The translations under genes were made by a program, and so were the position numbers. From an uncultured candidatus Porisulfidus sp. (GTDB taxonomy: Bacteria > Pseudomonadota > Gammaproteobacteria > Poriferisulfidales > Poriferisulfidaceae): DNA of 64,000 bases. This document shows, piece by piece, positions 1 through 64,000 of this stretch. The DNA is taken from NCBI GenBank assembly GCA_965221375.1, contig OZ244883.1, forward strand, positions 64,071 to 128,070, written 5' to 3'. Each line of letters opens with the position of its first letter. Position 1 is the first letter of the stretch. Below the pieces are notes generated by a model. The model worked only from the letters and a program-made list of their open reading frames with translations, was not told the DNA's origin and searched no databases.

Positions 1-306
1 CAGCCCATCCAAGACTTCACGAATTCTCGCGAACGGCGCTCCCAGTGGCAGCAAGCCTTCCGGTTCCCCGTCCTCGAACGTGCCCGGAGGCACATAAACG
101 CCGCCTCCATTCTCGATTGAGAAAGGGGCATGGACACCCAAGTCTTCCCCCAGTTTCCGAACTTCCTCCTCGGTTTTGCTGGTGTTGAAAATGATCGGCA
201 CTCCGCAGGCGCGTGCTCTTTCAATGCCGGGGATCGCCTCATCCCAGCGGTAGGTTTCGACATCCAGCATCGTGCCGTCGACATCGCTAAACAGCAAGTA
301 GCGCAT
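1..306 (-). CDS. HAD-IIB family hydrolase (mannosyl/glucosyl-3-phosphoglycerate phosphatase or YedP-like), N-terminal part; gene continues beyond the window edge
   Basis: Reverse-strand translation from the ATG at 306 reads MRYLLFSDVDGTMLDVETYRWDEAIPGIERARACGVPIIFNTSKTEEEV..., which carries the HAD motif I (DxDGT). Its start codon overlaps the pgi stop (TAATG). It is absent from the ORF track because it has no stop inside the window. Confidence 0.5.
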   Translation of the reverse strand, partial: MRYLLFSDVDGTMLDVETYRWDEAIPGIERARACGVPIIFNTSKTEEEVRKLGEDLGVHAPFSIENGGGVYVPPGTFEDGEPEGLLPLGAPFARIREVLDGL

Positions 307-1859
307 TACGATGTCCGCAGGCGCTTGATTACATGTTGCAGAGTATGGCCCGGCACCGGGGCCTGAGAGTCCTGCAGCGCATTCGTCAGGGCCTGCGACA
401 GGCGTTTGCCGTATTCGACCCCGAACTGATCAAAGGCGTTGATGCCCCACAGCACGGCAGCCGAAAATGTCGCATGCTCGAATAAAGCCAGCAATGACCC
501 CAGACAGCGGGGGCTTAAATCTTTCAATAAAAATAAAGTACTAGGACGATTCCCCGGATGTACGTAATGCCCGGCTGCAACCCCGGCAGCAGGCTCCACC
601 TCCTCCGCTTGTCGCCCGGCCGCAAGCAAGTCCAGTTGCGCCAGGCATTGCGCCAGCAACGCCCGACGACGGGGATCTTGACGGTCTTCAAGCGCGATGA
701 GCGCATCCACAGGCACATTCTGGGTCCCCTGATGCAGCAGTTGGAAAAAGGCGTGCGCGCCATCGTTGGCAGAGCCGCCCCAGACCACCGGCGCCGCCAC
801 CTCTTTGGGATTGCCATCCAGACCGACCTGCTTGCCCAAACTCTCCATCTGCAGCTGCTGCAGAAAGCGGGGCAACGTGCGCAACCCATAGTCATACGGA
901 AGCACTGCACGGGTAGGCGCACCCAGCAGGGCATGGTTCCATAGCATCAGCAACGCCTGCATGATCGGCAAATTAGCCGATGCCGGCGCTTCACAAAAAT
1001 GCCGATCCATCGCATGGGCGCCTTCGAGCAATTGCGCAAACGCCTCCCAACCGGCGTGCAGGGCGACGGGCAGGCCGACGCTGGACCATACCGAATAGCG
1101 TCCCCCCACCCAAACCCAGAACGGGAAAATCCGCGACGAAGCGATGCCCGCTTCCTCGGCACGTTCTGCGGCAGCGGTCGTCGCCACAAAATGCTCCATA
1201 ATCGACGTGACTCCCTGGGCTTTCAGCCAGGCTTGCGCGGCCGTGAAGTTGCGCTGGGTCTCTTCCGTCGTGAATGTTTTTGAGGCGATGATGAACAGAG
1301 TTTGATCTGCATCGCAACCGCGCAAGGCCGTCTGCAACTCGGCCGGGTCCAAGGTAGATGCAAACCGCACTTCGGGCGCTCCCGGTGCAGCCGGCAATGC
1401 CTGGCACAGCATTCTCGGCCCCAAATCCGAACCGCCAATGCCCAGGTTGATGACCGTGCGCCAGGATTCGGTCGCCTCTTTCACAAAGGACTGCATGCGT
1501 TGGCGCTGGGCATGCACTTCGCTGAGAACATCGCTCCCGTCCACGACCAAACCTTCAGGACGCGGATCACGTAACGCCGGATGCAAGGCGGGGCGCTGTT
1601 CGGTGACGTTGACACAGTCTCCCGCAAACAGACGGTCTCGTTGATGCTCCACCTCTTGGGCCAATCCCAACGAGGCTTCCCAGGCTTCAGCATCCACCCG
1701 CTGGCGCGAGGCATCCCAGTAGAGACCTTCGAATTCGTGGCACAGAAAACTGCGCTCGGAATCTTGGGCAAACAATGCGCGCAGCGAGGTCTGCCGCAGA
1801 CGCTCGGCGTGGGGACCCAATGCGTCAAAGGCCAAAGAAGACATGCTCAAGTCCAGCAA
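306..1859 (-). CDS. pgi: glucose-6-phosphate isomerase
   Basis: 517 aa ORF with full-length similarity to bacterial Pgi; follows the pan genes as in the Pseudomonas-type gene order. Confidence 0.9.
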   Translation of the reverse strand: MLDLSMSSLAFDALGPHAERLRQTSLRALFAQDSERSFLCHEFEGLYWDASRQRVDAEAWEASLGLAQEVEHQRDRLFAGDCVNVTEQRPALHPALRDPRPEGLVVDGSDVLSEVHAQRQRMQSFVKEATESWRTVINLGIGGSDLGPRMLCQALPAAPGAPEVRFASTLDPAELQTALRGCDADQTLFIIASKTFTTEETQRNFTAAQAWLKAQGVTSIMEHFVATTAAAERAEEAGIASSRIFPFWVWVGGRYSVWSSVGLPVALHAGWEAFAQLLEGAHAMDRHFCEAPASANLPIMQALLMLWNHALLGAPTRAVLPYDYGLRTLPRFLQQLQMESLGKQVGLDGNPKEVAAPVVWGGSANDGAHAFFQLLHQGTQNVPVDALIALEDRQDPRRRALLAQCLAQLDLLAAGRQAEEVEPAAGVAAGHYVHPGNRPSTLFLLKDLSPRCLGSLLALFEHATFSAAVLWGINAFDQFGVEYGKRLSQALTNALQDSQAPVPGHTLQHVIKRLRTS

Positions 1860-1920
1860 TCAATGAACAGGACGGCAAACTCGTCCAAAAAAAATGTTCG
1901 CGCCATCCGCGCGATTGCGA

Positions 1921-2301
1921 TCAGGCCGCCTGTACAGGAATATGGTTGGCGATGCGCTCGATGCGGTTGTCCGAATCCAGATACAGAAGCGTGGGTTTGA
2001 AGTTGGCGATTTCCTGCGGCTCCAACTCGGTGTAGGCAGCAATAATCACGCAGTCACCCGGCGCCGCTTTGTGCGCCGCCGCGCCGTTGACCGACACAAT
2101 GCGACTGCCACGCTCGGCCTCAATGGCGTAGGTGGTGAACCGCTCGCCATTGGTGATGTTGTAGAGATCGATCTGCTCGTATTCGCAGATGCCGGCCGCC
2201 CGGAGCAAATCGCCGTCGATGGCGCACGATCCGTCGTAATCGGGCTCCACATGCGTCACTCGTGCACGATGCAGACGTGCCCGCAAAAACATCCTTTTCA
2301 T
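1921..2301 (-). CDS. panD: aspartate 1-decarboxylase
   Basis: Contains ...[24 protein letters not shown]...[23 protein letters not shown], the PanD proprotein pattern with the GS cleavage site. Start chosen at MKRMF (2301); the ATG at 2292 (MFLRARL) is an alternative. Confidence 0.85.
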
Positions 2302-2321
2302 GCCGGCGATTTTACCAAACC

Positions 2322-3158
2322 TCAACGCTGCGCCGGCAGATAATCAAGCAGCCGTACACTCCCCAAACGGGCTGCCGCCACCGCGGCGAATTCGGTGTCC
2401 GTATCCTGCGAAGGCGCCCACGTGTCGGGATGCCGAAACGCCACATAATCGGGTGCCAATCCGCTCTGCTCCAACATGGCATAAGCCTGAGCCTGCACCT
2501 GGGCAACGGACGCCCCCTCCTGCACAGACGCAACCGCTTCCTGCAGCGCTTGGTATAAACCGACTGCCTGCAATCGATTCTCGGGCGCCAGTCGACGATT
2601 GCGCGAACTCAGGGCCAGGCCGTCCGGCTCCCGCACCACCGGCCCCGCCACAATCTGCACAGGCGTGGGTTGCATGTTTGCCAAACGTCGCACCAGTACC
2701 AACTGCTGATAATCTTTCTCGCCGAAGACCGCCGTGGTCGGGAGGGTTTGCTCGAACAAACGCTGCACCACTGCGGCCACCGCGCACAGATGCCCGGGCC
2801 GATACTGACCTTCCAAAACATCCGTCAAGCCCGGCACTGCGAAATCCTCCAGATCAGGCTCCGCATCCCCCCAGACCGCCATCTCATCCGGCACATACAC
2901 CACATCCGCTCCCGCTTCGCGGAGCAATTCCAGATCACTTTGCAGTTCACGCGGATAGGCGTCGAAATCCTGCGACTCGTCAAACTGCAGGCGGTTGACA
3001 AAAATCGTCGCGACAATCGTGCCCGCCCGCTGACGCGCCAGCGCCATCAGACTCAAATGACCGTCATGCAGCCCGCCCATGGTGGGCACCAGCGTTCGCG
3101 CCTGCGGCAAAGTCTGCAGTGCCGCGGTCAACTCCGAAGCCGTCGTGCAAACAATCAC
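2322..3158 (-). CDS. panC: pantoate--beta-alanine ligase
   Basis: 278 aa with [14 protein letters not shown] (the HxGH motif) and PanC-like overall similarity. Confidence 0.9.
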
Positions 3159-3934
3159 GAGGGAAAGCGGCCCGCACGAACCGCCTCGACATAGGCGCGC
3201 ACGGCCCCCTCGAGGGTCCCCCCTTCCGGCATGAAGTTGTGGGCATGTCTCGGCATGCGCTCGGTCAAACCCAGAATGTCATACAGCACCAAAATCTGGC
3301 CGCTGCAGTCGGGGCCCGAACCGATTCCGATTACCGGAATCTCGGCCTGTTTGGTTATTCTGAAGGCAACCGACGGAACCACACACTCCAGCAGCAGCAT
3401 TTGTGCTCCGGCCTGCTGCAGTTCGTGGGCGGCGGTGCGCAGTTCTTCCGCCTCTTCCTCGCGCCCGTGCATACGCGCATCCCCGGGACGTTTCAAGGTT
3501 TGCGGACGCAGTCCCAAGTGGGCGCACACCGGCACCCCCTGATCGGCCAGGGCCTGCACAATTTCCACCTGATCCAGCGAGGCTTCCAGTTTGACCATGC
3601 AGGCGCCTGCCTGCAGCAAGCGCGCCGCGTTCATCTTGGCGGTGGTGGTATCGCGACAACTCATAAACGGCATGTCGCTGATCAGATACGCCCGCTGTAC
3701 CCCTCGCGCCGCACAGCGCGTGTGGTATTCCATCGCCTCCATCGTCACCCGCTGAGTACTGTCAAAACCTTGAATGGTCATGCCCAACGAGTCTCCTACC
3801 AGCAGGAAATCCACCTCGCAACGGTCCAGCAGACGCGCAAACGAGGCGTCATAGACGGTCAGGCCTGCAAGTTTTCGCTGTTCCGCAGCCTGTGCAAGGT
3901 CCCGCAAACCAAGGGCAGACGAGGGCATGTCCAT
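3155..3934 (-). CDS. panB: 3-methyl-2-oxobutanoate hydroxymethyltransferase
   Basis: 259 aa PanB-like (VYDASFARLLDRCEVDFLLVGDSLGM). Its stop overlaps the panC start by 4 nt. Confidence 0.9.
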   Translation of the reverse strand: MDMPSSALGLRDLAQAAEQRKLAGLTVYDASFARLLDRCEVDFLLVGDSLGMTIQGFDSTQRVTMEAMEYHTRCAARGVQRAYLISDMPFMSCRDTTTAKMNAARLLQAGACMVKLEASLDQVEIVQALADQGVPVCAHLGLRPQTLKRPGDARMHGREEEAEELRTAAHELQQAGAQMLLLECVVPSVAFRITKQAEIPVIGIGSGPDCSGQILVLYDILGLTERMPRHAHNFMPEGGTLEGAVRAYVEAVRAGRFPS

Positions 3935-3937
3935 TAT

Positions 3938-5137
3938 TCAACCCGTCGCCGTCAAAGGCGACACATCCGGCATGGAGGACGACATTTTCCACAACGACCG
4001 GTCCTCACGGGAAGGATCCAGAAAATATTGCTCCGAAGGCTCCACCTGCTCCAGCGCCCGCAACAGGCTGCGGTAATGTTGCGGGTTCAGGGCAAGATTG
4101 GTGTGCGTGGTGTCCACCGTCAACAAGGTTCCCGCGTACGAGTGGAAATAGTCCCGCATCAAAGTCGACAGGCGCTCCAAAAATTCCGGCTGCACGCTTC
4201 GTTCATACGATCGGTTGCGCGCCGAGATACGCTCCATCAGTGTCGGCACCGGCGCCTGCAGATAAATCACCAGGTCCGGACGCGGCAGTCCGGATAGCAT
4301 GTGGGCATACAGATTCAACCACAAGTCGTATTCATCGGCACGCAATGCCAATTGCGAAAACCAGTCGCTTTTCTCCGGCATGAAATCCGAAAACACCCGT
4401 TGTCGAAACAGGCGGTCGTGATCCAGTTGCCGCAGTTGCTCCGTGCGGCTGGTCAGGAAATGCAGCTGCACCGCCAGCGCACTTTCATCCGGAAATTTAA
4501 AGAATCGTTCCAAAAAGGGATTGTCACGATATTTCTCCAACATCAGCTGACCGTCGAACTCGCCCGCCAGACGATTGCACAGAGTCGTCTTGCCCACCCC
4601 CATCGGCCCTTCCACCACCACGAATTGGATCTCGTCCGGCAAGCGGCAACAGGAGTCGATCCGCTCCACATGAGCGTATTTGCACTGCTGCAGTAACTGC
4701 CCGACCGAACCATGCCCTGGCACCTCCAGTCCCACATCCAACTCCTGCAGAGGCGCCAGCACGAAGGCCCGCTCGTGGGCGCCCGGATGCGGCAACGTCA
4801 GACGGTCGTCGGCACGTTGCTCCTGGCCCCACAGCAACAAATCCAGATCCAATGTGCGCGAGGCCCAGTGTTCGTGTTCTTCTTCCCGGCCATGCGCCCG
4901 TTCGATTTCCTGCATTGCGTCCAGCAACTGCTCCGGACTCAGCTCGGTCTCCACCTGCACCACGGCGTTGATGTAATCCGGCTGCACCCTATCTCCCATG
5001 GGCGGACTTTGATACAGACCGGAGACTGCACGCAGCCGCACTCCCGGCAGGGCCTCCAATTCGCGTACCGCCCCACGCACTTGTTGGACGGGGTCGTCCA
5101 GGTTGCTCCCCAGCCCGATGTAGATTCCTGTCTCCAC
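3938..5137 (-). CDS. folK: bifunctional fusion: 6-hydroxymethyl-7,8-dihydropterin pyrophosphokinase (HPPK) joined to a deoxynucleoside kinase domain
   Basis: The first ~160 aa are HPPK-like (IYIGLGSNLDDP...LPHPGAHERAFVLAPL). The second half has the P-loop VVVEGPMGVGKTTL and the dNK/dGK-type family pattern. It is one continuous ORF of 399 aa. Confidence 0.75.
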   Translation of the reverse strand: METGIYIGLGSNLDDPVQQVRGAVRELEALPGVRLRAVSGLYQSPPMGDRVQPDYINAVVQVETELSPEQLLDAMQEIERAHGREEEHEHWASRTLDLDLLLWGQEQRADDRLTLPHPGAHERAFVLAPLQELDVGLEVPGHGSVGQLLQQCKYAHVERIDSCCRLPDEIQFVVVEGPMGVGKTTLCNRLAGEFDGQLMLEKYRDNPFLERFFKFPDESALAVQLHFLTSRTEQLRQLDHDRLFRQRVFSDFMPEKSDWFSQLALRADEYDLWLNLYAHMLSGLPRPDLVIYLQAPVPTLMERISARNRSYERSVQPEFLERLSTLMRDYFHSYAGTLLTVDTTHTNLALNPQHYRSLLRALEQVEPSEQYFLDPSREDRSLWKMSSSMPDVSPLTATG

Positions 5138-5143
5138 TTCTCT

Positions 5144-6439
5144 TTATTTCCGGCGGTGATGATGCCGGCGTCGTCCGCGCGTCGGGGCGCGTTCTTCCTG
5201 GATTTTTGTCCACTCCCGATGGGCTTTTTCAAGCGCCGGCGTGGCTTGGGCCCGCAGTCCCAGAAAATCGTATGCTGCACGAAAACCGGCATGCGCCATC
5301 ACCCGTTCCGGATGATGGTGTGGCCCCTTCTCCAGCTGCGGCTGACGCATCCAGATCTGGCGAATCGCCTGCGCATGTCGAAAGGGAATGCTGATGGCCC
5401 GTGCCTGATATTGCAGGGCTCGCTCGCCACAAATTTCCAGCGCTTCGCGGGGAGAGAAATCATTCATCGACAATTCATTGGACAACGCACGCACATGCGG
5501 CCACAGCATGACGGCATAAGCAAATGCCGGCGACACCGGCAAGTCACGGTGCACCCGCTCATCGGTATTTTTCAACGCCGCCTCAATGAACTGCAAATCC
5601 TCGGGATGCTGTTGCTCCAGCACCTGGGCGGTTCGAGGAAACAGCGGCTCCAAAAGATTTTTTTCACACAGCGATTGAAACGTGCGCCACGCGGCGCCGT
5701 TGTGCAGCAATTTCGCAACCTCCATAAACATCCGGGACGGCGACACCGACTCCAGCAGTGTGGTCATTTCCGGAATCAGATGCTCCATTTCCGGATCCAT
5801 TGCGAAATCCAGTTTGGCCGCCAACCGCACGGCGCGTAGAAGACGCACCGGATCTTCCCGAAACCGCACCACCGGCTTGCCGATCATGCGCAACTGGCGT
5901 TGTTCCAAATCTTCCATTCCGCCCACAAAATCCAACAGCACGTCGCGCGTCGGATCGTAGAACAGGGAATTGACGGTAAAGTCGCGCCGCTCGGCATCAT
6001 GCTCAATGGTGCCGTAGGCATTGTCCCGCAAAATGCGTCCACTCACGGTCACCGCCAGCTGCTCGCGACCGGCCCGCGTATGTTCTCCTCCTCGAAACGT
6101 CGCCACTTCAATGCGGTCCCGATCGACCCACACATGAACCAATCGAAACCGCCGCCCGATGATGCGGCAGCGATCAAACAGTTCGCGTACCTGCTCCGGG
6201 CGTGCGTCGGTGGCGACATCGAAATCCTTGGGCTGCAGACCCAGCATCAAGTCGCGCACCCCACCCCCTACGATATAAGCGTCATAGCCACCCTCATGCA
6301 GGGTTTTGACCACCTTGCGAGCCGCCTTGGAGACCTGGCGGACGTCAATGCCGTGATGGGTGGCTTCAAAAATCTGCACGTCCTTGTGCGCATGCCGGTG
6401 GACCGCATGGGAAAGGCGCGTCAGCAGTTTTTCCGTCAT
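5144..6439 (-). CDS. pcnB: poly(A) polymerase I
   Basis: 431 aa with nucleotidyltransferase motifs (GGGVRDLMLGLQPKDFDVAT) and a basic C-terminal tail; lies next to folK as in other gammaproteobacteria. Confidence 0.85.
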   Translation of the reverse strand: MTEKLLTRLSHAVHRHAHKDVQIFEATHHGIDVRQVSKAARKVVKTLHEGGYDAYIVGGGVRDLMLGLQPKDFDVATDARPEQVRELFDRCRIIGRRFRLVHVWVDRDRIEVATFRGGEHTRAGREQLAVTVSGRILRDNAYGTIEHDAERRDFTVNSLFYDPTRDVLLDFVGGMEDLEQRQLRMIGKPVVRFREDPVRLLRAVRLAAKLDFAMDPEMEHLIPEMTTLLESVSPSRMFMEVAKLLHNGAAWRTFQSLCEKNLLEPLFPRTAQVLEQQHPEDLQFIEAALKNTDERVHRDLPVSPAFAYAVMLWPHVRALSNELSMNDFSPREALEICGERALQYQARAISIPFRHAQAIRQIWMRQPQLEKGPHHHPERVMAHAGFRAAYDFLGLRAQATPALEKAHREWTKIQEERAPTRGRRRHHHRRK

Positions 6440-6756
6440 GAAACTTGGCGATTAGAGAGTACGCACTGCGGCGTGGCTCGTCATTTTACTGGGCGCACTC
6501 ACCCTGCCTTCGAGAAGGTTCTGTGATTCCGTTCAGGAAACACTTCCGAAAAGACGGCCGGCTGTTGCCAGAGGATTCCGGGAAAACTGCTTGTGAAGGA
6601 GCCTTTTCGCATTCTGGATTGGGATGCCAGAATGCTGGATTATTTTTGGAATTTTAGAAATGATTGAATTTTATAGAAATTATTCACTCAAAACAAAGAA
6701 TCGGGGAAATTGGCAGTTGGCATTCTGTCATTTTTTTGTAATATAGCCGGAATAGG

Positions 6757-7569
6757 ATGCGCCTTGAAAACCTTGGTTTGAATATGGCGGGAAAATTTGT
6801 TTTTGAGATCGCTTCGCAACCCGAAGCCATCACCGAATGTCAGCGTTTGCGCTACCAGGTCTTTGCCCTGGAAATGGGCGCTTCTCTGGAGAGCGCAGCC
6901 GAGCAAATCGACGCAGACCCCTACGACCCCTTCTGTCGACACTTGATTGTGCGGGAAGCCTCCAGCGGCATGGTGGTGGCTTGTACCCGCGCGCTGTCCG
7001 ATGAAGATGCCCGGCAGGCCGGGGGCTTTTACACGCAGACGGAATTCCGGCTGGGCGGCCTGCGCGACCTGCCCGGGCGCAAACTGGAAATCGGGCGCAC
7101 TTGCGTGCATCCCGAGCACCGCGACGGCAGCGCCATTACCTGCCTGTGGCTGGGCCTGTCGGAGTTCATGCTCAGCCAACACTACGACTACCTGTTCGGG
7201 TGCGCCAGTGTCGACATGTCGGATGGCGGACGCCAGGCGCATGCAATCTATCGCAATGCCCAGGAACGCGAGCTGGTCAATCTTGACTTGGGAGTGCAAC
7301 CACGCATCCCGCTGCCGCAACCGAACCAGCCCAGCGAGATCAAGGCAGTGATTGACCTGTCCGAATCCGTGCGGGCCATTTTGCCGCCCTTGTTGAAAGC
7401 CTATCTGAATCTGGGGGCGGAGATTTGCGGCGAGCCCTGTTGGGACCGCCAGTTCAATGTGGCCGACATGCTGATTCTGGTGCGACGGGAGCGGATTGCA
7501 CCTCGTTATGTCCGCCGATTTTTGAAGAACGCCCCAAGCGCCCGTTCGCATCTGCCGCAAAATCGCTGA
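6757..7569 (+). CDS. GNAT-family N-acyltransferase, OlsB-like or hemolysin-like (ornithine/amino-acid lipid N-acyltransferase family)
   Basis: 270 aa with the OlsB-type family pattern (CQRLRYQVF...). It follows a 160-bp AT-rich promoter-like region. The start may instead be at M10. Confidence 0.55.
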   Translation: MRLENLGLNMAGKFVFEIASQPEAITECQRLRYQVFALEMGASLESAAEQIDADPYDPFCRHLIVREASSGMVVACTRALSDEDARQAGGFYTQTEFRLGGLRDLPGRKLEIGRTCVHPEHRDGSAITCLWLGLSEFMLSQHYDYLFGCASVDMSDGGRQAHAIYRNAQERELVNLDLGVQPRIPLPQPNQPSEIKAVIDLSESVRAILPPLLKAYLNLGAEICGEPCWDRQFNVADMLILVRRERIAPRYVRRFLKNAPSARSHLPQNR

Positions 7570-7709
7570 CCCGGCGACCGACACACCCAAGCCTTTTTAG
7601 GAGAGCGATTAAGTCGCCCTCTGGCAGCCTATTGAGAGCTTCAAAAACACCCTGCAGTACGGGGATGCTGTAAAATGAGGCTTGCTTTCCAACCCTGTGG
7701 AATCGCGGA

Positions 7710-8042
7710 ATGTTATTTTTCGGCAAAAAGAAAAAAGACTTCAAGTGCACCATCGCCAACACCGGCGAGACGTTTGAAGTACCGGGCAAGGTCAACCTGC
7801 TGCAGGCGGCGCTCAATGCCGGCATTAAATGGCCGTGCGATTGCAAAGTCGGCAGTTGCGGCACCTGCCGTTGTATTTTGAAGGAAGGCAAGGTGAAAGC
7901 CCTGCATGATTTCTCCTACGTATTGGACGGTGACATGCTCAAAGAAGGTTATATCCTGGCCTGCCAGTCGCAGCTTCGCTCGGATTTGGTGGTGGAAGTG
8001 GATTTCGAACAGGGTGCCCTGGAGAATCTGAAACTTACCTGA
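7710..8042 (+). CDS. [2Fe-2S] ferredoxin
   Basis: 110 aa with the 2Fe-2S cysteine spacing CDCKVGSCGTCRC ... C; reads as a plant-type or phenol-hydroxylase-type ferredoxin. Confidence 0.7.
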   Translation: MLFFGKKKKDFKCTIANTGETFEVPGKVNLLQAALNAGIKWPCDCKVGSCGTCRCILKEGKVKALHDFSYVLDGDMLKEGYILACQSQLRSDLVVEVDFEQGALENLKLT

Positions 8043-8084
8043 GCGGTAGCATCTTCCGGTGCTTTCCCATGTTGCACCCCCACA

Positions 8085-8303
8085 ATGATCGTCTGCTCTT
8101 GCGCATGCATCAGCGACCGGGAAGTACGCGAAGCAACACTTGCCACCCTCCGCGCCGGAAAGCGGCTGACAGTCGCCTCCGTCTACCGCCAACTGAACCG
8201 AAAAGCACGATGCGGGACTTGTCGGCCCCTGATTCTGCAGCTTATTAAACAGACCCGCGCCGACGACACTTCGCACAAGAAACCTGAGAGGCAAACTCCA
8301 TGA
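8085..8303 (+). CDS. bfd: bacterioferritin-associated ferredoxin
   Basis: 72 aa, [17 protein letters not shown]...CGTCRP, the BFD-like [2Fe-2S] domain; sits immediately upstream of bfr. Confidence 0.75.
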
Positions 8304-8779
8304 AAGGCGACGAAAAAGTCATTGACTACCTCAACCGGAGTCTCGCAAGCGAGTTGCGGGCTATTAATCAGTACTGGCTCCACTACCGACTGCTGGAAGA
8401 CTGGGGCTACCTCAAGCTTGCCGCCAAGGCCCGCGAGGAGTCGATGGGCGAGATGCAGCATGCCGACCAGTTTGTGCAGCGCATTCTGTTTTTAGGGGGA
8501 CATCCTAATCTGCAGACCTTGGACCCGCTGCGTATCGGCCAGAACATCCGCGAAGTGCTGGAATGTGATCTGGAAGCGGAACATGAGGCGCACGCCCTGT
8601 ACAAAGGCGGCCGCGACGCCTGCCACCAAGCTGGGGACTATGCCTCGATGCAGCTGTTCGAAACCCTGATTGCCGAAGAAGAACGGCATATTGATTTTCT
8701 GGAAACGCAGTTGCGGCTGATGGATGAGATCGGCGCCGAGCGCTACGGCCTGCTGCAGGCCGGCGGCGCAGACGACTGA
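8300..8779 (+). CDS. bfr: bacterioferritin
   Basis: 159 aa, [37 protein letters not shown]..., canonical Bfr including the Met52 heme ligand region. Confidence 0.9.
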
Positions 8780-8833
8780 TACCAGAGGTTTTGCTCAAAC
8801 GCCGCAGACGCGGCATCTATTGTTCAGGTTGGA

Positions 8834-10198
8834 TCAGTCGCGCGCAAAGCGCAACTGCATACCGACGGCCGGCTCCGTGACCATCCCGTTGCGATAAGCA
8901 ATTTGGCCCGACACAAAGGTCGTGTCAATCCGGGCCCGCAACGTCTGTCCCTCAAATACCGACCAGCCGCATTTATGCAGGGCCTCGCCCGGCTTTACTT
9001 CCTCACTCGCCTGCAGGTCCACCAGAACCAAGTCCGCGTAATAACCTTCGCGTAAAAATCCGCGTTCCCTGACTCCGTAACACAAGGCCGGCGCGTGGGC
9101 TGTCTTGTGGACAATCTGCGGCAACTCGAATATGCCGCGCTGGGCCAACTCCAACAGCATCGGAAACGCATGTTGGGTCATCGGCAAGCCGGCCAACACG
9201 TTCTGATACACACCTTCCTTCTCCGACAACAGATGCGGCGCATGATCGGTGGCAATCACATCGATACGGTCTTCGCGCACCGCCTGACGCAAAGTGTCCC
9301 GGTCCGCCATTGTCTTCACCGCAGGGTTGCATTTGAGGCGTCCGCCGTGCTGCGCATAGTCTTCCTCGGAAAAAACCAAGTGGTGTACGCAGACTTCCGC
9401 AGTAATACGCTTGCCTTCGAGAGGGCCCGGCTCAAACAACACCATCTCATCGGCGGTCGTCAAATGCAGCACATGCAGACGCGAACCATGCCGCTTCGCC
9501 AAATCCACCGCCATGGAGGAAGAAGCCCAACAAGCCTCCCGACTGCGAATCTGTACATGGCAGTGCATCGGGATGTCATCGCCGTAACGCTCGACATGTT
9601 CGGCCAAGGCCGCCTCAATCATGGGTGTATCCTCACAATGCGTGGCGATCAATACCGGACTGTCGGCAAACAGCTGCTCCAACGCCTGCGGGTCATCAAC
9701 CAGCATGCTGCCGGTGGAGGCGCCCATAAAAATCTTCAGCCCGCACGCCTTCTCGGGGTCCAGTCGTCGAACTTCCTCGATGTTGTCGTTGGTCGCTCCC
9801 ATATAAAACGCATAGTTGGCGTGCATGGCGCCGGCAGCCCGCGCCAATTTGTCGTCCAATCGCGCATTCGTGATCACGGGGGGCTGGTTGTTGGGCATCT
9901 CCATCACCGAGGTCGTACCTCCGGCCACAGAAGCACGCGACTCCGACTTGAAAGTCGCTTTGTGAGACTGGTCGAAATCCCGAAAATGCACCTGGTCGTC
10001 GATCATGCCCGGCAGCAGATGCAGTCCCGAGGCATCAATGACTTCGTCGGCAGACTCCGCCGACAGGTCCGCTCCCAACTTTTCGATTCGTCCGTCCCGC
10101 ACCAGCAGGTCCGTTTCAAAAACCTGGTTTTCGTTTACCGCCGTCGCGTTGACAATCAGGTAGGAAGCGCTCATGAAACTATATTTTGAAGGCAGCAT
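8834..10198 (-). CDS. pyrC: dihydroorotase-like cyclic amidohydrolase
   Basis: Has the metal-binding motif DDQVHFRDF and an overall DHOase, allantoinase or hydantoinase fold pattern. The start is probably MSASYLIVNATAV at 10174. Confidence 0.65.
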   Translation of the reverse strand: MLPSKYSFMSASYLIVNATAVNENQVFETDLLVRDGRIEKLGADLSAESADEVIDASGLHLLPGMIDDQVHFRDFDQSHKATFKSESRASVAGGTTSVMEMPNNQPPVITNARLDDKLARAAGAMHANYAFYMGATNDNIEEVRRLDPEKACGLKIFMGASTGSMLVDDPQALEQLFADSPVLIATHCEDTPMIEAALAEHVERYGDDIPMHCHVQIRSREACWASSSMAVDLAKRHGSRLHVLHLTTADEMVLFEPGPLEGKRITAEVCVHHLVFSEEDYAQHGGRLKCNPAVKTMADRDTLRQAVREDRIDVIATDHAPHLLSEKEGVYQNVLAGLPMTQHAFPMLLELAQRGIFELPQIVHKTAHAPALCYGVRERGFLREGYYADLVLVDLQASEEVKPGEALHKCGWSVFEGQTLRARIDTTFVSGQIAYRNGMVTEPAVGMQLRFARD

Positions 10199-10336
10199 TT
10201 ATTGTACGGGAAACCTGCCATCCCGACCCCAAAAAATTCGCTGTGCGATTGATTGCCGAGAAAATATTCATGGGGGCGATAGCTTAATGTTCGCGTAATA
10301 GGAAATATTTGATATTGGTAAAATGCTTTCGAGCGC

Positions 10337-10410
10337 GCGGGTGTAGTTCAATGGCAGAACTTCAGCTTCCCAAGCTGATAACGAGGGTTCGATTCCCTTC
10401 ACCCGCTCCA
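10337..10410 (+). tRNA. tRNA-Gly (anticodon CCC)
   Basis: GCGGGTGTAGTTCAATGGCAGAACTTCAGCTTCCCAAGCTGATAACGAGGGTTCGATTCCCTTCACCCGCTCCA folds as a cloverleaf with a 7-bp acceptor stem, a CCC anticodon and an encoded CCA. It is nearly identical to the glyU-type tRNA. Confidence 0.85.
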
Positions 10411-10426
10411 TTGTCCGCCAGAGCCC

Positions 10427-11515
10427 ATGAACGAAACCGCGACTTTGACCGAGCCGGCCACTTTTATGCGCAGTGTCCTGCAGCGCATTGCCACCGGGCC
10501 GGAATACAGTAAGGATATTTCGCAAGAAGAAGCCCGCGAGGCGCTGAACATTATTCTGGACGGGAAAGCCGACCCCGTACAAGCCGGCATTTATTTCATT
10601 GCCTTGCGCATGAAACGCGAGACGCTGGAGGAAAACGCCGGGTCCCTGGAAGCCTTACTGGAACACACGCAAACCGCCGAGGCCCAAGTGCCACGGGTGG
10701 TTGATATTGTCGAGCCTCTGGATGGCTGTATCCGCGGGTTACCGATGGGGGCCTTTTTGCCTGCCGTGCTGAGCGCGTGCGGGACTCCCGCCCTCTGCCA
10801 GGGGGTTGAGTCGGTCGGACCCAAATTCGGAGCGACTGTCCAGCAGGTCCTGCAAGCATGCGGAGCAGATACTCACCGCACCTCCGAACAGGTCGCCGCG
10901 CAAATCAGTGATGCAAACTGCGGTTGGGGCTATCTGGACCAGGCCCAAGCGTGCCCCGCTCTCCATCAGTTGCGGGAATTGCGCACCCGCATCGTCAAAC
11001 GTCCCGTGCTGACTACCGTTGAAGTGTTGCTGCGCCCGATTCGCGGGCAGGAATCCACCCACCTGATTACCGGTTACGTACACAAACCTTATCCGCCGGT
11101 GTACGCACATCTGGCCCGAGTGGCCGGGTTCGATTCGGCTTTGATTGTGCGGGGAGTCGAAGGCGGAGTCTTTCCCTCCTTGAAACAATCGGGCAAGGCC
11201 TTCGAGGTCTACGGAGACGCGGAAGAAGTGGCCTGGGATTTTCATCCCAACGAGTTGGGCTATGCGAGTGAGCACCGTACAGTGCCTTTATCACAACCCA
11301 AGATTGCAGCCGACCAAATCGTCCAGGAAGCCGCCCAGGCGGGCCAGGAGGCCTTGGCCGGAAAAGCAGGCCCCGCTCAGGACAGCCTGACTTATGCGGC
11401 CAGTGTGATTTTGGCGCACTTGGACCGGAATCACGATCTCAAGGGCTACCATCGCACCGCTTGCGAGGCTCTGAACAGCGGACAAGTGAAAGCAATTTTT
11501 GAGGCCGGATTATGA
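10427..11515 (+). CDS. anthranilate phosphoribosyltransferase-like protein (TrpD2/YbiB family)
   Basis: 362 aa whose N-terminal half matches the glycosyl-transferase family 3 / TrpD pattern (DPVQAGIYFIALRMKRETLEE...). Confidence 0.55.
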   Translation: MNETATLTEPATFMRSVLQRIATGPEYSKDISQEEAREALNIILDGKADPVQAGIYFIALRMKRETLEENAGSLEALLEHTQTAEAQVPRVVDIVEPLDGCIRGLPMGAFLPAVLSACGTPALCQGVESVGPKFGATVQQVLQACGADTHRTSEQVAAQISDANCGWGYLDQAQACPALHQLRELRTRIVKRPVLTTVEVLLRPIRGQESTHLITGYVHKPYPPVYAHLARVAGFDSALIVRGVEGGVFPSLKQSGKAFEVYGDAEEVAWDFHPNELGYASEHRTVPLSQPKIAADQIVQEAAQAGQEALAGKAGPAQDSLTYAASVILAHLDRNHDLKGYHRTACEALNSGQVKAIFEAGL

Positions 11516-11946
11516 CGTCGACCGACCCGGCTTCAGAATTGAATCTGCAAAGCGGCATCGCCGCTTTTGCTTCGAAACAATTTTCGCGGGCCCAACAGCT
11601 GCTCACTCCCTTGGCCGAGCAGGGAGAACCGGAAGCCCAATACCGTTGCGCCATCATGTACCAGAACGGCTTGGGGTGCGTGGCCGACGAAGCACGGGCA
11701 TTCGCCTGGATGAAGGCCGCCGCCGAAGCGGGTCTGGGGCTGGCGCAACACGGTTTGGGGTTCATGTATATGGAAGGCGAATGTGTCTCCCAGGATGGGG
11801 CGCAAGCCGTGCATTGGTTTGAACAAGCCGCCGCCCAGGGGCTGGCCGGCTCCCTGACGACGCTGGCGATGATGTACGACGAGGGGCGGCTGGTGCCCCA
11901 GGACAAGGAAAAGGCCCGCGAGTTGTACAAGCGGGCCGGGTTTTAG
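11512..11946 (+). CDS. Sel1-repeat (TPR-like) protein
   Basis: 144 aa with three Sel1-type repeats (AQYRCAIMYQNGLGCVAD..., AQHGLGFMYMEGECVSQD..., TTLAMMYDEGRLVPQD...). Its ATG overlaps the upstream stop (ATGA). Confidence 0.6.
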   Translation: MTSTDPASELNLQSGIAAFASKQFSRAQQLLTPLAEQGEPEAQYRCAIMYQNGLGCVADEARAFAWMKAAAEAGLGLAQHGLGFMYMEGECVSQDGAQAVHWFEQAAAQGLAGSLTTLAMMYDEGRLVPQDKEKARELYKRAGF

Positions 11947-11951
11947 GTCTC

Positions 11952-12998
11952 ATGCGCCCCTCGCATCTGGCGCGAATCCTAGAGGAAGAGTTCCGCAGTG
12001 CGGAGCAGGGCCAGCATACTCCGGTGATGATTTGGGGACCGCCGGGCATCGGCAAATCGCAACTGGTCGCACAGGCCGCCGCCCAGCATGAAGCCCCGAT
12101 GATTGATATCCGCCTTTCGCAAATGGAACCCAGCGACCTGCGCGGCATTCCCTTTCGCATCGACGACTTGGTGGAATGGGCGCCGCCGGCCATGTTGCCG
12201 GATACACAACGGCATGGCTCGCACGGTATCCTGTTTCTGGATGAGATTACTGCCGCCGCACCGACCGTATCTGCTGCCGCCTACCAGTTGATTTTGGATC
12301 GCCGTCTCGGGCACTACCACGTCCCGGAGGGCTGGGCTATCTTCGCTGCCGGGAATCGCCAGGGAGACCGGGGCGTTACCTATTCCATGCCGGCCCCCTT
12401 GGCCAATCGCTTCTCACATTTCGAGTTGGAACCCCACCTGGACGATTGGACCGCATGGGCCTACTGGCGCGGCCTTGATGAGCGCATCATTGGTTTTCTG
12501 CGGCTGCGTCCGGAGTTGTTGTTTGATTTCGATGCCTCCAAAAACCCGACTGCGTTCCCCTCCCCGCGTTCGTGGGAATTCGCGCATCGCGCGGTACAGA
12601 AATTTGAAACGGATGCCTCCGTATTGAACGACGCTTTACAAGCCTGCGTGGGCGCCGCCGCCGGCTCGCAACTGCACGCCTTCATTCAACACGCGGCCGA
12701 GCTGCCGGATTTGGATGCCATTGTCGACGGCACCGATGACACCGTGCCGGAATCGGTGGATCTTCAGTACGCGGTCGCCGCGGCGTTGGTCGGACGGGCC
12801 CTGCGGGCCCAGAATGAGGATAACGGACCGAAAGTTTTGGGTGCGGTTCTCACTTACGCGCAGAAATTTCCGCAACGTGAAATCGGCGTGATGCTGGTGT
12901 GCGACCTGCTGCGTTGCCTCGGACACGATCCGGTTTTCGAAGCACCTGAATTTGCCCCGTGGGCGGAACAAGTCGCCTCGCTGCTGATTTACGAATAA
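11952..12998 (+). CDS. MoxR-like AAA+ ATPase (CbbQ/NirQ/GvpN-type)
   Basis: 348 aa with Walker A VMIWGPPGIGKSQL, Walker B ILFLDEI and sensor or arginine-finger regions typical of the MoxR family. Confidence 0.75.
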   Translation: MRPSHLARILEEEFRSAEQGQHTPVMIWGPPGIGKSQLVAQAAAQHEAPMIDIRLSQMEPSDLRGIPFRIDDLVEWAPPAMLPDTQRHGSHGILFLDEITAAAPTVSAAAYQLILDRRLGHYHVPEGWAIFAAGNRQGDRGVTYSMPAPLANRFSHFELEPHLDDWTAWAYWRGLDERIIGFLRLRPELLFDFDASKNPTAFPSPRSWEFAHRAVQKFETDASVLNDALQACVGAAAGSQLHAFIQHAAELPDLDAIVDGTDDTVPESVDLQYAVAAALVGRALRAQNEDNGPKVLGAVLTYAQKFPQREIGVMLVCDLLRCLGHDPVFEAPEFAPWAEQVASLLIYE

Positions 12999-14125
12999 TG
13001 GCCGGCGACTCCCAGACCCGACTGGCCCAAGCGCGTGCCCGGTTGATTCTGGATCACCCGTTTTTAGGCTCCCTGGTTCTGCAGTTGCCGTTGGTCGAGG
13101 GCAAAAAATGGTGCCGCACCACCGCGACGGATGCCCGCCATCTGTATTACAACCCTGCATACATTGAGCGACTCAACTCGGCCGAAGTGCAATCCGTCCT
13201 GTGCCATGAGGCACTGCATTGCGCGCTGCTGCATCTGCACCGCCGTCAACGCCGCATACGCTCACGCTGGGATGTGGCCTGCGACTACGCCGTCAATCAC
13301 TTGCTGGTCGCCGAGGGATTGATGTTGCCGCAAGGCGCGCTGTACGAACCCAAATTCGCGGACATGACCGCCGAAGAAATCTATCCGTGCCTGGACGCTT
13401 TGGAAGACGTGCGCACCCAAGACCTGCATATGCACGACGATCGACCCGAGGCAGACGACGATGGGTCGGGTATGCCGCCTCCAAGACCCGCGGAGCAAGA
13501 GGCCTTGACCGCGACCTGGCAAGACCGCACCCTGCGCGCTCTGGATGTCGCGCGGCGGGCCGGCAGATTGTCGGAAAGTTTTGAGCGGCATTTGGCACCG
13601 CAGTTGAATCCGCGACTGCCCTGGCGTCACCTGCTGGCCCGTCACGCCAGCGCATTGGCGCGCGACGATTACAACTATCAACGTCCTTCCGCTCGGCGTG
13701 AAGGTCCAGCCATTTATCCCAGTTTGCGCGGGCAGGAAATCAATGTGGTCGCCGCTCTGGACACCAGCGGTTCGGTCTCGGATGCCGAGATTTCGGAATT
13801 CGTCAGCGAAGTCAACGCCATCAAAAGTTCGTTGCGTGCACGAGTCACTCTGCTGGCCTGTGACCAGCAATTGTCACCGGAAAGCCCCCAGATATTCGAA
13901 CCCTGGGAAGAACTGGAGCCTCCGCACACGGCAACAGGGGGCGGCGGCACTTCCTTTTATCCCGTTTTCGAGTGGGCGGACGAACAGGACCGGGCCCCGG
14001 ATCTGTTGCTTTATTTCACGGACGCCCGCGGTCGTTGCCCACAACAACCCCCTTCCTATCCGGTGCTGTGGCTGGTCAAAGGCTCCGCAGCCACGCCCTG
14101 GGGCGACCGCATCCAACTGAACTGA
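12998..14125 (+). CDS. VWA-domain protein with an N-terminal HExxH metallopeptidase-like domain (DUF2201-type MoxR partner)
   Basis: Has the HEALHCALLH zinc-binding motif, then the VWA MIDAS-like segment VVAALDTSGSVSD. Its ATG overlaps the MoxR stop (TAATG). Confidence 0.65.
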   Translation: MAGDSQTRLAQARARLILDHPFLGSLVLQLPLVEGKKWCRTTATDARHLYYNPAYIERLNSAEVQSVLCHEALHCALLHLHRRQRRIRSRWDVACDYAVNHLLVAEGLMLPQGALYEPKFADMTAEEIYPCLDALEDVRTQDLHMHDDRPEADDDGSGMPPPRPAEQEALTATWQDRTLRALDVARRAGRLSESFERHLAPQLNPRLPWRHLLARHASALARDDYNYQRPSARREGPAIYPSLRGQEINVVAALDTSGSVSDAEISEFVSEVNAIKSSLRARVTLLACDQQLSPESPQIFEPWEELEPPHTATGGGGTSFYPVFEWADEQDRAPDLLLYFTDARGRCPQQPPSYPVLWLVKGSAATPWGDRIQLN

Positions 14126-14131
14126 ACGTTC

Positions 14132-15220
14132 GTGCTGGTCGAAGCCGACCTTTTGCGTCTGAACGTGTTGCTGACGCAGCCCCTGCAGGCGGTGCGTATT
14201 GATGAGTCGCGCATGCACCTGGATGCCTTGACCGTAAATGGCGAAGCGCATATCGAACTGGACAAGTCTGCGCGTCCCGATGCCTACCTTCGAGAAGTGC
14301 GCGCCTGGCTGTCGACCAAAATTTTAGGATCACCCGGCGGATATCCGCTTTATATTCGACGCTGGACTCGAATGGGCCAAGCCCGTGACGGATCCCTAGA
14401 GCGTTTGCTGCTGCTGGGCGACCCGGAGGCAACCGCCGCCGTCGTCCATGCCCCGACCCTGACGCCGGAACTGGCCCGACGCGCCTGGTGGGTTGATCCT
14501 CGCGCCGATCATGCACGACGCATGCTGGAGAATCATGAAGTCGCCCAAAGTGAGTTGGGAACCGTTCTGGTGAATTTTTTGCTCGACTATCTGCCGTTTG
14601 AAGAACAGCCCCGAGACATCATCGAAACCGTGCGACTGATTGTGCCGCACTCCAGTTTGACCCAAGCGCAGCAAGAGGATTTGTGGCAGCGAGCGCAACG
14701 GCAATCGGCTTATGCGGTCGGATTCCTGGCCGCCGGCTCAGAACACCTCCCGGCATTGCATCCGGCACACCCGCAACTGGATGCTTGCCGAACTTGTATG
14801 GGAGAAACCTCAGGGCAACCGCAAGCAGAAAAACTGCTGCACACATTGGGGGCGTCTGGGCAGAGCTTTCTGGCCATCGCAAAATTAGCCTTGCGTCGAC
14901 CTCCTAATCAGGATGTTGTCGTCGCGCTTTTCAACGCGATCGGGACGGAATTTTCACTTCCCGATACGCGTCGAGATTTTCGTACCCTTGCGGAATTGGA
15001 TGGTGACATCGACGCTGTACCCGCGCAGGATCCGTGGGAGGCAGACTCGAAAATTATTGAACTGCGCCGTTCCATGTTGCGCTTGGCTCGGGTTGGAGAA
15101 AGCCTTTTGGATCCCATCTTCGGAATCACCGATGCCGTCGGTTCCGTCATGCGACGCAAAATTGAGCCGATAAGCCAGCCCCTCAAAGAATGTATTGATA
15201 ACTTGCTGGCTTCTGATTGA
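14132..15220 (+). CDS. hypothetical protein, third gene of the MoxR/VWA operon
   Basis: 362 aa ORF with a GTG start 7 nt after the VWA stop. High-GC codon usage matches the neighbouring genes. I recognise no domain in it. Confidence 0.45.
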   Translation: MLVEADLLRLNVLLTQPLQAVRIDESRMHLDALTVNGEAHIELDKSARPDAYLREVRAWLSTKILGSPGGYPLYIRRWTRMGQARDGSLERLLLLGDPEATAAVVHAPTLTPELARRAWWVDPRADHARRMLENHEVAQSELGTVLVNFLLDYLPFEEQPRDIIETVRLIVPHSSLTQAQQEDLWQRAQRQSAYAVGFLAAGSEHLPALHPAHPQLDACRTCMGETSGQPQAEKLLHTLGASGQSFLAIAKLALRRPPNQDVVVALFNAIGTEFSLPDTRRDFRTLAELDGDIDAVPAQDPWEADSKIIELRRSMLRLARVGESLLDPIFGITDAVGSVMRRKIEPISQPLKECIDNLLASD

Positions 15221-15377
15221 ATGCCTATCGCCGCCCACATCCCAGATGTTTTATGACGGCTTATGCGGAGATTACTATCAGTTTTTCAACTACTTAATAG
15301 GGGGAAGATTTTGAACTCGGGTAGAATTGAACTTGGGCCCCAACTATACGCAATCCTCTCTGGGCAAAAGCAAACCG

Positions 15378-16271
15378 ATGAATGATCGCGCGACACTGAC
15401 GCTTCCTGATCAACGCACGTTGATGTACGCCGAATACGGCGACCCTGAAGGAATGCCGCTCGTGTGCCTGCACGGCACACCCGGATCACGCCGGCTTTTT
15501 GCCACGATTGACCAACCCGCTCGCGCTCACGGAATCCGCATTATTGCGCCCGACCGCCCGGGCTGCGGTGGCACAGACTACAAAAAAGATTGGACCTACG
15601 CCGATCACATGGCCGACCTGACAGCCCTCGTTGATCATTTGGGGTTGGACAAATTCACAGTGCTTGGACTTTCCGGCGGAGGTGTCTATGCGGCTTATGC
15701 CGCCCGAACACTGCGTGCCCGTCTAAAGGCACTCCTTCTTATCAGTCCGTATGCACCTGGAGTTCGCACCGGAGCAGGGCAAGCCGTTCCTCTGTTTCTG
15801 GCCCGCTGGAGCCGGCCGGCACTGCGTCTCAGTATCATCTTGTTTTTACGCACGCTCTCACTTCTTCCCAACCTTGCAAGCTCCTCCCTGCGTTGTGGTG
15901 CGGGTCCTGCGGATCAAGCCGCTCTGCAGACTCCGGAAATACGCCAAACGATTGCCGATTGCCTGCAGGACACCCCTATCGACGGCCGTGGCTTGTCACG
16001 CGACATTGAGTTGTTGCGGAACTTCGAAATCCCCCCTGGCGGACCGGAGGAAAATATCCCGGTCTGGATCTGGCACGGTACTGACGATTCTGTCGTCTAT
16101 CCCGAAGCTGCTTTGTTCTATGCGAAAAACTTTCCCAAAGCCAGGATGACCTTGCTGCCCGGCGCCAGTCATTATTGGGGTCTCACTCACGCTGAAATCT
16201 TTATGGACGCACTTCTTCAGGCACTGCGTCCCGACGACTCCGATCCAGCCCAAGGCCGTTTGGAATTTTGA
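15378..16271 (+). CDS. alpha/beta-fold hydrolase
   Basis: Has the LHGTPGS oxyanion-region motif and the nucleophile elbow GLSGGG; start placed at MNDRATL. Confidence 0.65.
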   Translation: MNDRATLTLPDQRTLMYAEYGDPEGMPLVCLHGTPGSRRLFATIDQPARAHGIRIIAPDRPGCGGTDYKKDWTYADHMADLTALVDHLGLDKFTVLGLSGGGVYAAYAARTLRARLKALLLISPYAPGVRTGAGQAVPLFLARWSRPALRLSIILFLRTLSLLPNLASSSLRCGAGPADQAALQTPEIRQTIADCLQDTPIDGRGLSRDIELLRNFEIPPGGPEENIPVWIWHGTDDSVVYPEAALFYAKNFPKARMTLLPGASHYWGLTHAEIFMDALLQALRPDDSDPAQGRLEF

Positions 16272-16765
16272 CCATGCGACAACTGGTTCTGGTGCGCCAC
16301 GCAAAATCCGAGCATGGTTTCCATCTGGCGGATATCGACCGTCCTCTCGCTGAGCGCGGATTACGCAATGCGGCGGAAATGGCGCGCCGCCTCGCAGACC
16401 GGCTGGAGCACTTGGACGCGATCTACAGTTCCGTCGCCCAACGCACTCAACAGACCGCGCATTTTTTTGCCCAAGCCTTCGACATTGCCGAGGCGGACAT
16501 TGTGTTGCGGCCGGGGATGTACACATTTTCCGGTGGCGGCCTGCTGCAGGAACTGCGGCACTTGGACGATGCGGCGCATTGTGTGGCTGTTTTCGGGCAT
16601 AACATGGCCATCAGCGAAGTCGCCGCCGCCCTGGCAAACCGAGACTTGGATTATTTACCCACCTGTGCGGTGGTGCAGATTGCAGTCCATGCCGAAACCT
16701 GGTCGGCCTTGACGCCGAAAGACTGTGAATTACTGGTGCTGGACACCCCCAAGCATCCCGCCTAG
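16268..16765 (+). CDS. histidine phosphatase family protein (SixA-like)
   Basis: LVLVRHAKSE is the RHG motif. 165 aa, overlaps the upstream gene by 4 nt. Confidence 0.65.
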   Translation: MTMRQLVLVRHAKSEHGFHLADIDRPLAERGLRNAAEMARRLADRLEHLDAIYSSVAQRTQQTAHFFAQAFDIAEADIVLRPGMYTFSGGGLLQELRHLDDAAHCVAVFGHNMAISEVAAALANRDLDYLPTCAVVQIAVHAETWSALTPKDCELLVLDTPKHPA

Positions 16766-16783
16766 CGCGTTATCGATAAGTAA

Positions 16784-17398
16784 TCAGTCTTCCGTACCCT
16801 CAATCAGGCGCCGTAGATTCTCCTGGTGCCGCCACACGATTAACACCCCCAAAAAACATCCCATCGCCAGCATATCCATCTCCGCATGGGCCGCAAAGGC
16901 GTACAAAGGCAAAGCCGCCGCCGCCGCGATAGAGCCTGCCGATACCAGGCGGTAAAGCCTCGTCACCACCATCCAGGTGACCAACCACAGGGCCAACAGC
17001 AACGGGCTGAGCATCACCAGAACTCCTGCCAGGGTTGCCACTCCCTTGCCGCCCTGGAAGCCATAAAAAACCGGCCAGACATGTCCGACCACGGCCAAGG
17101 TGCCGGCCAGCACCTCCAGGCGTAGACCTTCTGCCAACAGCGGCGATTCGGGGACCAGCATGGCCAGCCACACCGCGACCACCCCTTTGCCCACATCGCC
17201 CGCCAGGGTGCCCACGGGCACCCAGCGACTCTGATTAAGACGCCACATGTTGGTGGCTCCCGGATTATTTGAGCCATGCGCCCTCGGGTCCGGCAAGCTG
17301 AATAGCCTGCTTATAATCAAAGCGCTATTGAGCGAGCCCAGCACATAACTGCCCGCCAGCACTCCAATCAACACCAATACATGCAGCTCGGTAGACAT
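16784..17398 (-). CDS. plsY: glycerol-3-phosphate acyltransferase PlsY
   Basis: Carries LPDPRAHGSNNPGATN, the signature PlsY motif, in a multi-TM protein of 204 aa. Confidence 0.85.
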   Translation of the reverse strand: MSTELHVLVLIGVLAGSYVLGSLNSALIISRLFSLPDPRAHGSNNPGATNMWRLNQSRWVPVGTLAGDVGKGVVAVWLAMLVPESPLLAEGLRLEVLAGTLAVVGHVWPVFYGFQGGKGVATLAGVLVMLSPLLLALWLVTWMVVTRLYRLVSAGSIAAAAALPLYAFAAHAEMDMLAMGCFLGVLIVWRHQENLRRLIEGTED

Positions 17399-18128
17399 GA
17401 AAAAATCAAACTCGGCGGCAAGAAAAATGGTGCTGATTCATGGCTTCGGGTTCAACGCAAGTGTGTGGCAACCCCTTGCAGAGCAATTTGCCGGCGATTA
17501 TACGATTCAACACATCAACCTCCCGGGTTATGACGACCGCCCAAAACAATCCGAGCTGCTGGACCCCGAATTATTGGCCGCCGACACCGACGCCCATTGG
17601 GTCGCCTGGTCCATGGGCGGGCTTGTGGCATTGAACGCCATCCGGCACGGTTATATTCCGAAGACGCTTGCCTTTGTGGCGTCGCTGCCGTGTATGGTCA
17701 CACGAGCCGACTGGCCCAAGGCGATTCGCAAAGAGGTGCTGGATGATTTTCGCGAGCGCCTGCAGCAAAATGTCGACAAGGCGATGCGGCATTTTGCCCT
17801 GCTGGTCGCACACGGCGACGCCCGTGCCAAAACCATACGCTCACATTTACAAGACATGACTCTGCCTGAGAAAGACGTACTGGAACAGGGACTGGATGTG
17901 CTGGAGCAGACCGATCTTCGCACTGTGTGGGCGGAAGCATTGCTGCCGCGGATGAGCATTTTGGGACAGCACGACCTTTTGGTGCCGGCCGAAGCCAAAG
18001 AGGCTCTTGAGCACCTTTGCCCCCATACCCGGATATCGGTAATGGACGATTGCGGGCACGCGCCGTTTTTATCGCAACCTCAAGCCTGTGCGGAGTTGTT
18101 GCGGGAATTTCACGAGTCGGCATCATGA
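17397..18128 (+). CDS. bioH: pimeloyl-ACP methyl ester esterase (alpha/beta hydrolase)
   Basis: LIHGFGFNASVW, the WSMGG nucleophile elbow and a C-terminal DDCGHAPFLSQP motif. Translationally coupled to bioC (ATGA). Confidence 0.7.
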   Translation: MKKSNSAARKMVLIHGFGFNASVWQPLAEQFAGDYTIQHINLPGYDDRPKQSELLDPELLAADTDAHWVAWSMGGLVALNAIRHGYIPKTLAFVASLPCMVTRADWPKAIRKEVLDDFRERLQQNVDKAMRHFALLVAHGDARAKTIRSHLQDMTLPEKDVLEQGLDVLEQTDLRTVWAEALLPRMSILGQHDLLVPAEAKEALEHLCPHTRISVMDDCGHAPFLSQPQACAELLREFHESAS

Positions 18129-18967
18129 CGAAATCTCGACTGCGACACCATTTCGATCGCGCCGCACCCCGGTATGATCACTACGCCGGCGTGCAGCGGG
18201 AAGTCGCCTCGCGATTGCTGGAGCGACTGGAATGGGTACGCACCAATCCCAAGCGTGTCATGGACCTGGGTGCCGGCACGGGCGAAGCCTGCGCAGGGTT
18301 ACAAAAACATTATCCGGAAGCGCAAATCATCGCCGCGGATTTTTCGCCGGCCATGCTGCGGGAAGCACAACGCCTTGAGAGAGCCTCTCAGTTGGTTGCA
18401 TCCGATGCCTTGGCGCTACCTTTTGCCGCCGAGTCGATGGATTTAGTGTTCTCCAGTTCCACGCTGCAGTGGTGCGATCCCTTGGCACAAGCCTTGCAGG
18501 AGATTCGTCGTGTGTTGCGCGCGGGCGGGCTGCTGATGTTTGCGACGTACGGGCCGGATACTTTGTCCGAACTGCGCCAGGCTCAACAAGCCATTGGACT
18601 GGAGGGCGGCGTCAACGACTTTATCGACATGCATCCGATTGGAGATCTTCTACTGGAGCAGGGTTATCAGGACCCCGTATTGGATACCGAACGTCTGGAT
18701 GTCTCCTACTCCTCGGTACGCGACTTGGCGCAGGAGCTCAAGGGTATCGGCTCCAGCCGCATGGAGCAAAAAACCGACCTTCCCGCACTCCGACGGTTTT
18801 GGTCGGCTCTGGAGAAAGCCTATCCCAGACATGACGACGGGCGTATTCACGCCACCTATGAAATCATCTACGGTTATGCTCTGGCCCCCAGCGAGAATCT
18901 GTCCGAAACCGATACCGTTGCCGTACCCCTTTCCGCAGTCGGACGCAAGCCATATCCATCATCTTGA
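18125..18967 (+). CDS. bioC: malonyl-ACP O-methyltransferase
   Basis: MTKSRLRHHFDRAAPRYDHYAGVQREVA... with SAM-MTase motif I DLGAGTG; start at the ATG at 18125, not the upstream in-frame extension. Confidence 0.8.
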   Translation: MTKSRLRHHFDRAAPRYDHYAGVQREVASRLLERLEWVRTNPKRVMDLGAGTGEACAGLQKHYPEAQIIAADFSPAMLREAQRLERASQLVASDALALPFAAESMDLVFSSSTLQWCDPLAQALQEIRRVLRAGGLLMFATYGPDTLSELRQAQQAIGLEGGVNDFIDMHPIGDLLLEQGYQDPVLDTERLDVSYSSVRDLAQELKGIGSSRMEQKTDLPALRRFWSALEKAYPRHDDGRIHATYEIIYGYALAPSENLSETDTVAVPLSAVGRKPYPSS

Positions 18968-19015
18968 ACTCTCGCGAGCAAAAATGACTGACAAAGACGG
19001 ATATATTGCGATGCC

Positions 19016-19999
19016 TTACTTGTCCATGGCCCTTGAAATAACTTCGATTGGACTAACAGGTCCGTCCTCCTTAATAAATCCAGTTACACTTGGTCTGAAC
19101 AGAGCTTGAAGAATAAGCTTTCTATCTTCGTGTTCCAGGCCCTTTTCTTCGCGGAGAAGTGCAAGGTAAGTTAGAATCATGGTTACACGTTCGCCCGCGT
19201 CAGTACGAAGGTGAAGATTTGAAACAAATATCTTGGAAAACAATCGTGTGAGCCATATGCCAAACGTTGATATGGCCAACATGATGCCAAGTTTCCCCAC
19301 CGAAATGTTTGGCAATGTTTCTTCAAGTAGGTCGTATGCTGTATCAACGAAAAGGTAACCCGTGCCACCCGCAACGACCAATGTGAGGAAACCCATCCAC
19401 CGCGCCATGTTTCGATGATGTTTCCGCTTGTCGTCCCAGTAACCGACCGAAGCTTGGAGGGCAAGTTTTTTAGTATATATTTGCTCCGTCTTTTCAAGTC
19501 TCTTCGTTAATCGATCAAGCTCCCCGCGATGGCGATATAGCAACGCAAGAAGTGCCCCCTCTAAAGCATCAGCAGTTGCGGCATCAGAAATGCTTCGGTG
19601 CGTTAAACATAGTAGAGCGCACCCTGCAACGTAATCTGAATATTGATCACGCAACCCAAAGACAAATTCAGTATCGGGTGATTCGGATGTTCGTAGCCTC
19701 CCGTTCTTAAATGCCTCCTGTGTTTGAAATTTAATCGTCTCGATCAGCTGTCTTTGTCGCAACCCGTCATTATCATGGGAGCTGTAGTGACTAATAAAGT
19801 TGTCTACCTGGCTTAACCAGCGATTAGTGTCATCTATAAAAGACCTGATGCAGATATCCCCCTGAAGACCTAGAAGCCATTTGAAGGCTTCACGCTCATC
19901 GGAAACCCACTTCTGCAGTTCGCCAAGATTAGCAAACTCGCGCTCAGCGGCGTCTAATTCCAGCACGAGAAATGGATTAGTGGTTTTGGTTTCTCCCAT
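19016..19999 (-). CDS. hypothetical protein with two C-terminal transmembrane helices (low-GC insertion)
   Basis: 327 aa with no recognisable domain. Local GC is about 45% against about 62% in the flanking DNA. Confidence 0.4.
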   Translation of the reverse strand: MGETKTTNPFLVLELDAAEREFANLGELQKWVSDEREAFKWLLGLQGDICIRSFIDDTNRWLSQVDNFISHYSSHDNDGLRQRQLIETIKFQTQEAFKNGRLRTSESPDTEFVFGLRDQYSDYVAGCALLCLTHRSISDAATADALEGALLALLYRHRGELDRLTKRLEKTEQIYTKKLALQASVGYWDDKRKHHRNMARWMGFLTLVVAGGTGYLFVDTAYDLLEETLPNISVGKLGIMLAISTFGIWLTRLFSKIFVSNLHLRTDAGERVTMILTYLALLREEKGLEHEDRKLILQALFRPSVTGFIKEDGPVSPIEVISRAMDK

Positions 20000-20104
20000 T
20001 AGACCTCCTTACTCAACACCGCCGATCATACATTGGGGAGCCAGCCCGGCAGTTGTCCAAGTTCAAATAATTTTAACCTGTCAATATTCTTATTTTTCGC
20101 AGCG

Positions 20105-20635
20105 TCAGTCCCTCCTCGCCTGCCTATGACGCCACACCCTTGGGTCATAGTTCTTATCGTAACTCCACATTCCTCGCCTAGCCTGGCGAGCTTCGCGTTG
20201 AAGGTGTTGGTACTGGTCGCCATAGGCGGCAATCGCATGTCCGTTTTTCACCAGCCACTCTCCCACATCCTCGCCATTGCAGATGACCGTACCAATCACG
20301 CGGTTGTATTTATCGTATCCCTCCACTTTGACTTGCACGTATTTGCCGCCGATCTTCTTAATCAAAGCACTTTTGACACGTCTGCCGTGATTGAACCAGC
20401 CTCGTTGGTCCTTCGCCGGTTGATACCACTCTGGAGCATCGAGACCCGCAAAACGAATGTTGTATCCGGACACCTTCACGCCATCCGCATCAATCACATA
20501 GGCATTGCCGGTGATCATGCTCCCGGCCCTTTTTCGAGTAACGTGCCTGCCGGTGCCCGCAGGCCACGGGCGAATCACACGCTTGTATCGTCGCCCGAAT
20601 AAATTCCGTAAAAGAAGGGAGACGAGAAAATTCAT
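20105..20635 (-). CDS. thermonuclease (SNase-like) family protein
   Basis: IRFAGLDAPE...NRVIGTV...DVGEWLVKNGHA matches the staphylococcal-nuclease fold motifs. The start may be the internal MITGNAYV. Confidence 0.55.
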   Translation of the reverse strand: MNFLVSLLLRNLFGRRYKRVIRPWPAGTGRHVTRKRAGSMITGNAYVIDADGVKVSGYNIRFAGLDAPEWYQPAKDQRGWFNHGRRVKSALIKKIGGKYVQVKVEGYDKYNRVIGTVICNGEDVGEWLVKNGHAIAAYGDQYQHLQREARQARRGMWSYDKNYDPRVWRHRQARRD

Positions 20636-20683
20636 TTTGCTTAGCCCTCGAACACCTCGTTTTATCGCAAGGCGTGATGACTG

Positions 20684-21514
20684 TCAAACACCTCGGCCCG
20701 ACAAGCCTTGCAACACCGCCGCCCAGCCGTGGGCGCCATCCCCCACCACCAAAAAAGACGGGTTGATGAGGCTGGACTTTCGGTTGTAACTCAAAGGGCG
20801 CAGGTTCCAGTCGAGTATTGCCCCTCCGGCTTCCTCCACAATGCATTGGGCGGCAGCCGTATCCCACTCGCTAGTCGGGCCATAGCGCGGATAGACATCC
20901 AAACTGCCTTCGGCGACACGACAGCTTTTCAGGGAGCTGCCAATTCGAAACTCCTGATTTGGCCCCAGGTTGGCGAGCAAGCCTTGAATTTGCGGGCCGG
21001 CATAGCGGCGACTCGCCGCCACTTTCGGCAGACTTTGAGTGGGATACGCCCGACAATGAAGGGCCCGGGCAACCCCGGAAGGATCCACGCCCCACGCTCC
21101 ACCCCCTTGACGGGCATAGTAAAGCAGGTCCAGGGCAGGCGCCGTGATCACCCCCAAGATCGGCCGATGCTGGTGAATCAAAGCGATGTTCACAGTGAAT
21201 TCCGGGCTTTGGCGCAGCAGTTCTCTTGTGCCGTCCAAAGGATCGACCAGCCAGTACGTCTGCCAGCGACGGCGTTGACTCCACGGCACCGGCTCCTCAC
21301 TCTCTTCGGACAAAATCGGCCATGGCTCCCCTAGATTTTGAAGGCCTTGAGTGATCACCCGATGAGCCACAAAGTCAAGTGTGGTCACAGGCGAGGCGTC
21401 GGCTTTCTCAAATACCTCAAAGCCTGACTGAAGGGCTGCCCGGATTTCCTGTCCGGCATCCTCCGCAATTTGACGCGCGGCGACCAGCAGAGATCCAAGT
21501 TTTTCCGCGATCAT
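20684..21514 (-). CDS. cysQ: 3'(2'),5'-bisphosphate nucleotidase
   Basis: Inositol-monophosphatase family motifs (WLVDPLDGT, EEAGG), 276 aa. Confidence 0.75.
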   Translation of the reverse strand: MIAEKLGSLLVAARQIAEDAGQEIRAALQSGFEVFEKADASPVTTLDFVAHRVITQGLQNLGEPWPILSEESEEPVPWSQRRRWQTYWLVDPLDGTRELLRQSPEFTVNIALIHQHRPILGVITAPALDLLYYARQGGGAWGVDPSGVARALHCRAYPTQSLPKVAASRRYAGPQIQGLLANLGPNQEFRIGSSLKSCRVAEGSLDVYPRYGPTSEWDTAAAQCIVEEAGGAILDWNLRPLSYNRKSSLINPSFLVVGDGAHGWAAVLQGLSGRGV

Positions 21515-21716
21515 GAAACGACGAGATGGCTTTGTTGTTGGAAGCAGAAGTCTCGAGTCCGGATGCTGTAAGGCCCGTTTTCTCCGCCGTCCCTCATGGG
21601 GAATTTTCCGACCATCATATCGAGCGCAAGAGAAGAGGTGTCAGAACATCCTTTGGGGCATATTATGATTTGAAAATTCCCCTGTATCCGCTTTTGCCGA
21701 TGGCCCTGTAGTTTCC

Positions 21717-21749
21717 GCAGACCTGTACGCTATACTGCACAAGGTCTGC
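21717..21749. promoter_or_regulatory. inverted repeat GCAGACCT-N17-AGGTCTGC, candidate operator upstream of the pilin gene
   Basis: A perfect 8-bp inverted repeat with a 17-nt spacer that contains TATACT; about 120 bp upstream of the pilin start. Confidence 0.3.
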
Positions 21750-21871
21750 AGGGGGAGAAGGCGAGCGTCTATCTTGACCGAAAGCGCGTTTGCCTTTTTC
21801 GTGCAGACTGCTAAACTTATTCCTGTGTTTTATATGGCCCGAATTTGCCCCACCAGCACGCGAGGTTGACC

Positions 21872-22468
21872 ATGCCTAAAAATCTTCTTTGTGGACCAGC
21901 GTCCCGTTTAACCGCTGAAACCCCTAAGCTTTCAAAAAGGAAGCAGAAAATGCAGGGTGTCACATTGGTCGAAGCGGCCTTGGTGGTAAGCATTATCTCG
22001 CTCATTATTCTGTCGGCGCTCTTGGCACTCAACACGGTCACCGAACAGCGACGGATGACCTTGACCGCCACGGATGTGGTGTCGATTCGCTCAGCGATCT
22101 CGAAATGGGCCGCAGGCGGACTGCTCAAGTACACCTCGGTTACCGTCACCACCGGCGGCGGCGGCACAGAGAACCAGGAAAATGCAAGAACCTTTCAGAA
22201 ATTCGAGCAAATCGCAGGATTTCTGCCGGATCCCCTGCAGAACCTTGCGGACAATGACCAGGATCTGACCTTGTCCGGCGCGAACCCGTGGAGCGGCGAT
22301 TACCGCATTCGGCCGTTGACAAACAGTGAGCCCAGACAGTGGACTCTGGAAATTCATGATGTCCCCGAAATCCTGGCGGAAGCATTGGCCAACCAGTTGC
22401 GCAATAGCGGTTCTGAAAACGCCTCGGTCACCGGCAATACCACGGTCGTCGTTACCTACAACGAATAA
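21872..22468 (+). CDS. type IV (IVb-like) prepilin
   Basis: A leader ending ...KRKQKMQG is followed by VTLVEAALVVSIISLIILSALLAL, i.e. G(-1), E(+5) and a hydrophobic alpha1 helix. The mature protein is about 170 aa. Confidence 0.6.
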   Translation: MPKNLLCGPASRLTAETPKLSKRKQKMQGVTLVEAALVVSIISLIILSALLALNTVTEQRRMTLTATDVVSIRSAISKWAAGGLLKYTSVTVTTGGGGTENQENARTFQKFEQIAGFLPDPLQNLADNDQDLTLSGANPWSGDYRIRPLTNSEPRQWTLEIHDVPEILAEALANQLRNSGSENASVTGNTTVVVTYNE

Positions 22469-22576
22469 GTTTTATTGCGACTGATCGGCGGCGCACACTC
22501 TAACGTTCGGGCGACGTGGTGAACCCAATCCGTGCGTGGCGCCTCCCCCCGCTTCGCAAGTTCGTCTAATACCGCA

Positions 22577-22596
22577 CAGGTTCTTTAGAGAACCTG
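22577..22596 (+). terminator. hairpin CAGGTTCT-TTAG-AGAACCTG between the pilin and the downstream pil genes, a possible attenuator
   Basis: An 8-bp perfect stem 110 bp after the pilin stop. It has no strong U tract, so at best it is a partial terminator. Confidence 0.3.
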
Positions 22597-22723
22597 TCTG
22601 TTGCGGGGATTAACCAACGGCAGTATGCCGAAACCCTGTTGGTTCCCCGTAACCTTGCCTTGCTGCGTTTTGCTTCTCCGGCCCATCGTTGCGATTTGAC
22701 TGCGCCGAACTTTCCGATTTTTC

Positions 22724-23554
22724 ATGCTTGACCTCCCGCCCCTCTCTCTCGCCCAATGGATCGCCTTCGCCGCTTTCCTGGGTGCCTGGGTGGGCAGTTT
22801 CCTGAATGTCGTCGCCCACCGCTTGCCGCGCATGATGGAGATTGAAGAGCAGTCGCAAGTCGACCCCGCTTCCGCCCCGCAAACTCCCTACAACCTCGCC
22901 TGGCCCCCTTCCCATTGCCCAAACTGCCAGGCCCGAGTGCGCTGGTACCACAACATTCCGATTATCAGTTGGCTCTGGTTGCGCGGCACTTGCCCCGACT
23001 GCGACAGCGCCATTCCCGTGCGTTATTTGCTTTTGGAAATTGCCGGCGCAATCGTCTGCGGAGCCGCCGTCGCACGTTTCGGCCCGACGCTGGAAGCGGT
23101 GGCTGCGGCCACACTGCTGTGCTCCCTGCTGGTGCTTGCCTTCATTGATCTCGAACACTGGCTGCTGCCGGATGCAATTGTTCTCCCTCTGATTTGGCTG
23201 GGCCTACTGGCCAACTCGTTTACTCTATTTACGGATCTTGAATCTGCGGTGTGGGGCGCCGCCGCGGGTTATTTGGCACTGCGCCTGCTTGGCGCTGTGT
23301 GGTCGCGCCTGCGCGGCGTGGAGGCTTTGGGGCGCGGAGATTGTAAACTAGCCGCAGCACTGGGCGCCTGGATGGGCTGGCCGGGACTGGCAGTCGCCTT
23401 ATTCCTGGCAAGTCTTGGAACGGTTCTCGTCGGTCTTGTCACCCGGCGGCGCATGACCGACCCCTTGCCGTTCGGACCAGGCCTTGCCGTCGCCGGTACT
23501 CTCGTACTGTTAATACGGTCGGAGAACTTTTTGCTGGGAAGGGCCGCTTTATGA
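22724..23554 (+). CDS. pilD: prepilin peptidase (A24 family)
   Basis: N-terminal CPNC...CPDC zinc tetracysteine motif and multiple TM helices, 276 aa. Confidence 0.8.
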   Translation: MLDLPPLSLAQWIAFAAFLGAWVGSFLNVVAHRLPRMMEIEEQSQVDPASAPQTPYNLAWPPSHCPNCQARVRWYHNIPIISWLWLRGTCPDCDSAIPVRYLLLEIAGAIVCGAAVARFGPTLEAVAAATLLCSLLVLAFIDLEHWLLPDAIVLPLIWLGLLANSFTLFTDLESAVWGAAAGYLALRLLGAVWSRLRGVEALGRGDCKLAAALGAWMGWPGLAVALFLASLGTVLVGLVTRRRMTDPLPFGPGLAVAGTLVLLIRSENFLLGRAAL

Positions 23555-25101
23555 ACACCGCTGACCTGAGACCCCTTCCCCTTCTCATTGTCCTCAGCAT
23601 CACTCTGACGGGCTGCGCGGACGGCCTTGATTTGACACCCGAAATCGAAGCCTCTCTGGAGGAGTCCATTGAGACCCTTGAGCAATACGAGGAAGTGCCC
23701 ACCCGGCCGTTGCTCGTACGTCACGATCTTCCCTATCTTGACTACACGCGCGTCGCCCATGCCGGCGCTCCATGGCTGCATCATTGGGTGGAATTGCGAG
23801 CGGCCGAGTTGCCTTTGATTATCGGTTTGGAGAAAGCTTTGGCCCAGTTGCCCAACCCACCTTCCGTGGTGTTTACGCCCGATCTGACCAACCGCAATGT
23901 GCCGGTGACGCTCGACCACCGGGGTCCGTTCTCCCAGTTCCTGAATCTCCTCGCCGAAGCCAGCGGTTACGGTTGGGAAGAAAGAGGGGGTGCACTGTAT
24001 TGGATGAGCGAAATCACGCGCACATACGAAATTCACCGCGTGCCCGGAGACATAGACTATTCGATGGCCACGATTGAGGCCGATGACGAAGCTCTGGACA
24101 CCGGAGGCGGAGGCGGCGATGCAGCGGAAATTACCGCCGCGCCCGAAAGCGGCAGCACCATCACTCTGGAAGGCGGCGGCACCTTCTGGGAAGATCTGGA
24201 GACGACCCTGAACACGTTTATGGAGGGGGCGGCAATGCCTCCCTCCATCGACCGCAGCAGCGGCACGGTGATTTTGCGCGGCCCCGCCCACATGGTGCGC
24301 AAAGCCGGCCGTTATATCGAAGCGCTCAACCGCTGGCTCGCGCGTCAAGTCTTGCTGGAAGTACAGCTTGTCAATGTCACGCTGACCGGCGAACGCAATA
24401 TCGGCATTGATTGGAACTTGGTGCAGGAGACAGCCACTTCCGCTCTGGTGGCCAGTGCCAGCGGCAACTTTGCCTCGGATCTGGTCGGCGCCTCTTTGGG
24501 CATCAGTTTGTCCGATGACGCTACTGGTGGCAGCAACAGCATTTTCGCCGGCTCCAGTATCGTCATTCAAGCTTTGGAAGGCCAAGGCACGACCAGCGTG
24601 CAGAACAGCCCACGCATCGTCGCGCTCAACGGTCAGGCGGCACAGTTGCAAGTACTGGATGACCGCAACATCATCGCCTCGCGCACCACCACCGTGACCG
24701 GAGGCCTGCTGAATACGCAAAGCCAGACTATTGTCCCCGGCCTGGTCTCAACCGGCATCGCCTTGACGATTCTTCCTAAAATCGTCGGCGAGCGTATTTT
24801 CCTGCAGACCAGCATTCAAGTCAGCGAACTGGTCGAACTTCGCACCGAAGGCGCCATCAACGAAGAAGTCAGCCTGCCGCATGTGCGGCGCAATCAATTC
24901 TTTCAAAGCGCCCGACTCACCAGTGGTGAGACACTTGCCCTCGGGGGTCTGGTCACCCAGATCGGCTCCGACGCCGACAATCAAATCCCGTCCACGATAC
25001 TTGGCACCCACACCAAAAAATATCGCAATATCGAAACGGTACTGCTGATTACGCCGACTTTGCTGGACCGTCCCGCCCCGGATGAAGAATTGCTGAGATG
25101 A
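23551..25101 (+). CDS. lipoprotein secretin (BfpB/TcpC/MshL-like)
   Basis: Lipobox LTGC at the N-terminus. The C-terminal secretin motif reads LGGLVTQIGSDADNQIPSTILG...ETVLLITPTLL. Confidence 0.6.
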   Translation: MNTADLRPLPLLIVLSITLTGCADGLDLTPEIEASLEESIETLEQYEEVPTRPLLVRHDLPYLDYTRVAHAGAPWLHHWVELRAAELPLIIGLEKALAQLPNPPSVVFTPDLTNRNVPVTLDHRGPFSQFLNLLAEASGYGWEERGGALYWMSEITRTYEIHRVPGDIDYSMATIEADDEALDTGGGGGDAAEITAAPESGSTITLEGGGTFWEDLETTLNTFMEGAAMPPSIDRSSGTVILRGPAHMVRKAGRYIEALNRWLARQVLLEVQLVNVTLTGERNIGIDWNLVQETATSALVASASGNFASDLVGASLGISLSDDATGGSNSIFAGSSIVIQALEGQGTTSVQNSPRIVALNGQAAQLQVLDDRNIIASRTTTVTGGLLNTQSQTIVPGLVSTGIALTILPKIVGERIFLQTSIQVSELVELRTEGAINEEVSLPHVRRNQFFQSARLTSGETLALGGLVTQIGSDADNQIPSTILGTHTKKYRNIETVLLITPTLLDRPAPDEELLR

Positions 25102-26465
25102 GCACCGCGCTCGTCGCCGGCAACTTCGTTCGCTCGGCTTTTCGCCTGCCTATTCGCCCCGAGGGCAATCTCGCGCGCGTTGCGCGCAATCACTACAACT
25201 CGGTACGCGAAGCCATGGAGGTGGAGCGCCTCTACTCGCGTTTCGAAATGACGCCCAATGGCGAGTTGCTGTGCATCTTCAGCGAACAAAGCGGCATTTT
25301 GCTGGGAGAGACCGTCCGTGACTGGGTCCTCAGTCTGGATGCCAACTACACCAATTTCCTCTGGTGCGAAAAACTGGACGACGAGTTTTTGCTGGTGTGC
25401 GTCTTGGACGGCCAAGTGGTCAAGGAATCCTATGAAAACACCTATTCCATTACCACCCAGGTCCAACAGTTGATCCGCCGCGCCAAGGATCGGGGGGCTG
25501 AATTTCGCGTATTTTTGTACAACATCCTTCAAAGTGACCTGCTGCTGAACGTGGATTTGCCGGTGACGCGACTGGATGTATCAATCCTGACGCATATCAA
25601 ACACGTCGGCACCCGCTCTCTGCCCCGGCTGCACTCTTACAGCGCGGCGATCGCGAAAATCGCGCAGGGCTGGATTCTTATCCGCATCGCCATGATCGGG
25701 CTCTTGATTGCCGCCCTCGTGCTTCCCAGCACCTACTTCCTCGCCCAATGGTGGCTGGGCGGCGCAGTCGACAACTACACCCAAGACTACCAGCTGGTCA
25801 AAAGCAGCACCCGCAACTACAACGCGCTGCTCACGCAACCGGATTCCACGGTGTTACTGCCGGCAATCCATAAAGCCAGCCTTGATATTCTTCTGGACTC
25901 GCAACTGGCCCAGACCTGGCGGATCAATGAACTGCGCTGGACCCGCGATCTCAACATACTCAAGGTATCGCTTTCGCTGCCCAAACTAACCGATGCGCTT
26001 GGAGAGCCGATTGCACTCTCGCCGGAATTGAAAGAAAAACTGCGCGCCGATGCTGCCGAGCGCGGATGGAGCATGAGGTTGCGGAACAATTTAATTTCTC
26101 TCGAAATACCGATCACCGCCGAACCCCGCGCCCCGGATGGCGTGCACGATCTGCGACGATTCGAACCTCAAGACCCACGTGACCGCTGGCACTTCAAGCG
26201 CCTGGAGCGTGATTTGGAGCCGGTCGGCACCTTGTCATCCAAGCCCCAGGAGGGCCGGAGAACGGACCTTTACTACACGCAACCCGCAACTTTTAAATTT
26301 ACCGGCGACCCCTGGCAGACCGGCACGACGGCCCGCTGGCTGGCCCAACGGCTTTCAAACGGACCTCTGGTCATTGACGAAGTGCGCCTGATTACCCCCG
26401 ACTCCAGTCGAGGCGGCCTGATGGACGGCACGGTCAAGTTCCAGATGCTCTGGCGTATTCGCTAA
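25098..26465 (+). CDS. bitopic inner-membrane protein, possible pilus assembly component
   Basis: 455 aa with one TM helix near residue 205. Overlaps the secretin stop by 4 nt. Confidence 0.4.
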   Translation: MSTALVAGNFVRSAFRLPIRPEGNLARVARNHYNSVREAMEVERLYSRFEMTPNGELLCIFSEQSGILLGETVRDWVLSLDANYTNFLWCEKLDDEFLLVCVLDGQVVKESYENTYSITTQVQQLIRRAKDRGAEFRVFLYNILQSDLLLNVDLPVTRLDVSILTHIKHVGTRSLPRLHSYSAAIAKIAQGWILIRIAMIGLLIAALVLPSTYFLAQWWLGGAVDNYTQDYQLVKSSTRNYNALLTQPDSTVLLPAIHKASLDILLDSQLAQTWRINELRWTRDLNILKVSLSLPKLTDALGEPIALSPELKEKLRADAAERGWSMRLRNNLISLEIPITAEPRAPDGVHDLRRFEPQDPRDRWHFKRLERDLEPVGTLSSKPQEGRRTDLYYTQPATFKFTGDPWQTGTTARWLAQRLSNGPLVIDEVRLITPDSSRGGLMDGTVKFQMLWRIR

Positions 26466-26532
26466 AGGCTCCCTCACCACAGCACACGCAGAATGCGGGC
26501 TGTCTGCGTGACGTGCTCTATCATTACTTCGC

Positions 26533-28278
26533 ATGTCCGCACAATCTCTGAAACCCGCTGACCTGCTTCTTGCCCTTGGCACCGGCTTCGCTTTTGTCAC
26601 GGCCATCTTCGGAGGCCTGATCGCGAATAATCTGGAATTCGTCAATGCCATCGATGTGCCGCGCCCGTTTTTTGTGCTGCTCGCTCTGGGCATGCTTCCC
26701 TGTGCGCTGTGCTACTGGCGAGGCTGGAAAGTCACCCTGTTTGTCTGGCCGCTGGCGGTTTATCTGTTTTTTCTTTTTGGGCTGAATACCAGTTTTCTAC
26801 TGGAACTGATGCTGCCTTTTGTGGAGAAGGCTCCCGCTTGGGCAAATCTCCTGTGGCTTGCGCCGATTCTCTCCGGTGTCTCGCTTGTGGTGATCCTGGG
26901 TTTGGGCATCTACATTTTTCGTCGCGTGCGTCCCACGCGCCATGCCGCATGGATTCTGCTGTTCTTTGCCATCGGTTCCGCCTCCCTTTCCGCAAAACCT
27001 CTGGCGCTTCTCCTATGGGAAGCCTCACTACCCGACGCGAAAACCTATCTGACTCAAACTGAGGATTGGGAACGGCTTCGCACCGCCCAACCCGAAAAAA
27101 ATCTGCCGGATGTCATCGTGATCGTGCCGGACCGCTACCCCAGCAACCGGGTCCTGCGCGAAACCTTCCTCTACGACAACACCGCCTTCACGCAAGCCCT
27201 TGCCCGTCGAGGTTTTGTGGTGCTGGAGGACCTGCGCGCCAATTATCCGATTACGTTGCTATCGTTGATGTCCTCACTCAACATGCAGAATTTTGAAGGG
27301 ACCGAAGCCCTGAAAGTCAACGACCTCTACGCAGGCCTGCGACGTAATCTGGTGGCTCAAACCTTCACCCAGCACGGCTACGAGTATGTGCACCTGGGAG
27401 GTTGGGCCGGCTTTACGATGCGCGCTCCTCTGGCCCAGCGCATTTATAACGGCACTCACTTGCTGGATTCATATATGAGCGAGTTGGAGGTGGCCCTGGC
27501 GCGCCTGACGCCTCTGCATGGCATGTACATCACATTCAGAGACCGCCAAATGGCTGCGGAAGGGCACGACACCTACGAATGTCAGCGCCTCAAGCGCCAG
27601 ATCGACTACCTCAAGCGACTAGAACGAAGCGACCAGCCGCTGTTTGCGTGGGCCCACATTTACATTCCGCACAACCCCATCACCATGGACGCGCAGGGCA
27701 ACTGTCTGGCCTACCCGTTGCCTATCCCTCGTTTTCGAAACGCCGAGGAAATGGAGAATCCCCAAGCGGTCTCATCATTCATGAAATTTATTGTGCGTTA
27801 CCGTCAGCTGTTCATCGACTACATGGAAGTCCTCAACCGGGAAATCCTGCGCATCTACGACCTCCAATACCAGCACAGTCAAAAACAGGGACGGGAACTG
27901 ATTTTTGTGATTCTCTCCGACGAGGGTTCTTACCCCATCCTGTGGGCCGCTTTGGAGAATCGAAACGTTCGCTATCAAAGATCGTCCAGCGGCGTTTTGC
28001 GCGAAAAATTCGGAGTTTTTGCGGCCGTCTATGCGCCGCAAATTGAACGTTCCGAACTGTGCGCCCTAAAATCTCGCGTCAATGTCTGGCGCACCTTGCT
28101 TGGCAATATCATGGAGGTTGACCTGCCGGAAGTGGACGATGTCGCTTACATACCGAGCAGCAACACTGAAACCGTGGGCGATGTCCGACAACTGAAAAAC
28201 CTGAAAAGCGTTCGCGAACGCCTGGGCCCCCAGCAAGCGGGAGGCGCAGGCTGCGAGGACAATCCGGCTAATAACTGA
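26533..28278 (+). CDS. membrane-anchored sulfatase/alkaline-phosphatase-superfamily protein (LtaS/EptA/PptA-like)
   Basis: Five N-terminal TM helices followed by a periplasmic domain that starts [12 protein letters not shown], a metal-binding Asp. Confidence 0.4.
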
Positions 28279-28285
28279 GCGAGTT

Positions 28286-30298
28286 TTACAGTAGCGGCGC
28301 GATTACCAGGCTTACGATCGCCATCACGTTGATCAGAATGTTCATGGACGGTCCGGACGTGTCCTTGAACGGATCACCCACCGTATCGCCCACCACACAC
28401 GCATGGTGTGCATCCGAACCTTTCCCGCCATGATGGCCGCGTTCGATGTACTTCTTGGCGTTGTCCCAGGCACCACCGGCATTGGCCATCATCAAGGCCA
28501 GCAACACGCAGCCCAACAACGCACCACCGAGCATGCCGCCCAGTGATTCCGGGCCCAGTCCAAAACCGACCACGACCGGGGCAACGACCGCCAAGGCACC
28601 CGGAGGCGCCATGCGCCACAGTGCCGCGCGCGTTGCAATATCCACACAGCGCACCGTATCCGGTTTGGCGGAACCTTCCAGCAGTCCGGGGATTTCCTTG
28701 AACTGCCGGCGAATTTCCTGAATCATCTCAAACGCGGCATCCCCGACCGCCGACATGGTCATTGCGGCCACCAAAAACGGAAACACCCCGCCGATGAACA
28801 GCCCGATCAAGACCCGCGGATCGTTCAGTTGCAATTGGATGGAACCTCCGTGCCCATGGCTGACTTCCGCAAGAAACGCCGTGATGATCGCCAACGCCGC
28901 CAGCGCCGCCGCACCAATTGCAAAACCCTTACCAATCGCCGCCGTGGTATTACCGACCTCATCCAAGGTATCCGTAATCCGCCGCGTCTCTTCACCCAAC
29001 TCCGCCATCTCTGCGATGCCTCCGGCGTTGTCCGCGACCGGGCCGTAGGCATCAATCGCCATTGTGATTCCGACGGTCGCCAACATCCCGACCGCCGCGA
29101 TGCCCACGCCGTAAAGGCCTGCTGAGAGGTGTGAAAAATAGATGATCGCCGCAATGGACAACACCGGTATCGCAACCGAGCGCATGCCGGTCGCCAATCC
29201 GCGGATCATGACGGTCGCAGAACCGGTTTCAGCGGCCTCGGCAATGCGTTTGACCGGATTGCCGGCGGTGAAATACTCGGTCACCAAACCGATGATGATT
29301 CCTCCAATCGCTCCCGACAGCACCGCAATCCAGATGCCGAACGCCAGTTCCAGCAAATGCACCGCCAAATACGACGCCCCGATAAACAGTACCGCCGCAC
29401 CAAACGTGCCCATCCGCAACGCCACTTCGGGCTTGGACTGGACGCGGATGCGCACCAGCAAGATGCCCAGAATGGAACAGATCATGCCAATCGACGCCAT
29501 CCCCAAAGGCAGGAACATCAATGTCGCCTGCGGACCTAAACCCATTAATTCCGCTGCCGGCAACGCCGAGGCCAAGGCAATCGTCGCGATGATCGACCCG
29601 CAATAAGACTCAAAAATATCGGACCCCATGCCGGCGACATCGCCGACGTTGTCGCCGACGTTGTCCGCAATTACCCCGGGGTTACGGGGATCGTCTTCCG
29701 GAATGCCGGCTTCGATTTTTCCGACCAGATCCGCGCCCACGTCGGCGCATTTGGTGTAAATGCCGCCTCCGACACGGGAGAACAATGCCACCGAAGAGGC
29801 GCCCATGCCAAACCCGTGAATAATGTTGGCGGTCTCAGGGTCCTGCCCGAAAATCAGATACAGCGCACCCAGCCCCAGCAATCCGACGGCTGCGATGGTC
29901 AGGCCCATGATGGACCCTCCGTAGAACGCCAGCGACAACGCGGTCGGCGCCCCGGCCATATTGGCGGCTACTGCCGTGCGCACATTTGCGCGAGTCGCCG
30001 TGTACATCCCGATGAAACCGGCCAATGAAGAGCAAAACGCGCCGGTCAAGAACGCCGCCATGGTGTTCACGCCCAAATCGGACAGCGCCACCGCCACCGC
30101 CACGACGGCCACAAACACATACATCACAAAGTATTCGCGACGCATAAACGTCATCGTGCCCTGTTGGATTTCGCGAGCGATCTCCGCCACACGGCCATGT
30201 CCGGCCGGGTAACGCAAAATAATGCGATACAGAATGAAAGCGGCCAGCAAGCCGACCGCGCCAAGTACCAAGGGTGTTTGTTCCAGGGTGGTATTCAA
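28286..30298 (-). CDS. hppA: membrane-bound proton-translocating pyrophosphatase
   Basis: 670 aa with [18 protein letters not shown] and DNVGDNVGD signature motifs. Confidence 0.9.
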
Positions 30299-30331
30299 AA
30301 CGTCATCTCCTGTGAGCGAAAAAGCGACCGA

Positions 30332-30562
30332 TCAGCCGCCGGTGACGGGTGGGAAAAAGGCGATTTCATCGCCGTCTTCAATGAGGGTATCGAAAGGCGC
30401 ATAGCGACCATTGACGGCCGCACGTACTGTGGCATCCGGTTCTTGCTGGGTTTGGGTCCGCCAGACATCCCACACCGTGCTTAAGTCGTTTTTGGATACC
30501 TCCGCGCTTCCATAACCGATCTGGTCACGCAAGCTGGAGAAAAAAAGAACCGTGATACTCAC
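30332..30562 (-). CDS. moaD: MoaD/ThiS-family sulfur-carrier protein
   Basis: 76 aa from a GTG start, ending ...DGDEIAFFPPVTGG, the canonical MoaD C-terminus. Confidence 0.5.
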   Translation of the reverse strand: MSITVLFFSSLRDQIGYGSAEVSKNDLSTVWDVWRTQTQQEPDATVRAAVNGRYAPFDTLIEDGDEIAFFPPVTGG

Positions 30563-30767
30563 AAGCAACACACTCAAAACTGATGCTAATTTTACCCGCC
30601 TTGACCCTTCGCAGCCTATAAAGGGAATTATAAAGACCACTTGCCAAGCCTCTGGCATGTCAGTTTCAAAAGTTTTCTGCGGAATTTACAGCTCCGGATG
30701 TTGGGCCGGAGTATTTCGGAACCACACAGCTTCTGCAGATACTGCAACAAACGACTATAATAGGATC

Positions 30768-30827
30768 CTACCCCCCTTGTGGTTTCGGCCGCTTGGTGCG
30801 GAGCCTCTTCGGAGGCTCCTGCTTTTT
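30768..30827 (+). ncRNA. candidate small RNA, array copy 1 (C-rich 5' end, intrinsic terminator)
   Basis: Runs from the predicted transcription start 7 nt after the TATAAT box to the end of the U tract. The sequence is conserved across the copies more strongly than the upstream region. Confidence 0.35.
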
Positions 30828-30954
30828 AAGCAGGCCTCGTTCGTGCCAGGTTTCAAAAATTTTCTGCGGAATTTACAGCCCCGGATGTGGTGACAGGGTG
30901 TCCCGGGACCAAACAACTCCTGAAAATACTGCCACAAACGACTATAATAGAGCC

Positions 30955-31015
30955 TCACCCCCCTTGTGGTTTCTTGCCGCTTGGTGCGGAGCCTCTTCGG
31001 AGGCTCCTGCTTTTT
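30955..31015 (+). ncRNA. candidate small RNA, array copy 2
   Basis: Same architecture as copy 1. Confidence 0.35.
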
Positions 31016-31142
31016 CAAGCATCCCTTTTTCTGCCAAGCTACGAAATTTTTCTGCAGGATTTACAGCCCCGGATATTGCGACAGAGTATTTCGAAGTCGA
31101 ACGGCTCTTGAATATACTGCAGCGAACTGCTACAATAAATTT

Positions 31143-31203
31143 CAACCCCCCTTGTGGCTTCTGGCCGCTTGGTGCGGAGCCTCTTCGGAGGCTCCTGCTT
31201 TTT
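31143..31203 (+). ncRNA. candidate small RNA, array copy 3
   Basis: Same architecture as copy 1, with a TACAAT -10 box. Confidence 0.35.
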
Positions 31204-31330
31204 AAGCAGGCCTCTTTCGCGCCAAGTTTCGAATTTTTTCTGCAGAATTTACAACCCCGGATGTTCCGGCGAGATGTTTTGGGACCAAACAACCCTTGCA
31301 GATACTGCGACAAACGACTACAATAGCACC

Positions 31331-31390
31331 CTACCCCCCTAGCGGTTTCGGCCGCAGGATGCGGAGCCTCCTCGGGGGCTCCTGCTTTTT
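31331..31390 (+). ncRNA. candidate small RNA, array copy 4; its terminator ends 15 nt before the NYN gene start
   Basis: Same architecture as copy 1. The hairpin carries a wobble-preserving change (CUCG loop, U-G pair). Confidence 0.35.
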
Positions 31391-31404
31391 CATGATGAGC
31401 AAAA

Positions 31405-32028
31405 ATGCGCACGGCCGTCTATGTAGACGGGTTCAATCTGTACTACGGGGCACTAAAGAACACGAATTTTAAGTGGTTGGATTTGGTGGCGCTGTTTGAG
31501 AAGATTCTCGCACCTCACCATCAAATCGTCGCAGTCAAATACTTCACGGCCAGAGTCTCGGAAACAGACCGAAACCCGTTAGCACCTCGGCGCCAAGACA
31601 TTTACCTGCAGGCACTGTGCCACTACCGGCCGCACGTAAAGGTGTATTTTGGACACTTTTTGACCAATCGCGTCCGAATGCCACTCGCACAGCCGATCAA
31701 AAACCCGCACATAGTGAAAGTGATAAAAAGGGAGGAAAAAGGCTCGGACGTGAATCTTGCCGTGCATCTCTTGAATGACAGCTGGCTGGACCTCTATGAC
31801 TGTGCGGTAGTAGTGAGTAGCGACAGTGACCTTGCGGAAGCGATGCGCCTGACCAAGGAACAGCATGGCAAGCACATTGGTTTGTTAACTCCGGGCCACC
31901 GCCGCACATCCATGCGATTGGAAAAACATGCCCACTTCATACGACACATACGAGAAAGCGCATTATCAAAGTCGCAGCTTCCAGACCCAATCCCCGGCAC
32001 GAGCCTCAACAAGCCTGAAAGTTGGTAG
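31405..32028 (+). CDS. NYN-domain (LabA-like) predicted ribonuclease
   Basis: MRTAVYVDGFNLYYGA... with conserved Asp residues (VVSSDSDL) of the PIN-like NYN fold. GC is about 51%. Confidence 0.7.
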   Translation: MRTAVYVDGFNLYYGALKNTNFKWLDLVALFEKILAPHHQIVAVKYFTARVSETDRNPLAPRRQDIYLQALCHYRPHVKVYFGHFLTNRVRMPLAQPIKNPHIVKVIKREEKGSDVNLAVHLLNDSWLDLYDCAVVVSSDSDLAEAMRLTKEQHGKHIGLLTPGHRRTSMRLEKHAHFIRHIRESALSKSQLPDPIPGTSLNKPESW

Positions 32029-32107
32029 GGTAATCGGTCGAACACCGAAGCATCGCGGACGCAATGGAACAAATTTGCTCTGGATTAAGGCCGGCGCCCT
32101 GAAGATC

Positions 32108-33037
32108 TTATTGGCCGTACTGCGTTTGATACTCTTGAACAAGATCCGCCTTACGAAACCCCGGAACCGCCGTCGCTGTTCGCAGCGCCAAATTTTCATA
32201 GTCAATATTCAACAAGCGCTCGCGCACGATCGCTTGTTGGCCGGTTGCCGATGTGACGGAAAATAGCATCCACTGTTTATTCCGTTCACAGTTCGCCGCT
32301 TCCGTCTCGCGACGCCGATAGTCCTGCCAACCCTGGCAGGGCACCGCAAAATCAAAAGGCTGATCAAAAACTTTCAGGGCTCCTTGCGTGTTGTTGTATT
32401 GCCGAATTTCAAAGTGAGGATGAGTGATTGGCAAGGGCTGAAACAGCCGCTGATTCTCAAGATTACAAGGGCTGCGCGTCCAAACCTGAAACTCCGTATT
32501 GACAGCATAAGGATTGCCATTGGCCAGGCGAAATGCTTTGCGAGGCAGCGTCTTGCGACAGATTAATTGCAGATCGCTGTCCAGTTGCTTGTGAATAGCG
32601 AACTTGCGAAAACACACCGGCACAATAAAGGCGACCGTATCGGCCACTTGCGCTGCCTGATTGACAAACGCGACCGCCAGTTTTCCGCGTGCACCGAATG
32701 GAGGATTGCCAATCACCACGCGCTGCCTTTTAGGGGTCGACAATTGCGCCGGCTCCCACACCAGAAAATCCTGTGCGCAGACGCCCGCACAATGAGGCAT
32801 CAGATCCAGGCCGGTGCGTCGATCTTTCGGCAGCAAGTCAAAAAACGCCCCATCCCCCGCTGCCGGCTCAATAAACCAAATCTGCTTTGGATCGACCGGC
32901 AACACATTCAGTAAAGTCGCAAAACAGTCCGCCGCAACGGCGGGACTCGTATAAAACTGGTCCAATCGCCGCCGGAAATCCATGTTTGACTGTGTACCGC
33001 CTACTTTTGGCATGTTGTTTAATCCCGATATTTCCAA
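32108..33037 (-). CDS. gamma-class N6-adenine-type methyltransferase (probable DNA MTase)
   Basis: Motif I FIEPAAGDGAFF and motif IV VIGNPPFG, 309 aa. Convergent with the NYN gene. Confidence 0.55.
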   Translation of the reverse strand: MEISGLNNMPKVGGTQSNMDFRRRLDQFYTSPAVAADCFATLLNVLPVDPKQIWFIEPAAGDGAFFDLLPKDRRTGLDLMPHCAGVCAQDFLVWEPAQLSTPKRQRVVIGNPPFGARGKLAVAFVNQAAQVADTVAFIVPVCFRKFAIHKQLDSDLQLICRKTLPRKAFRLANGNPYAVNTEFQVWTRSPCNLENQRLFQPLPITHPHFEIRQYNNTQGALKVFDQPFDFAVPCQGWQDYRRRETEAANCERNKQWMLFSVTSATGQQAIVRERLLNIDYENLALRTATAVPGFRKADLVQEYQTQYGQ

Positions 33038-33094
33038 TTAGTATGCCATACCCCCGCTATTGCTAAAATTTCGGAAATCTTCCAAAAACTTTGA

Positions 33095-34687
33095 TTGTAT
33101 TCTTCGCAAATCAACAAAGACTCCCTGATGCAGAATCTTGAGATCAATCCCCAATTTGCACGGGCACTGGAATCTCTGGAGCACGGCGACAAGCCATTGT
33201 TGATTACCGGCAAGGCCGGCACCGGGAAATCGACATTGCTGGAACATTTCCGCACTCATGCCGACACCACCCCGGTCGTGCTCGCACCCACGGGGGTAGC
33301 CGCGCTCAATGTGCGAGGACAAACCGTGCACCGGTTTTTTGAATTCCGCCCGGGTATTACCCCGGAAAAAATTCGCACATCCAAACGCAAACTGCGTCAA
33401 CCCGAACTGTACAAAAAACTGACCACGATCATTGTCGACGAAGCTTCCATGCTGCGGGCGGATGTGCTGGACTGCATCGATGTCTTTCTGCGCAAACACG
33501 GGCCCACCTCAAACCAGCCTTTCGGTGGCGTGCGCATGGTTTTTGTGGGAGACCTTTACCAACTGCCTCCCGTCGTCACCAAGGACGAAAGGGAAATCTT
33601 CAAGACGTTTTATAAAACTCCTTACTTTTTCAGTGCCCATGCCTTGGAAGATCTGCAGATCGACATCATCGAATTGCTGAAAGTCTATCGCCAGCGCGAT
33701 GCGGAATTCATTGAGCTTTTGGACCGCATCCGCAAGAACACAACCGAAGCGGAAGACCTGGATCGCATCAACAGCCTGGTCGATGAGCACTTTGATCCTT
33801 CGGACGAGGACTTTTATCTCACTTTAACCGCCACCAATCATCGTGCAGACCGAATCAACCGGCATTATTTGGATGCCTTGCCCGGCAAGCCTCAAATGGC
33901 ACTGGCGGATGTCCAGGGTGAATTCAAAAGCAGTGATTTCCCCACCGATGAAGAGTTGATGTTCAAGGAAGGTGCGCGCATCATGCTGCTGAACAATGAT
34001 GGGCGCGGTCGCTGGGTCAACGGCAGCATCGGGCAGATTTTGGAGGTCACCCATAATGACGACGACGAACCCTTGATCGTTGTACAACTGTATAAGCCTG
34101 AAAAGATTGTGGAGGTGAGCCCCCACACTTGGGAAGTCACACGTTTTTACCTGGATGGCAAAAAAATCGGCACCGAGACAGTCGGTCGATTCAAGCAGTT
34201 GCCGTTCCGCCTGTCATGGGCCGTCACCATTCACAAAAGCCAAGGCAAGACTTTCGACCGCCTGATTTTTGATTTGGATCGCCCTGCTTTTGAATACGGG
34301 CAGACGTATGTGGGGCTGAGCCGATGCACTTCCTTTGAAGGGATTGTGTTGCGCCGGCCCATCTCCGCTTCTTCCATCCGTACGGATCGACGGGTTCAGA
34401 AATTTGTGACCGGCTACCACTACCGGCGCTCGGAAGAGGAAATGCCGTTGGAGAAAAAGGTTGAAAAAATTCGCACCGCCATCGCAACCGAATCCTCGCT
34501 AGCCATCACTTATTTGAAAGCCAACGACACGCAAAGTGAACGTACGATCAAACCGGAGAGAGTCGGCCCACACTTATACGACGACCGCGAATTCCTTGGA
34601 GTCAGCGGATTCTGTTTGCTGCGTCAAGCCAATCGCTCTTTCCGGGTAGACCGCATCCTTAAATTGGAGATCGTCTCCAACGCATAA
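33095..34687 (+). CDS. PIF1/RecD2-like SF1B helicase with a C-terminal WYL-like domain
   Basis: Walker A ITGKAGTGKST, IVDEASML, VGDLYQLPPV, TIHKSQGKTFD and YVGLSRCTS. The C-terminus ...FCLLRQANRSFRVDRIL resembles WYL. Confidence 0.7.
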   Translation: MYSSQINKDSLMQNLEINPQFARALESLEHGDKPLLITGKAGTGKSTLLEHFRTHADTTPVVLAPTGVAALNVRGQTVHRFFEFRPGITPEKIRTSKRKLRQPELYKKLTTIIVDEASMLRADVLDCIDVFLRKHGPTSNQPFGGVRMVFVGDLYQLPPVVTKDEREIFKTFYKTPYFFSAHALEDLQIDIIELLKVYRQRDAEFIELLDRIRKNTTEAEDLDRINSLVDEHFDPSDEDFYLTLTATNHRADRINRHYLDALPGKPQMALADVQGEFKSSDFPTDEELMFKEGARIMLLNNDGRGRWVNGSIGQILEVTHNDDDEPLIVVQLYKPEKIVEVSPHTWEVTRFYLDGKKIGTETVGRFKQLPFRLSWAVTIHKSQGKTFDRLIFDLDRPAFEYGQTYVGLSRCTSFEGIVLRRPISASSIRTDRRVQKFVTGYHYRRSEEEMPLEKKVEKIRTAIATESSLAITYLKANDTQSERTIKPERVGPHLYDDREFLGVSGFCLLRQANRSFRVDRILKLEIVSNA

Positions 34688-34830
34688 ATGATTCCTTGCC
34701 CTGCAAACGTGCCGGAGATAACGATTGAGAATTGAGAAGAAGTACAATATTTGGATGCGCCGCTGGCGGGCCGCCCACTCATAACACTCATGCCGCTCCT
34801 TGAACAAGGATGCCCCTCTGACTTAATCGC

Positions 34831-36345
34831 ATGACAGACTGTCGCCCCACTATCCTGGTCGTCTTGGACGGCGTCGGCATCAACCCGGATGTGCAGCACA
34901 ACGCTTTGGCCCAGGCGCACACTCCGAACTTGGATGCATTGTTTGCCGAAGGCGCTTTCACCACATTAAATGCCAGTGGCCCCGCAGTGGGTTTGCCCGA
35001 AGGCCAGATGGGCAACTCGGAAGTCGGTCACGTCATCATGGGTTGCGGAGATATTGTGCTGCAGGATCTGATGCGGATTGACGAAAGTATTCAAGACGGC
35101 TCGTTTTATGAAAACCCCGTTTTGCGCGATGCCATACGTGAGACGCTCGCGCGTCGCAGTCGACTGCACTTGCTGGGCCTTGTATCGGATGGCGGCGTGC
35201 ACTCGCACATTACCCACTTGCTGGCTCTGATTGAACTGAGTCGCCGCGAGGGAGCGCAGCCGCACGTGCATATGATTACGGATGGTCGTGACGTGCCCCC
35301 GCGTTCCGCTTTGCAGTGGTTGCCGGATGTTGAAGATGCCCTGGATAAAGCGGGAGGTGCGATTGATACGGTGTGCGGACGCTACTATGCGATGGACCGC
35401 GACCGCCGTTGGAGCCGCACCCAGCGGGCTTTCGATGCTATTGCCCACAACCGCGGCCACACCGCACCCAATGCCCGCGCCGCCATTGAACAGGCCTATG
35501 CTCAAGATTTGGGTGATGAATTTATCGAGCCGACGGTTATGCCGACTGCCGCTCCTTTGGCAGAAGGGGATATCGGCATATTTTTCAATTTCCGCAACGA
35601 CCGACCTCGTCAGTTGGCCGAAAGTCTGAACACCGCGATTTTTAGCGAATTTGACCGGGGCGCGTACACCCCTATGAAGCTGGTCACCATGACCGAGTTC
35701 CACCCGGATTACGATGCGCCCATCGCGTTTGAAGAAAAGGTGCCCTCTATTACCTTGGCGGAGATCCTCAGCCAGCAAGGTATTCCTCAATTACGTTGTG
35801 CGGAGACGGAAAAATACCCGCACGTCACTTTCTTCTTCAATGGGGGGCGCGAAAAACCGTGGCCGGGCGAGCAGCGGGTGATGTTGCCTTCACCGGATGT
35901 CGCCACCTACGACCTTTGTCCGCAGATGAATGCGGAAGGTGTCGCGGATGCGGTCGTCGATGCCATTCACAGTCGCCAGTACGGCTTCATTCTTGTGAAC
36001 TTCGCCAATGCTGACATGGTGGGACACACGGCACAGCAGAGCGCCATTATCCAGGCGATTGAAGCGCTTGATGTTCAGGTCGGACGTATTGTTGAGGCTG
36101 CCCGTGCACAGGACATGGCGCTTATTTTGACGGCCGACCATGGTAATTGCGACGAGATGGTCGATGCAGAAGGTCAGCCGCACACCCAGCATACGATGCA
36201 TCCCGTGCCCTGCGTTGTGCAGGACGGCACCGCGCATGAATTACGCGCGGATGGCGGCTTGGGTAACGTTGCCCCGACCGTATTGGATCTGATGGGTTTA
36301 GAAAAACCGCCGGAAATGCGGCAGTCGAGTTTGCTGGTTCACTGA
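34831..36345 (+). CDS. gpmI: 2,3-bisphosphoglycerate-independent phosphoglycerate mutase
   Basis: 504 aa iPGM with the metal-binding Ser region ...NSEVGH.... Core-like GC. Confidence 0.9.
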   Translation: MTDCRPTILVVLDGVGINPDVQHNALAQAHTPNLDALFAEGAFTTLNASGPAVGLPEGQMGNSEVGHVIMGCGDIVLQDLMRIDESIQDGSFYENPVLRDAIRETLARRSRLHLLGLVSDGGVHSHITHLLALIELSRREGAQPHVHMITDGRDVPPRSALQWLPDVEDALDKAGGAIDTVCGRYYAMDRDRRWSRTQRAFDAIAHNRGHTAPNARAAIEQAYAQDLGDEFIEPTVMPTAAPLAEGDIGIFFNFRNDRPRQLAESLNTAIFSEFDRGAYTPMKLVTMTEFHPDYDAPIAFEEKVPSITLAEILSQQGIPQLRCAETEKYPHVTFFFNGGREKPWPGEQRVMLPSPDVATYDLCPQMNAEGVADAVVDAIHSRQYGFILVNFANADMVGHTAQQSAIIQAIEALDVQVGRIVEAARAQDMALILTADHGNCDEMVDAEGQPHTQHTMHPVPCVVQDGTAHELRADGGLGNVAPTVLDLMGLEKPPEMRQSSLLVH

Positions 36346-36413
36346 GTCGGTTTGTTTCTTGCTTGTTGTCAAAATGTCTGGGTTTCACAGTTTTGAAGTC
36401 TCTAAAATCTGCA

Positions 36414-36908
36414 TCAATCACAAGCATCCGCATTTACTCGTAGATATTCGTTGATAAATTGGTCTGTATACTCGGAAACATATTGCAGAATAAATCCACC
36501 ATCTCCGCCGTGGGTTCCAGTGCCCCCACTGTTCCATATTGCCGCGGAGCCGTAACCAAGTGTTGGTCTGCGTACTAAAGTTATGAAATCAAAGGATATG
36601 CTATACCCTCTCCCAACAACATTCACATTCACGTATATCCAAAATTCAGCTCCGATGAGGTCAGAATCGTAAATTCCAGCCACTCTTAATCTGCTTTCTA
36701 CGGCAGTCTGGATCCTTTCTTTTGTCAAACCAATTTCTTTCGCGTCCTCGGGTAACTCTTCCACAGCCAAGCCAATTGGTTGACAATCGTTCCATAGCTT
36801 GAACCTGTCACGAACGCTCACTTCTTCCGTCGCCCATGTCGGCGTCCCGGCTAGCACCATCAGAAACAGGGCGCATCTAATTCGACTATGGGAATAAGGC
36901 GATTTCAT
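36414..36908 (-). CDS. secreted hypothetical protein (signal peptide)
   Basis: 164 aa with an N-terminal signal peptide, in low-GC DNA between the two copies of the gpmI 3' end. Confidence 0.4.
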   Translation of the reverse strand: MKSPYSHSRIRCALFLMVLAGTPTWATEEVSVRDRFKLWNDCQPIGLAVEELPEDAKEIGLTKERIQTAVESRLRVAGIYDSDLIGAEFWIYVNVNVVGRGYSISFDFITLVRRPTLGYGSAAIWNSGGTGTHGGDGGFILQYVSEYTDQFINEYLRVNADACD

Positions 36909-37092
36909 GGCTAATTATCAAACGTTCTTTTAGTTGAAGGTAGTCGATTAGCGGTGTAGATACCAAACCATTCCCTACAGCCGACATGATTATCTCACAA
37001 AAATTAAACTGGAAAACTTGTCATGACTGCACTCTAATTATTGAATGATTATTTTCTGTCGCAAATCAAGTTCTAGGATTCTGTCAGAAATT

Positions 37093-37333
37093 ATAGAGAA
37101 AGAGAAACGGCCGACCACGGTAATTGTGATGAGATGGTCAATGTGAAAGGTCAGTCGCATGCTCGACATACGATGCATCCCGTGCCCCGCGTTGTATAGG
37201 ATGGCTCCCCGCATGAATTACGCACGGACAGTGGTTTGGGCAACGTTGCCCCCACCGTATTGGATTTGATGGGCTTAGAAAAACCGCCGGAAATGCGGCA
37301 GTCGAGTTTGCTAATTCACTGAGTTGGTTTGTG
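37093..37333 (+). pseudogene. decayed duplicate of the gpmI 3' end (about 85% identical to 36129-36356), an attachment-site-like island boundary
   Basis: An ungapped, eye-aligned nucleotide match over about 235 bp. It carries an in-frame TAG where the intact copy has CAG and lacks the upstream part of the gene. Confidence 0.7.
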
Positions 37334-37387
37334 ATGTGATAGGGAATTATTAAGGGGTTTATATATTTAAATTTTGTCGAAGATGGC

Positions 37388-38590
37388 CTATAACTGCAGT
37401 TTAGCGCGGAGGTATTCCATCCCTCTATCGCCCTTGATCTTATTACAGGAACCACAAAGCAGTTGTAAGTTTTCCAAATGGTCAGTTCCTCCTTTCCCTT
37501 TCGCAATTATGTGGTCGATCTCAAGGTGTCGAGCTTCAAAATGTGTGTGGCAACCTGCGCAGTTTCCTTCTTGCTCTCCATAAAGTTTGCGTTTGTTTTC
37601 CGCACAATTGTAGGGCGGTAATTTGCCCACGTCCGTGCGCTGGGGAATGTCCGTGCGGTGCACAATATCGCGGAACAGACCCTGCCGTTCTTCAATGCGA
37701 CGTACCACCAGTTCCGCTGCTTTCTCCGATATGTCGATGCCAACCCATTGCCGTTGCAGATTGTCTGCTGCGACCAGCGTGGTTGCACAACCGCAGAATG
37801 GATCTAAGACCACATCATCGGGATTGCTTGACGCCTCAATAATGCGTTTTAGCAAGGCAAGAGGCTTCTGGGTTGGGTATATCTGTTTCACTGGCGGCAC
37901 ACGCTTAATTGGCCACACATCATCCTGCCTTACTCCGGCAGATTTGCCTTTTGTTGTCGAGGGGATACGATTTCCATACTCATCGTGTCCGGAAACTATT
38001 TTCCCCTCACCAAATCTTTTTTGCGTAGACTCAGCCCGGGGCATATAGAGTTGATTAAATTGTCGTTCTTTTCCTTCCTTACCATAAAAGAGAACGACAT
38101 CATGGTTGCGTTGAAATTGGTATTTCCCCGAAGACCATTTTCGATAATGCCATACCACTTCATTACGGAAATATCTCTTCCCGAAAATCGCGTCCATCAC
38201 CAGTTTTAGGTGGTGGCTCATAGTTGGATCACAATGGAGATAGACTGATCCTGCCGGTTTCAATATTCTGTGTATTTCTAATATTCTGACCGCCATATAA
38301 ATCAAGTAAGACTTGTCTGATTTGCTCATGGCCGCAAGAATAATGCGGTGCAGTTTCGGATGCTTTGCTTCTACCAAGTCGAGCCACGCTACGTCTACAT
38401 CGCGTAATGTCCAAGTATCCTTGAATGCGGCTCCTGCCGCCTTACTTCCGATAGGCGCAGCGTAATCGTGCTTTGAATTAAACGGCGGATCAAGATAAAT
38501 CAGGTCAACCGTCTCAGAATTCATGCCTCGCATGATATCGAGATTGTCGCCCGTCCAGATGGTTCTAGACTTCCAGTTTGGCTCGGCCAC
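37388..38590 (-). CDS. DNA methyltransferase (beta-class, DPPF) fused to a C-terminal HNH endonuclease domain
   Basis: Motif IV IYLDPPFN, motif I VVLDPFCGCATT and the HNH segment CAGCH...HLEIDHIIAKGKGGTDHLENLQLLCGSCNKIKG. Confidence 0.7.
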   Translation of the reverse strand: MAEPNWKSRTIWTGDNLDIMRGMNSETVDLIYLDPPFNSKHDYAAPIGSKAAGAAFKDTWTLRDVDVAWLDLVEAKHPKLHRIILAAMSKSDKSYLIYMAVRILEIHRILKPAGSVYLHCDPTMSHHLKLVMDAIFGKRYFRNEVVWHYRKWSSGKYQFQRNHDVVLFYGKEGKERQFNQLYMPRAESTQKRFGEGKIVSGHDEYGNRIPSTTKGKSAGVRQDDVWPIKRVPPVKQIYPTQKPLALLKRIIEASSNPDDVVLDPFCGCATTLVAADNLQRQWVGIDISEKAAELVVRRIEERQGLFRDIVHRTDIPQRTDVGKLPPYNCAENKRKLYGEQEGNCAGCHTHFEARHLEIDHIIAKGKGGTDHLENLQLLCGSCNKIKGDRGMEYLRAKLQL

Positions 38591-38693
38591 GCGCTAATCC
38601 TCGTCAAAATTCATGGAAATTATTGTGTGTTGCTCTGGGCGGCGACATCCATTTTACGCATGAAAGAATCCCAAGTATTCGAGGTTTCCATCT

Positions 38694-39539
38694 TCACAAA
38701 TTTCTTCTGAGTTGCCCAAGTCGATTCTCGAGATTAGATCGAAGAGCATCCAACCCTTCCCCGTTATTTAGATACTTAATATGACGTATATGACCAAGGT
38801 CAAATGGAACGTCCTCACTGTTCTGGGTGATCAAAATAACTTCCCGTCCAAGTGTGTGGGCAATACCTATCTCATAAAAAACATTTGAGTTCTTTTTAGT
38901 GCAGTCGCAAATTACCACAAAAGACTTATCTATCAGCGCCACTATATCTTGAATAATTGCCGAACTTTCCCAAATTTGATCTGCGCGGCGACTTTCCATT
39001 CCAACGTTTTGAACCGCTTTTTCAATTTCTCTATATACCACGTCAAAATCAGCACCGAATGGCATCATGGTAGATGCAAGAGTCGAATCTATATCTTCAT
39101 TTTCGGAAACAGTGAACACCTTCGGGCCTTTCCTGAGAGGCATAGAAACGCTGAGCAGTGTTCGAAACAAATCAATGTCCTTGACCGCCCAATGCGTCCT
39201 CGAGAACTCCCACCTGTCTGACATGCCAAAATCAAACTTTTTCCCGAATATTACGCTGTTTGGGATCGGCTTTATGGCAGAGGCAAAAGAGTAATCGATA
39301 GATATTTCTGCTCCATCTTTTCGTACTTGCGTTATTTCACCAACGTGGGCAAGCTGTGTGTTGCTTGTACCTTCCCGCATGAATAGACAGGGGAGTTTGC
39401 GAAGTTCCTCGTAGAGAATTCCATCGCCACCTTGAAACTGTGCTTTTACATTATCCTCAGTGTATTCAAAAAGGCGCTCTAAAAGAACTGACCCCCTCCC
39501 GTTTTCCCATGGTAAGCCTTTACAAAGGAGGTTATACAT
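38694..39539 (-). CDS. hypothetical protein with a C-terminal nucleoside 2-deoxyribosyltransferase-like / TIR-like domain
   Basis: The C-terminal pattern FVVICDCTKKNSNVFYEIGIAHTLGREVILI matches the NDT-like fold motif (vvA.l.....D.GT.fE.G.A...gK.vi). The N-terminal domain is unknown. Low GC. Confidence 0.45.
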   Translation of the reverse strand: MYNLLCKGLPWENGRGSVLLERLFEYTEDNVKAQFQGGDGILYEELRKLPCLFMREGTSNTQLAHVGEITQVRKDGAEISIDYSFASAIKPIPNSVIFGKKFDFGMSDRWEFSRTHWAVKDIDLFRTLLSVSMPLRKGPKVFTVSENEDIDSTLASTMMPFGADFDVVYREIEKAVQNVGMESRRADQIWESSAIIQDIVALIDKSFVVICDCTKKNSNVFYEIGIAHTLGREVILITQNSEDVPFDLGHIRHIKYLNNGEGLDALRSNLENRLGQLRRNL

Positions 39540-39790
39540 TAGGTGATTTACGCTCTCAGCCGCGGTGTTTTCCTTCGGAGCCTTTGATTGGCTTACTCAA
39601 GCTGATTTAAGATAATAACGAAAGGGTTATTATAGATACCATCTCTTTTGCGAACAGGCCGGAGCCACCAAGCAAAAGCATATCTGACGAAATTTCCGTA
39701 GTAGATTAAGGAAGGGTATAAAGATGCATTGACAGACTGGAAAACACGAGCGGTCTTCGTGTCTGTATGACCCGTTCTTATGGCGTTGAT

Positions 39791-40276
39791 TTACAAAGAA
39801 AGAGAAAACGATCCGTCCGGACCGTTATAGATGAAGAGGCAGCGCTGCAGAACGTCTCGGCCAATAAGAGCGATAAGGCCCTGCGGGGCCAAGTGTGCCC
39901 CGTAGGCTCTCTGCACAACCAAATTAATGGGGAAATTTGCAAAATCAAATGCACCTGCATAGACAGGAACAACCTCCGCCTTGTGGGTCGCTGATGTCAT
40001 TTTCCCGCTATCGACGATGACAAGTCCCGCACGCTTGGCCGCCTCTTGGTCAACACACGTGTTCACTGCCCCCGTATCAATAAGCGCAAACCCACTGACG
40101 GGTTCCGGCATGGCACCTTCCTTTTCAGCTATGGCTTTTGCGTGCTCTTCCAGAGGAGTCAACGTCAACTGCACTAGTGGCCCTGCCTGTTGAAGACTAC
40201 CCCCAGGCGAAAGAGAAGTGGTTTTACCCTCGGCATCCTTCTTCTCGGCTTGAAGCTTTGCGTTAAGAATTGGCAA
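39791..40276 (-). CDS. retropepsin-like (clan AA) aspartic protease
   Basis: ALIDTGAVNTCV carries the D-T-G catalytic motif flanked by hydrophobic residues, 161 aa. Confidence 0.5.
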   Translation of the reverse strand: MPILNAKLQAEKKDAEGKTTSLSPGGSLQQAGPLVQLTLTPLEEHAKAIAEKEGAMPEPVSGFALIDTGAVNTCVDQEAAKRAGLVIVDSGKMTSATHKAEVVPVYAGAFDFANFPINLVVQRAYGAHLAPQGLIALIGRDVLQRCLFIYNGPDGSFSLSL

Positions 40277-40577
40277 CGAACGGTCCTCCTAAAGGCGGTT
40301 TAGAAATATTCGGGATTGTGGCAGTTGCCGTTCTGTTTGTTGTGAAAAACCCCATTAGAAACACACGACCGCCGAGCGTGCCCATCTTATCAATACCTGC
40401 CAAATCCGCTACTTGCCACAATGCTAAGCAGGCCCGTGAAGGCGACTTTGTAGAAAAATTGACGAGATTAATACAGTAAAAAACACCTCTTTGCGTTTGC
40501 TGAAATAAGCAATTTATGGCATACTAGCCCGTCCATCGGGGCGCTACGGAAGCCTTCCGCTTCCCCTCCCTACCAAA

Positions 40578-40597
40578 GCCGCTTCGGCGGTTTTTTT
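40578..40597 (+). terminator. intrinsic terminator GCCGC-TTCG-GCGG plus U7, 64 nt upstream of sga
   Basis: GC stem with a UUCG tetraloop followed by TTTTTTT. It is preceded by a TTGCTG-N17-CATACT promoter-like element and a C-rich segment of about 75 nt. Confidence 0.4.
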
Positions 40598-40660
40598 ATG
40601 ACTGCGCGAGCGACTGGTGTTGGCGCATTAGATCAACCTTCACAACATTCTTAAAGACTT

Positions 40661-41929
40661 ATGCCTGCTGAAAAACTTGTTTTCCCTGGCCGCAATTACT
40701 TGTACGCCCCCGGCCCTACCCATATTCCGGTTGCGGTGCAAAACGCCATGGTTGTGCCGATGGAAGACCATCGCGCTCCTGATTTTCCACAATTGGTGAA
40801 GCCGCTTCTGCGCGACCTCAAAAAAATCTTCAAGACCCGCAACGGTCAAGCTTTCATTTTTCCCGCTACCGGCACCGCAGGTTGGGAGGTTGCTCTCACC
40901 AACACCCTTTCTCCGGGTGACAAGGTATTGACGGCCCGTTTTGGGCAGTTTTCGCACCTTTGGGCGGACTTGGCTCAGCGCATGGGCCTTGACGTTCAGA
41001 TTGTGAAGGTGAAGTGGGGAGAAGGGGTGCCCCTGAAAGAATTCGAGAAAATTCTCAAAGCGGACAAAAAACACGAAATCAAGGCCGTACTGGCCTGTCA
41101 CAACGAAACCGCCACCGGTGTCACCAGCGACATCGCGGGTTTGCGCAAAGCAATGGATCGTGCCAAACATCCGGCCCTGCTGATGGTCGACGGCGTCAGT
41201 TCCATCGCCAGCATTGATTTCCGCATGGATGAGTGGAAGGTCGATGTGGCCGTCTCGGGTTCGCAGAAAGGTTTCATGCTGCCGGCCGGCATGGCTTTGC
41301 TGGCATTTTCGCGACGCGCTCTGGCCGCCGCCAAAAATGCCAAGTGCAAACGTTGCTTCCTGGATATCGCCGATCATATTGCAACCAATAAAGACGGCTT
41401 TTTCCCCTACACCCCCTCCGCACCCATGCTCCGTGGCTTACGTGCTTCCATGGATCTGCTGCTGGGCGAGGGCTTGGAAAACGTCTTCGCGCGCCACCAT
41501 CGACTTGCTGAAGGGGTGCGTCAGGCTATTCGCGGTTGGGGACTGAACTTGTGTGCAACTGAACCCAAGTGGTATTCCGACACGGTCTCGGCCATCAAGG
41601 TGCCGCCCAGCGTCAACGCTGCTGAAGTCATCCACATCGCCTATCATCGCTACAACATTTCGCTCGGCGCCGGCCTGTCGGAAGTCGCCGGCAAGGTGTT
41701 CCGCATCGGGCATCTGGGTGACAACAACGAAGTCCGCATGATGGCGGCTTTGGGTGGCGTTGAAATGGCCATGCGCGATGCCGGCATGAAGGTCAAACCC
41801 GGCTCGGGTGTGGCGCGTGCCGTAGAGTATTATTGCGATACGGCGCGTCCTATCGCGGCCTTCGGTTCTGCCGCCAAGCCGCGTGAAACCGTCGCCAAAA
41901 AGCCAGCTGCTAAGCGCAAGAAGAAATAA
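40661..41929 (+). CDS. sga: serine--glyoxylate aminotransferase (class V)
   Basis: 422 aa with the class-V aminotransferase pattern (SGSQKGFMLPAG, PLP-binding Lys) and a Lys-rich C-terminal tail. Confidence 0.8.
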   Translation: MPAEKLVFPGRNYLYAPGPTHIPVAVQNAMVVPMEDHRAPDFPQLVKPLLRDLKKIFKTRNGQAFIFPATGTAGWEVALTNTLSPGDKVLTARFGQFSHLWADLAQRMGLDVQIVKVKWGEGVPLKEFEKILKADKKHEIKAVLACHNETATGVTSDIAGLRKAMDRAKHPALLMVDGVSSIASIDFRMDEWKVDVAVSGSQKGFMLPAGMALLAFSRRALAAAKNAKCKRCFLDIADHIATNKDGFFPYTPSAPMLRGLRASMDLLLGEGLENVFARHHRLAEGVRQAIRGWGLNLCATEPKWYSDTVSAIKVPPSVNAAEVIHIAYHRYNISLGAGLSEVAGKVFRIGHLGDNNEVRMMAALGGVEMAMRDAGMKVKPGSGVARAVEYYCDTARPIAAFGSAAKPRETVAKKPAAKRKKK

Positions 41930-41936
41930 GACTGCC

Positions 41937-42878
41937 ATGAGCCACACACAAGCTACTCCGGCACCGGCACGCCTGCAACGCAGCGAACTGGCGGTGCCGG
42001 GCTCAAACCCGGCCCTGTTCGAAAAAGCCCTGAACTCGGCGGTCGACTACGTGTTCCTTGACTTGGAAGACGCCGTCGCACCCGACGACAAAGAGCAGGC
42101 ACGCAAAAACGTCATTGAGGCTTTGCGTGATTTGGACTGGAAGGGCGCCGGCAAAACCATCTCCGTACGCATCAACGGCCTGGATACGCATTACATGTAT
42201 CGGGACGTGGTCGATGTGATGGAGCAGGCCGGCGACCAATTGGACACCATCCTGATTCCCAAGGTGGGGGTCCCGGCGGATGTCTACATGGTCGAGGCGA
42301 TGGTCAACCAGATTGAGCAGGGATGCGGATTTACCAGCCGAGTCGGTCTTGAGGCGCTGATTGAGACTGCTCTGGGGATGGCCAACGTCGAGGCGATTGC
42401 CGCCTACGGCGGACGCCTGGAGGCTCTGCATTTTGGAGTGGCTGATTACGCTGCTTCCAACCGTGCCCGAACAGTCAATATCGGCGGCCTGAATCCGGAC
42501 TATCCGGGCGATCAGTGGCACGCGGCCCTCTCGCGTATGACCGTGGCCTGCCGAGCTCATGGCTTGCGGCCCATTGACGGCCCATTCGGCGACTTCAAGG
42601 ACCCCGAAGCTTATACCGCAGCCGCCCGACGGGCAGCTGCGCTTGGCATTGAAGGCAAGTGGGCCATTCACCCCTCGCAGATCGAACTGGCGAACGAGGT
42701 GTTCTCCCCGCCTGAAGCGGAAGTTGATCGGGCCCGACGCATCCTGCAGGAACTTGAGACTGCCGCTGCCGAAGGCCGGGGCGCCGCGGCGGTAGATGGC
42801 AAAATGATTGATGCTGCTTCGGCTCGCATGGCGGAGAATGTTGTCCGACTGGCCGAGGCCATCGCCGAACGCGCTTAA
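41937..42878 (+). CDS. mcl: malyl-CoA lyase (HpcH/CitE family)
   Basis: Family motifs VFLDLEDAV and EALHFGVADY; start set to MSHTQ at 41937. Confidence 0.8.
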   Translation: MSHTQATPAPARLQRSELAVPGSNPALFEKALNSAVDYVFLDLEDAVAPDDKEQARKNVIEALRDLDWKGAGKTISVRINGLDTHYMYRDVVDVMEQAGDQLDTILIPKVGVPADVYMVEAMVNQIEQGCGFTSRVGLEALIETALGMANVEAIAAYGGRLEALHFGVADYAASNRARTVNIGGLNPDYPGDQWHAALSRMTVACRAHGLRPIDGPFGDFKDPEAYTAAARRAAALGIEGKWAIHPSQIELANEVFSPPEAEVDRARRILQELETAAAEGRGAAAVDGKMIDAASARMAENVVRLAEAIAERA

Positions 42879-42898
42879 GCGCAGGATTTTCAACACTT

Positions 42899-44071
42899 AT
42901 GCATATTCACGAATACCAAGCCAAGGAGACGCTGGTCAATTACGGCATTCGGGTCCAGCCCGGCTCGCTGGTCTACAGCCCTGACCAGGCGGTCGCCGCC
43001 TATAACTCGTTGGGCAGCGATGTTTGCGCCGTCAAAGCACAGATTCACTCAGGCGCACGCGGCAAAGCGGGAGGCATCCGCCTGTGCCGCAACAACGATG
43101 AGGTGCGCAAAGCGGCGGACGATCTGCTCGGCACCCGTTTGACCACCCACCAGACCGGTTCGTCCGGAAAACTCGTACAAAAACTCTATATTGAAGCCGG
43201 CGTTGATATCGAACGCGAAATCTACCTGGCTTTTGTGCTCGACCGCGCCAAGCAGCGCCACGTCGCGGTGGGTTCCGCTGAAGGCGGCATGGAAATTGAG
43301 CAGTTGGCGCAGGAAAAACCGGACTCAATCGTACGCATCAGTATCGACCCGGCGGTCGGTATGCGTTTTTTCCAGGCCCACGAACTGGCCTTCAGACTGG
43401 GGCTTGAACCTGATCTGATCAAGCAGGCCGCGGCCACTTTCCGCGGTTTGTACAAGGCGATGGTGGAATTGGACGCAAACATGGTGGAGATCAACCCGCT
43501 GGTTGTCACCCGCCAGCGCCGTCTGATTGCTCTGGACGCCAAAATGGAGTTCGACGACAACGCCCTGTTTCGACATCACGAAGTCGCCGAATTGCGCGAC
43601 ATGTCTCAGGAAGACCCGCGCGAGACGGCCGCTTCCGACCACGACTTGAGTTACGTGGGCCTCGACGGTGACATCGGCTGCATGATCAATGGCGCGGGCC
43701 TGGCCATGGCCACGATGGACATGATCAAACTGTCCGGAGGCGAGCCGGCCAATTTCCTGGACATCGGCGGCGGCGCCTCTCCGGAGCGCGTGGCGAAAGC
43801 CTTTGACCTGGTTTTGCAGGACGGCAACGTCAAAGCCATGCTGGTGAATATTTTTGCCGGAATTAACCGCTGCGACTGGATTGCGGAAGGCTTGATCAAG
43901 GCGCTCAACACCATTGAGTTGAATGTGCCTTTGGTCGTGCGTCTCTCCGGCACCAACGTCGAGGAAGGCACGAAGATGCTGCGCGACAGCGGCCTGCCGA
44001 TCATCATGGCGGATACGCTGGCGGACGCGGCTGAAAAAGCCGTCTCTGCGGCCGGCGCCAAGGGAGAGTGA
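42899..44071 (+). CDS. mtkA: malate--CoA ligase (malate thiokinase) beta subunit
   Basis: MHIHEYQAKE..., a SucC-like ATP-grasp protein, lying with mcl and sga. Confidence 0.8.
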   Translation: MHIHEYQAKETLVNYGIRVQPGSLVYSPDQAVAAYNSLGSDVCAVKAQIHSGARGKAGGIRLCRNNDEVRKAADDLLGTRLTTHQTGSSGKLVQKLYIEAGVDIEREIYLAFVLDRAKQRHVAVGSAEGGMEIEQLAQEKPDSIVRISIDPAVGMRFFQAHELAFRLGLEPDLIKQAAATFRGLYKAMVELDANMVEINPLVVTRQRRLIALDAKMEFDDNALFRHHEVAELRDMSQEDPRETAASDHDLSYVGLDGDIGCMINGAGLAMATMDMIKLSGGEPANFLDIGGGASPERVAKAFDLVLQDGNVKAMLVNIFAGINRCDWIAEGLIKALNTIELNVPLVVRLSGTNVEEGTKMLRDSGLPIIMADTLADAAEKAVSAAGAKGE

Positions 44072-44074
44072 ACC

Positions 44075-44962
44075 ATGTCGATTCTCATCAATAAAGACAC
44101 CCCTATCCTGATTCAAGGTTTTACCGGACGCATCGGTACTTTCCACGCGACCGAGATGCTGGAATACGGCTCTCGTGTGGTCGGTGGCGTGACTCCAGGC
44201 AAGGGAGGCCAGACCCATCTGGATCTTCCTGTCTTCAACACGGTCAAGGAAGCCGTGGAAGAGACCGACGCTACGGCCAGCATCGTGTTTGTGCCGGCTG
44301 CGGCGGCAGCGGATTCCATTATGGAAGCGGCCGATGGCGGCATTCGCTACTGCGTGGCCATCACCGATGGCATTCCGGCGCAAGACATGATTCGCGTCAA
44401 ACGTTTCATGTTACGCTACCCGCGCGAACGGAAAATGATTTTGACCGGCCCCAACTGTGCCGGCACCATCACTCCGGGCGAAGCGATGCTGGGCATCATG
44501 CCAGGTCATATTTATATGCCTGGGCGTGTTGGCGTTGTCGGACGCTCCGGCACGCTGGGTTATGAAGCCGCCTCACAAATGAAGGCCGAAGGCATCGGCA
44601 TCTCCACTTCCGTCGGTATTGGAGGCGATCCGATCAACGGCAGTTCGCATCGCGACATTTTGGAGCTGTTCGATCAGGACCCTGAAACGGATGCCGTGTT
44701 GATCATTGGCGAAATCGGTGGTCCCCAGGAAGCGGAAGCGGCGGAATTCGCCCGCGATCACATGAGCAAACCGGTTGCCGCCTACGTGGCCGGCCTGACG
44801 GCTCCCAAGGGACGCCGCATGGGCCATGCCGGGGCGATTATTTCCGGCAAGGGTGAAAGCGCGGCAGAGAAAGTGGAAATTTTCAAGGAAGCCGGCGTCG
44901 CGATCGTGCCCAACCCGTCGGAATTCGGCACCACCATGAAGGACGTCATGTCCAAACTCTAA
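44075..44962 (+). CDS. mtkB: malate--CoA ligase alpha subunit
   Basis: SucD-like protein with a CoA-binding N-terminus ILIQGFTGRIGTFH and a phosphohistidine loop. Confidence 0.8.
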   Translation: MSILINKDTPILIQGFTGRIGTFHATEMLEYGSRVVGGVTPGKGGQTHLDLPVFNTVKEAVEETDATASIVFVPAAAAADSIMEAADGGIRYCVAITDGIPAQDMIRVKRFMLRYPRERKMILTGPNCAGTITPGEAMLGIMPGHIYMPGRVGVVGRSGTLGYEAASQMKAEGIGISTSVGIGGDPINGSSHRDILELFDQDPETDAVLIIGEIGGPQEAEAAEFARDHMSKPVAAYVAGLTAPKGRRMGHAGAIISGKGESAAEKVEIFKEAGVAIVPNPSEFGTTMKDVMSKL

Positions 44963-44976
44963 GGAAGGAGCATTGC

Positions 44977-45948
44977 ATGTCTAAACCGAAAGTCATTGCG
45001 ACCCGTCGCTGGCCCGAGCCAGTCGAGGCGCATCTGTTCGAACATTACGACTTTACCCTCAACGAGGACGACCACCCGATGAGTGTGGACGAACTGCATG
45101 CCGCCTTGCGCGAATACGATGCAGTCTGCCCGACCGTCACCGATCCCATCAATGCCGAAGTATTGGGCATCGATAACATTCGCGCCAAAATCCTTGGCAA
45201 CTTCGGTGTCGGCTTCAACCACATTGATCTGGATGCCGCCAAACAGACCGGACTTGTCGTCACCAACACGCCGGAAGTCTTGACGGACTGCACCGCCGAT
45301 ATCGCCGTCAACTTGTTGCTGACCGTCGCACGCCGCACCGGCGAAGGCGAACGTCATCTGCGTGCCGGCGACTGGGCCGGCTGGCGACCCACCCACATGC
45401 TGGCGACCAAAGTCACCGGCAAAACTTTGGGGTGCGTCGGCTTTGGCCGCATCGCCCAGGCCATGGCGCAACGCTGCCATTTTGGCTTCGGCATGAAAGT
45501 GATTTTTCACGATCCCTATCCGCCCAAGCCTGAAGTGGTCGAAAAATTCGGCGCCGTTGCGTGTGATTCCGTCGAAGATGTGCTGGAGCAGGCTGATTTT
45601 GTTTCTCTGCACTGCCCCGGTGGCGATTCAACCTATCACCTGATTAATGAGGAACGACTGGCTCGCATGAAGTCCTCGGCATTTTTGATTAATTCCGCAC
45701 GTGGCGACATCATTGACAACCAGGCCCTGATTCATGCACTGAGCAATGGCATCATTGCCGGCGCCGGTTTGGACGTCTTCGAAGGCGAGCCGAATCTGGA
45801 TCCTGGTTTCCTTGGGCTTGAAAACGCAGTCCTGCTGCCGCATCTGGGAAGCGCCTCGACGGAAACCCGCATCGCCATGGGTATGCGCGTGGTCGAAAAT
45901 CTCGATCTCTTCTTCTCCGACCAGGAGCCGCGCGATCGCGTGGCCTAA
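44977..45948 (+). CDS. hprA: hydroxypyruvate reductase / D-glycerate dehydrogenase (D-2-hydroxyacid dehydrogenase)
   Basis: NAD-binding motif GCVGFGRIAQ and a catalytic R-E-H triad pattern. Confidence 0.75.
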   Translation: MSKPKVIATRRWPEPVEAHLFEHYDFTLNEDDHPMSVDELHAALREYDAVCPTVTDPINAEVLGIDNIRAKILGNFGVGFNHIDLDAAKQTGLVVTNTPEVLTDCTADIAVNLLLTVARRTGEGERHLRAGDWAGWRPTHMLATKVTGKTLGCVGFGRIAQAMAQRCHFGFGMKVIFHDPYPPKPEVVEKFGAVACDSVEDVLEQADFVSLHCPGGDSTYHLINEERLARMKSSAFLINSARGDIIDNQALIHALSNGIIAGAGLDVFEGEPNLDPGFLGLENAVLLPHLGSASTETRIAMGMRVVENLDLFFSDQEPRDRVA

Positions 45949-45953
45949 GTTTT

Positions 45954-48677
45954 ATGACGGGCGCCGCCGCCAAACCTCGGGCGCCCGTCGTCTCTTCTTC
46001 CGTTAAGACGGAAGAACACATTCGTGCCGACACCCTGCGCTATATCGAGCGCACGGTCGGCCTGCTCCACCAGCTGCTGCTCGACGTCATCCGGCGACGC
46101 AGTCCGGAAATCGTACCGGTCCTTGAAGACCGGCAACCTATTTCCCCGGATACTCGTTTGCGCGTTCTGCAGGCGGATGGCATCTGGTTTCAACTGTTCA
46201 ATATTGCCGAACAGAGTGCCGCGATTCGCCGACGGCGCGCTATCGAGAGCGAATTGGGACCGGACAGAGTATCGGGTTCCTTTTCCTCCATGCTGGCACG
46301 CGCCCGCGAGACCGGCGTGAGCGCCAAAAACTTGCGCAAGCGACTGCAGACCACGCAGATCATTCCGGTACTCACCGCGCATCCGACTGAAGCAAAGCGC
46401 GTCACGGTTTTGGAAATTCATCGACGCATTTACGTGCGCTTGAAAGAACTGGAAGAAGCCCGCTATACCGACCGCGAGCACCAGCGCGTCATCAAATACA
46501 TCCGCGATGAAATCGATCTGCTCTGGATGACCGGCGAAATTCGTATGACCAAGCCCACCGTCGAGGAAGAAGTGGTCTGGATCCTGCATTTCTTCGATGA
46601 GTCTCTGTTCCACAGTGTGCGCGACTTGTTTTGGCAATTGTCGCAGGCCTTGAAGGAAAACTATCCGGACGATACGTTCGATCTGCCGCCGCTTCTGCAC
46701 TTTGGCTGTTGGGTCGGCGGCGACCGCGACGGCAATCCGCACGTCACCCCGCGCATAACCCGAAACGCACTCGCCAATTACCGTCGTCAGGCGCTCAAGC
46801 ATATGCAGCTCCGCCTGTCTCAAACTCGCAGCCGGTTGTCAATCGCTGCCCACGCCATTACGGTTTCAAAAGCATTCGAAGCGCGCCTGGAGGAAATGCT
46901 TGTGAAAAGCGCCGACCCGGACCGCGTGCGTAACCGAAACCCTCAAGAAGTTTTTCGCCAGTACTTGAACCTGGTCTTAAGCCGGGTGAAAGCAACCCAA
47001 GCGAACAGCGAAAACGGCTACACCCGCTCTTCGGAACTGGTGGAAGACCTGCTGGCCCTGGAAGAAGGCTTGCGTGAATCGGACTGCGAAGAAATCGCGG
47101 ATGACCTGGTACGGCCCTTGCGCCTGGAAGCGCAAATTTTCGGGTTCCACGTTGTGCAGTTGGACATCCGCGAGAACACCACCGTCATCAACGACACACT
47201 GGGCGAAATCTACCAGCAGATGGAGGATGACGCACCGCCCGCCTTTTCGTCCAAAAAATGGGAGAAATGGTTGCGTCACCGGTTGTCGGAGCCTTTGGAC
47301 ACGCTGCCGAGTTTTGAGTTTTCCAATGCCACCGCACGCCGCACATTTAATCTGTTCCGATTGTTGGGCCAGGTTGCAGACAAACAGGGCATGGAGGCGC
47401 TGGGTGTGTTTGTTTTGAGCATGACGCACACGGTCGCCGATATGCTGGGAGTGTATTTGCTCGCCAAGTACGGCGGTTTGTTTTCGGACCGCCACCACTG
47501 CGAGACTTGTCGCCTGCCTATCGTTCCCTTGTTGGAGACGATTGAAGATTTGCGCCAGGGTCCAATACTGCTACAGAAATTACTGACCGTACCCATCGTG
47601 CGTCGCAGTGTACGGGCCGGAAACGGTACTCAGGAAATCATGGTGGGCTATTCGGACTCCAACAAGGACGGAGGCTTTCTGTGCTCCAACCATGAGGTGT
47701 CTCTTTCGCAAACCCGCATGAAGCGCGTCGGTGAAAAGCACAACATTAACATCTCCTTTTTCCATGGCCGCGGAGGATCTTCCTCGCGCGGGGGCATGCC
47801 GGCGGGCCGCGCCATCGCCGCACAGCCGCCGGGCACTGTCGGCCAGCGTATGCGCTTGACCGAGCAGGGCGAAGTGGTGTCCGGGAAATACGCCAACCGC
47901 GGCTTCGCTGAGATGCAACTGGAAATTTTGGCATCGAGTGTTCTCGATCATTCCTTGCCTAGCAAAACGGCAACCCATCCGGGATTTGCCGAAGCAATGG
48001 AAGCCCTGTCGCAGCTTTCCTACACGGCCTACCGCAAGTTGGCGGACCATCCCGATCTGGTGACGTTTTACAACAACGCTTCACCGGTCGAAGAGCTGGC
48101 GATGCTGAAAATTGGATCTCGCCCGGCCCGTCGATTTGGGGCACAAACCCTGGATGACCTTCGCGCGATTCCCTGGGTCTTCGCGTGGACCCAAAACCGC
48201 ATGATGATTCCGGGCTGGTACGGGGTCGGCGATGCTATCGCCGAGTTCACCCGCGTTCGCGGCAAGGATGGATGGAAGTTGCTGCGGCAGATGTTCAAGG
48301 AACATCCTTTGTTCCGATTAATGATGGATGAAGTCGAAAAAACTTTGTATCAAGTGCAGCTGGATATCGCGCGCGAGTATATGAGTTTAACTCCCGACCT
48401 TAAGGCGAGCACAGAAATTTTCGACATGGTCGAGCAGGAATACGAACGCACCTGCGAGATGGTGCTGCGCGTCTCCGGTGGCAAGGAATTGTGTGATCGT
48501 TTTGTGATGTTTCGGGACCGGCTGTCGCGACGCTTGCCGATTATCGACCGTGTCAGCCGCGAGCAGGTCGAGCTGATTCGCCTGTGCCGCGGGAATCAGC
48601 GCCCCAGCACGCCGGACCTGGTGCCGTTGCTTCTTTCGATTAACTGTGTGGCGGCCGGGTTGGGTTGGACCGGTTAA
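45954..48677 (+). CDS. ppc: phosphoenolpyruvate carboxylase
   Basis: 907 aa with VLTAHPTE, GYSDSNKDGG and a C-terminal ...GWTG end. Confidence 0.85.
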   Translation: MTGAAAKPRAPVVSSSVKTEEHIRADTLRYIERTVGLLHQLLLDVIRRRSPEIVPVLEDRQPISPDTRLRVLQADGIWFQLFNIAEQSAAIRRRRAIESELGPDRVSGSFSSMLARARETGVSAKNLRKRLQTTQIIPVLTAHPTEAKRVTVLEIHRRIYVRLKELEEARYTDREHQRVIKYIRDEIDLLWMTGEIRMTKPTVEEEVVWILHFFDESLFHSVRDLFWQLSQALKENYPDDTFDLPPLLHFGCWVGGDRDGNPHVTPRITRNALANYRRQALKHMQLRLSQTRSRLSIAAHAITVSKAFEARLEEMLVKSADPDRVRNRNPQEVFRQYLNLVLSRVKATQANSENGYTRSSELVEDLLALEEGLRESDCEEIADDLVRPLRLEAQIFGFHVVQLDIRENTTVINDTLGEIYQQMEDDAPPAFSSKKWEKWLRHRLSEPLDTLPSFEFSNATARRTFNLFRLLGQVADKQGMEALGVFVLSMTHTVADMLGVYLLAKYGGLFSDRHHCETCRLPIVPLLETIEDLRQGPILLQKLLTVPIVRRSVRAGNGTQEIMVGYSDSNKDGGFLCSNHEVSLSQTRMKRVGEKHNINISFFHGRGGSSSRGGMPAGRAIAAQPPGTVGQRMRLTEQGEVVSGKYANRGFAEMQLEILASSVLDHSLPSKTATHPGFAEAMEALSQLSYTAYRKLADHPDLVTFYNNASPVEELAMLKIGSRPARRFGAQTLDDLRAIPWVFAWTQNRMMIPGWYGVGDAIAEFTRVRGKDGWKLLRQMFKEHPLFRLMMDEVEKTLYQVQLDIAREYMSLTPDLKASTEIFDMVEQEYERTCEMVLRVSGGKELCDRFVMFRDRLSRRLPIIDRVSREQVELIRLCRGNQRPSTPDLVPLLLSINCVAAGLGWTG

Positions 48678-48757
48678 GTCTTTAATACGTGACTAGTGCA
48701 TTTTGTAGAGTCTCTACAAAACCGTACGCAATCCCTTGAATGCTGGAAATTCTCAGA

Positions 48758-48964
48758 CTAGTTGAGCAGCAGGAAGCAAAGCAGGCCAACGATAAAGAAC
48801 AATAGCGCTGCGATAATCCATAGCAAACCGCAGATTTCAGTTGAACCCGGAGGAGTCGTAGGCGAACTTGGGGGATGATGTTTTATCATCCTCAGCCCGA
48901 CCACATAACTCATCCCGCCAAAAACGATGGCAATGATTCCAAAAATCGCTAATAAATAATCCAT
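48758..48964 (-). CDS. small two-TM membrane protein
   Basis: 68 aa with two hydrophobic helices around a Pro/Ser/Thr linker. Confidence 0.3.
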   Translation of the reverse strand: MDYLLAIFGIIAIVFGGMSYVVGLRMIKHHPPSSPTTPPGSTEICGLLWIIAALLFFIVGLLCFLLLN

Positions 48965-48981
48965 AAGTCAAAAAGAAGTTG

Positions 48982-49758
48982 TCATGATCGTTCTTGCAGG
49001 ATACCACGCTCACTGGCATCAACAAATTCCCGCATGTGCGCGACTTCCGGGTACTGTTCTGCCAATGTTTCAAGTTCTTCAGCATCTGCGATATCTTTAC
49101 GCCGAATCAGTGACCGATAGGCACGCCCCAATGCTTCGATAGTTTCTGCCGTGAAGCCGGCGCGGCGCAAACCTTCCCGATTCAATCCATACGGACGCGC
49201 CAGATTCCCCGCCGCCATCACAAAGGGCGGCAAATCCTTGTTCAGTGCCGAACCCATGCCGCTGAATGCGTATTGCCCGATGCGGCAGAACTGATGCACC
49301 AGTGTGAAGCCTCCAAGCACTGCGTGATCTCCGACCTGCACGTGCCCGGCCAAGGTCGCGCCGTTGGAGAAAATGGTGTGATCGCCAATGGTGCAGTCAT
49401 GGGCGATATGCACATACGCCATGATCCAATTGTGGTTGCCGATTTTGGTGCAGTTCTGATCCAAGGCCGTCCCACTGTTCAAAGTGGTGAATTCCCGAAT
49501 CGTGTTGTAGTCGCCGATTAATAGTTCGCTTTCTTCTCCTGCATATTTCTTGTCTTGAGGAATCTCCCCTACCGACGCAAATTGAAAGATACGGTTGCCG
49601 CGCCCCAAAGTGGTGTGACCGGTGACCACGGCATGCGCGCCGACGGATGTTTCCGCACCGATGCGCACGTGCGGTCCGATGACCACGTACGGGCCGATTT
49701 CAGCCGCCGGGTCGATTTCGGCCCCGGCCTCCACGACAGCGGTCGCATGAATACCCAA
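48982..49758 (-). CDS. lpxA: UDP-N-acetylglucosamine O-acyltransferase
   Basis: Left-handed beta-helix hexapeptide repeats; lies in lpxD-fabZ-lpxA order. Confidence 0.9.
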   Translation of the reverse strand: MGIHATAVVEAGAEIDPAAEIGPYVVIGPHVRIGAETSVGAHAVVTGHTTLGRGNRIFQFASVGEIPQDKKYAGEESELLIGDYNTIREFTTLNSGTALDQNCTKIGNHNWIMAYVHIAHDCTIGDHTIFSNGATLAGHVQVGDHAVLGGFTLVHQFCRIGQYAFSGMGSALNKDLPPFVMAAGNLARPYGLNREGLRRAGFTAETIEALGRAYRSLIRRKDIADAEELETLAEQYPEVAHMREFVDASERGILQERS

Positions 49759-49767
49759 GACAGCGTC

Positions 49768-50238
49768 TCAAAGCTTTGTGCCGGGCGGCAATTCCTTGAA
49801 CATGCACATGATCTCGGCGGAAGCCACCACCTTACCATCGACACTGGCGCTGGCATCAAAAGCGGCGCACTTTTGACGCATGCGCAACAACTTCACTTCC
49901 AGCAGCATTTGATCGCCCGGAACGACCTGCTGTTTGAAACGCGCCTTGTCGATTCCCACAAGCATGTACACATTGGCCTTGTCTTTGGGCGGACAGTATT
50001 CCGGAGTCTTGAAGACCAGCAGGCCCGAAGTTTGCGCCAGCACTTCCATAATCAAGGCGCCAGGAAAAATCGGCAACCCCGGAAAGTGCCCCAAAAAACA
50101 AGGCTCGTTCACGCTGACGTTCTTGACGGCCCGAATCCATTTCCCGGGCTCCAACTCCAACACCCGATCCACCAGCAGGAACGGATAGCGGTGGGGCAGT
50201 AGTTTTTGAATTTCCAGAGTGTCAAAGCCTTCCATCAT
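49768..50238 (-). CDS. fabZ: 3-hydroxyacyl-ACP dehydratase
   Basis: [14 protein letters not shown]...CFLGHFPG, the hotdog fold. Confidence 0.9.
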
Positions 50239-50244
50239 AGAACC

Positions 50245-51264
50245 TCATTTTTCTTTTAGTGCCCGTACGATCTGATCCAAATCTTTCAAGCGTGCCACGT
50301 TGCGTAACCAGGTCGTATTGTCTTGAATCGCAGTTCCCGAACTATAGACGCCGGGCTGCTTCAAAGTCTGGCTTGCCTTGGACATCCCCGTGATAACCAC
50401 CCCATCGGCAAGTTCCACATGCCCCTGCACTCCGGCCGCACCGCCGATCTGGCAATAGCGCCCGATGACTGCGCTGCCGGCGATGCCTGCGTTTCCGGCA
50501 ATGGCGGTGTGATCGCCAATTTGCACATTATGGGCAATCTGCACCAGATTATCAATTTTTACCCCGCAGCCGATTACCGTATCGTCCAGCATGCCCCGAT
50601 CAATCGCCACGTTGGAACCAATCTCACAGTCATCGCCAATACGCACCGTCCCGCGATGCCGTAACTTCACCCAGCGCCGATCTTCCTGGGCATAACCGAA
50701 GCCGTCGGAACCGATTACGGCACCCGGCCAGACTTCCACGCGGTCTCCCAGCTGCACTCGATCCATCAAAGTGGTGCGCGCATGTAGACGACAGCCTTCC
50801 CCGACTTGAACGTCGGTGCCCAACACACTGTACGGACCCAGTACGCTGTTGGCTCCCACTTGCGCATTCGCACCAATGATGCAGCCCATCCCCACTTGTA
50901 CCGGCTCCGTGAGTTGTGCGGTGGGGTCGATACGAGCCGACGGATCAATTTCATGGGTGATGGGTTCAATCGGATACAGCGCCTGCATCGCTTTCGCCAT
51001 GCTCAAATAAGGATCTCGGCACACCAGCATGGGCACCGAGCAATGTTTCTGGTCCTGTTCGCGCAGCAATACCGCGCTGGCTTGCGTCTGCTGCAGGTCC
51101 TCGACATGCCGTACATGGCTGTAGAAACACAGCGCACCCGGTCCAGCCGAGCGCAGCGATGCGACGTGATCAATAGAAGAATTGGAAAGCGGGGGCGGAT
51201 CGATTAGCCGTGCATCGGCTATGTCCGCGATCTGACCTAGAGTCAGCGGCACGGTCGTGCCCAA
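50245..51264 (-). CDS. lpxD: UDP-3-O-(3-hydroxyacyl)glucosamine N-acyltransferase
   Basis: 339 aa hexapeptide-repeat protein. Confidence 0.9.
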
Positions 51265-51267
51265 CGC

Positions 51268-51807
51268 TTATGGATTGCTCATCTTTTTGAGCGCGCGATC
51301 GGTAATGTCGATGCGTTTGCTGGCAAACAGCGTGACGGCTTGAGTCAGAACCAGGTCGAAGCCGTCTGCCTTGGCAATCTCGAGTACGGTTTCCTTGACC
51401 TGTTGCTGCAGTTTGCTGAGCTCCTCATTGCGGCGGATGGACAAGTCCTCCCGGACTTCATCGCGCTCACGCTCAAAATCACGGCGGCGACGCTGAATTT
51501 CCCGCTCCAGTTCCGTGCGCCGTTCTTCCGACATCACGTCGCTTTCCTTTGCCAACTGTTGCTCCAGCTCAGTGAACTCCTCGTGCAACTTCTCCAACTG
51601 TTCGTTGCGCGGCGCAAATTCATTTTGCAGTTTTTGCCGGGCCGCGACCGCTTGCGGAGAGTCCTCCATCAGACGCCCCACGTCCACAAAGCCGATCTTG
51701 ATGTTTTGCCCCCACGCCAACTGGCTTACCGCCAGCAGCGCAATCCCCAAAGCGCGAGCCGTAAAAGTAACAGAGTGATTCATAGTAGAGCCAAGTTTGA
51801 AGGGCAT
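51268..51807 (-). CDS. skp: periplasmic chaperone Skp (OmpH)
   Basis: Signal peptide plus a coiled-coil Glu/Lys/Arg-rich body; sits between bamA and lpxD. Confidence 0.75.
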   Translation of the reverse strand: MPFKLGSTMNHSVTFTARALGIALLAVSQLAWGQNIKIGFVDVGRLMEDSPQAVAARQKLQNEFAPRNEQLEKLHEEFTELEQQLAKESDVMSEERRTELEREIQRRRRDFERERDEVREDLSIRRNEELSKLQQQVKETVLEIAKADGFDLVLTQAVTLFASKRIDITDRALKKMSNP

Positions 51808-51821
51808 TGTACAAGTTTTCT

Positions 51822-54188
51822 TTATAAAGACCCAAGATTGAACTGGAAAGACTCCGTTCGATCGGTCTCCTGATCATTAATCGGCATCGAAATACTCATG
51901 GAAACCCCTCCCAGCGGAGACAGCCAGGACACTCCGAGTCCCAGCGAGCCGCGCAAATCTTCCGCGTCAAAGTCACTGGCGTCTTCAAACACATAACCGG
52001 CATCCAAAAATGCCGAACCGCGCAATTGCGCTTCATCGATATATGGAATCGGGAATGAGAACTCCAGCGAATAAGCGACTTTCAAATTGCCGCCGAACGG
52101 ATCATCGTACTCGTCACGCGGGCCCAGTGTGTTGACTTCGTAACCTCGCACCGAGCGCGGACCGCCCACCACGAACTTTTGCGAAAACGGCAGGTCCGTC
52201 GTATCTCCATACCCGTCCCCGTAGGCGACCTCGCCTTTGACGATAAACGACAGGTCGCTACTCAGCGCCACATACTCTTCCTGTCGATACGACAACACGT
52301 AATATTCGAGATCACTGCCGGGCAAGGACCCGAACGCAGTGACCTGGCGCAGTGAGCCGTCTCGAGTGAACAGACTGCGGTCACGGGTATCGTACGAAAA
52401 TGACGCCGACAGCGTCAGATTCGTGTAGGTGGCTTCGCAGAATGTCGGCGCCCCTTTGCGATTGTCCGAGACGCGCACTGTCTCCGGGTCTGCGATGCAG
52501 TCGCCGTCGTTGGCGGCGAGAAAGTCCAGCACAGCTCCCGAAGAATTTTGGTTGGCGTCGAAGTTGATGCGCTGAATACGACCGGTCAAAGAGAACACGC
52601 TGTCGTCCGCAATCGGAATGCCGTAACCCAAATACGACAGGAAGTCGCGCGATTCGTACTGCGTGCGGTTGTCGTTTTCTTCCGTGTCAATCTTGCGGGT
52701 GCTGAATCCGAAACTGCGGCTGATGCCGTTGATGGTGTAGTACGGGTTGTGAAAATCAAAAGAGTAACGGGTGGACGTCTCACTGTTGTTGAAATGCAGA
52801 CCGACCCGGTTGCCGGAACCTAAAAAGTTCTCCTGCTCGACACCGGCCGCCAGTGATAGGCCGCTACCACTGCTGAACCCTGCACCGGCGGTGAAGTTGC
52901 CGGCCAGTCGTTCGGTTACCGAAATCACGATGTCCACCTGGTCGGTGGTGCCCGGTACGCGCTTTTGTTCAATCTCCACCGTCTCGATGTATTGCAGACG
53001 CTGCAGACGTCGGCGCGAGCGTTCCAATTGCGGGGTCGACAACCAACTTCCTTCCATCTGCCGCAGTTCGCGGCGCAACACCTCATCCAAAGTGGTGCGG
53101 TTGCCGACGATATCGATGCGCCGCACATAGACCCGCTGGCCCGGATCAATAAAGAAGTTAATCGCCACTTCGGCGTTTTCCTCATCCATGTCCGTCACCG
53201 GGTTGACGCTGGCGAAGGAATACCCTTCCTCTCCCAGGCGAGCGACGATGCGATCCCGAGACATCTGCGCACGACCGCTGGAGTAGTACTCTCCGGCACG
53301 AATCGTCAGCAAGGAGGTCAGTTCCTCCTGAGGCACGATGAAGACCCCGGACATTGCAACTTCGCGTACCAGAAAACGCGGACCCTCGTGGATGTGCACG
53401 GTGATGTAAATGCCCGAGCGGTCCGGACTCAGGGCGATTTGCGCAGAGTCGACTTTGAATTTCAAAAACCCGCGATTCAGATAAAACGTCTGCAATCGTT
53501 CCATGTCACCGGACAATTCCAACTTGGAATACTTGCCGGTATTGCCCAGCAGGTCGTACCACTCGGGCGGGCCGGAGGTGAACAACTCCAAAAGACGCTC
53601 CTCGGAATAGGACACATTGCCGATGATGTGCACCTGTTTGATGACAGCCGCCGTGCCTTCCTCGACCAGGATGCGAATCGCCACGCGATTGTCGCCGAGG
53701 TCCTGGACGGTAATCGCCACTTCGGCGTTGTAGCGGCCCTGGGCGTGGTACTGCTGCAGAATCTCCCGCTCCAAGCGATCAATCAACGGCTGGTTGTAAA
53801 TACGCCCGGCCGCGATGCCGGCGTCTTCCAGGACTTTTTCCAGGTCCTCGTCCTTGATAATCGACAACCCTTCGAAATCAATTTCGGTGATGGCCGGACG
53901 CTCCACCAGTTTCACGACCAGCACATTGTCGCGACGTGAGATGGTGACATCGCTGAACAATTGCGTCTTGAACAGAATGCGAACCAACTCGTTGGTCCGG
54001 TCCGGATCGAAATCTTCGCCGATTTCCACCGGCAGGTAGGTGAACACCGTGGCCGGCTCCAGACGCTGCAGGCCTTGCAGTTCGATGTCTTCGACGATGA
54101 ATGCCCATCCTGGTTGGGCGGCCCCCAGCAACAGCAGAGCAGGGAGTATCCAGCGGAGTTTAAATCGGTGCATTTTGATTATTGCCAC
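51822..54188 (-). CDS. bamA: outer membrane protein assembly factor BamA
   Basis: 788 aa with POTRA repeats and a C-terminal beta-barrel ending ...FQFNLGSL. Confidence 0.9.
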   Translation of the reverse strand: MAIIKMHRFKLRWILPALLLLGAAQPGWAFIVEDIELQGLQRLEPATVFTYLPVEIGEDFDPDRTNELVRILFKTQLFSDVTISRRDNVLVVKLVERPAITEIDFEGLSIIKDEDLEKVLEDAGIAAGRIYNQPLIDRLEREILQQYHAQGRYNAEVAITVQDLGDNRVAIRILVEEGTAAVIKQVHIIGNVSYSEERLLELFTSGPPEWYDLLGNTGKYSKLELSGDMERLQTFYLNRGFLKFKVDSAQIALSPDRSGIYITVHIHEGPRFLVREVAMSGVFIVPQEELTSLLTIRAGEYYSSGRAQMSRDRIVARLGEEGYSFASVNPVTDMDEENAEVAINFFIDPGQRVYVRRIDIVGNRTTLDEVLRRELRQMEGSWLSTPQLERSRRRLQRLQYIETVEIEQKRVPGTTDQVDIVISVTERLAGNFTAGAGFSSGSGLSLAAGVEQENFLGSGNRVGLHFNNSETSTRYSFDFHNPYYTINGISRSFGFSTRKIDTEENDNRTQYESRDFLSYLGYGIPIADDSVFSLTGRIQRINFDANQNSSGAVLDFLAANDGDCIADPETVRVSDNRKGAPTFCEATYTNLTLSASFSYDTRDRSLFTRDGSLRQVTAFGSLPGSDLEYYVLSYRQEEYVALSSDLSFIVKGEVAYGDGYGDTTDLPFSQKFVVGGPRSVRGYEVNTLGPRDEYDDPFGGNLKVAYSLEFSFPIPYIDEAQLRGSAFLDAGYVFEDASDFDAEDLRGSLGLGVSWLSPLGGVSMSISMPINDQETDRTESFQFNLGSL

Positions 54189-55543
54189 AATCGCAACAGG
54201 TCATTGTATAAAGCCAAGCCCATTAAAGCCGCCAACATGAGCAGGCCGACCCGTTGCCCAATGGCCTCCACACGGGGAGACAACGGTTTTCCGGTGACCG
54301 CTTCCACCATGCAAAACACGAGTCCGCCGCCATCCAAAATGGGCACTGGCAGCAGATTAAGAACCCCCAGACTGACACTGAGCAACGCCAGCATGGACAA
54401 AAATGCGGCCAATCCCACCAAGGCGGAAGCGCCCGCGAATTCGGCAATTCCGACCGGGCCGCTGATATTGCGCAGGGAGGCCCCGCCGGTGATTAACTCC
54501 CCGATGACCTGAATCGTCAATACCGTCATCTGCCAGGTTTGTTCCAGACCCAAGCCCAAGCTCTGCAGGATCGGATAGCGCGTCTCCACGCGCAAATACT
54601 CCTTCAATTCCGGATCCTCGTACGCGACGATGCCCAAGCGCCCAACTGGTGCGGCATCATTCGACATTTCGACCGTATCCGCCTGCGCCACCTTGACCAT
54701 GCGCTGACCGTCCCGTTCCACCTCCAGCACCATGACCTGTCCCGGCCGGGCGCGGATATACTCGGCGATTCCCTCCCATGTCTCCATCGTCCGGTTATTC
54801 AAGTTCACCACTCGGTCCCCAGCCTGCAGCCCGGCCGCGGCGGCCGGGGAATCCTCCACCACTTGTCCAATGATGGGCTGGGACGTCGCGCGCAGCGGGA
54901 ACAAGCCCAATGTGCCCAACATGTCTTCATTCTCCAGAATCCGCTCGGCCTGAAGGGTCACGACCGCCAGGTCCCCGTTGGTGCGGCGCACTTCCAGCGG
55001 AATCACGCTTTCGTTCATCGCCGCATCCAGCAGCGGCACGACGCCGGCCTGCCAGCTGACAATCGGCTCTCCCGCAATCGACAGCACCTCATCCCCGGAC
55101 TGGAGCCCCGCGACAGCCGCCGGCGTGCCATCCGGCACATAGCCCACCAGGGGGCGACGTCCCACATCGCCGATCATAAAGGTCAGGGAGTAGATCAGAA
55201 ACGCGAGCAGCAGATTTGCCGCAGGGCCTGCGGCAATAATCGCCATTCGCTGAGACACGGGTTTGGTGGAGAACTCGTACGCCATGAGCCTTTCGGAAAT
55301 ATTCGGCGATTCACGCCGATCCACCATCTTGACGTAGCCTCCCAAAGGCCAGGCCGCCAGCACCCATTCGGTGCCGGTGTGCGGAGAGACATAGCGCAAT
55401 AGCGGGCGCCCAAACCCGATTGAAAAACGCAATACGGCCACGCCGCAGCGGCGCGCCACCCAGTAATGGCCATATTCATGGAAGGCCACCAGAATGGAGA
55501 TGGCCAGCAGAAAAGCCAAGATACTGATGACTGCCGTCGTCAT
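54179..55543 (-). CDS. rseP: sigma-E regulatory site-2 protease RseP
   Basis: HEYGHY zinc motif, PDZ domains and a C-terminal LDGG motif. Confidence 0.85.
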   Translation of the reverse strand: MTTAVISILAFLLAISILVAFHEYGHYWVARRCGVAVLRFSIGFGRPLLRYVSPHTGTEWVLAAWPLGGYVKMVDRRESPNISERLMAYEFSTKPVSQRMAIIAAGPAANLLLAFLIYSLTFMIGDVGRRPLVGYVPDGTPAAVAGLQSGDEVLSIAGEPIVSWQAGVVPLLDAAMNESVIPLEVRRTNGDLAVVTLQAERILENEDMLGTLGLFPLRATSQPIIGQVVEDSPAAAAGLQAGDRVVNLNNRTMETWEGIAEYIRARPGQVMVLEVERDGQRMVKVAQADTVEMSNDAAPVGRLGIVAYEDPELKEYLRVETRYPILQSLGLGLEQTWQMTVLTIQVIGELITGGASLRNISGPVGIAEFAGASALVGLAAFLSMLALLSVSLGVLNLLPVPILDGGGLVFCMVEAVTGKPLSPRVEAIGQRVGLLMLAALMGLALYNDLLRLWQ

Positions 55544-56706
55544 GCCGCCCCCATGGCTTCTTTGGCATGTTCGCGTGCCAGGTGATCCGTATGTTTGATG
55601 TCGTCAATGCTTTGCGCGGAACCGCCCGGCGTCTGTTCCAGTGCGCGCTCCACCACTTGTGCGATTTGCGGAAAACGAATGCGCTCGTTTAAAAACCCAT
55701 CCACCGCCACTTCGTTGGCGGCATTCAGCACAATCGGAGCCTGCCCGCCTGTCTCCAAGGCCTGTCGGGCCAACTCCAGACACGGATAACGCCCGGGTGG
55801 CGGCGGGGCCCAGTTCAGCGGCGCACATGCCGCCAGATCCAGCGCCGAGACGCCCGAGGCCTCCCGCCGCGGCCCGAACATCGCGTAACTGATCGCCACG
55901 CGCATATCTGCCGGACCCAAATGCGCCAAGGTGGAACCGTCGCGCAGAGTCACCATGCCGTGAAGAAGGGATTCCGGATGAATCAGCACTCCGATGTGTT
56001 CCGACGACAGCCCGAACAGCCAATGCGCTTCGATAACTTCCAGGCCCTTGTTCATCATGGTTGCCGAGTCGACCGAGATTTTACGGCCCATTCTCCAGGT
56101 CGGATGGGCACAGGCCTGATCCGGCGTGACCGTCTCCAACTCTTCCAGCGGCGTTTCACGAAATGGTCCTCCCGAAGCCGTCAGCACCACGCTCTCAATT
56201 TCCTCGGGGTGGGTTTCGGCCATACATTGAAACAGTGCATTATGCTCGCTGTCGACCGGCACCAACTCGCACCCATGGGCCTTGACGGTTTCCATAAACA
56301 ACCGCCCGCCGGCAACCAGCGCTTCCTTGTTCGCCAGCAGGACCCGTCGCCCGGTCTGTACCGCCGCCAGAGTCGGCCCCAAACCTGCCATGCCGACAAT
56401 GCCGGCCATGACACAGTCCGCCTGGGTGTCCGCCGCCAGATTGCACAACTCCTCCGCTCCCTGCAACACCTCGACCGGCAGATTTTCCGCCTCGACCGCT
56501 TCGCGCAGGGCTTGCGCGGCCGCCACATCGTTCATTGCCGCATAGCGGGGTTGGTGCTCTCGGCATTGCTCCAGCATTTTTTGATGGTCCACGTTCGCCG
56601 CCAGTGCGTAGACTTCCACCTGCTCTGCATGTCGTGCCGCCAGATCGAGTGTGTTGACGCCAATCGTGCCCGTGGAGCCCAACACGGTTAATTTCATTGC
56701 GGTCAT
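55540..56706 (-). CDS. dxr: 1-deoxy-D-xylulose 5-phosphate reductoisomerase
   Basis: LTVLGSTGTIGVNTLD N-terminal NADPH-binding motif. Confidence 0.9.
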   Translation of the reverse strand: MTAMKLTVLGSTGTIGVNTLDLAARHAEQVEVYALAANVDHQKMLEQCREHQPRYAAMNDVAAAQALREAVEAENLPVEVLQGAEELCNLAADTQADCVMAGIVGMAGLGPTLAAVQTGRRVLLANKEALVAGGRLFMETVKAHGCELVPVDSEHNALFQCMAETHPEEIESVVLTASGGPFRETPLEELETVTPDQACAHPTWRMGRKISVDSATMMNKGLEVIEAHWLFGLSSEHIGVLIHPESLLHGMVTLRDGSTLAHLGPADMRVAISYAMFGPRREASGVSALDLAACAPLNWAPPPPGRYPCLELARQALETGGQAPIVLNAANEVAVDGFLNERIRFPQIAQVVERALEQTPGGSAQSIDDIKHTDHLAREHAKEAMGAA

Positions 56707-57524
56707 AACGCGACGATCCGGCGTAATTGGTGAATGCCCAAAGCAAAAATCGGCGCGGCTGCCAGTAGACCGTCAATACGATCCAAGACGCCGCCATGAC
56801 CCGGCAACAGGGTGCCACTGTCTTTCACACTTGCGCGGCGCTTGAGCAGACTTTCCGTCAAATCGCCCACCACACTGAAACAGGCCGTCAAAACCATCAG
56901 ACAACTCAAGTAAAACCATGCCGCCATCGGTGCTCCCAGCAGCCAGGCGGCCGGGACGCTCAAAATCGCCACCGTGACCAAGGCGCCGACCAGGCCGGCC
57001 CGAGTTTTGCCCGGGGAGATTTCCGGAGCCAGAGGCGTGCGTCCATAGCGACGACCGACCGCATAGGCGGCCGTATCCGCCACAATCACCACCGCCAATA
57101 ATGCCAGAATCCAAGACACCGAAAAACTCACCAGAATCAGGCAGGTCAGAGGAATCGCACCGATTCCCACAATCCCCAGCAAAAGCATATCCGAGGTGTC
57201 GTTATAGGCCCAGGCGATAATCCGCAGCAGAGCGAGCGCCCACAACCCGGTCACGCTCCACAAAACCCAGGCTTCGATTATCTCCCCGGATGCAGACGCC
57301 ACCAAAGCGCCTGCCAACAGAATCCCGCCGAGCACGTAAGCCCCGCGTTGGATGCCGCGAAGTTGCAGCAAAGAGGACCATTCCCAAAGCGCCAGCAGAC
57401 CGCCGACCGCCACCAGCAGGCGCCACGGCCATTCGCTGAGACTCCAAGCCTGCGCCGCCAGTGCGGCAAACACCAGTGTCAGCAGCACCGCCGCAGTGCC
57501 CAAGCGAAGCTGTAGCGTACTCAT
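56703..57524 (-). CDS. cdsA: phosphatidate cytidylyltransferase
   Basis: Multi-TM protein with a C-terminal GHGGVLDRIDG motif. Confidence 0.85.
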   Translation of the reverse strand: MSTLQLRLGTAAVLLTLVFAALAAQAWSLSEWPWRLLVAVGGLLALWEWSSLLQLRGIQRGAYVLGGILLAGALVASASGEIIEAWVLWSVTGLWALALLRIIAWAYNDTSDMLLLGIVGIGAIPLTCLILVSFSVSWILALLAVVIVADTAAYAVGRRYGRTPLAPEISPGKTRAGLVGALVTVAILSVPAAWLLGAPMAAWFYLSCLMVLTACFSVVGDLTESLLKRRASVKDSGTLLPGHGGVLDRIDGLLAAAPIFALGIHQLRRIVAL

Positions 57525-58228
57525 CCGGAACTTACTCCAAATCGCCGGTCACGTCCGGCATACCATGCCAGCGCCTGATCAAATGCCCCCTCATCAAAAT
57601 CCGGCCACAAGCAATCCGAGAAGTACAGTTCAGTATACGCCAACTGCCATAACAGAAAATTACTCAGGCGCTGCTCTCCGCCGGTGCGGATCAGCAAATC
57701 CGGATCCGGCAAATCCGCCGTGTCCAGTGCGGCTGAAATTGCGTCCTCGGACAACGGCGTCTGATGCTCGCTGCAGCGCTCGAAGGCGCGCAACAGATCC
57801 TGCCGTCCACCGTAATGCACCGCCAGACACACCGTCATCGTAATCGTCTCGGGGACCTGCTCCTCCATGACACGCATCTGCGCCCGCAGGTCGGAAGAAA
57901 ACCGCCCCTGCTCCCCAATAAATCGCAGCCGAACTCCCTGCTCGCGCAACTCGTCAGCATACGTGCGCAAGCCTTCCGCCATCAGGGACAGCAGCAACTG
58001 CACCTGAGGCCGCGGCCGTTGCCAGTTTTCGCTGCTGAACGTATACAGCGTCAAGACTTGGATGCCGCTTTGCGCGGCATGGCGAATGATGCGGCGCGCC
58101 GCCTCCATGCCGGCCCGATAAGCCGTTTCATGGGTTTTCTTGCACTGCCGCGCCCAACGGCGATTGCCGTCCATGATCAGCGCCACGTGAGTCGGGAGCT
58201 CGTGACGCGCCGGAGAGGAACTGCGCAC
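57521..58228 (-). CDS. uppS: undecaprenyl diphosphate synthase
   Basis: HVALIMDGNRRWA motif. Confidence 0.9.
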   Translation of the reverse strand: MRSSSPARHELPTHVALIMDGNRRWARQCKKTHETAYRAGMEAARRIIRHAAQSGIQVLTLYTFSSENWQRPRPQVQLLLSLMAEGLRTYADELREQGVRLRFIGEQGRFSSDLRAQMRVMEEQVPETITMTVCLAVHYGGRQDLLRAFERCSEHQTPLSEDAISAALDTADLPDPDLLIRTGGEQRLSNFLLWQLAYTELYFSDCLWPDFDEGAFDQALAWYAGRDRRFGVSSG

Positions 58229-58242
58229 CTGTTTGGGGTCGT

Positions 58243-58800
58243 TTAGATTTCCAGCAAGGCCTGTTCTTTGTCGGAGGCCATGGCTTCCGCATCGTGAACC
58301 GCGTCGTCGGTCAGCTTCTGCACCTGCTGCTGGGCCTGATGTTCCTCGTCTTCACTGATTTCTTTCTCCTTGAGCAGATCCTTGAGCATTTGATTCGCAT
58401 CACGGCGCACATTGCGAATGGATACGCGCGCCTCTTCCAGGGTCTCCCTCACCACCCGCACCTGCTCGCGACGGCGCTCCTCGGTCAAAGGCGGCATCGG
58501 CAGACGTACAACTTGTCCGGCCGTGGTCGGCGTAATTCCGAGACTGGAATCCAGCAACGCCTTCTCGACTTCCTCCACAATGTTTTTCTCCCACACCTGC
58601 ACTACCAGCGTGCGGCCTTCCTCGACGGTAACGGTGCCGACTTGCGAGATTGGGGTCTCCACTCCGTAATACTGCACCTTGATCGGGTCCAACAGGCTGG
58701 GGTGGGCGCGACCGGTGCGGATGCGGGTCAGCGCTTCCCCCAATACGCTGAGGCTTTTCTTCATGCGCATACGCGCGTCTTCCATAATCTCTTCAAGCAT
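58243..58800 (-). CDS. frr: ribosome recycling factor
   Basis: [38 protein letters not shown]...; start at 58800, not the longer in-frame extension. Confidence 0.9.
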
Positions 58801-59524
58801 GAGCCGCCTCCGTACTGACGAGGGTGCCGACGGCCTCCCCTTGGACCAAACGCAGCAGCGCGCCTTCTTCAAACACGTTGAACACCCGCACCGGAATGCG
58901 GTTGTCGCGGCATAGCACCAACGCGGTGGAGTCCATTACTCCCAGTTTGCGCTGCAGGGCCTCGTCGTAGTCAATGTGCTCGAAGCGCTGGGCCTCGGGA
59001 TCACGCATCGGGTCTGTGGAATACACCCCATCGACTTTGGTGGCCTTCAGCAGGATGTCGGCATTAATCTCAACCGCCCGCAGGCTGGCCGCTGAATCGG
59101 TAGTGAAAAACGGGTTGCCGGTGCCGGTGGCGAATACCACCAGACGTCCTTTCTCCAAATGCCGGATGGCGCGGCGGCGAATGTAACTTTCACACATCTG
59201 TGGCACCGGAATCGCCGACATCACCCGGCAGGCTACTCCCTCATGCTGCTCCACCGCCTCCTGCAGTGCCAGCGCATTAATCAGAGTGCCCAGCATGCCC
59301 ATATGATCGCCCGTCACCCGGTCCAGACCGGCGGCTTCCAGGCCTTCACCCCGAAAAATGTTGCCGCCCCCGACGACCACTGCGATCTGTACGCCCTGTT
59401 CCCGCGCCGTCACCAGCGCCGCGGCCACATGACGCACCCGCTCGGGGTCGATGCCGTACGCCTGCGCCCCCATTAACGCCTCGCCGCTCAATTTCAGGAG
59501 GATGCGGCGATAGGCGACAGCCAT
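58793..59524 (-). CDS. pyrH: UMP kinase
   Basis: [11 protein letters not shown] and [10 protein letters not shown] motifs. Confidence 0.9.
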
Positions 59525-59536
59525 GAGAAAATCCGG

Positions 59537-60439
59537 TTAGTGTCCTTCAGCCTGGGCGCGTACTTCTTCGGCGAAGTTGGACTGTTTCTTCTCAATCCCT
59601 TCGCCCACTTCCAGGCGCACAAAACCCTTGACGGTCGCCCCGTTGGACTTGACCAACTGATCGACCGTCTGATCGGGGTCCTTGACGAACGACTGGCCCA
59701 GCAAGGTAATTTCGCTCAGATACTTGCGCAAACGACCCTCGACAATCTTCTCGATGATTTCGGCCGGCTTGTTGGAGTCCTGCGCCTGCGCGGTCAACAC
59801 GCTGCGCTCTTTCTCCAATACCTCGGCAGGCACATCCGCCTCACCCACGCACATCGGCTGTGACGCCGCCACATGCATGGCCAGATCGCGAGCCAACTCC
59901 ATTTCGCCTTCCAGTGCGACCACCGCGCCGATCCGGCGGCCATGCAGATAGCAGCCCAACACGCCTCCTTCGGCATCCATACGCTGCATCCGTCGCACTT
60001 GGATGTTCTCACCCAGACGACCAATCAGAGCCTGACGCTTGTCATCAAAGGTCCCATCGTCGGTCGCGTGTCCCATCAAGGTCTCCACATCGCTGATGTT
60101 CTCCTGCAGCGCCGCATCCGCACAGGCTTGCGCGAAGGCCAGAAAATCTGCCTCTTTCGCCACAAAGTCGGTTTCGCTGTTGACCTCCAGCAGCAGGGCG
60201 CTGGAGCCGTCCGACGTGCGAGCCAACGCCAGTGAGCCCTCAGCCGCGGTGCGGCCTGATTTTCGGTCCGCCTGCATCTGCCCAGTCTTGCGCAAATGCA
60301 GAACCGCTGCTTCCAGGTCGCCTTCGCAGGCCACCAAAGCACGCTTGCATTCCATCATGCCCACACCGGTGCGGGTACGCAGTTCCTTGACTAGTTGCGC
60401 CGTAATTTCCATGGCCAATTTTTTCTCAACTCCTGACAA
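59537..60439 (-). CDS. tsf: elongation factor Ts
   Basis: N-terminal ITAQLVKELRTRTGVGMMECKRAL, the UBA-like EF-Ts N-terminal domain. Confidence 0.9.
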   Translation of the reverse strand: MSGVEKKLAMEITAQLVKELRTRTGVGMMECKRALVACEGDLEAAVLHLRKTGQMQADRKSGRTAAEGSLALARTSDGSSALLLEVNSETDFVAKEADFLAFAQACADAALQENISDVETLMGHATDDGTFDDKRQALIGRLGENIQVRRMQRMDAEGGVLGCYLHGRRIGAVVALEGEMELARDLAMHVAASQPMCVGEADVPAEVLEKERSVLTAQAQDSNKPAEIIEKIVEGRLRKYLSEITLLGQSFVKDPDQTVDQLVKSNGATVKGFVRLEVGEGIEKKQSNFAEEVRAQAEGH

Positions 60440-60456
60440 TGATTTAAGGGGTGTCT

Positions 60457-61491
60457 TTATTTCTCAGTGGCGGCTTCTTCCGATTCCGCAGCCTCCTCCG
60501 GCTCGGGATCTTCAGTCGCACTCTCCTCAGCCGCTTCCGCCTCGGGAGTCTCAGCTGCAGTTTCCTCTACCGCTTCCGGTTCGGAAGCCTCAGCCACAGT
60601 TTCTTCAGCGGCTTCCGCCTCAGGGGCCTCAGGCGCGCTTTCCTCTACGGCTTCCGGCTCGGAAACCTCAGGTGCACTTTCCTCTGCAGGAGCCGCCTCT
60701 TCCTCCGACTGCTCGGCGCTGGATGCGGCATGCAGTGTCGGTCGGCGGCCTTTACGGCGGACCGGAGTCTCACGTGCCACCGGTTCCGCCACGGTGCCGG
60801 TGACCCGGGCCTGCTCGCGACCTTCCTGAATCGCCTTGCAGACCAAATCCATATATAGGCGAATGGAACAAATCGCATCGTCGTTCCCCGGGATGACGCA
60901 ATCAATGCCTTCGATGGAACTGTTGCTGTCGACCACGGCAATCACCGGAATATTCAGGCGCTGGGCTTCACGCACTGCGATGCTTTCGTGGCGCACATCA
61001 ATGACGAACAGGGCATCCGGCAAGCGCTCCATTTCCTGAATGCCGCCCAGGCTGCGCTCCAGTTTGTATTTCTCGCGCGTCATGCGTAGCGCTTCCTTCT
61101 TGCTGATGCGCGCCATCAGGTTCTCGGCTTCCATACGCTTGAGATCCTGCAGACGTTTGAGCGAATTGCGCACCGTGTGGAAATTGGTCAAGGTGCCGCC
61201 CAGCCAGCGCTGGGCCACAAACGGCGCTCCGCATTCGCGCGCTTTTTCGCGCACGATATCCTGTGCGGCGCGCTTGGTGCCGACCAGGAGGATGGTTTTG
61301 CCGTCGGCGGCCAACTGGCGCACGCGCTCGACGGCTTCATCCAGCAACTGCTGGGTGACTTCCAGGTTGATAATATGAATTTTGTTGCGCTCGCCGAAGA
61401 TATACGGCTTCATACTGGGATTCCAGTAACGGGTCTGATGCCCGAAATGGACTCCCGCCTGCAACAGTTCACGCAAGGTGGCGCTTGGCAT
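60457..61491 (-). CDS. rpsB: 30S ribosomal protein S2 with a roughly 100 aa acidic Ala/Glu/Pro-rich C-terminal extension
   Basis: [25 protein letters not shown]... conserved core, then a tail of repeated EAxEEx/PEA units. Start set at 61491. Confidence 0.85.
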
Positions 61492-61862
61492 AGCGGCCCT
61501 CCGAATGGCGGCGCCGGCTTGTCTGCTGCCGACTCCCGCATGGGTTTTCAAAACTTGTCCGAATCCCGGACGGCGACCCGTTCTGGGCACCCTGCCGTCC
61601 GCGCCAATCCGAACGCGGATTTACAGAACTTATTCTGCGGGCGCGTATTTTACACCAGGCAGCGAGTCCGAAAGGCAACTAGCCGCGAAATCTTCAGGAC
61701 GCCTCCGTCAAAGCCGTTCTGCAACAAACCACTTTTCCCCCGACGAAGTGGGCCACATGAAAACCACAATCCTCCGTTACCGGAATCATCATCTCCGCCA
61801 AGAACGCATCGCGCTGACATCGTCCAATAATGAGCGGTATCAACCGCAGCCAAGAAAAATAA

Positions 61863-63479
61863 TCAGTCTTTCAGGTTTTCGGACAAGTCGCCGAATAAGC
61901 CCTCCACAAACTTGAATGCCTCGTTGTTTTCCACAAGAAGCTTCCGCACCGCATTCTCGTAAGTTCTCTTATCTTGAAATTTTAGAGCTTTTGTAATAGC
62001 ACTTAAGGCTCCTGATTCCCGCACAGGCCATTTAGCCAGAATTTCCTTCCAGTCGTGATTCTCAACAGCCTTTTCAAGTTCTCTCTCACTCTGTGCAAGA
62101 ATATTTTCCGCATCGGTCTCAAGGCTTATTGATTGATCTCTGAGAAGATCATAATCGTTCGAAATTTGCTCGTTGATTCGTTTTCGAATTAATCTATTGG
62201 CTACTTTTTTGCTCAAGTGCCCAATATGGTTTTTGATGGCAGCGATGCCCACTGCCTCGGCCCGCTTAGTCAAATCTGAAGCGTCTTCTCCGCATACAGC
62301 GGCTTGTCGCTCAGCAATCCATTCGATAATTTTCGGATGAAAGTAAATTGCTTCAACCGAGTAAAACGGTAGCACATAGATTCCTCGCTCACGCTTCTCC
62401 TGCATTTGCTCTGGCGCATACCCGTCTCCATCAATAATCCCAAACACTTGAAGCCAATTGAAACGTTCCACCGCACCTCCACCCCGCACAGCACGCTCAA
62501 CGTCACGGCAACTGTCTTTTGCGATTACGGACGCCGTTGGAAAGATGAGACTATAGAGCGACTTGTCCAAACTACTTTCCTTTCCTTCCACAAACAAGAT
62601 TTTTCTTCTCGCACCAAGCAGGTCGTGCTTGAAATCATCATCTATCTCGGCATCCTTCGCAAGTTCATCTACGTCCCAAGACCAGACGCCTTGATCATTA
62701 CATGTGCACGACCGAAGAAGGAAAACTCGCGCACCATCGACTCCCAATGGCAAATGGTGGTCATGAGTCGACACTATGAATCCGCAATCTCTCCGCTTCT
62801 CAAATAGTTGACTAAGCAGTGGTGAAATTATGGAACGATGTAAGTGTCTCTCTGGCTCGTCGATAATCAAGAGCGTATCGGCAGGAGCAGTTAGGACGCT
62901 ACCTGCTATCAGCAAAACGTTTCGTTCACCATCCGATAGCTTATCCACGCCATATTTAGGCCCCCCATTCTTACTCGCCATTAGGTGATCGTCCTCTTCG
63001 ATGCTGATAGTAATCAACAAATTGGACTGTCTAAATAGTTCATTGAGATCGGCAATCGGTCCCTCTGCTTTCGCAACTTCTTTTGCTGCGTTTATATCGT
63101 CATTTTCAACCAATGTTTTAACGCGCCTTCCTATCCCAGTATCCTTTTTGATGAGATCATAGATTACCTTGCTTATGCGCTGCGCTGCGTATGCATCACG
63201 ATAGCGGGACTGCGTCCCAAGATCTTCGCTTCGAATGTTATCCTCGATTTGCGTTTTCATTGAGGGAGTTATTTCCAACGCGTCCGTTCGCATCCATATT
63301 TGGCGATGGGCTGATATTTTTATTGTTTTTTTATCTTTTTGTTTAGCGATGCGAGACATCAAACCCGACTTGCCAGTGCCGTTAGCACCGAGAACAAATA
63401 ACATCTCCCCAACTTCCAGTTGGCGTTCCAATGTTTCACCATTTGGGGTTGGAAATTTGAGATCAAAGGTCATCGTCAC
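61863..63479 (-). CDS. ABC-type ATPase fused to a DUF4435 / Toprim-like domain (OLD, PARIS or AbiL-like single-gene fusion)
   Basis: Walker A GANGTGKS, signature-like LSDGER, Walker B LLIIDEPERHLH and an H-loop STHD. The C-terminal half ...ILFVEGKESSLDK...GIIDGDG... is Toprim-like. GC is about 45%. Confidence 0.55.
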   Translation of the reverse strand: MTMTFDLKFPTPNGETLERQLEVGEMLFVLGANGTGKSGLMSRIAKQKDKKTIKISAHRQIWMRTDALEITPSMKTQIEDNIRSEDLGTQSRYRDAYAAQRISKVIYDLIKKDTGIGRRVKTLVENDDINAAKEVAKAEGPIADLNELFRQSNLLITISIEEDDHLMASKNGGPKYGVDKLSDGERNVLLIAGSVLTAPADTLLIIDEPERHLHRSIISPLLSQLFEKRRDCGFIVSTHDHHLPLGVDGARVFLLRSCTCNDQGVWSWDVDELAKDAEIDDDFKHDLLGARRKILFVEGKESSLDKSLYSLIFPTASVIAKDSCRDVERAVRGGGAVERFNWLQVFGIIDGDGYAPEQMQEKRERGIYVLPFYSVEAIYFHPKIIEWIAERQAAVCGEDASDLTKRAEAVGIAAIKNHIGHLSKKVANRLIRKRINEQISNDYDLLRDQSISLETDAENILAQSERELEKAVENHDWKEILAKWPVRESGALSAITKALKFQDKRTYENAVRKLLVENNEAFKFVEGLFGDLSENLKD

Positions 63480-63639
63480 TTAACAAATATTCTTAGAACG
63501 CCAACTCGGGAACAGCGCCATAGTCTCAGCAAGGTGCCGCCTACATCATCCATACTCTCGAGGTTTATTTCACCCAAAGGCAACAAGTTCAGAATTGGGA
63601 CAACACTATCGTTTGCAGTACCGTTCATAGCCAACACTC

Positions 63640-63966
63640 CTAGGCGCAAGTATCCTTTGTAAAGGCTAAATGCCCCGCCTGCTGCACCCAATAAGGGTCA
63701 CCGTAGTGACGCCATTCCCAATGCAGGTCATCAAAACTTGCGACGCCAACCAAAATCAGCGTCAAAATCAAACCGGCCACAATGCCCATGGCCAACCCCC
63801 ACGCCACAACTACCGCCCCCAAAGCTTTCGGATAAGACGTGTCGAAAATTAATTTCGCGACCCAACCGTACAACAGCACGCCACCTACCACAAAAAGCAC
63901 GAAGTCCAACAATGCGAACAGCAATGCGACGGCTTGGGTGCCAATCCCCGCGATAATCACCCCCAT
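63640..63966 (-). CDS. hypothetical membrane protein
   Basis: 108 aa with three hydrophobic helices. Confidence 0.3.
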   Translation of the reverse strand: MGVIIAGIGTQAVALLFALLDFVLFVVGGVLLYGWVAKLIFDTSYPKALGAVVVAWGLAMGIVAGLILTLILVGVASFDDLHWEWRHYGDPYWVQQAGHLAFTKDTCA

Positions 63967-64000
63967 GGCGCGGGGAAACGTCGGTTTGGAGATGCCGACC

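What the first reader, a model, noticed from the sequence alone, without database searches (positions are those of the whole stretch)
30650..32028. Tandem array of four self-contained promoter / C-rich RNA / terminator units immediately upstream of a NYN-domain RNase gene
Four direct repeats with a period of 187-188 bp. Each has a near-consensus -10 box (TATAAT or TACAAT). About 7 nt downstream sits a roughly 60-nt segment, CUACCCCCCUUGUGGUUUCGGCCGCUUGGUGCGG. It ends in the hairpin GGAGCCUC-UUCG-GAGGCUCC followed by UGCUUUUU, a textbook intrinsic terminator with a UUCG tetraloop.

The putatively transcribed segment is clearly better conserved between copies than the DNA upstream of the -10 box. 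In copy 4 the stem carries changes (loop CUCG, U-A to U-G) that keep the pairing. Both observations argue for a structured RNA rather than a protein-coding or neutral repeat.

An additional conserved upstream element, TTCTGCGGAATTTACAGCCCCGGATGT, with a partial palindrome TTCTGC(A/G)GAA, precedes every copy and could be a regulator-binding site. The last terminator ends 15 nt before the start codon of a NYN-domain (PIN-like) predicted RNase. The whole block is lower-GC DNA between hppA/moaD and gpmI.

I see two readings:
- a family of paralogous, independently transcribed sRNAs in the manner of Qrr, PrrF or RsmX, with a C-rich stretch that could act as an anti-Shine-Dalgarno seed;
- a repeat-RNA plus RNase module laid out like a type III toxin-antitoxin system (repeats, then a terminator, then an endoRNase), but with a NYN nuclease and much longer repeat units than ToxI-type antitoxins.

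I do not recognise this arrangement from any described system.
Basis: partly seen in the sequence, partly recalled or inferred. Interest (0 to 1): 0.85.

Follow-up and report, generated by a model that had tools for sequence, protein, structure and literature searches.

The report
Amplified small-RNA partner of NYN RNase
The four repeats are four intact copies of an apparently undescribed small structured RNA gene that sits next to the same NYN-type RNase gene (the phage-defence candidate HEC-09) in many other bacteria, plasmids and prophages, a layout that resembles an RNA-antitoxin/RNase-toxin pair and can be tested directly in natural E. coli mini-plasmids.

Summary
There are four 187-188-bp units at 30650-31400. 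Each has a sigma-70-type promoter, a ~58-nt two-hairpin RNA and an intrinsic terminator, and the last terminator ends 14 nt before a NYN gene.

The main result is comparative. The RNA is a conserved partner of this NYN family (PADLOC HEC-09).
- RNA side: 57 of 74 assessable metagenomic copies have a HEC-09-type NYN ORF starting 11-40 nt downstream.
- NYN side: all 4 loci of close homologs, 36 of 53 proviral loci by covariance model (10 more by eye) and 8 of 8 sampled annotated records carry the RNA.

Both hairpins covary strongly. The C-run pairs as the 5' arm of hairpin 1, so it is not a free anti-SD seed. Rfam has no matching family, and the HEC-09 paper does not mention an RNA.

[quoted passage not shown] The antitoxin function itself is inferred, not shown.

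The window's amplification of the whole RNA gene is unusual. Only one of 85 other RNA-side loci has even two full copies.

The parts
30650..30837 (+). Repeat unit 1 (box + promoter + RNA gene + terminator)
   Evidence: TRF; alignment A1
30671..30699 (+). Upstream box, unit 1 (TTTTCTGCGGAATTTACAGCTCCGGATGT). Lineage-specific conserved element of unknown function.
30733..30761 (+). Promoter, unit 1: CTGCAG-17 nt-TATAAT
   Evidence: read; same geometry as the family promoter
30770..30827 (+). RNA copy 1 (~58 nt): +1 A, hairpin 1, linker, terminator hairpin 30800-30819, U5
   Evidence: CM R1 76.8 bits; fold; terminator scan
30838..31024 (+). Repeat unit 2
30858..30886 (+). Upstream box, unit 2
30920..30948 (+). 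Promoter, unit 2: CTGAAA-17 nt-TATAAT
   Evidence: promoter scan
30957..31015 (+). RNA copy 2; terminator hairpin 30988-31007
   Evidence: CM R1 66.0 bits
31025..31212 (+). Repeat unit 3
31046..31074 (+). Upstream box, unit 3
31108..31136 (+). Promoter, unit 3: TTGAAT-17 nt-TACAAT
   Evidence: promoter scan
31145..31203 (+). RNA copy 3; terminator hairpin 31176-31195
   Evidence: CM R1 73.5 bits
31213..31400 (+). Repeat unit 4
31234..31262 (+). Upstream box, unit 4 (contains the perfect palindrome TTCTGCAGAA)
31296..31324 (+). Promoter, unit 4: TTGCAG-17 nt-TACAAT. The only promoter from which NYN can be reached across a single terminator.
   Evidence: read
31333..31390 (+). RNA copy 4; terminator hairpin 31363-31382 (CUCG loop, U-G pair); hairpin 1 has a bulged A
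   Evidence: CM R1 67.9 bits
31405..32028 (+). NYN-domain RNase gene, 207 aa, HEC-09 family. No promoter of its own and no obvious SD. Acidic motifs VDGFN, EKGSDVN and SDSD are intact.
   Evidence: Pfam NYN; PADLOC HEC-09 E = 9.9e-45 over the full length; invariant columns of A2
32108..33037 (-). Neighbour: type II DNA methyltransferase-like ORF (context only; not shown to belong to the module)
   Evidence: PADLOC MTase_II E = 1e-42
33095..34687 (+). Neighbour: PIF1-like SF1 helicase with a C-terminal WYL domain (context only; not shown to belong to the module)
   Evidence: Pfam; PADLOC

Best explanation
Each of the four units is a complete gene for a ~58-nt structured RNA. The RNA starts at a conserved A and has three or four free nucleotides. 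Then comes hairpin 1, whose base is the C-run paired to a G-run. A (C/U)GC linker follows, then a GC-rich terminator hairpin and a U-tract.

This RNA is the conserved partner of the HEC-09-type NYN RNase encoded directly downstream. In the ordinary family form, one promoter drives the RNA, most transcripts stop at the terminator, and only read-through reaches the promoter-less NYN ORF. RNA is therefore made in large excess over the RNase.

I propose that the RNA, through hairpin 1, binds and holds the NYN RNase inactive. That would make it a type III-like RNA antitoxin, with the RNase released when RNA supply fails, for example on phage-induced host shut-off or plasmid loss.

In this genome the whole RNA gene (box, promoter, RNA, terminator) was amplified to four copies long ago and all four have been maintained. 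That raises and buffers the RNA dose, while NYN remains reachable essentially only by read-through from unit 4.

Shown: the repeat anatomy, the promoter geometry, the RNA structure with covariation, the RNA-NYN linkage, and the variant arrangements. Inferred: RNA-protein binding, NYN toxicity, neutralisation, and any defence or addiction role.
For: Identity and structure:
- The four units score 66-77 bits against a covariance model built mostly from other loci.
- On 73 non-redundant sequences, 97.7% of cells are paired against 38-58% when the partners are slid.
- On 26 sequences retrieved through the NYN protein, and so not selected by the RNA pattern, 96.3% are paired against 40-52% slid, 16 of 19 pairs have compensatory double changes, and all 9 hairpin-1 pairs covary. 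RNAalifold predicts the same structure.

Own promoter: TAnnnT starts at -27 +/-1 in 54 of 71 loci and TTG[AC] at -50/-51, which places +1 on the conserved A. The window units fit.

Linkage:
- 57 of 80 metagenomic RNA hits have a HEC-09-type NYN ORF starting 11-40 nt after the motif. That is 57 of 74 once 4 truncated contigs and 2 chance matches are removed.
- All NYN homologs fetched by protein identity carry the RNA.
- 36 of 53 proviral NYN loci (30-59% identity) carry it by covariance model, and 10 more by eye.
- All 8 sampled annotated plasmid or prophage loci carry it.

Trans-acting partner rather than a mere leader:
- The RNA gene is convergent with NYN in L228-230 and in M. abscessus prophage prophiGD43A-1, and divergent in L237. 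Each has its own promoter.
- Promoter-bearing orphan copies score as high as linked ones.
- A T7-like phage carries an intact copy (76.6 bits) without NYN.

Type III-like layout:
- E. coli ColE1-type mini-plasmids have one promoter, four ~33-nt hairpin-1 repeats, one terminator, then NYN. The same locus is on 17 plasmids.
- L273 has 2-3 tandem ~53-nt modules and L214 has a co-transcribed dimer.
- These match the published locus plan of type III systems (PMC3401426).

Cargo pattern: the family is on 456 plasmids, including 3.5-5-kb ones where it is nearly the only cargo, and it sits in defence or mobile contexts.

Selection on all four window copies: RNA 0.91 and promoter 0.83 identity against spacers 0.33-0.59.
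Against: - No experiment shows that this NYN protein is toxic or that the RNA binds or neutralises it.
- HEC-09, cloned with its native upstream region, gave no defence against the phages tested (bioRxiv 10.1101/2024.01.29.577857).
- The common family form has one RNA copy, not repeats. The consensus is two simple nested hairpins, not the pseudoknot of ToxI-type antitoxins.
- The NYN fold is unrelated to ToxN, CptN or TenpN.
- The second hairpin is an ordinary terminator and could be nothing more than that.
- Orphan copies could be decay products. Some retain NYN remnants.
- The phage copy is a single example and may serve the phage simply as a terminator.
- The window's hairpin 1 has internal mismatches (U.U pairs or a bulged A), and its NYN lacks an obvious SD.
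Confidence: 0.5

Rival explanations
1. The RNA is a purely cis-acting leader or attenuator. The hairpin-plus-terminator segment exists only to throttle transcription into a dangerous RNase gene, possibly with NYN binding or cleaving hairpin 1 of its own leader for autoregulation. It has no function as a free RNA. The window array would then be a stack of duplicated leader cassettes.
For: In most loci the element lies in the 5' leader position 11-40 nt before the NYN start, and NYN has no promoter of its own. The terminator is strong. From my own knowledge, NYN/PIN-like RNases such as Regnase-1 recognise stem-loops, including ones in their own mRNA.
Against: - Convergent (L228-230, L269) and divergent (L237) arrangements place the RNA outside the NYN mRNA but keep it adjacent, with its own promoter.
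- Units 1-3 of the window, both copies in L140, and about 15 orphan copies are leaders of nothing, yet they keep promoter and structure.
- Hairpin-1-only repeats in L268 make no sense for a simple attenuator.
- The phage copy has no NYN gene.
Confidence: 0.2
2. The RNA is a positive cofactor of the NYN protein rather than its inhibitor: a scaffold, specificity subunit or infection sensor that forms an active ribonucleoprotein. Amplification in the window would boost activity rather than restrain it.
For: The same linkage, co-diversification and stoichiometry data apply, because they show partnership but not its sign. HEC-09 gave no defence phenotype in a heterologous host, which leaves the mode of action open.
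Against: - Loci that kept the RNA but lost NYN are found. In the loci I examined, NYN homologs above about 39% identity almost always have the RNA. That asymmetry is what an antidote predicts, although a cofactor would also be kept.
- A phage carrying the RNA alone is easier to explain as a decoy antidote than as an activator of a host nuclease.
- The locus plan copies known RNA-antitoxin systems.
Confidence: 0.2
3. The units are sibling trans-acting base-pairing sRNAs in the manner of Qrr, PrrF or LhrC. Their C-rich 5' end would act as an anti-Shine-Dalgarno seed on mRNAs elsewhere, and their adjacency to NYN would be incidental.
For: There are four independently transcribed, near-identical small RNAs with a C-run near the 5' end.
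Against: - The C-run is base-paired to a conserved G-run, and the stem it opens covaries across about 100 sequences.
- The RNA is tied to NYN genes across phyla, plasmids and prophages, which a host-specific regulon sRNA would not be.
- Outside this genome it is almost always single-copy.
Confidence: 0.05
4. The array is a neutral tandem duplication of a promoter-terminator cassette, with no current function for the extra copies.
For: Tandem duplications arise easily. The hairpin 1 copies in the window carry mismatches and score lower than typical family members.
Against: The spacers have decayed to 33-59% identity while the RNA, promoter and upstream box of every copy stay at 83-91%. All four copies still score 66-77 bits.
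Confidence: 0.05

Closest known systems
Type III toxin-antitoxin / abortive-infection loci (ToxIN, CptIN, TenpIN)
   Same: The locus plan is a constitutive-type promoter, a non-coding RNA, an intrinsic terminator that sets the RNA:toxin ratio, and a promoter-less endoRNase gene (definition in PMC3401426). Some members (E. coli and Klebsiella mini-plasmids L268 and L273; L214) have short tandem RNA repeats in one transcript. Like ToxIN, the module is carried on small plasmids, on prophages and in defence islands.
   Different: The protein is a NYN (PIN-like) metallonuclease, not a Kid/MazF-like ToxN, CptN or TenpN. The usual RNA is a single two-hairpin unit whose second hairpin is the terminator itself, and no pseudoknot is evident. 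In the window, multiplicity comes from amplifying whole genes, each with its own promoter and terminator, at a 188-bp period instead of 31-60 nt. Neutralisation is untested.
HEC-09 (Hma-embedded candidate 09; PADLOC-DB; Payne et al., bioRxiv 10.1101/2024.01.29.577857)
   Same: The window's NYN protein matches the HEC-09 model over its full length (E = 9.9e-45). The paper describes a MARF1-like NYN RNase with conserved aspartates, found inside defence systems.
   Different: HEC-09 was treated as a single-protein candidate. The paper has no occurrence of 'non-coding' or 'ncRNA' and reports no defence phenotype. The window locus is not inside a recognisable Hma system: the neighbours match generic methyltransferase and helicase models, not Hma models.
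Sibling sRNA clusters (Qrr1-5, PrrF1/2, LhrC1-5)
   Same: Several near-identical small RNAs in tandem, each with its own promoter and terminator and a C-rich motif.
   Different: In those families the conserved C-rich or seed region is accessible and pairs with mRNAs (my own knowledge). Here the C-run is the paired base of a covarying stem, and the RNA is linked to one protein gene across phyla.
Terminator-based 5' leaders (attenuators, riboswitch expression platforms)
   Same: A structured leader ends in an intrinsic terminator immediately before the regulated ORF.
   Different: There is no evident alternative antiterminator pairing. The element also occurs convergent to, divergent from, or without the gene, and as stand-alone promoter-bearing copies.
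Phage-encoded pseudo-ToxI antitoxin mimic (phage PhiTE escaping ToxIN; my own knowledge, not checked here)
   Same: A T7-like phage contig (L128) carries an intact copy of the NYN-associated RNA without the NYN gene, as expected for an antidote decoy.
   Different: It is a single metagenomic example with no functional data. In the phage the element may simply act as an inter-gene terminator.

Membership tests
Type III toxin-antitoxin system (class) | An RNA-coding element followed by an intrinsic terminator lies immediately upstream of the toxin ORF, which has no separate promoter | tested here: met
   Window: terminator 4 ends 14 nt before the NYN ATG. Family: the NYN start is 11-40 nt after the motif in 57 metagenomic loci and most proviral loci.
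Type III toxin-antitoxin system (class) | The antitoxin is an array of short tandem repeats (about 31-60 nt) within one transcript | tested here: not met
   The window units are 187-188 bp, each with its own promoter and terminator. The feature is met in other family members: L268 has four ~33-nt repeats, L273 has 2-3 ~53-nt modules, and L214 has a dimer. Most members have one copy.
Type III toxin-antitoxin system (class) | The toxin is an endoribonuclease | tested here: inconclusive
   NYN/PIN-like nuclease domain with intact acidic motifs. RNase activity and toxicity were not assayed.
ToxIN / CptIN / TenpIN families | The toxin belongs to the ToxN/AbiQ, CptN or TenpN sequence families (Kid/MazF-like fold) | tested here: not met
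   The only Pfam hit is PF01936 NYN. PADLOC assigns HEC-09.
Type III toxin-antitoxin system (class) | The RNA folds as a pseudoknot that binds the toxin, and the toxin processes the precursor | not testable with these tools
   The consensus is two nested hairpins. Tertiary contacts, binding and processing need experiments.
HEC-09 (PADLOC candidate defence gene) | The protein matches the HEC-09 profile over its full length | tested here: met
   PDLC04163, E = 9.9e-45, residues 2-207 on profile positions 3-202 of 203
HEC-09 (PADLOC candidate defence gene) | Embedded within an Hma (helicase-methylase-ATPase) system | tested here: inconclusive
   A methyltransferase-like ORF and a helicase flank NYN, but they hit generic MTase_II, PDC-S68 and RecD-like models, not Hma models, and no ATPase gene was identified.
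Any Rfam 15 RNA family | Scores against a curated covariance model | tested here: not met
   No match in 30400-32200 even at E <= 10. The whole window at gathering threshold gives only a tRNA. Ten other loci give only RNAI elsewhere on the plasmids.
Sibling base-pairing sRNAs (Qrr / PrrF / LhrC type) | A conserved single-stranded seed available for mRNA pairing | tested here: not met
   The C-run columns pair with the G-run in 95-100% of sequences, and the stem covaries.
Cis-regulatory terminator leader | Always located in the 5' UTR of the regulated gene, on the same strand | tested here: not met
   Convergent in L228-230 and L269, divergent in L237, plus promoter-bearing orphans and a phage copy.

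The most novel reading that the evidence does not exclude
The HEC-09 NYN RNase and its two-hairpin RNA form a widespread fourth lineage of RNA-antitoxin (type III-like) toxin-antitoxin or abortive-infection systems, built on a PIN-like nuclease. The RNA dose is tuned by a terminator and, in different lineages, by hairpin repeats or whole-gene amplification. Phages can counter it by carrying the RNA alone.
Probability: 0.4. Interest if true: 0.85.

Novelty: new variant of a known kind. Interest (0 to 1): 0.78.

Why it matters
HEC-09 is listed in defence-system databases as a single-gene candidate with no demonstrated activity. It appears instead to be a two-component RNA-protein module whose RNA half has been overlooked. 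In RefSeq E. coli plasmids the RNA repeats are even annotated as part of the NYN coding sequence.

The family is large. It comprises 451 clusters at 50% identity with E <= 1e-30, and it is on 456 plasmids, including 207 Klebsiella and 48 Escherichia plasmids. An RNA partner would change how these genes are cloned, assayed and interpreted.

If the RNA is an antitoxin, RNA-antitoxin systems would extend to the PIN-like/NYN nuclease fold. It would also provide a compact natural RNA hairpin-RNase pair for studying how NYN nucleases recognise RNA. The module occurs on natural 3.5-4.6-kb E. coli plasmids, so the hypothesis can be tested in the native host with routine methods.

Tried and rejected
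- My first collection scan (genome contigs) used too loose a pattern.
- Exact-protein look-ups returned only the same strain (L001 and L123, 99.98-100% identical).
- A related genome (L122, about 76% nucleotide identity across hppA) lacks the array, NYN and the helicase next to moaD.
- The search for related loci with the single NYN protein on viral contigs found nothing. The family alignment was needed.
- The weak covariance-model hits elsewhere in the window (51571-51635 at 19 bits; 30233-30297 at 14 bits) lie in coding sequence, and I treated them as chance.
- L131 and L172 are chance matches to the metagenome pattern.
- I considered the upstream box as an RNA hairpin. Candidate pairings are not consistent between the four units (read), so a DNA site is more likely.
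- blastn of the class-A RNA consensus against 50,697 sequenced phages found nothing.
- megablast of the Leptospira-type locus (L244) against E. coli genomes found nothing.
- A sequence search of the PDB found no relative of the NYN protein.
- Literature searches pairing NYN with type III TA, RNA antitoxin, anti-phage ncRNA or tandem repeats found nothing relevant.
- I did not run structure prediction. The HEC-09 paper already reports the MARF1-like NYN fold.
Full report
1. THE OBSERVATION

The array is real. Tandem Repeats Finder reports one array at 30662-31390 with period 188 and 3.9 copies. The four units (30650-30837, 30838-31024, 31025-31212, 31213-31400) align at 85% mean column identity.

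Each unit contains these parts:
- a 29-nt upstream box;
- a -35/-10 pair with a 17-nt spacer (TATAAT or TACAAT);
- a conserved A 8 nt after the -10 hexamer;
- the segment ACCCCCCU..GUGG..GCCGC..GCGG;
- the hairpin GGAGCCUC-UUCG-GAGGCUCC and a U5 tract.

The predicted ~58-nt transcripts fold into two hairpins with z-scores of -2.9 to -4.8.

The period is not a multiple of three, so the long ORFs listed across the array are artefacts.

Identity between units is uneven: RNA 0.91, box 0.91 and promoter 0.83, but 0.33-0.59 in the spacers. The duplications are therefore old, and the functional parts of every copy have been maintained.

Terminator 4 ends 14 nt before the ATG of a 207-aa NYN-domain ORF at 31405-32028. 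There is no room for a separate promoter there, and no obvious SD.

2. SURROUNDINGS

To the left lie moaD/ThiS and the H+-pyrophosphatase gene, both on the minus strand. To the right lie NYN, a type II methyltransferase-like ORF (minus strand), a PIF1-like helicase with a WYL domain, and then gpmI. GC falls from about 0.60 to about 0.52 across the block.

A related genome (L122, hppA about 76% identical at the nucleotide level) has ThiS next to an unrelated UbiA gene, with no array, NYN or helicase at that position. So the block is not part of the conserved backbone.

The host is an uncultured lineage. Its GpmI is 58-60% identical to the closest named relatives, which are sulfur-oxidising Gammaproteobacteria.

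3. WHAT THE NYN GENE IS

The protein matches the PADLOC model HEC-09 over its full length (E = 9.9e-45).

HEC-09 was described as a MARF1-like NYN RNase candidate found embedded in Hma defence systems. It gave no protection against the phages tested. The paper never mentions a non-coding RNA (bioRxiv 10.1101/2024.01.29.577857).

The family is large:
- about 8,000 close hits in one search;
- 451 clusters at 50% identity with E <= 1e-30, and 2,963 with E <= 1e-10;
- 456 plasmids, among them 207 Klebsiella, 61 Xanthomonas and 48 Escherichia.

The window protein keeps the invariant acidic motifs.

4. THE KEY RESULT: THE RNA IS A CONSERVED PARTNER OF THIS NYN FAMILY

I fetched NYN homologs of 68-71% identity from unrelated contexts, next to MmeI and type I R-M genes, SMODS, DruA, IS elements and cytochrome genes. 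Every one has a single copy of a homologous element ending 8-15 nt before its ATG.

RNA-side test. A 22-base pattern built on the RNA was scanned over the whole metagenome collection and gave 84 stretches, each with exactly one match. Of the 80 loci fetched:
- 57 have a HEC-09-type NYN ORF starting 11-40 nt after the motif;
- 4 have too little downstream sequence;
- 2 are chance matches by the covariance model.
That leaves 57 of 74 assessable copies linked to NYN.

NYN-side test. I searched viral and proviral contigs with a NYN family alignment and obtained 53 loci at 30-59% protein identity.
- The covariance model finds the RNA beside the NYN gene in 36 of them.
- Ten more show the same layout by eye and by folding: promoter, A.ACCC, hairpin, terminator, NYN.
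- Two have no upstream sequence, and four or five show nothing.

Annotated records. All eight that I sampled carry it. They are E. coli, Klebsiella, P. aeruginosa, Xanthomonas and Leptospira plasmids and an M. abscessus prophage. The 30-36% identity subfamily has a larger hairpin 1 containing GCGAUUAAGUU, but the same overall plan.

5. STRUCTURE

The consensus is: A-C-(U/A)-(C/A), then hairpin 1 (9 bp, often with a UUCG loop, its base formed by the C-run and a G-run), a (C/U)GC linker, a 10-bp terminator stem with one bulged U, and the U-tract.

- On 73 non-redundant sequences, 97.7% of cells are paired against 38-58% with slid partners. Pair 14/31 reads UA 28, GC 21, AU 11, GU 5.
- My search pattern fixed some of those columns, so I repeated the test on 26 sequences retrieved through the protein. 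There, 96.3% are paired against 40-52% slid. 16 of 19 pairs show compensatory double changes, including all nine pairs of hairpin 1. The covariation score is 0.73 against 0.23 in shuffles.
- RNAalifold predicts the same fold.

The C-run is therefore a paired stem arm, not a free seed.

The window's copies belong to the family (66-77 bits). They score below the usual 80-88 bits because hairpin 1 carries two U.U mismatches in units 1-3 and a bulged A in unit 4.

6. PROMOTER

Across 71 non-redundant loci, TAnnnT starts at -27 +/-1 from the hairpin-1 loop in 54 cases, and TTG[AC] at -50/-51. This puts +1 on the most conserved unpaired base, the A. The window's units have the same geometry.

So the RNA has its own promoter everywhere, while NYN typically has none.

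7. LEADER OR SEPARATE GENE?

Several arrangements argue that the RNA is a gene in its own right that works with NYN, not just a 5' leader.
- In L228-230 and in M. abscessus prophage prophiGD43A-1 (gene 6), the RNA gene is on the opposite strand. It is convergent with NYN, with 3' ends abutting, and has its own promoter.
- In L237 it is divergent from NYN.
- About 15 loci keep a promoter-bearing, high-scoring RNA but have no NYN, or only remnants. These remnants are the first codons in L134/L167/L202 and L155, residues 17-39 in L181, and the C-terminus in L158.
- L140 has two promoter-bearing copies beside an IS3-type transposase.
- A T7-like phage contig (L128; portal and scaffold genes identified) carries an intact copy (76.6 bits) between structural genes and has no NYN.

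8. MULTI-COPY FORMS AND THE TYPE III PARALLEL

E. coli ColE1-type 4.6-kb plasmids (L268, NZ_CP122630) have one promoter, then four tandem ~33-nt repeats of the hairpin-1 module, then one terminator (CCGCAGAUGCGG-U8), then NYN. The same locus is on 17 plasmids and in 10 complete E. coli genomes, always on plasmids. RefSeq annotates the NYN CDS as reading through the repeats.

Other multi-copy forms:
- A Klebsiella 5.4-kb plasmid (L273) has two to three ~53-nt modules before one terminator.
- L214 has two units head to tail, and the first lacks a U-tract.
- L267 appears to have two co-transcribed units.

These forms also point to hairpin 1 as the functional module.

The window reaches multiplicity by a different route, amplifying the whole gene with its promoter and terminator. 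Among 85 other RNA-side loci, only L140 has even two full genes.

9. MOST LIKELY MECHANISM

Shown: the anatomy, the structure, the promoter, the linkage and the variant arrangements.

Inferred:
- The RNA is made in large excess because most transcripts stop at the terminator.
- Read-through yields a little NYN mRNA.
- The RNA binds NYN through hairpin 1 and keeps the RNase inactive.
- Loss of RNA supply frees the RNase, for example on phage shut-off or plasmid loss.

Four maintained copies in this genome would raise and buffer the antidote dose. I put about 0.95 on 'four copies of a conserved NYN-partner RNA gene' and about 0.5 on the antitoxin mechanism.

Rivals:
- a purely cis attenuator (0.2; contradicted by the rearranged and orphan copies);
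- a positive cofactor or sensor RNA (0.2; sequence cannot decide the sign of the interaction);
- anti-SD sibling sRNAs (0.05; the seed is paired);
- neutral duplication (0.05; contradicted by the selective conservation).

10. COMPARISON WITH KNOWN SYSTEMS, AND NOVELTY

The module works like a type III TA locus but is not a member of ToxIN, CptIN or TenpIN.
- The toxin fold is NYN/PIN-like.
- The RNA is a two-hairpin unit with no evident pseudoknot.
- The window's units are independent genes.

The protein is a member of HEC-09 by its profile match.

No Rfam 15 family matches the RNA in the window, even at E <= 10, or in ten other loci. Literature searches found no paper that links NYN or HEC-09 genes with an RNA partner.

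My verdict is a new variant of a known kind. The RNA family and the RNA-NYN pairing appear undescribed, and the four-gene array is a lineage-specific elaboration of them.

11. CAVEATS

- All functional statements are inferences from sequence.
- HEC-09 showed no defence in the one published test.
- The metagenome pattern was biased toward one RNA subfamily.
- The A4 alignment is fitted to the model, although the slid-partner controls and RNAalifold agree with it.
- My genome-collection scan was wasted, so I have no census over isolate genomes.
- The window-specific upstream box remains unexplained.

Noticed in passing
window 30671-30699, 30858-30886, 31046-31074, 31234-31262: The upstream box TTTTCTGCRGRATTTACARCYCCGGATRT, with palindrome TTCTGCAGAA, lies about 70-100 nt upstream of each predicted +1. 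It is as conserved between units (0.91) as the RNA itself, but it is absent from all ~150 other loci examined. It is probably a lineage-specific regulator site. The regulator is unknown, and a WYL-domain helicase is encoded next door.
   Followed up: partly
window 36130-36355 and 37107-37332: The last ~225 nt of gpmI, including its stop codon, is duplicated about 975 nt downstream at 87% identity. The duplication brackets a small segment at the edge of a low-GC region (0.43-0.49, about 36400-39800). This looks like an att-type duplication left by integration of a mobile element into the 3' end of gpmI.
   Followed up: partly
L268 (E. coli plasmid NZ_CP122630) 1576-2400: RefSeq annotates the NYN CDS as 275 aa starting at 1576. 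That start reads through the four RNA repeats and the terminator. Homology to the NYN family begins at 1753. The annotation is probably wrong and hides the RNA array.
   Followed up: partly
L128 (IMGVR_UViG_3300040783_000021) 4418-4482, minus strand: A T7-like phage contig carries an intact copy of the NYN-associated RNA (76.6 bits) directly after the scaffold-protein stop codon, followed by a second terminator-like hairpin. It has no NYN gene. It could be an antidote decoy or a borrowed terminator.
   Followed up: partly
L140 453-517 and 816-880, minus strand: Two promoter-bearing RNA copies lie 363 bp apart, just downstream of an IS3-type transposase, with no NYN gene. At least the first is convergent with a small ORF on the opposite strand (596-814, 72 aa), whose translation looks hydrophobic by eye. 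I did not analyse these ORFs further.
   Followed up: no
L270, L271, L273, L274 (Klebsiella, Xanthomonas and P. aeruginosa plasmids), about 120 nt upstream of NYN: A distant NYN subfamily (30-36% identity), present on about 200 Klebsiella plasmids, has a larger first hairpin closed by AACCCC/GGGGU and containing the conserved motif GCGAUUAAGUU. The present covariance model does not detect this form, so it needs its own model.
   Followed up: partly
L269 (Mycobacterium phage prophiGD43A-1, MW584179) 2501-3192: In this M. abscessus prophage, gene 6 (annotated 'hypothetical protein') is a HEC-09-type NYN gene lying between the integrase/HTH genes and the immunity repressor. The RNA gene is convergent at its 3' end (53.3 bits).
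   Followed up: partly
L273 1160-1210: A long, near-perfect palindrome of about 50 nt (ccaacctgctaagctgaagtcttc/gaagacttcagcttagcaggttgg) lies upstream of the NYN-RNA promoter on the Klebsiella mini-plasmid. It gave a spurious mir-24 match in Rfam.
   Followed up: no
window 30332-30658, minus strand: The moaD/ThiS ORF as listed is 108 aa, but the ThiS domain covers only residues 37-108 and the ortholog in L122 is 76 aa. The real start is probably internal, so the moaD promoter and 5' UTR probably lie in or next to the left edge of unit 1.
   Followed up: no
window 10337-10407: A single tRNA gene (70.4 bits) is the only Rfam match at gathering threshold in the whole window.
   Followed up: no

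What the first reader, a model, noticed from the sequence alone, without database searches (positions are those of the whole stretch)
36129..40600. Low-GC island at the 3' end of gpmI, marked by a decayed duplicate of the gene end, carrying MTase-HNH, an NDT/TIR-like effector and a retropepsin-like protease
The last roughly 235 bp of gpmI (36129-36356) recur at 37093-37333 at about 85% identity with an internal stop codon. This is the classic signature of site-specific integration into a gene 3' end that regenerates the reading frame, as tRNA-targeting islands do. No integrase remains, so the element looks degraded or fixed.

Cargo:
- A secreted small protein sits between the two copies.
- A beta-class DNA methyltransferase is fused to an HNH nuclease (37388-38590).
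- A protein has a C-terminal nucleoside-2-deoxyribosyltransferase-like or TIR-like fold, which is typical of NAD- or nucleotide-targeting defence effectors, and an unknown N-terminal domain (38694-39539).
- A retropepsin-like DTG aspartic protease (39791-40276).

GC is about 43-48% against about 62% in the flanks. The MTase-HNH, NDT-like protein and protease together could be a self-contained modification/restriction or abortive-infection module.
Basis: partly seen in the sequence, partly recalled or inferred. Interest (0 to 1): 0.6.

Follow-up and report, generated by a model that had tools for sequence, protein, structure and literature searches.

The report
Mosaic defence gene patch beside gpmI
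The low-GC stretch after the glycolytic gene gpmI is real foreign DNA with a real decayed copy of the gene's end, but it is a patchwork of small, independently mobile genes rather than one integrated island; the most notable is an unstudied single-protein candidate phage-defence gene.

Summary
The last 226 nt of gpmI (36130-36355) recur ungapped at 37107-37332 at 86% identity. The second copy carries an in-frame TAG and changes at universally conserved residues. GC falls to 41-53% between gpmI and the downstream aminotransferase gene (sga).

- The two copies bracket just 751 bp, holding one orphan secreted-protein gene. They do not bracket the island.
- No integrase is present in the window.
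- The three 'cargo' genes each occur without the others elsewhere, so they are not a module.

What the cargo genes are:
- **MTase-HNH:** a 1.3-kb low-GC cassette found at 80-85% nucleotide identity in two unrelated genomes. In more distant relatives it is a passenger of IS1595-family insertion sequences.
- **281-aa protein:** joins an uncatalogued ~138-aa N-terminal domain to a nucleoside-deoxyribosyltransferase/DNPH1-like (DrHyd) domain with the catalytic Glu conserved. In related proteins the same N-domain is fused to TIR, AbiJ-type HEPN, FRG or SEFIR effectors. This fits a stand-alone sensor-effector abortive-infection protein.
- **Retropepsin-like gene:** belongs to a conserved two-gene pair whose small partner has decayed here.

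Verdict: an ordinary accretion hot spot holding one uncharacterised member of a known kind of defence protein.

The parts
34831..36345 (+). gpmI (2,3-bisphosphoglycerate-independent phosphoglycerate mutase), intact, 504 aa
   Evidence: Pfam Metalloenzyme 2e-77 and iPGM_N 4e-69, matched over the full length. The C-terminus aligns to the end of orthologues.
36130..36355 (+). Repeat copy A: the functional 3' end of gpmI plus 10 nt beyond the stop codon
   Evidence: It keeps the residues conserved in orthologues (PHTQHT, PVPC). Its GC3 of 0.64 equals that of the rest of the gene.
36414..36908 (-). Orphan 164-aa ORF with a signal-peptide-like N-terminus. It is the only gene between the two repeat copies.
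   Evidence: ORF list. No hit in Pfam, PADLOC, NCBIfam, PHROGs or plasmids. GC is about 0.44-0.46. A promoter-like site lies at 37064-37037 on the minus strand.
37107..37332 (+). Repeat copy B: decayed pseudogene fragment of the gpmI 3' end
   Evidence: 86% identical to copy A with an in-frame TAG. It has 13 non-synonymous codon changes, including changes at conserved P, T, Q and C residues. Of the 31 substitutions, 28 are transitions, and 20 run GC->AT against 8 AT->GC.
37342..37350 (+). GGGAATTAT, a possible relic of an IS1595-type terminal inverted repeat, 46 bp beyond the MTase-HNH stop codon (weak evidence)
   Evidence: It matches the first 9 nt of the perfect 26-bp terminal repeats of the IS1595-type element that carries an MTase-HNH in L184, and it has the right side and orientation. 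The 9-mer occurs only twice in the window. Similarity fades beyond 9 nt, so this may be chance.
37387..38685 (-). MTase-HNH cassette: gene 37388-38590 (400 aa; beta-class DPPF methyltransferase plus a zinc-finger HNH) with a conserved ~95-nt leader
   Evidence: Pfam and PADLOC hits. DNA homology to L174 (85%) and L173 (80%) covers exactly 37387-38685 and stops at the stop codon. In all three genomes it is a low-GC insert in high-GC surroundings.
38694..39539 (-). 281-aa two-domain protein: uncatalogued N-terminal domain (residues 1-138; 39126-39539) plus a DrHyd/NDT/DNPH1-like C-terminal domain (residues ~150-281)
   Evidence: 2221 homologues of ~280 aa, none with a Pfam domain or a functional name. 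AF2 models and Foldseek searches. The N-domain is shared with proteins carrying TIR, Abi_C, FRG or SEFIR effectors. E223 aligns with the catalytic Glu of DNPH1.
39791..40276 (-). Retropepsin-like protein, 161 aa, with a DTGA motif
   Evidence: Pfam gag-asp_proteas 2e-5, below the cut-off. 314 homologues of ~160 aa, many carrying PF13975.
40263..40520 (-). Degenerate partner ORF of the retropepsin-like gene. The frame is open for about 86 codons, but the first start codon leaves only 52 aa (40263-40421).
   Evidence: Homologous loci L089, L091 and L176 all have an 87-88-aa ORF overlapping the protease start by 13-14 nt. In the window only the C-terminal third still aligns.
40661..41929 (+). Class-V aminotransferase gene (read as serine-glyoxylate aminotransferase), the first core gene to the right; it marks the right edge of the low-GC patch
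   Evidence: Pfam Aminotran_5 3e-24. GC returns to 0.54-0.60.

Best explanation
**What it is.** The 4.3 kb between gpmI and sga is an accretion hot spot, not a single element. At least four small foreign units have accumulated there independently.

1. **Orphan secreted-protein gene and the repeat.** Its arrival displaced or duplicated the last 226 nt of gpmI. Copy B is the non-functional leftover and has been decaying under AT-biased mutation ever since. The insertion route is unknown. It could be an integrase-borne replacement 3' end, or one-sided homologous plus illegitimate recombination.

2. **MTase-HNH cassette (1.3 kb).** This family spreads as a solitary gene and, in other lineages, as the passenger of IS1595-family insertion sequences. 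It most likely acts as a selfish single-chain modification-plus-nuclease gene: an adenine-type DPPF methyltransferase protects the host, and the HNH cuts unmodified DNA. This role is inferred, not shown.

3. **281-aa protein.** It is most likely a stand-alone abortive-infection-type defence protein. A conserved N-terminal domain acts as sensor or regulator. It holds in check a C-terminal DrHyd (NDT/DNPH1-like) N-glycosidase. On infection that enzyme would destroy NAD+ or (deoxy)nucleotides. The architecture and effector swapping are shown; the activity and trigger are inferred.

4. **Retropepsin-like gene.** It is half of a conserved two-gene pair of unknown role, and its small partner is degenerate here.
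For: **Repeat.** 226 nt, 86% identical, E 5e-66. Copy B has a stop codon and 13 non-synonymous changes at residues conserved in orthologues.

**Repeat position.** The copies enclose only 751 bp, and no third copy exists.

**No integrase**.

**MTase-HNH**
- The same 1.3-kb unit, with its leader and ending at the stop codon, lies between unrelated housekeeping genes in L173 and L174. It has 48-55% GC in 61-66% GC surroundings.
- In L184 and L185-187 it directly follows an IS1595 transposase, inside perfect 25-26-bp inverted repeats with 7-8-bp target duplications. In L184 the element splits a dehydrogenase gene.

**281-aa protein**
- 2221 homologues; neighbourhoods vary. In three annotated loci the neighbours are DruA, TIR, AbiE, ThsB-TIR+SLATT and AAA_21+DUF4435.
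- The top Pfam families among 144 neighbours are SLATT, TIR_2, HTH_3, ThsB_TIR and Mrr.
- It also occurs on plasmids next to AbiE, IS elements and integrases.
- The C-domain fold matches NDT/DNPH1. Invariant E223 aligns with the DNPH1 catalytic Glu.
- The N-domain profile finds 1186 cluster representatives. Of 76 full-length ones, 42 carry the DrHyd domain. The other 34 carry CAP12/Pycsar-TIR (12), TIR_2 (8), Abi_C/AbiJ HEPN (7), TIR (3), FRG (2), SEFIR (2) and others.
- This N-terminal-domain-plus-swappable-toxin pattern is what Anantharaman et al. 2013 proposed for AbiJ-type proteins, including NDT fusions (PMC3710099).

**Retropepsin pair.** The arrangement is conserved in three unrelated contexts.

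**Hot-spot behaviour.** The slot on the other side of gpmI carries NYN/HEC-09 + MTase + PIF1-WYL here, and a Type ISP R-M enzyme in the nearest relative.
Against: - No strain-level relative with an empty site was found. The nearest gpmI is 75% identical at the protein level. The order and boundaries of the insertions are therefore inferred from composition and from other genomes.
- The four minus-strand genes are co-oriented with short gaps (103 and 251 bp), and no terminator was predicted between them. Co-transcription is not excluded.
- The N-domain has no confident structural match. The best are YTH (E 0.02), Lon-N and ASCH. 'Sensor' therefore rests on architecture alone.
- The NDT Pfam hit is below its cut-off.
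- Nothing here shows enzymatic activity or phage protection.
- A preprint reports PUA-like/DrHyd proteins linked to N6-adenine methylases (PMC12871103). The adjacency to the MTase could therefore be functional after all.
Confidence: 0.6

Rival explanations
1. First reader's model. The whole low-GC stretch is one site-specific integrative island that targeted the 3' end of gpmI and supplied a replacement gene end, as e14 and phage 21 do at icd. It later lost its integrase and became fixed.
For: A direct repeat of a gene's 3' end that restores the reading frame is the expected scar of this mechanism. The repeat starts on a codon boundary and runs just past the stop codon. The whole stretch is compositionally foreign.
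Against: The repeats flank only 751 bp. Everything else lies outside them, and no third copy or core repeat exists at the right edge. There is no integrase or fragment of one. The cargo genes have separate histories elsewhere. Copy A has the same GC3 as the rest of gpmI, so it does not look element-derived.
Confidence: 0.15
2. The repeat is the scar of homology-facilitated illegitimate recombination. DNA from a related strain carried gpmI next to different downstream cargo. It recombined homologously on one side and joined illegitimately inside the recipient's gpmI 3' region on the other. This left a truncated second copy. No recombinase is needed.
For: Homology ends 10 nt after the stop codon, which is where two strains with different accessory DNA would be expected to diverge. 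The left end of copy B is an abrupt junction with no shared flank. The deficit of second-codon-position changes (12/2/17) suggests that part of the 14% divergence arose between functional alleles rather than by decay alone. There is no integrase. Both flanks of gpmI are variable.
Against: This is inference only. No donor or recipient allele is available, and the codon-position skew could also come from GC-biased mutation targets. An integrase-carrying element that was later mostly deleted would leave the same picture.
Confidence: 0.3
3. The 281-aa protein and the adjacent MTase-HNH form a functional pair. The methyltransferase marks host DNA. The N-domain, possibly PUA-like, senses methylated nucleotides released when a phage degrades the chromosome. 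It then switches on the DrHyd effector, by analogy with the PUA-Cal-HAD system.
For: The two genes are adjacent and co-oriented, 103 bp apart. The N-domain's only structural resemblances are to PUA-clan folds that bind modified bases: YTH, Lon-N and ASCH. The preprint PMC12871103 states that PUA-like domains fused to DrHyd, TIR or HEPN occur and are linked to N6-adenine methylases.
Against: Only 1 of 144 neighbours of family members is an N6_N4 MTase. The MTase-HNH moves alone or with an IS and has its own leader. The fold matches are all weak (E >= 0.02). The published ligand-binding motifs (VWWGWWxKxxExxP, TPxYY) are absent from the family alignment.
Confidence: 0.1
4. The DrHyd-like domain is a ligand sensor, like SLOG in Thoeris ThsA. 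In that case the 281-aa protein is the effector arm of a TIR-signalling system rather than an autonomous protein.
For: TIR-domain genes are the commonest neighbours: TIR_2 in 6, ThsB_TIR in 3 and SLATT in 6 of 144 neighbours. A convergent TIR gene lies next to the homologue in both L082 and L083. The TIR, DrHyd and SLOG superfamilies are related, and some members are non-catalytic sensors (PMC9503650).
Against: The window has no TIR gene nearby. Most loci lack one. The domain in the C-terminal position is exchanged for known toxins (TIR, HEPN, FRG), which marks it as the effector slot. The catalytic Glu is invariant.
Confidence: 0.1

Closest known systems
AbiJ-type single-protein abortive-infection architecture (N-terminal 'Abi-NTD' plus interchangeable C-terminal toxin; Anantharaman et al. 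2013, PMC3710099)
   Same: A ~140-aa N-terminal domain is shared by proteins whose C-terminus is an AbiJ HEPN, a TIR, a kinase or a nucleoside 2-deoxyribosyltransferase. I found the same set of partners for this N-domain. The paper explicitly lists NDT fusions with AbiJ-NTD1.
   Different: I could not test whether this N-domain is AbiJ-NTD1, because no sequence or model was available. The paper's table calls NTD1 mostly alpha-helical, whereas this model is beta-rich. It is not NTD3, which co-occurs with it in P0452. The N-terminal half of the PADLOC AbiJ model does not match it. No member has been tested experimentally.
PUA-Cal-HAD and related PUA-like sensor/effector fusions (Zhang et al. 2026 preprint, PMC12871103)
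   Same: A sensor domain is fused to alternative effectors (HEPN, DrHyd, TIR), with a reported link of the DrHyd versions to N6-adenine methylases. Here a DrHyd fusion sits beside an adenine-type MTase. The N-domain shows faint resemblance to PUA-clan folds.
   Different: The published PUA motifs are absent. The fold match is not significant. There is no calcineurin or HAD partner. The MTase linkage is not a family trait.
NDT/DNPH1 (DrHyd superfamily) enzymes and NDT-like defence effectors such as the retron Ec86/Eco1 effector
   Same: Same fold (Foldseek E 1e-4, TM to target up to 0.71) and a conserved nucleophile Glu in the 'YE(I/L)G' motif. DrHyd domains in conflict systems are predicted NADases or nucleotide glycosidases (PMC9503650). 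The retron example is from my own knowledge.
   Different: Sequence similarity is below the Pfam cut-off. The phosphate-binding loop differs ('MMPF' in place of 'GSIRGG', by eye). The domain is fused to a different partner, with no reverse transcriptase or msDNA.
PADLOC candidate single-gene systems PDC-S35, PDC-S66 and PDC-S15
   Same: Variants of the N-domain family carry exactly these C-terminal effector halves, with E values of 1e-33 to 1e-95.
   Different: The matches cover only the effector half. The N-domain is not part of any PADLOC v2 model. The window protein itself hits only a generic TIR effector model, at 3e-8.
Prophage integration into the 3' end of a protein gene with a substitute gene end (e14 / phage 21 at icd in E. 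coli; own knowledge)
   Same: A functional gene followed by a displaced, diverged copy of its 3' end.
   Different: There the repeats bound a whole prophage that has an integrase. Here they bound 751 bp and no recombinase gene.
IS1595-family insertion sequences with passenger genes
   Same: In L184 and L185-187 the MTase-HNH gene lies directly after an IS1595 transposase gene, within perfect 25-26-bp inverted repeats and 7-8-bp target duplications.
   Different: The window copy has no transposase and no convincing inverted repeats, only a 9-nt match at 37342. Its closest relatives are also solitary.

Membership tests
Integrative island at a gene 3' end | Direct repeats of the target gene's end flank the whole element | tested here: not met
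   The repeats flank only 36356-37106. The MTase-HNH, 281-aa and protease genes lie outside them, and there is no third copy.
Integrative island at a gene 3' end | Tyrosine or serine recombinase gene in the element | tested here: not met
   tblastn with a tyrosine integrase found nothing (best E 4.2). Pfam on the ORFs shows no recombinase. No serine recombinase query was run.
Integrative island at a gene 3' end | Empty site in related genomes | tested here: inconclusive
   The nearest gpmI (75% aa, L001) has neither the island nor the duplicate, but its downstream genes differ altogether. The only other contig (L081) is the same strain, at 99.993% identity.
DrHyd / nucleoside 2-deoxyribosyltransferase superfamily | NDT/DNPH1 flavodoxin-like fold | tested here: met
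   AF2 model with pLDDT 88.6. Foldseek against PDB gives NDT and DNPH1 as top hits, E 1.4e-4 to 5e-4, TM to target 0.55-0.71.
DrHyd / nucleoside 2-deoxyribosyltransferase superfamily | Catalytic nucleophile Glu | tested here: met
   E223 is invariant in 35 homologues.
DrHyd / nucleoside 2-deoxyribosyltransferase superfamily | Pfam PF05014 gathering score | tested here: not met
   17.4 bits against a cut-off of 28.8. 18 of 76 relatives reach E <= 0.01, with a best value of 1e-5.
TIR domain | Match to TIR profiles or structures better than to other Rossmannoid folds | tested here: not met
   PADLOC TIR effector model 3e-8 over 75 residues. TIR structures appear only from rank 17, at E >= 1.4e-3, below NDT/DNPH1. 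No Pfam TIR hit.
Sensor + swappable-effector single-protein Abi (AbiJ-like) | Same N-terminal domain fused to different toxin domains | tested here: met
   Of 76 full-length representatives, 42 carry DrHyd and 34 carry something else: CAP12/Pycsar-TIR 12, TIR_2 8, Abi_C 7, TIR 3, FRG 2, SEFIR 2.
Sensor + swappable-effector single-protein Abi (AbiJ-like) | Stand-alone gene in variable, defence-rich neighbourhoods | tested here: met
   No conserved partner. The commonest neighbour, SLATT, is in 6 loci. Defence and mobile-element neighbours are common.
Sensor + swappable-effector single-protein Abi (AbiJ-like) | Protection against phage by abortive infection | not testable with these tools
   Needs experiments.
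PUA-like modified-nucleotide sensors (Zhang et al. 2026) | PUA/ASCH-clan fold | tested here: inconclusive
PUA-like modified-nucleotide sensors (Zhang et al. 2026) | Aromatic-pocket motifs VWWGWWxKxxExxP and TPxYY | tested here: not met
   Absent from the alignments. The conserved motifs are instead RxFEYT, LPCLFxxEG and FEFSRTHWAVKD.
Beta-class N6/N4 DNA methyltransferase | PF01555 above cut-off, with DPPF and FxGxG motifs | tested here: met
   154 bits against a cut-off of 26.7. 'LDPPFNS' and 'LDPFCGCATT' are present in the translation. Adenine specificity is inferred from DPPF and from partial YhdJ/CcrM matches.
HNH nuclease | PF01844 above cut-off, with CxxC...H-N-H...CxxC | tested here: met
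   45.7 bits against a cut-off of 21.4. The motifs are visible in residues 344-389.
IS1595-family passenger element | Adjacent DDE_Tnp_IS1595 transposase and terminal inverted repeats | tested here: not met
   Present in L184 and L185-187. In the window there is no transposase, no inverted repeat of 13 nt or more around the gene, and only a 9-nt end-like motif at 37342.
Retropepsin-like aspartic protease (PF13975/PF13650) | Profile match and DTG active-site motif | tested here: inconclusive
   25.5 bits against a cut-off of 28.2, and 22.2 against 24.3. The DTGA motif is present. Homologues at 41-67% identity carry PF13975.

The most novel reading that the evidence does not exclude
The conserved N-terminal domain would be a new, highly diverged PUA-clan sensor of modified nucleotides. 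In this genome it would work with the neighbouring adenine methyltransferase. Methylated nucleotides released from the degraded host chromosome would switch on the DrHyd glycosidase. That would extend the 'methylome-derived alarm' principle, so far reported for one system, to a family with more than a thousand cluster representatives and TIR, HEPN, FRG and DrHyd outputs.
Probability: 0.1. Interest if true: 0.7.

Novelty: new member of a known kind. Interest (0 to 1): 0.35.

Why it matters
As a genome feature this is routine: a variable slot next to a core gene that collects small defence and selfish genes. Three points are of modest practical value.

1. **A cautionary example.** A gene-end duplicate need not delimit the island it sits in.

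2. **A candidate for testing.** The 281-aa gene belongs to a large family (2221 close homologues). Its N-domain is found in 1186 cluster representatives, on chromosomes and plasmids of many proteobacteria. The family has no Pfam, NCBIfam or PADLOC model and is annotated only as 'hypothetical'. Its N-domain is exchanged among five known classes of immune effector. That makes it a cheap, well-defined candidate for experimental defence screens and for asking what the N-domain senses.

3. **A route of spread for MTase-HNH.** This fusion family is very large. It travels both as a bare 1.3-kb cassette and as an IS1595 passenger, which offers a concrete way for orphan-looking methyltransferases to spread.

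Tried and rejected
- **Third gpmI-end copy or att core at the right edge.** Only a 14-nt inverted match at 40585-40598 turned up. It is a terminator-like hairpin and was judged chance.
- **Empty-site comparison.** The genome collection gave nothing closer than 75% aa. The exact-protein look-up gave only the same strain. The sga product is not on record.
- **Integrase remnants.** None found.
- **Known RNA families across 28-42 kb.** None found.
- **Sequence search of solved structures.** Neither the 281-aa family nor its C-domain gave anything meaningful.
- **Pfam on the N-domain alone.** Nothing found.
- **Link to the PUA-Cal protein.** The ECOR28 record is not held and the preprint has no supplement held, so only a motif comparison was possible.
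- **Link to AbiJ-NTD1.** The supplement does not hold the alignment.
- **Type III toxin-antitoxin reading of the 188-bp tandem array upstream of the NYN gene.** Three plasmid NYN homologues have no such repeats.
- **DNA similarity of the island to plasmids.** Only two short protein-level echoes.
- **Literature search for 'MTase-HNH' terms.** No papers.

Full report
**1. Observation**

The ORF map shows gpmI at 34831-36345 (+). Four minus-strand ORFs follow:
- 36414-36908 (164 aa)
- 37388-38590 (400 aa)
- 38694-39539 (281 aa)
- 39791-40276 (161 aa)

Next comes a class-V aminotransferase gene at 40661 (+), then an HpcH/HpaI-type lyase gene.

GC in 400-nt windows falls from 0.55-0.58 in gpmI to 0.41-0.53 across 36400-39800. 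It recovers to 0.54-0.65 from about 40600.

The last 226 nt of gpmI plus 10 nt beyond its stop codon (36130-36355) recur at 37107-37332. The match has no gaps and 31 mismatches, which is 86.3% identity and blastn E 5e-66. Read in the gpmI frame, the second copy has CAG->TAG. Two small corrections apply: the second copy starts at 37107, not 37093, and the flanks are nearer 55-60% GC than 62%.

**2. Which copy is the relic**

The 31 differences break down as follows:
- 28 transitions and 3 transversions
- 20 GC->AT against 8 AT->GC, reading from copy A to copy B
- 12, 2 and 17 changes at codon positions 1, 2 and 3
- 14 synonymous and 13 non-synonymous codon changes

In five orthologues, the positions where A and B differ carry the copy-A residue: PHTQHT, PVPC and GGLGN. 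Copy B has P->S, T->A, Q->R, C->R and a stop codon.

Copy B is therefore the unselected, decaying fragment. Copy A is the working gene end, and its GC3 of 0.64 matches the rest of gpmI. The shortage of second-position changes suggests that part of the divergence arose between functional alleles. The test is weak.

**3. Does the repeat delimit the island?**

No. The copies enclose only 36356-37106, which is 751 bp. That segment holds the 164-aa ORF and a promoter-like site.

The 164-aa ORF has a signal-peptide-like start (by eye). It has no relative in Pfam, PADLOC, NCBIfam, PHROGs or plasmids.

The other three genes lie to the right of copy B. No third copy or shared core exists near 40600. 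The only match there is a 14-nt inverted hit to a terminator-like hairpin.

No integrase is detectable in the window.

**4. Relatives**

- The closest gpmI in the species-level genome collection is 75% identical (L001, a Chromatiales MAG).
- Only the H+-pyrophosphatase gene and gpmI are shared with the window.
- Downstream of gpmI, L001 has core genes: an EEP-family gene, peptidase M3, gyrB, recF and dnaN. It has no duplicate.
- Between the pyrophosphatase gene and gpmI, L001 carries a 1631-aa Type ISP restriction-modification enzyme in low-GC DNA.
- The same slot in the window holds a 188-bp tandem array, a NYN/HEC-09 gene, a Type II MTase and a PIF1-WYL helicase.
- Both sides of gpmI are therefore variable, defence-rich slots.
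- The one metagenome contig with an identical gpmI (L081) is the same strain, at 99.993% identity, and has the same arrangement.
- No empty site is available.

**5. MTase-HNH**

The domains are solid: N6_N4_Mtase 6e-45 and HNH 7e-12. The DPPF, FxGxG and CxxC...HNH...CxxC motifs are present. The fusion family is very large and uniform at about 400 aa.

*Solitary copies.* The nearest members (93% and 89% aa) sit alone between housekeeping genes in two other high-GC genomes, L174 and L173. DNA homology to the window is 85% and 80%. It covers exactly 37387-38685, which is the gene plus a conserved ~95-nt leader, and it stops at the stop codon. The unit has 48-55% GC in surroundings of 61-66%.

*Copies inside insertion sequences.* Two more distant members (63-65% aa) lie directly after an IS1595-family transposase gene. 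Each sits inside perfect 25-26-bp terminal inverted repeats with 7-8-bp target duplications. In L184 the element splits a short-chain dehydrogenase gene.

*The window copy.* It has no transposase. A 9-nt match to the L184 repeat terminus (GGGAATTAT, 37342) lies 46 bp past the stop codon in the right orientation. Similarity fades beyond that, so I treat it as a lead only.

*Conclusion.* This gene is an independently mobile unit with its own leader. It is not part of an operon with its neighbours. Its role as a selfish single-chain modification/nuclease gene is inference.

**6. The 281-aa protein**

*Family.* It has 2221 homologues, nearly all 275-290 aa and 50-60% identical. None has a Pfam domain or a functional name. 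There is no NCBIfam model either.

*C-terminal domain.* An AlphaFold2 model built on 35 sequences has pLDDT 88.6 and shows two domains joined by a disordered linker at residues 136-143. The C-domain matches nucleoside 2'-deoxyribosyltransferases and DNPH1 (Foldseek E 1.4e-4 to 5e-4, TM to target up to 0.71). TIR domains appear lower down the list. The invariant motif NxNVFYExGxAH places E223 on the DNPH1 nucleophile Glu (the DNPH1 sequence is from memory). In the nomenclature of Aravind and colleagues this is the DrHyd superfamily. Its conflict-system members are predicted NADases or nucleotide glycosidases (PMC9503650).

*N-terminal domain.* Modelled alone (residues 1-138) it is confident: pLDDT 93.6 and pTM 0.87. 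It has no significant structural neighbour. The best matches are YTH (E 0.02, TM 0.41-0.46), Lon N-domain and a phage ASCH protein. All are PUA-clan folds and all are weak. No Pfam family matches it.

*Effector swapping.* A profile of the N-domain, searched against 1.84 billion cluster representatives, finds 1186 proteins. Of 76 full-length ones, 42 carry the DrHyd domain and 34 carry something else:
- CAP12/Pycsar-type TIR: 12
- TIR_2: 8
- Abi_C (AbiJ HEPN): 7
- TIR: 3
- FRG: 2
- SEFIR: 2
- One each of a kinase, ThsB-TIR and others

The effector halves of these variants match the PADLOC candidates PDC-S35, PDC-S66 and PDC-S15, and AbiJ. The matches cover the effector half only.

*Neighbourhoods.* No partner is conserved.
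- Three annotated loci show DruA, TIR, AbiE, ThsB-TIR+SLATT and AAA_21+DUF4435.
- In 80 metagenome loci the commonest neighbour cluster is a SLATT protein, in 6 loci.
- Among 144 neighbours (up to two genes either side), the top Pfam families are SLATT, TIR_2, HTH_3, ThsB_TIR and Mrr. Only one is an N6_N4 MTase and none is a retropepsin.
- Plasmid copies lie next to AbiE, IS elements and integrases, and are annotated 'hypothetical protein'.

*Reading.* This is the signature of a stand-alone sensor/regulator-plus-toxin protein. It is the architecture that Anantharaman et al. 2013 proposed for AbiJ-type proteins, with NDT fusions explicitly noted (PMC3710099).

**7. The retropepsin-like gene**

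The Pfam hits are just below the cut-off, but the DTGA motif is present. The 314 homologues of about 160 aa commonly carry PF13975.

In three unrelated contexts (L089, L091, L176) the gene is preceded by an 87-88-aa ORF that overlaps its start by 13-14 nt. In the window the equivalent frame is open for about 86 codons. It has no start codon before codon 35, and only the C-terminal third still aligns. The partner therefore looks degenerate. None of these loci contains the 281-aa family or an MTase-HNH.

**8. Synthesis**

The patch is best read as accretion of independent small units in a hot spot. It is not one degraded island, and it is not a three-gene system.

The repeat records one event at the gpmI end. 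Two routes fit:
- An integrase-borne element that brought a substitute gene end and was later almost entirely deleted. This follows the e14/icd paradigm (my own knowledge).
- One-sided homologous plus illegitimate recombination with DNA from a strain that had different downstream cargo. This route needs no recombinase. It also explains why homology stops 10 nt past the stop codon.

I cannot separate these two without closer relatives.

**9. The functional-pair alternative**

A preprint shows that a PUA-like domain senses m6-dAMP from degraded Dam-methylated host DNA. It also notes PUA-like fusions to DrHyd, TIR and HEPN linked to N6-adenine methylases (PMC12871103).

The window's DrHyd protein sits 103 bp from an adenine-type MTase, and its N-domain faintly resembles PUA-clan folds, so a functional pair is conceivable.

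Three things argue against it:
- The published ligand-pocket motifs are absent.
- The fold match is not significant.
- MTase adjacency is 1 in 144 across the family, and the MTase-HNH is independently mobile.

I give this reading about 10%.

**10. Novelty and score**

The island, the gene-end scar, the MTase-HNH and the retropepsin are ordinary. The 281-aa family is a member of a computationally anticipated class. It is uncatalogued in Pfam (2025), NCBIfam (2026) and PADLOC (2023), and as far as I could find it is untested. The effector-swapping evidence assembled here makes it a good experimental candidate.

Overall: a new member of a known kind, with interest 0.35.

Noticed in passing
window 30662-31390: A tandem array of 3.9 copies of a 188-bp unit (79% matches) lies directly upstream of the NYN/HEC-09 gene. 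In the one unit folded, the 3' part forms a strong GC hairpin followed by a U-run. There is no Rfam match. Three plasmid NYN homologues have no such array, so it is not a conserved partner. Its function is unknown.
   Followed up: partly
window 31405-34687; L001 4810-9705: The slot between the H+-pyrophosphatase gene and gpmI is a second defence hot spot. The window holds NYN/HEC-09 (PADLOC 1e-44), a Type II MTase (32108-33037, minus strand) and a PIF1-WYL helicase (33095-34687). The 75%-identical relative holds a 1631-aa Type ISP restriction-modification enzyme in the same place.
   Followed up: partly
L184 3198-6463; L185 3937-7167: These are IS1595-family elements of about 3.2 kb with perfect 25-26-bp inverted repeats and 7-8-bp target duplications. 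Each carries an MTase-HNH gene immediately after the transposase gene. The L184 copy splits a short-chain dehydrogenase gene.
   Followed up: partly
window 30623 and 37342: These are the only two occurrences in the window of GGGAATTAT, the first 9 nt of the L184 IS1595-type terminal repeat. Both are on the plus strand. One lies just before the 188-bp array and one 46 bp after the MTase-HNH stop codon. They may be IS-end relics or chance.
   Followed up: partly
L083 4480-5843; also L094, L097, L126, L145, L162: A SLATT gene lies next to homologues of the 281-aa protein in 6 metagenome or genome loci, in 3 of them as a ThsB-type TIR + SLATT pair. In most of these loci it lies just upstream on the same strand. 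This is the most recurrent neighbour. It could mean a three-gene arrangement in some lineages.
   Followed up: no
L089 4751-5483; L091 4747-5477; L176 1227-1962: A conserved two-gene pair: an 87-88-aa ORF overlaps by 13-14 nt the start of a ~160-aa retropepsin-like gene. It is found in unrelated contexts (next to integrases, among metabolic genes, and next to an outer-membrane protein gene). The layout resembles a toxin-antitoxin pair or a protease-substrate pair. It is uncharacterised.
   Followed up: partly
window 19016-19999 and 61863-63479: Other single-gene low-GC patches (46-48% GC) lie in the same window. One is a DUF6161 protein. The other is a 538-aa AAA_21 ATPase fused to DUF4435 (OLD/PARIS-like). 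Small foreign defence-type genes appear to be scattered throughout this genome.
   Followed up: no
window 40661-48677: The core genes to the right of the patch begin with a class-V aminotransferase and an HpcH/HpaI-type lyase. From ORF sizes and translations read by eye, the next genes look like malate thiokinase subunits and PEP carboxylase. That would be a serine-cycle-like cluster, unusual for a Chromatiales-like genome. Only the first two were checked against Pfam.
   Followed up: no
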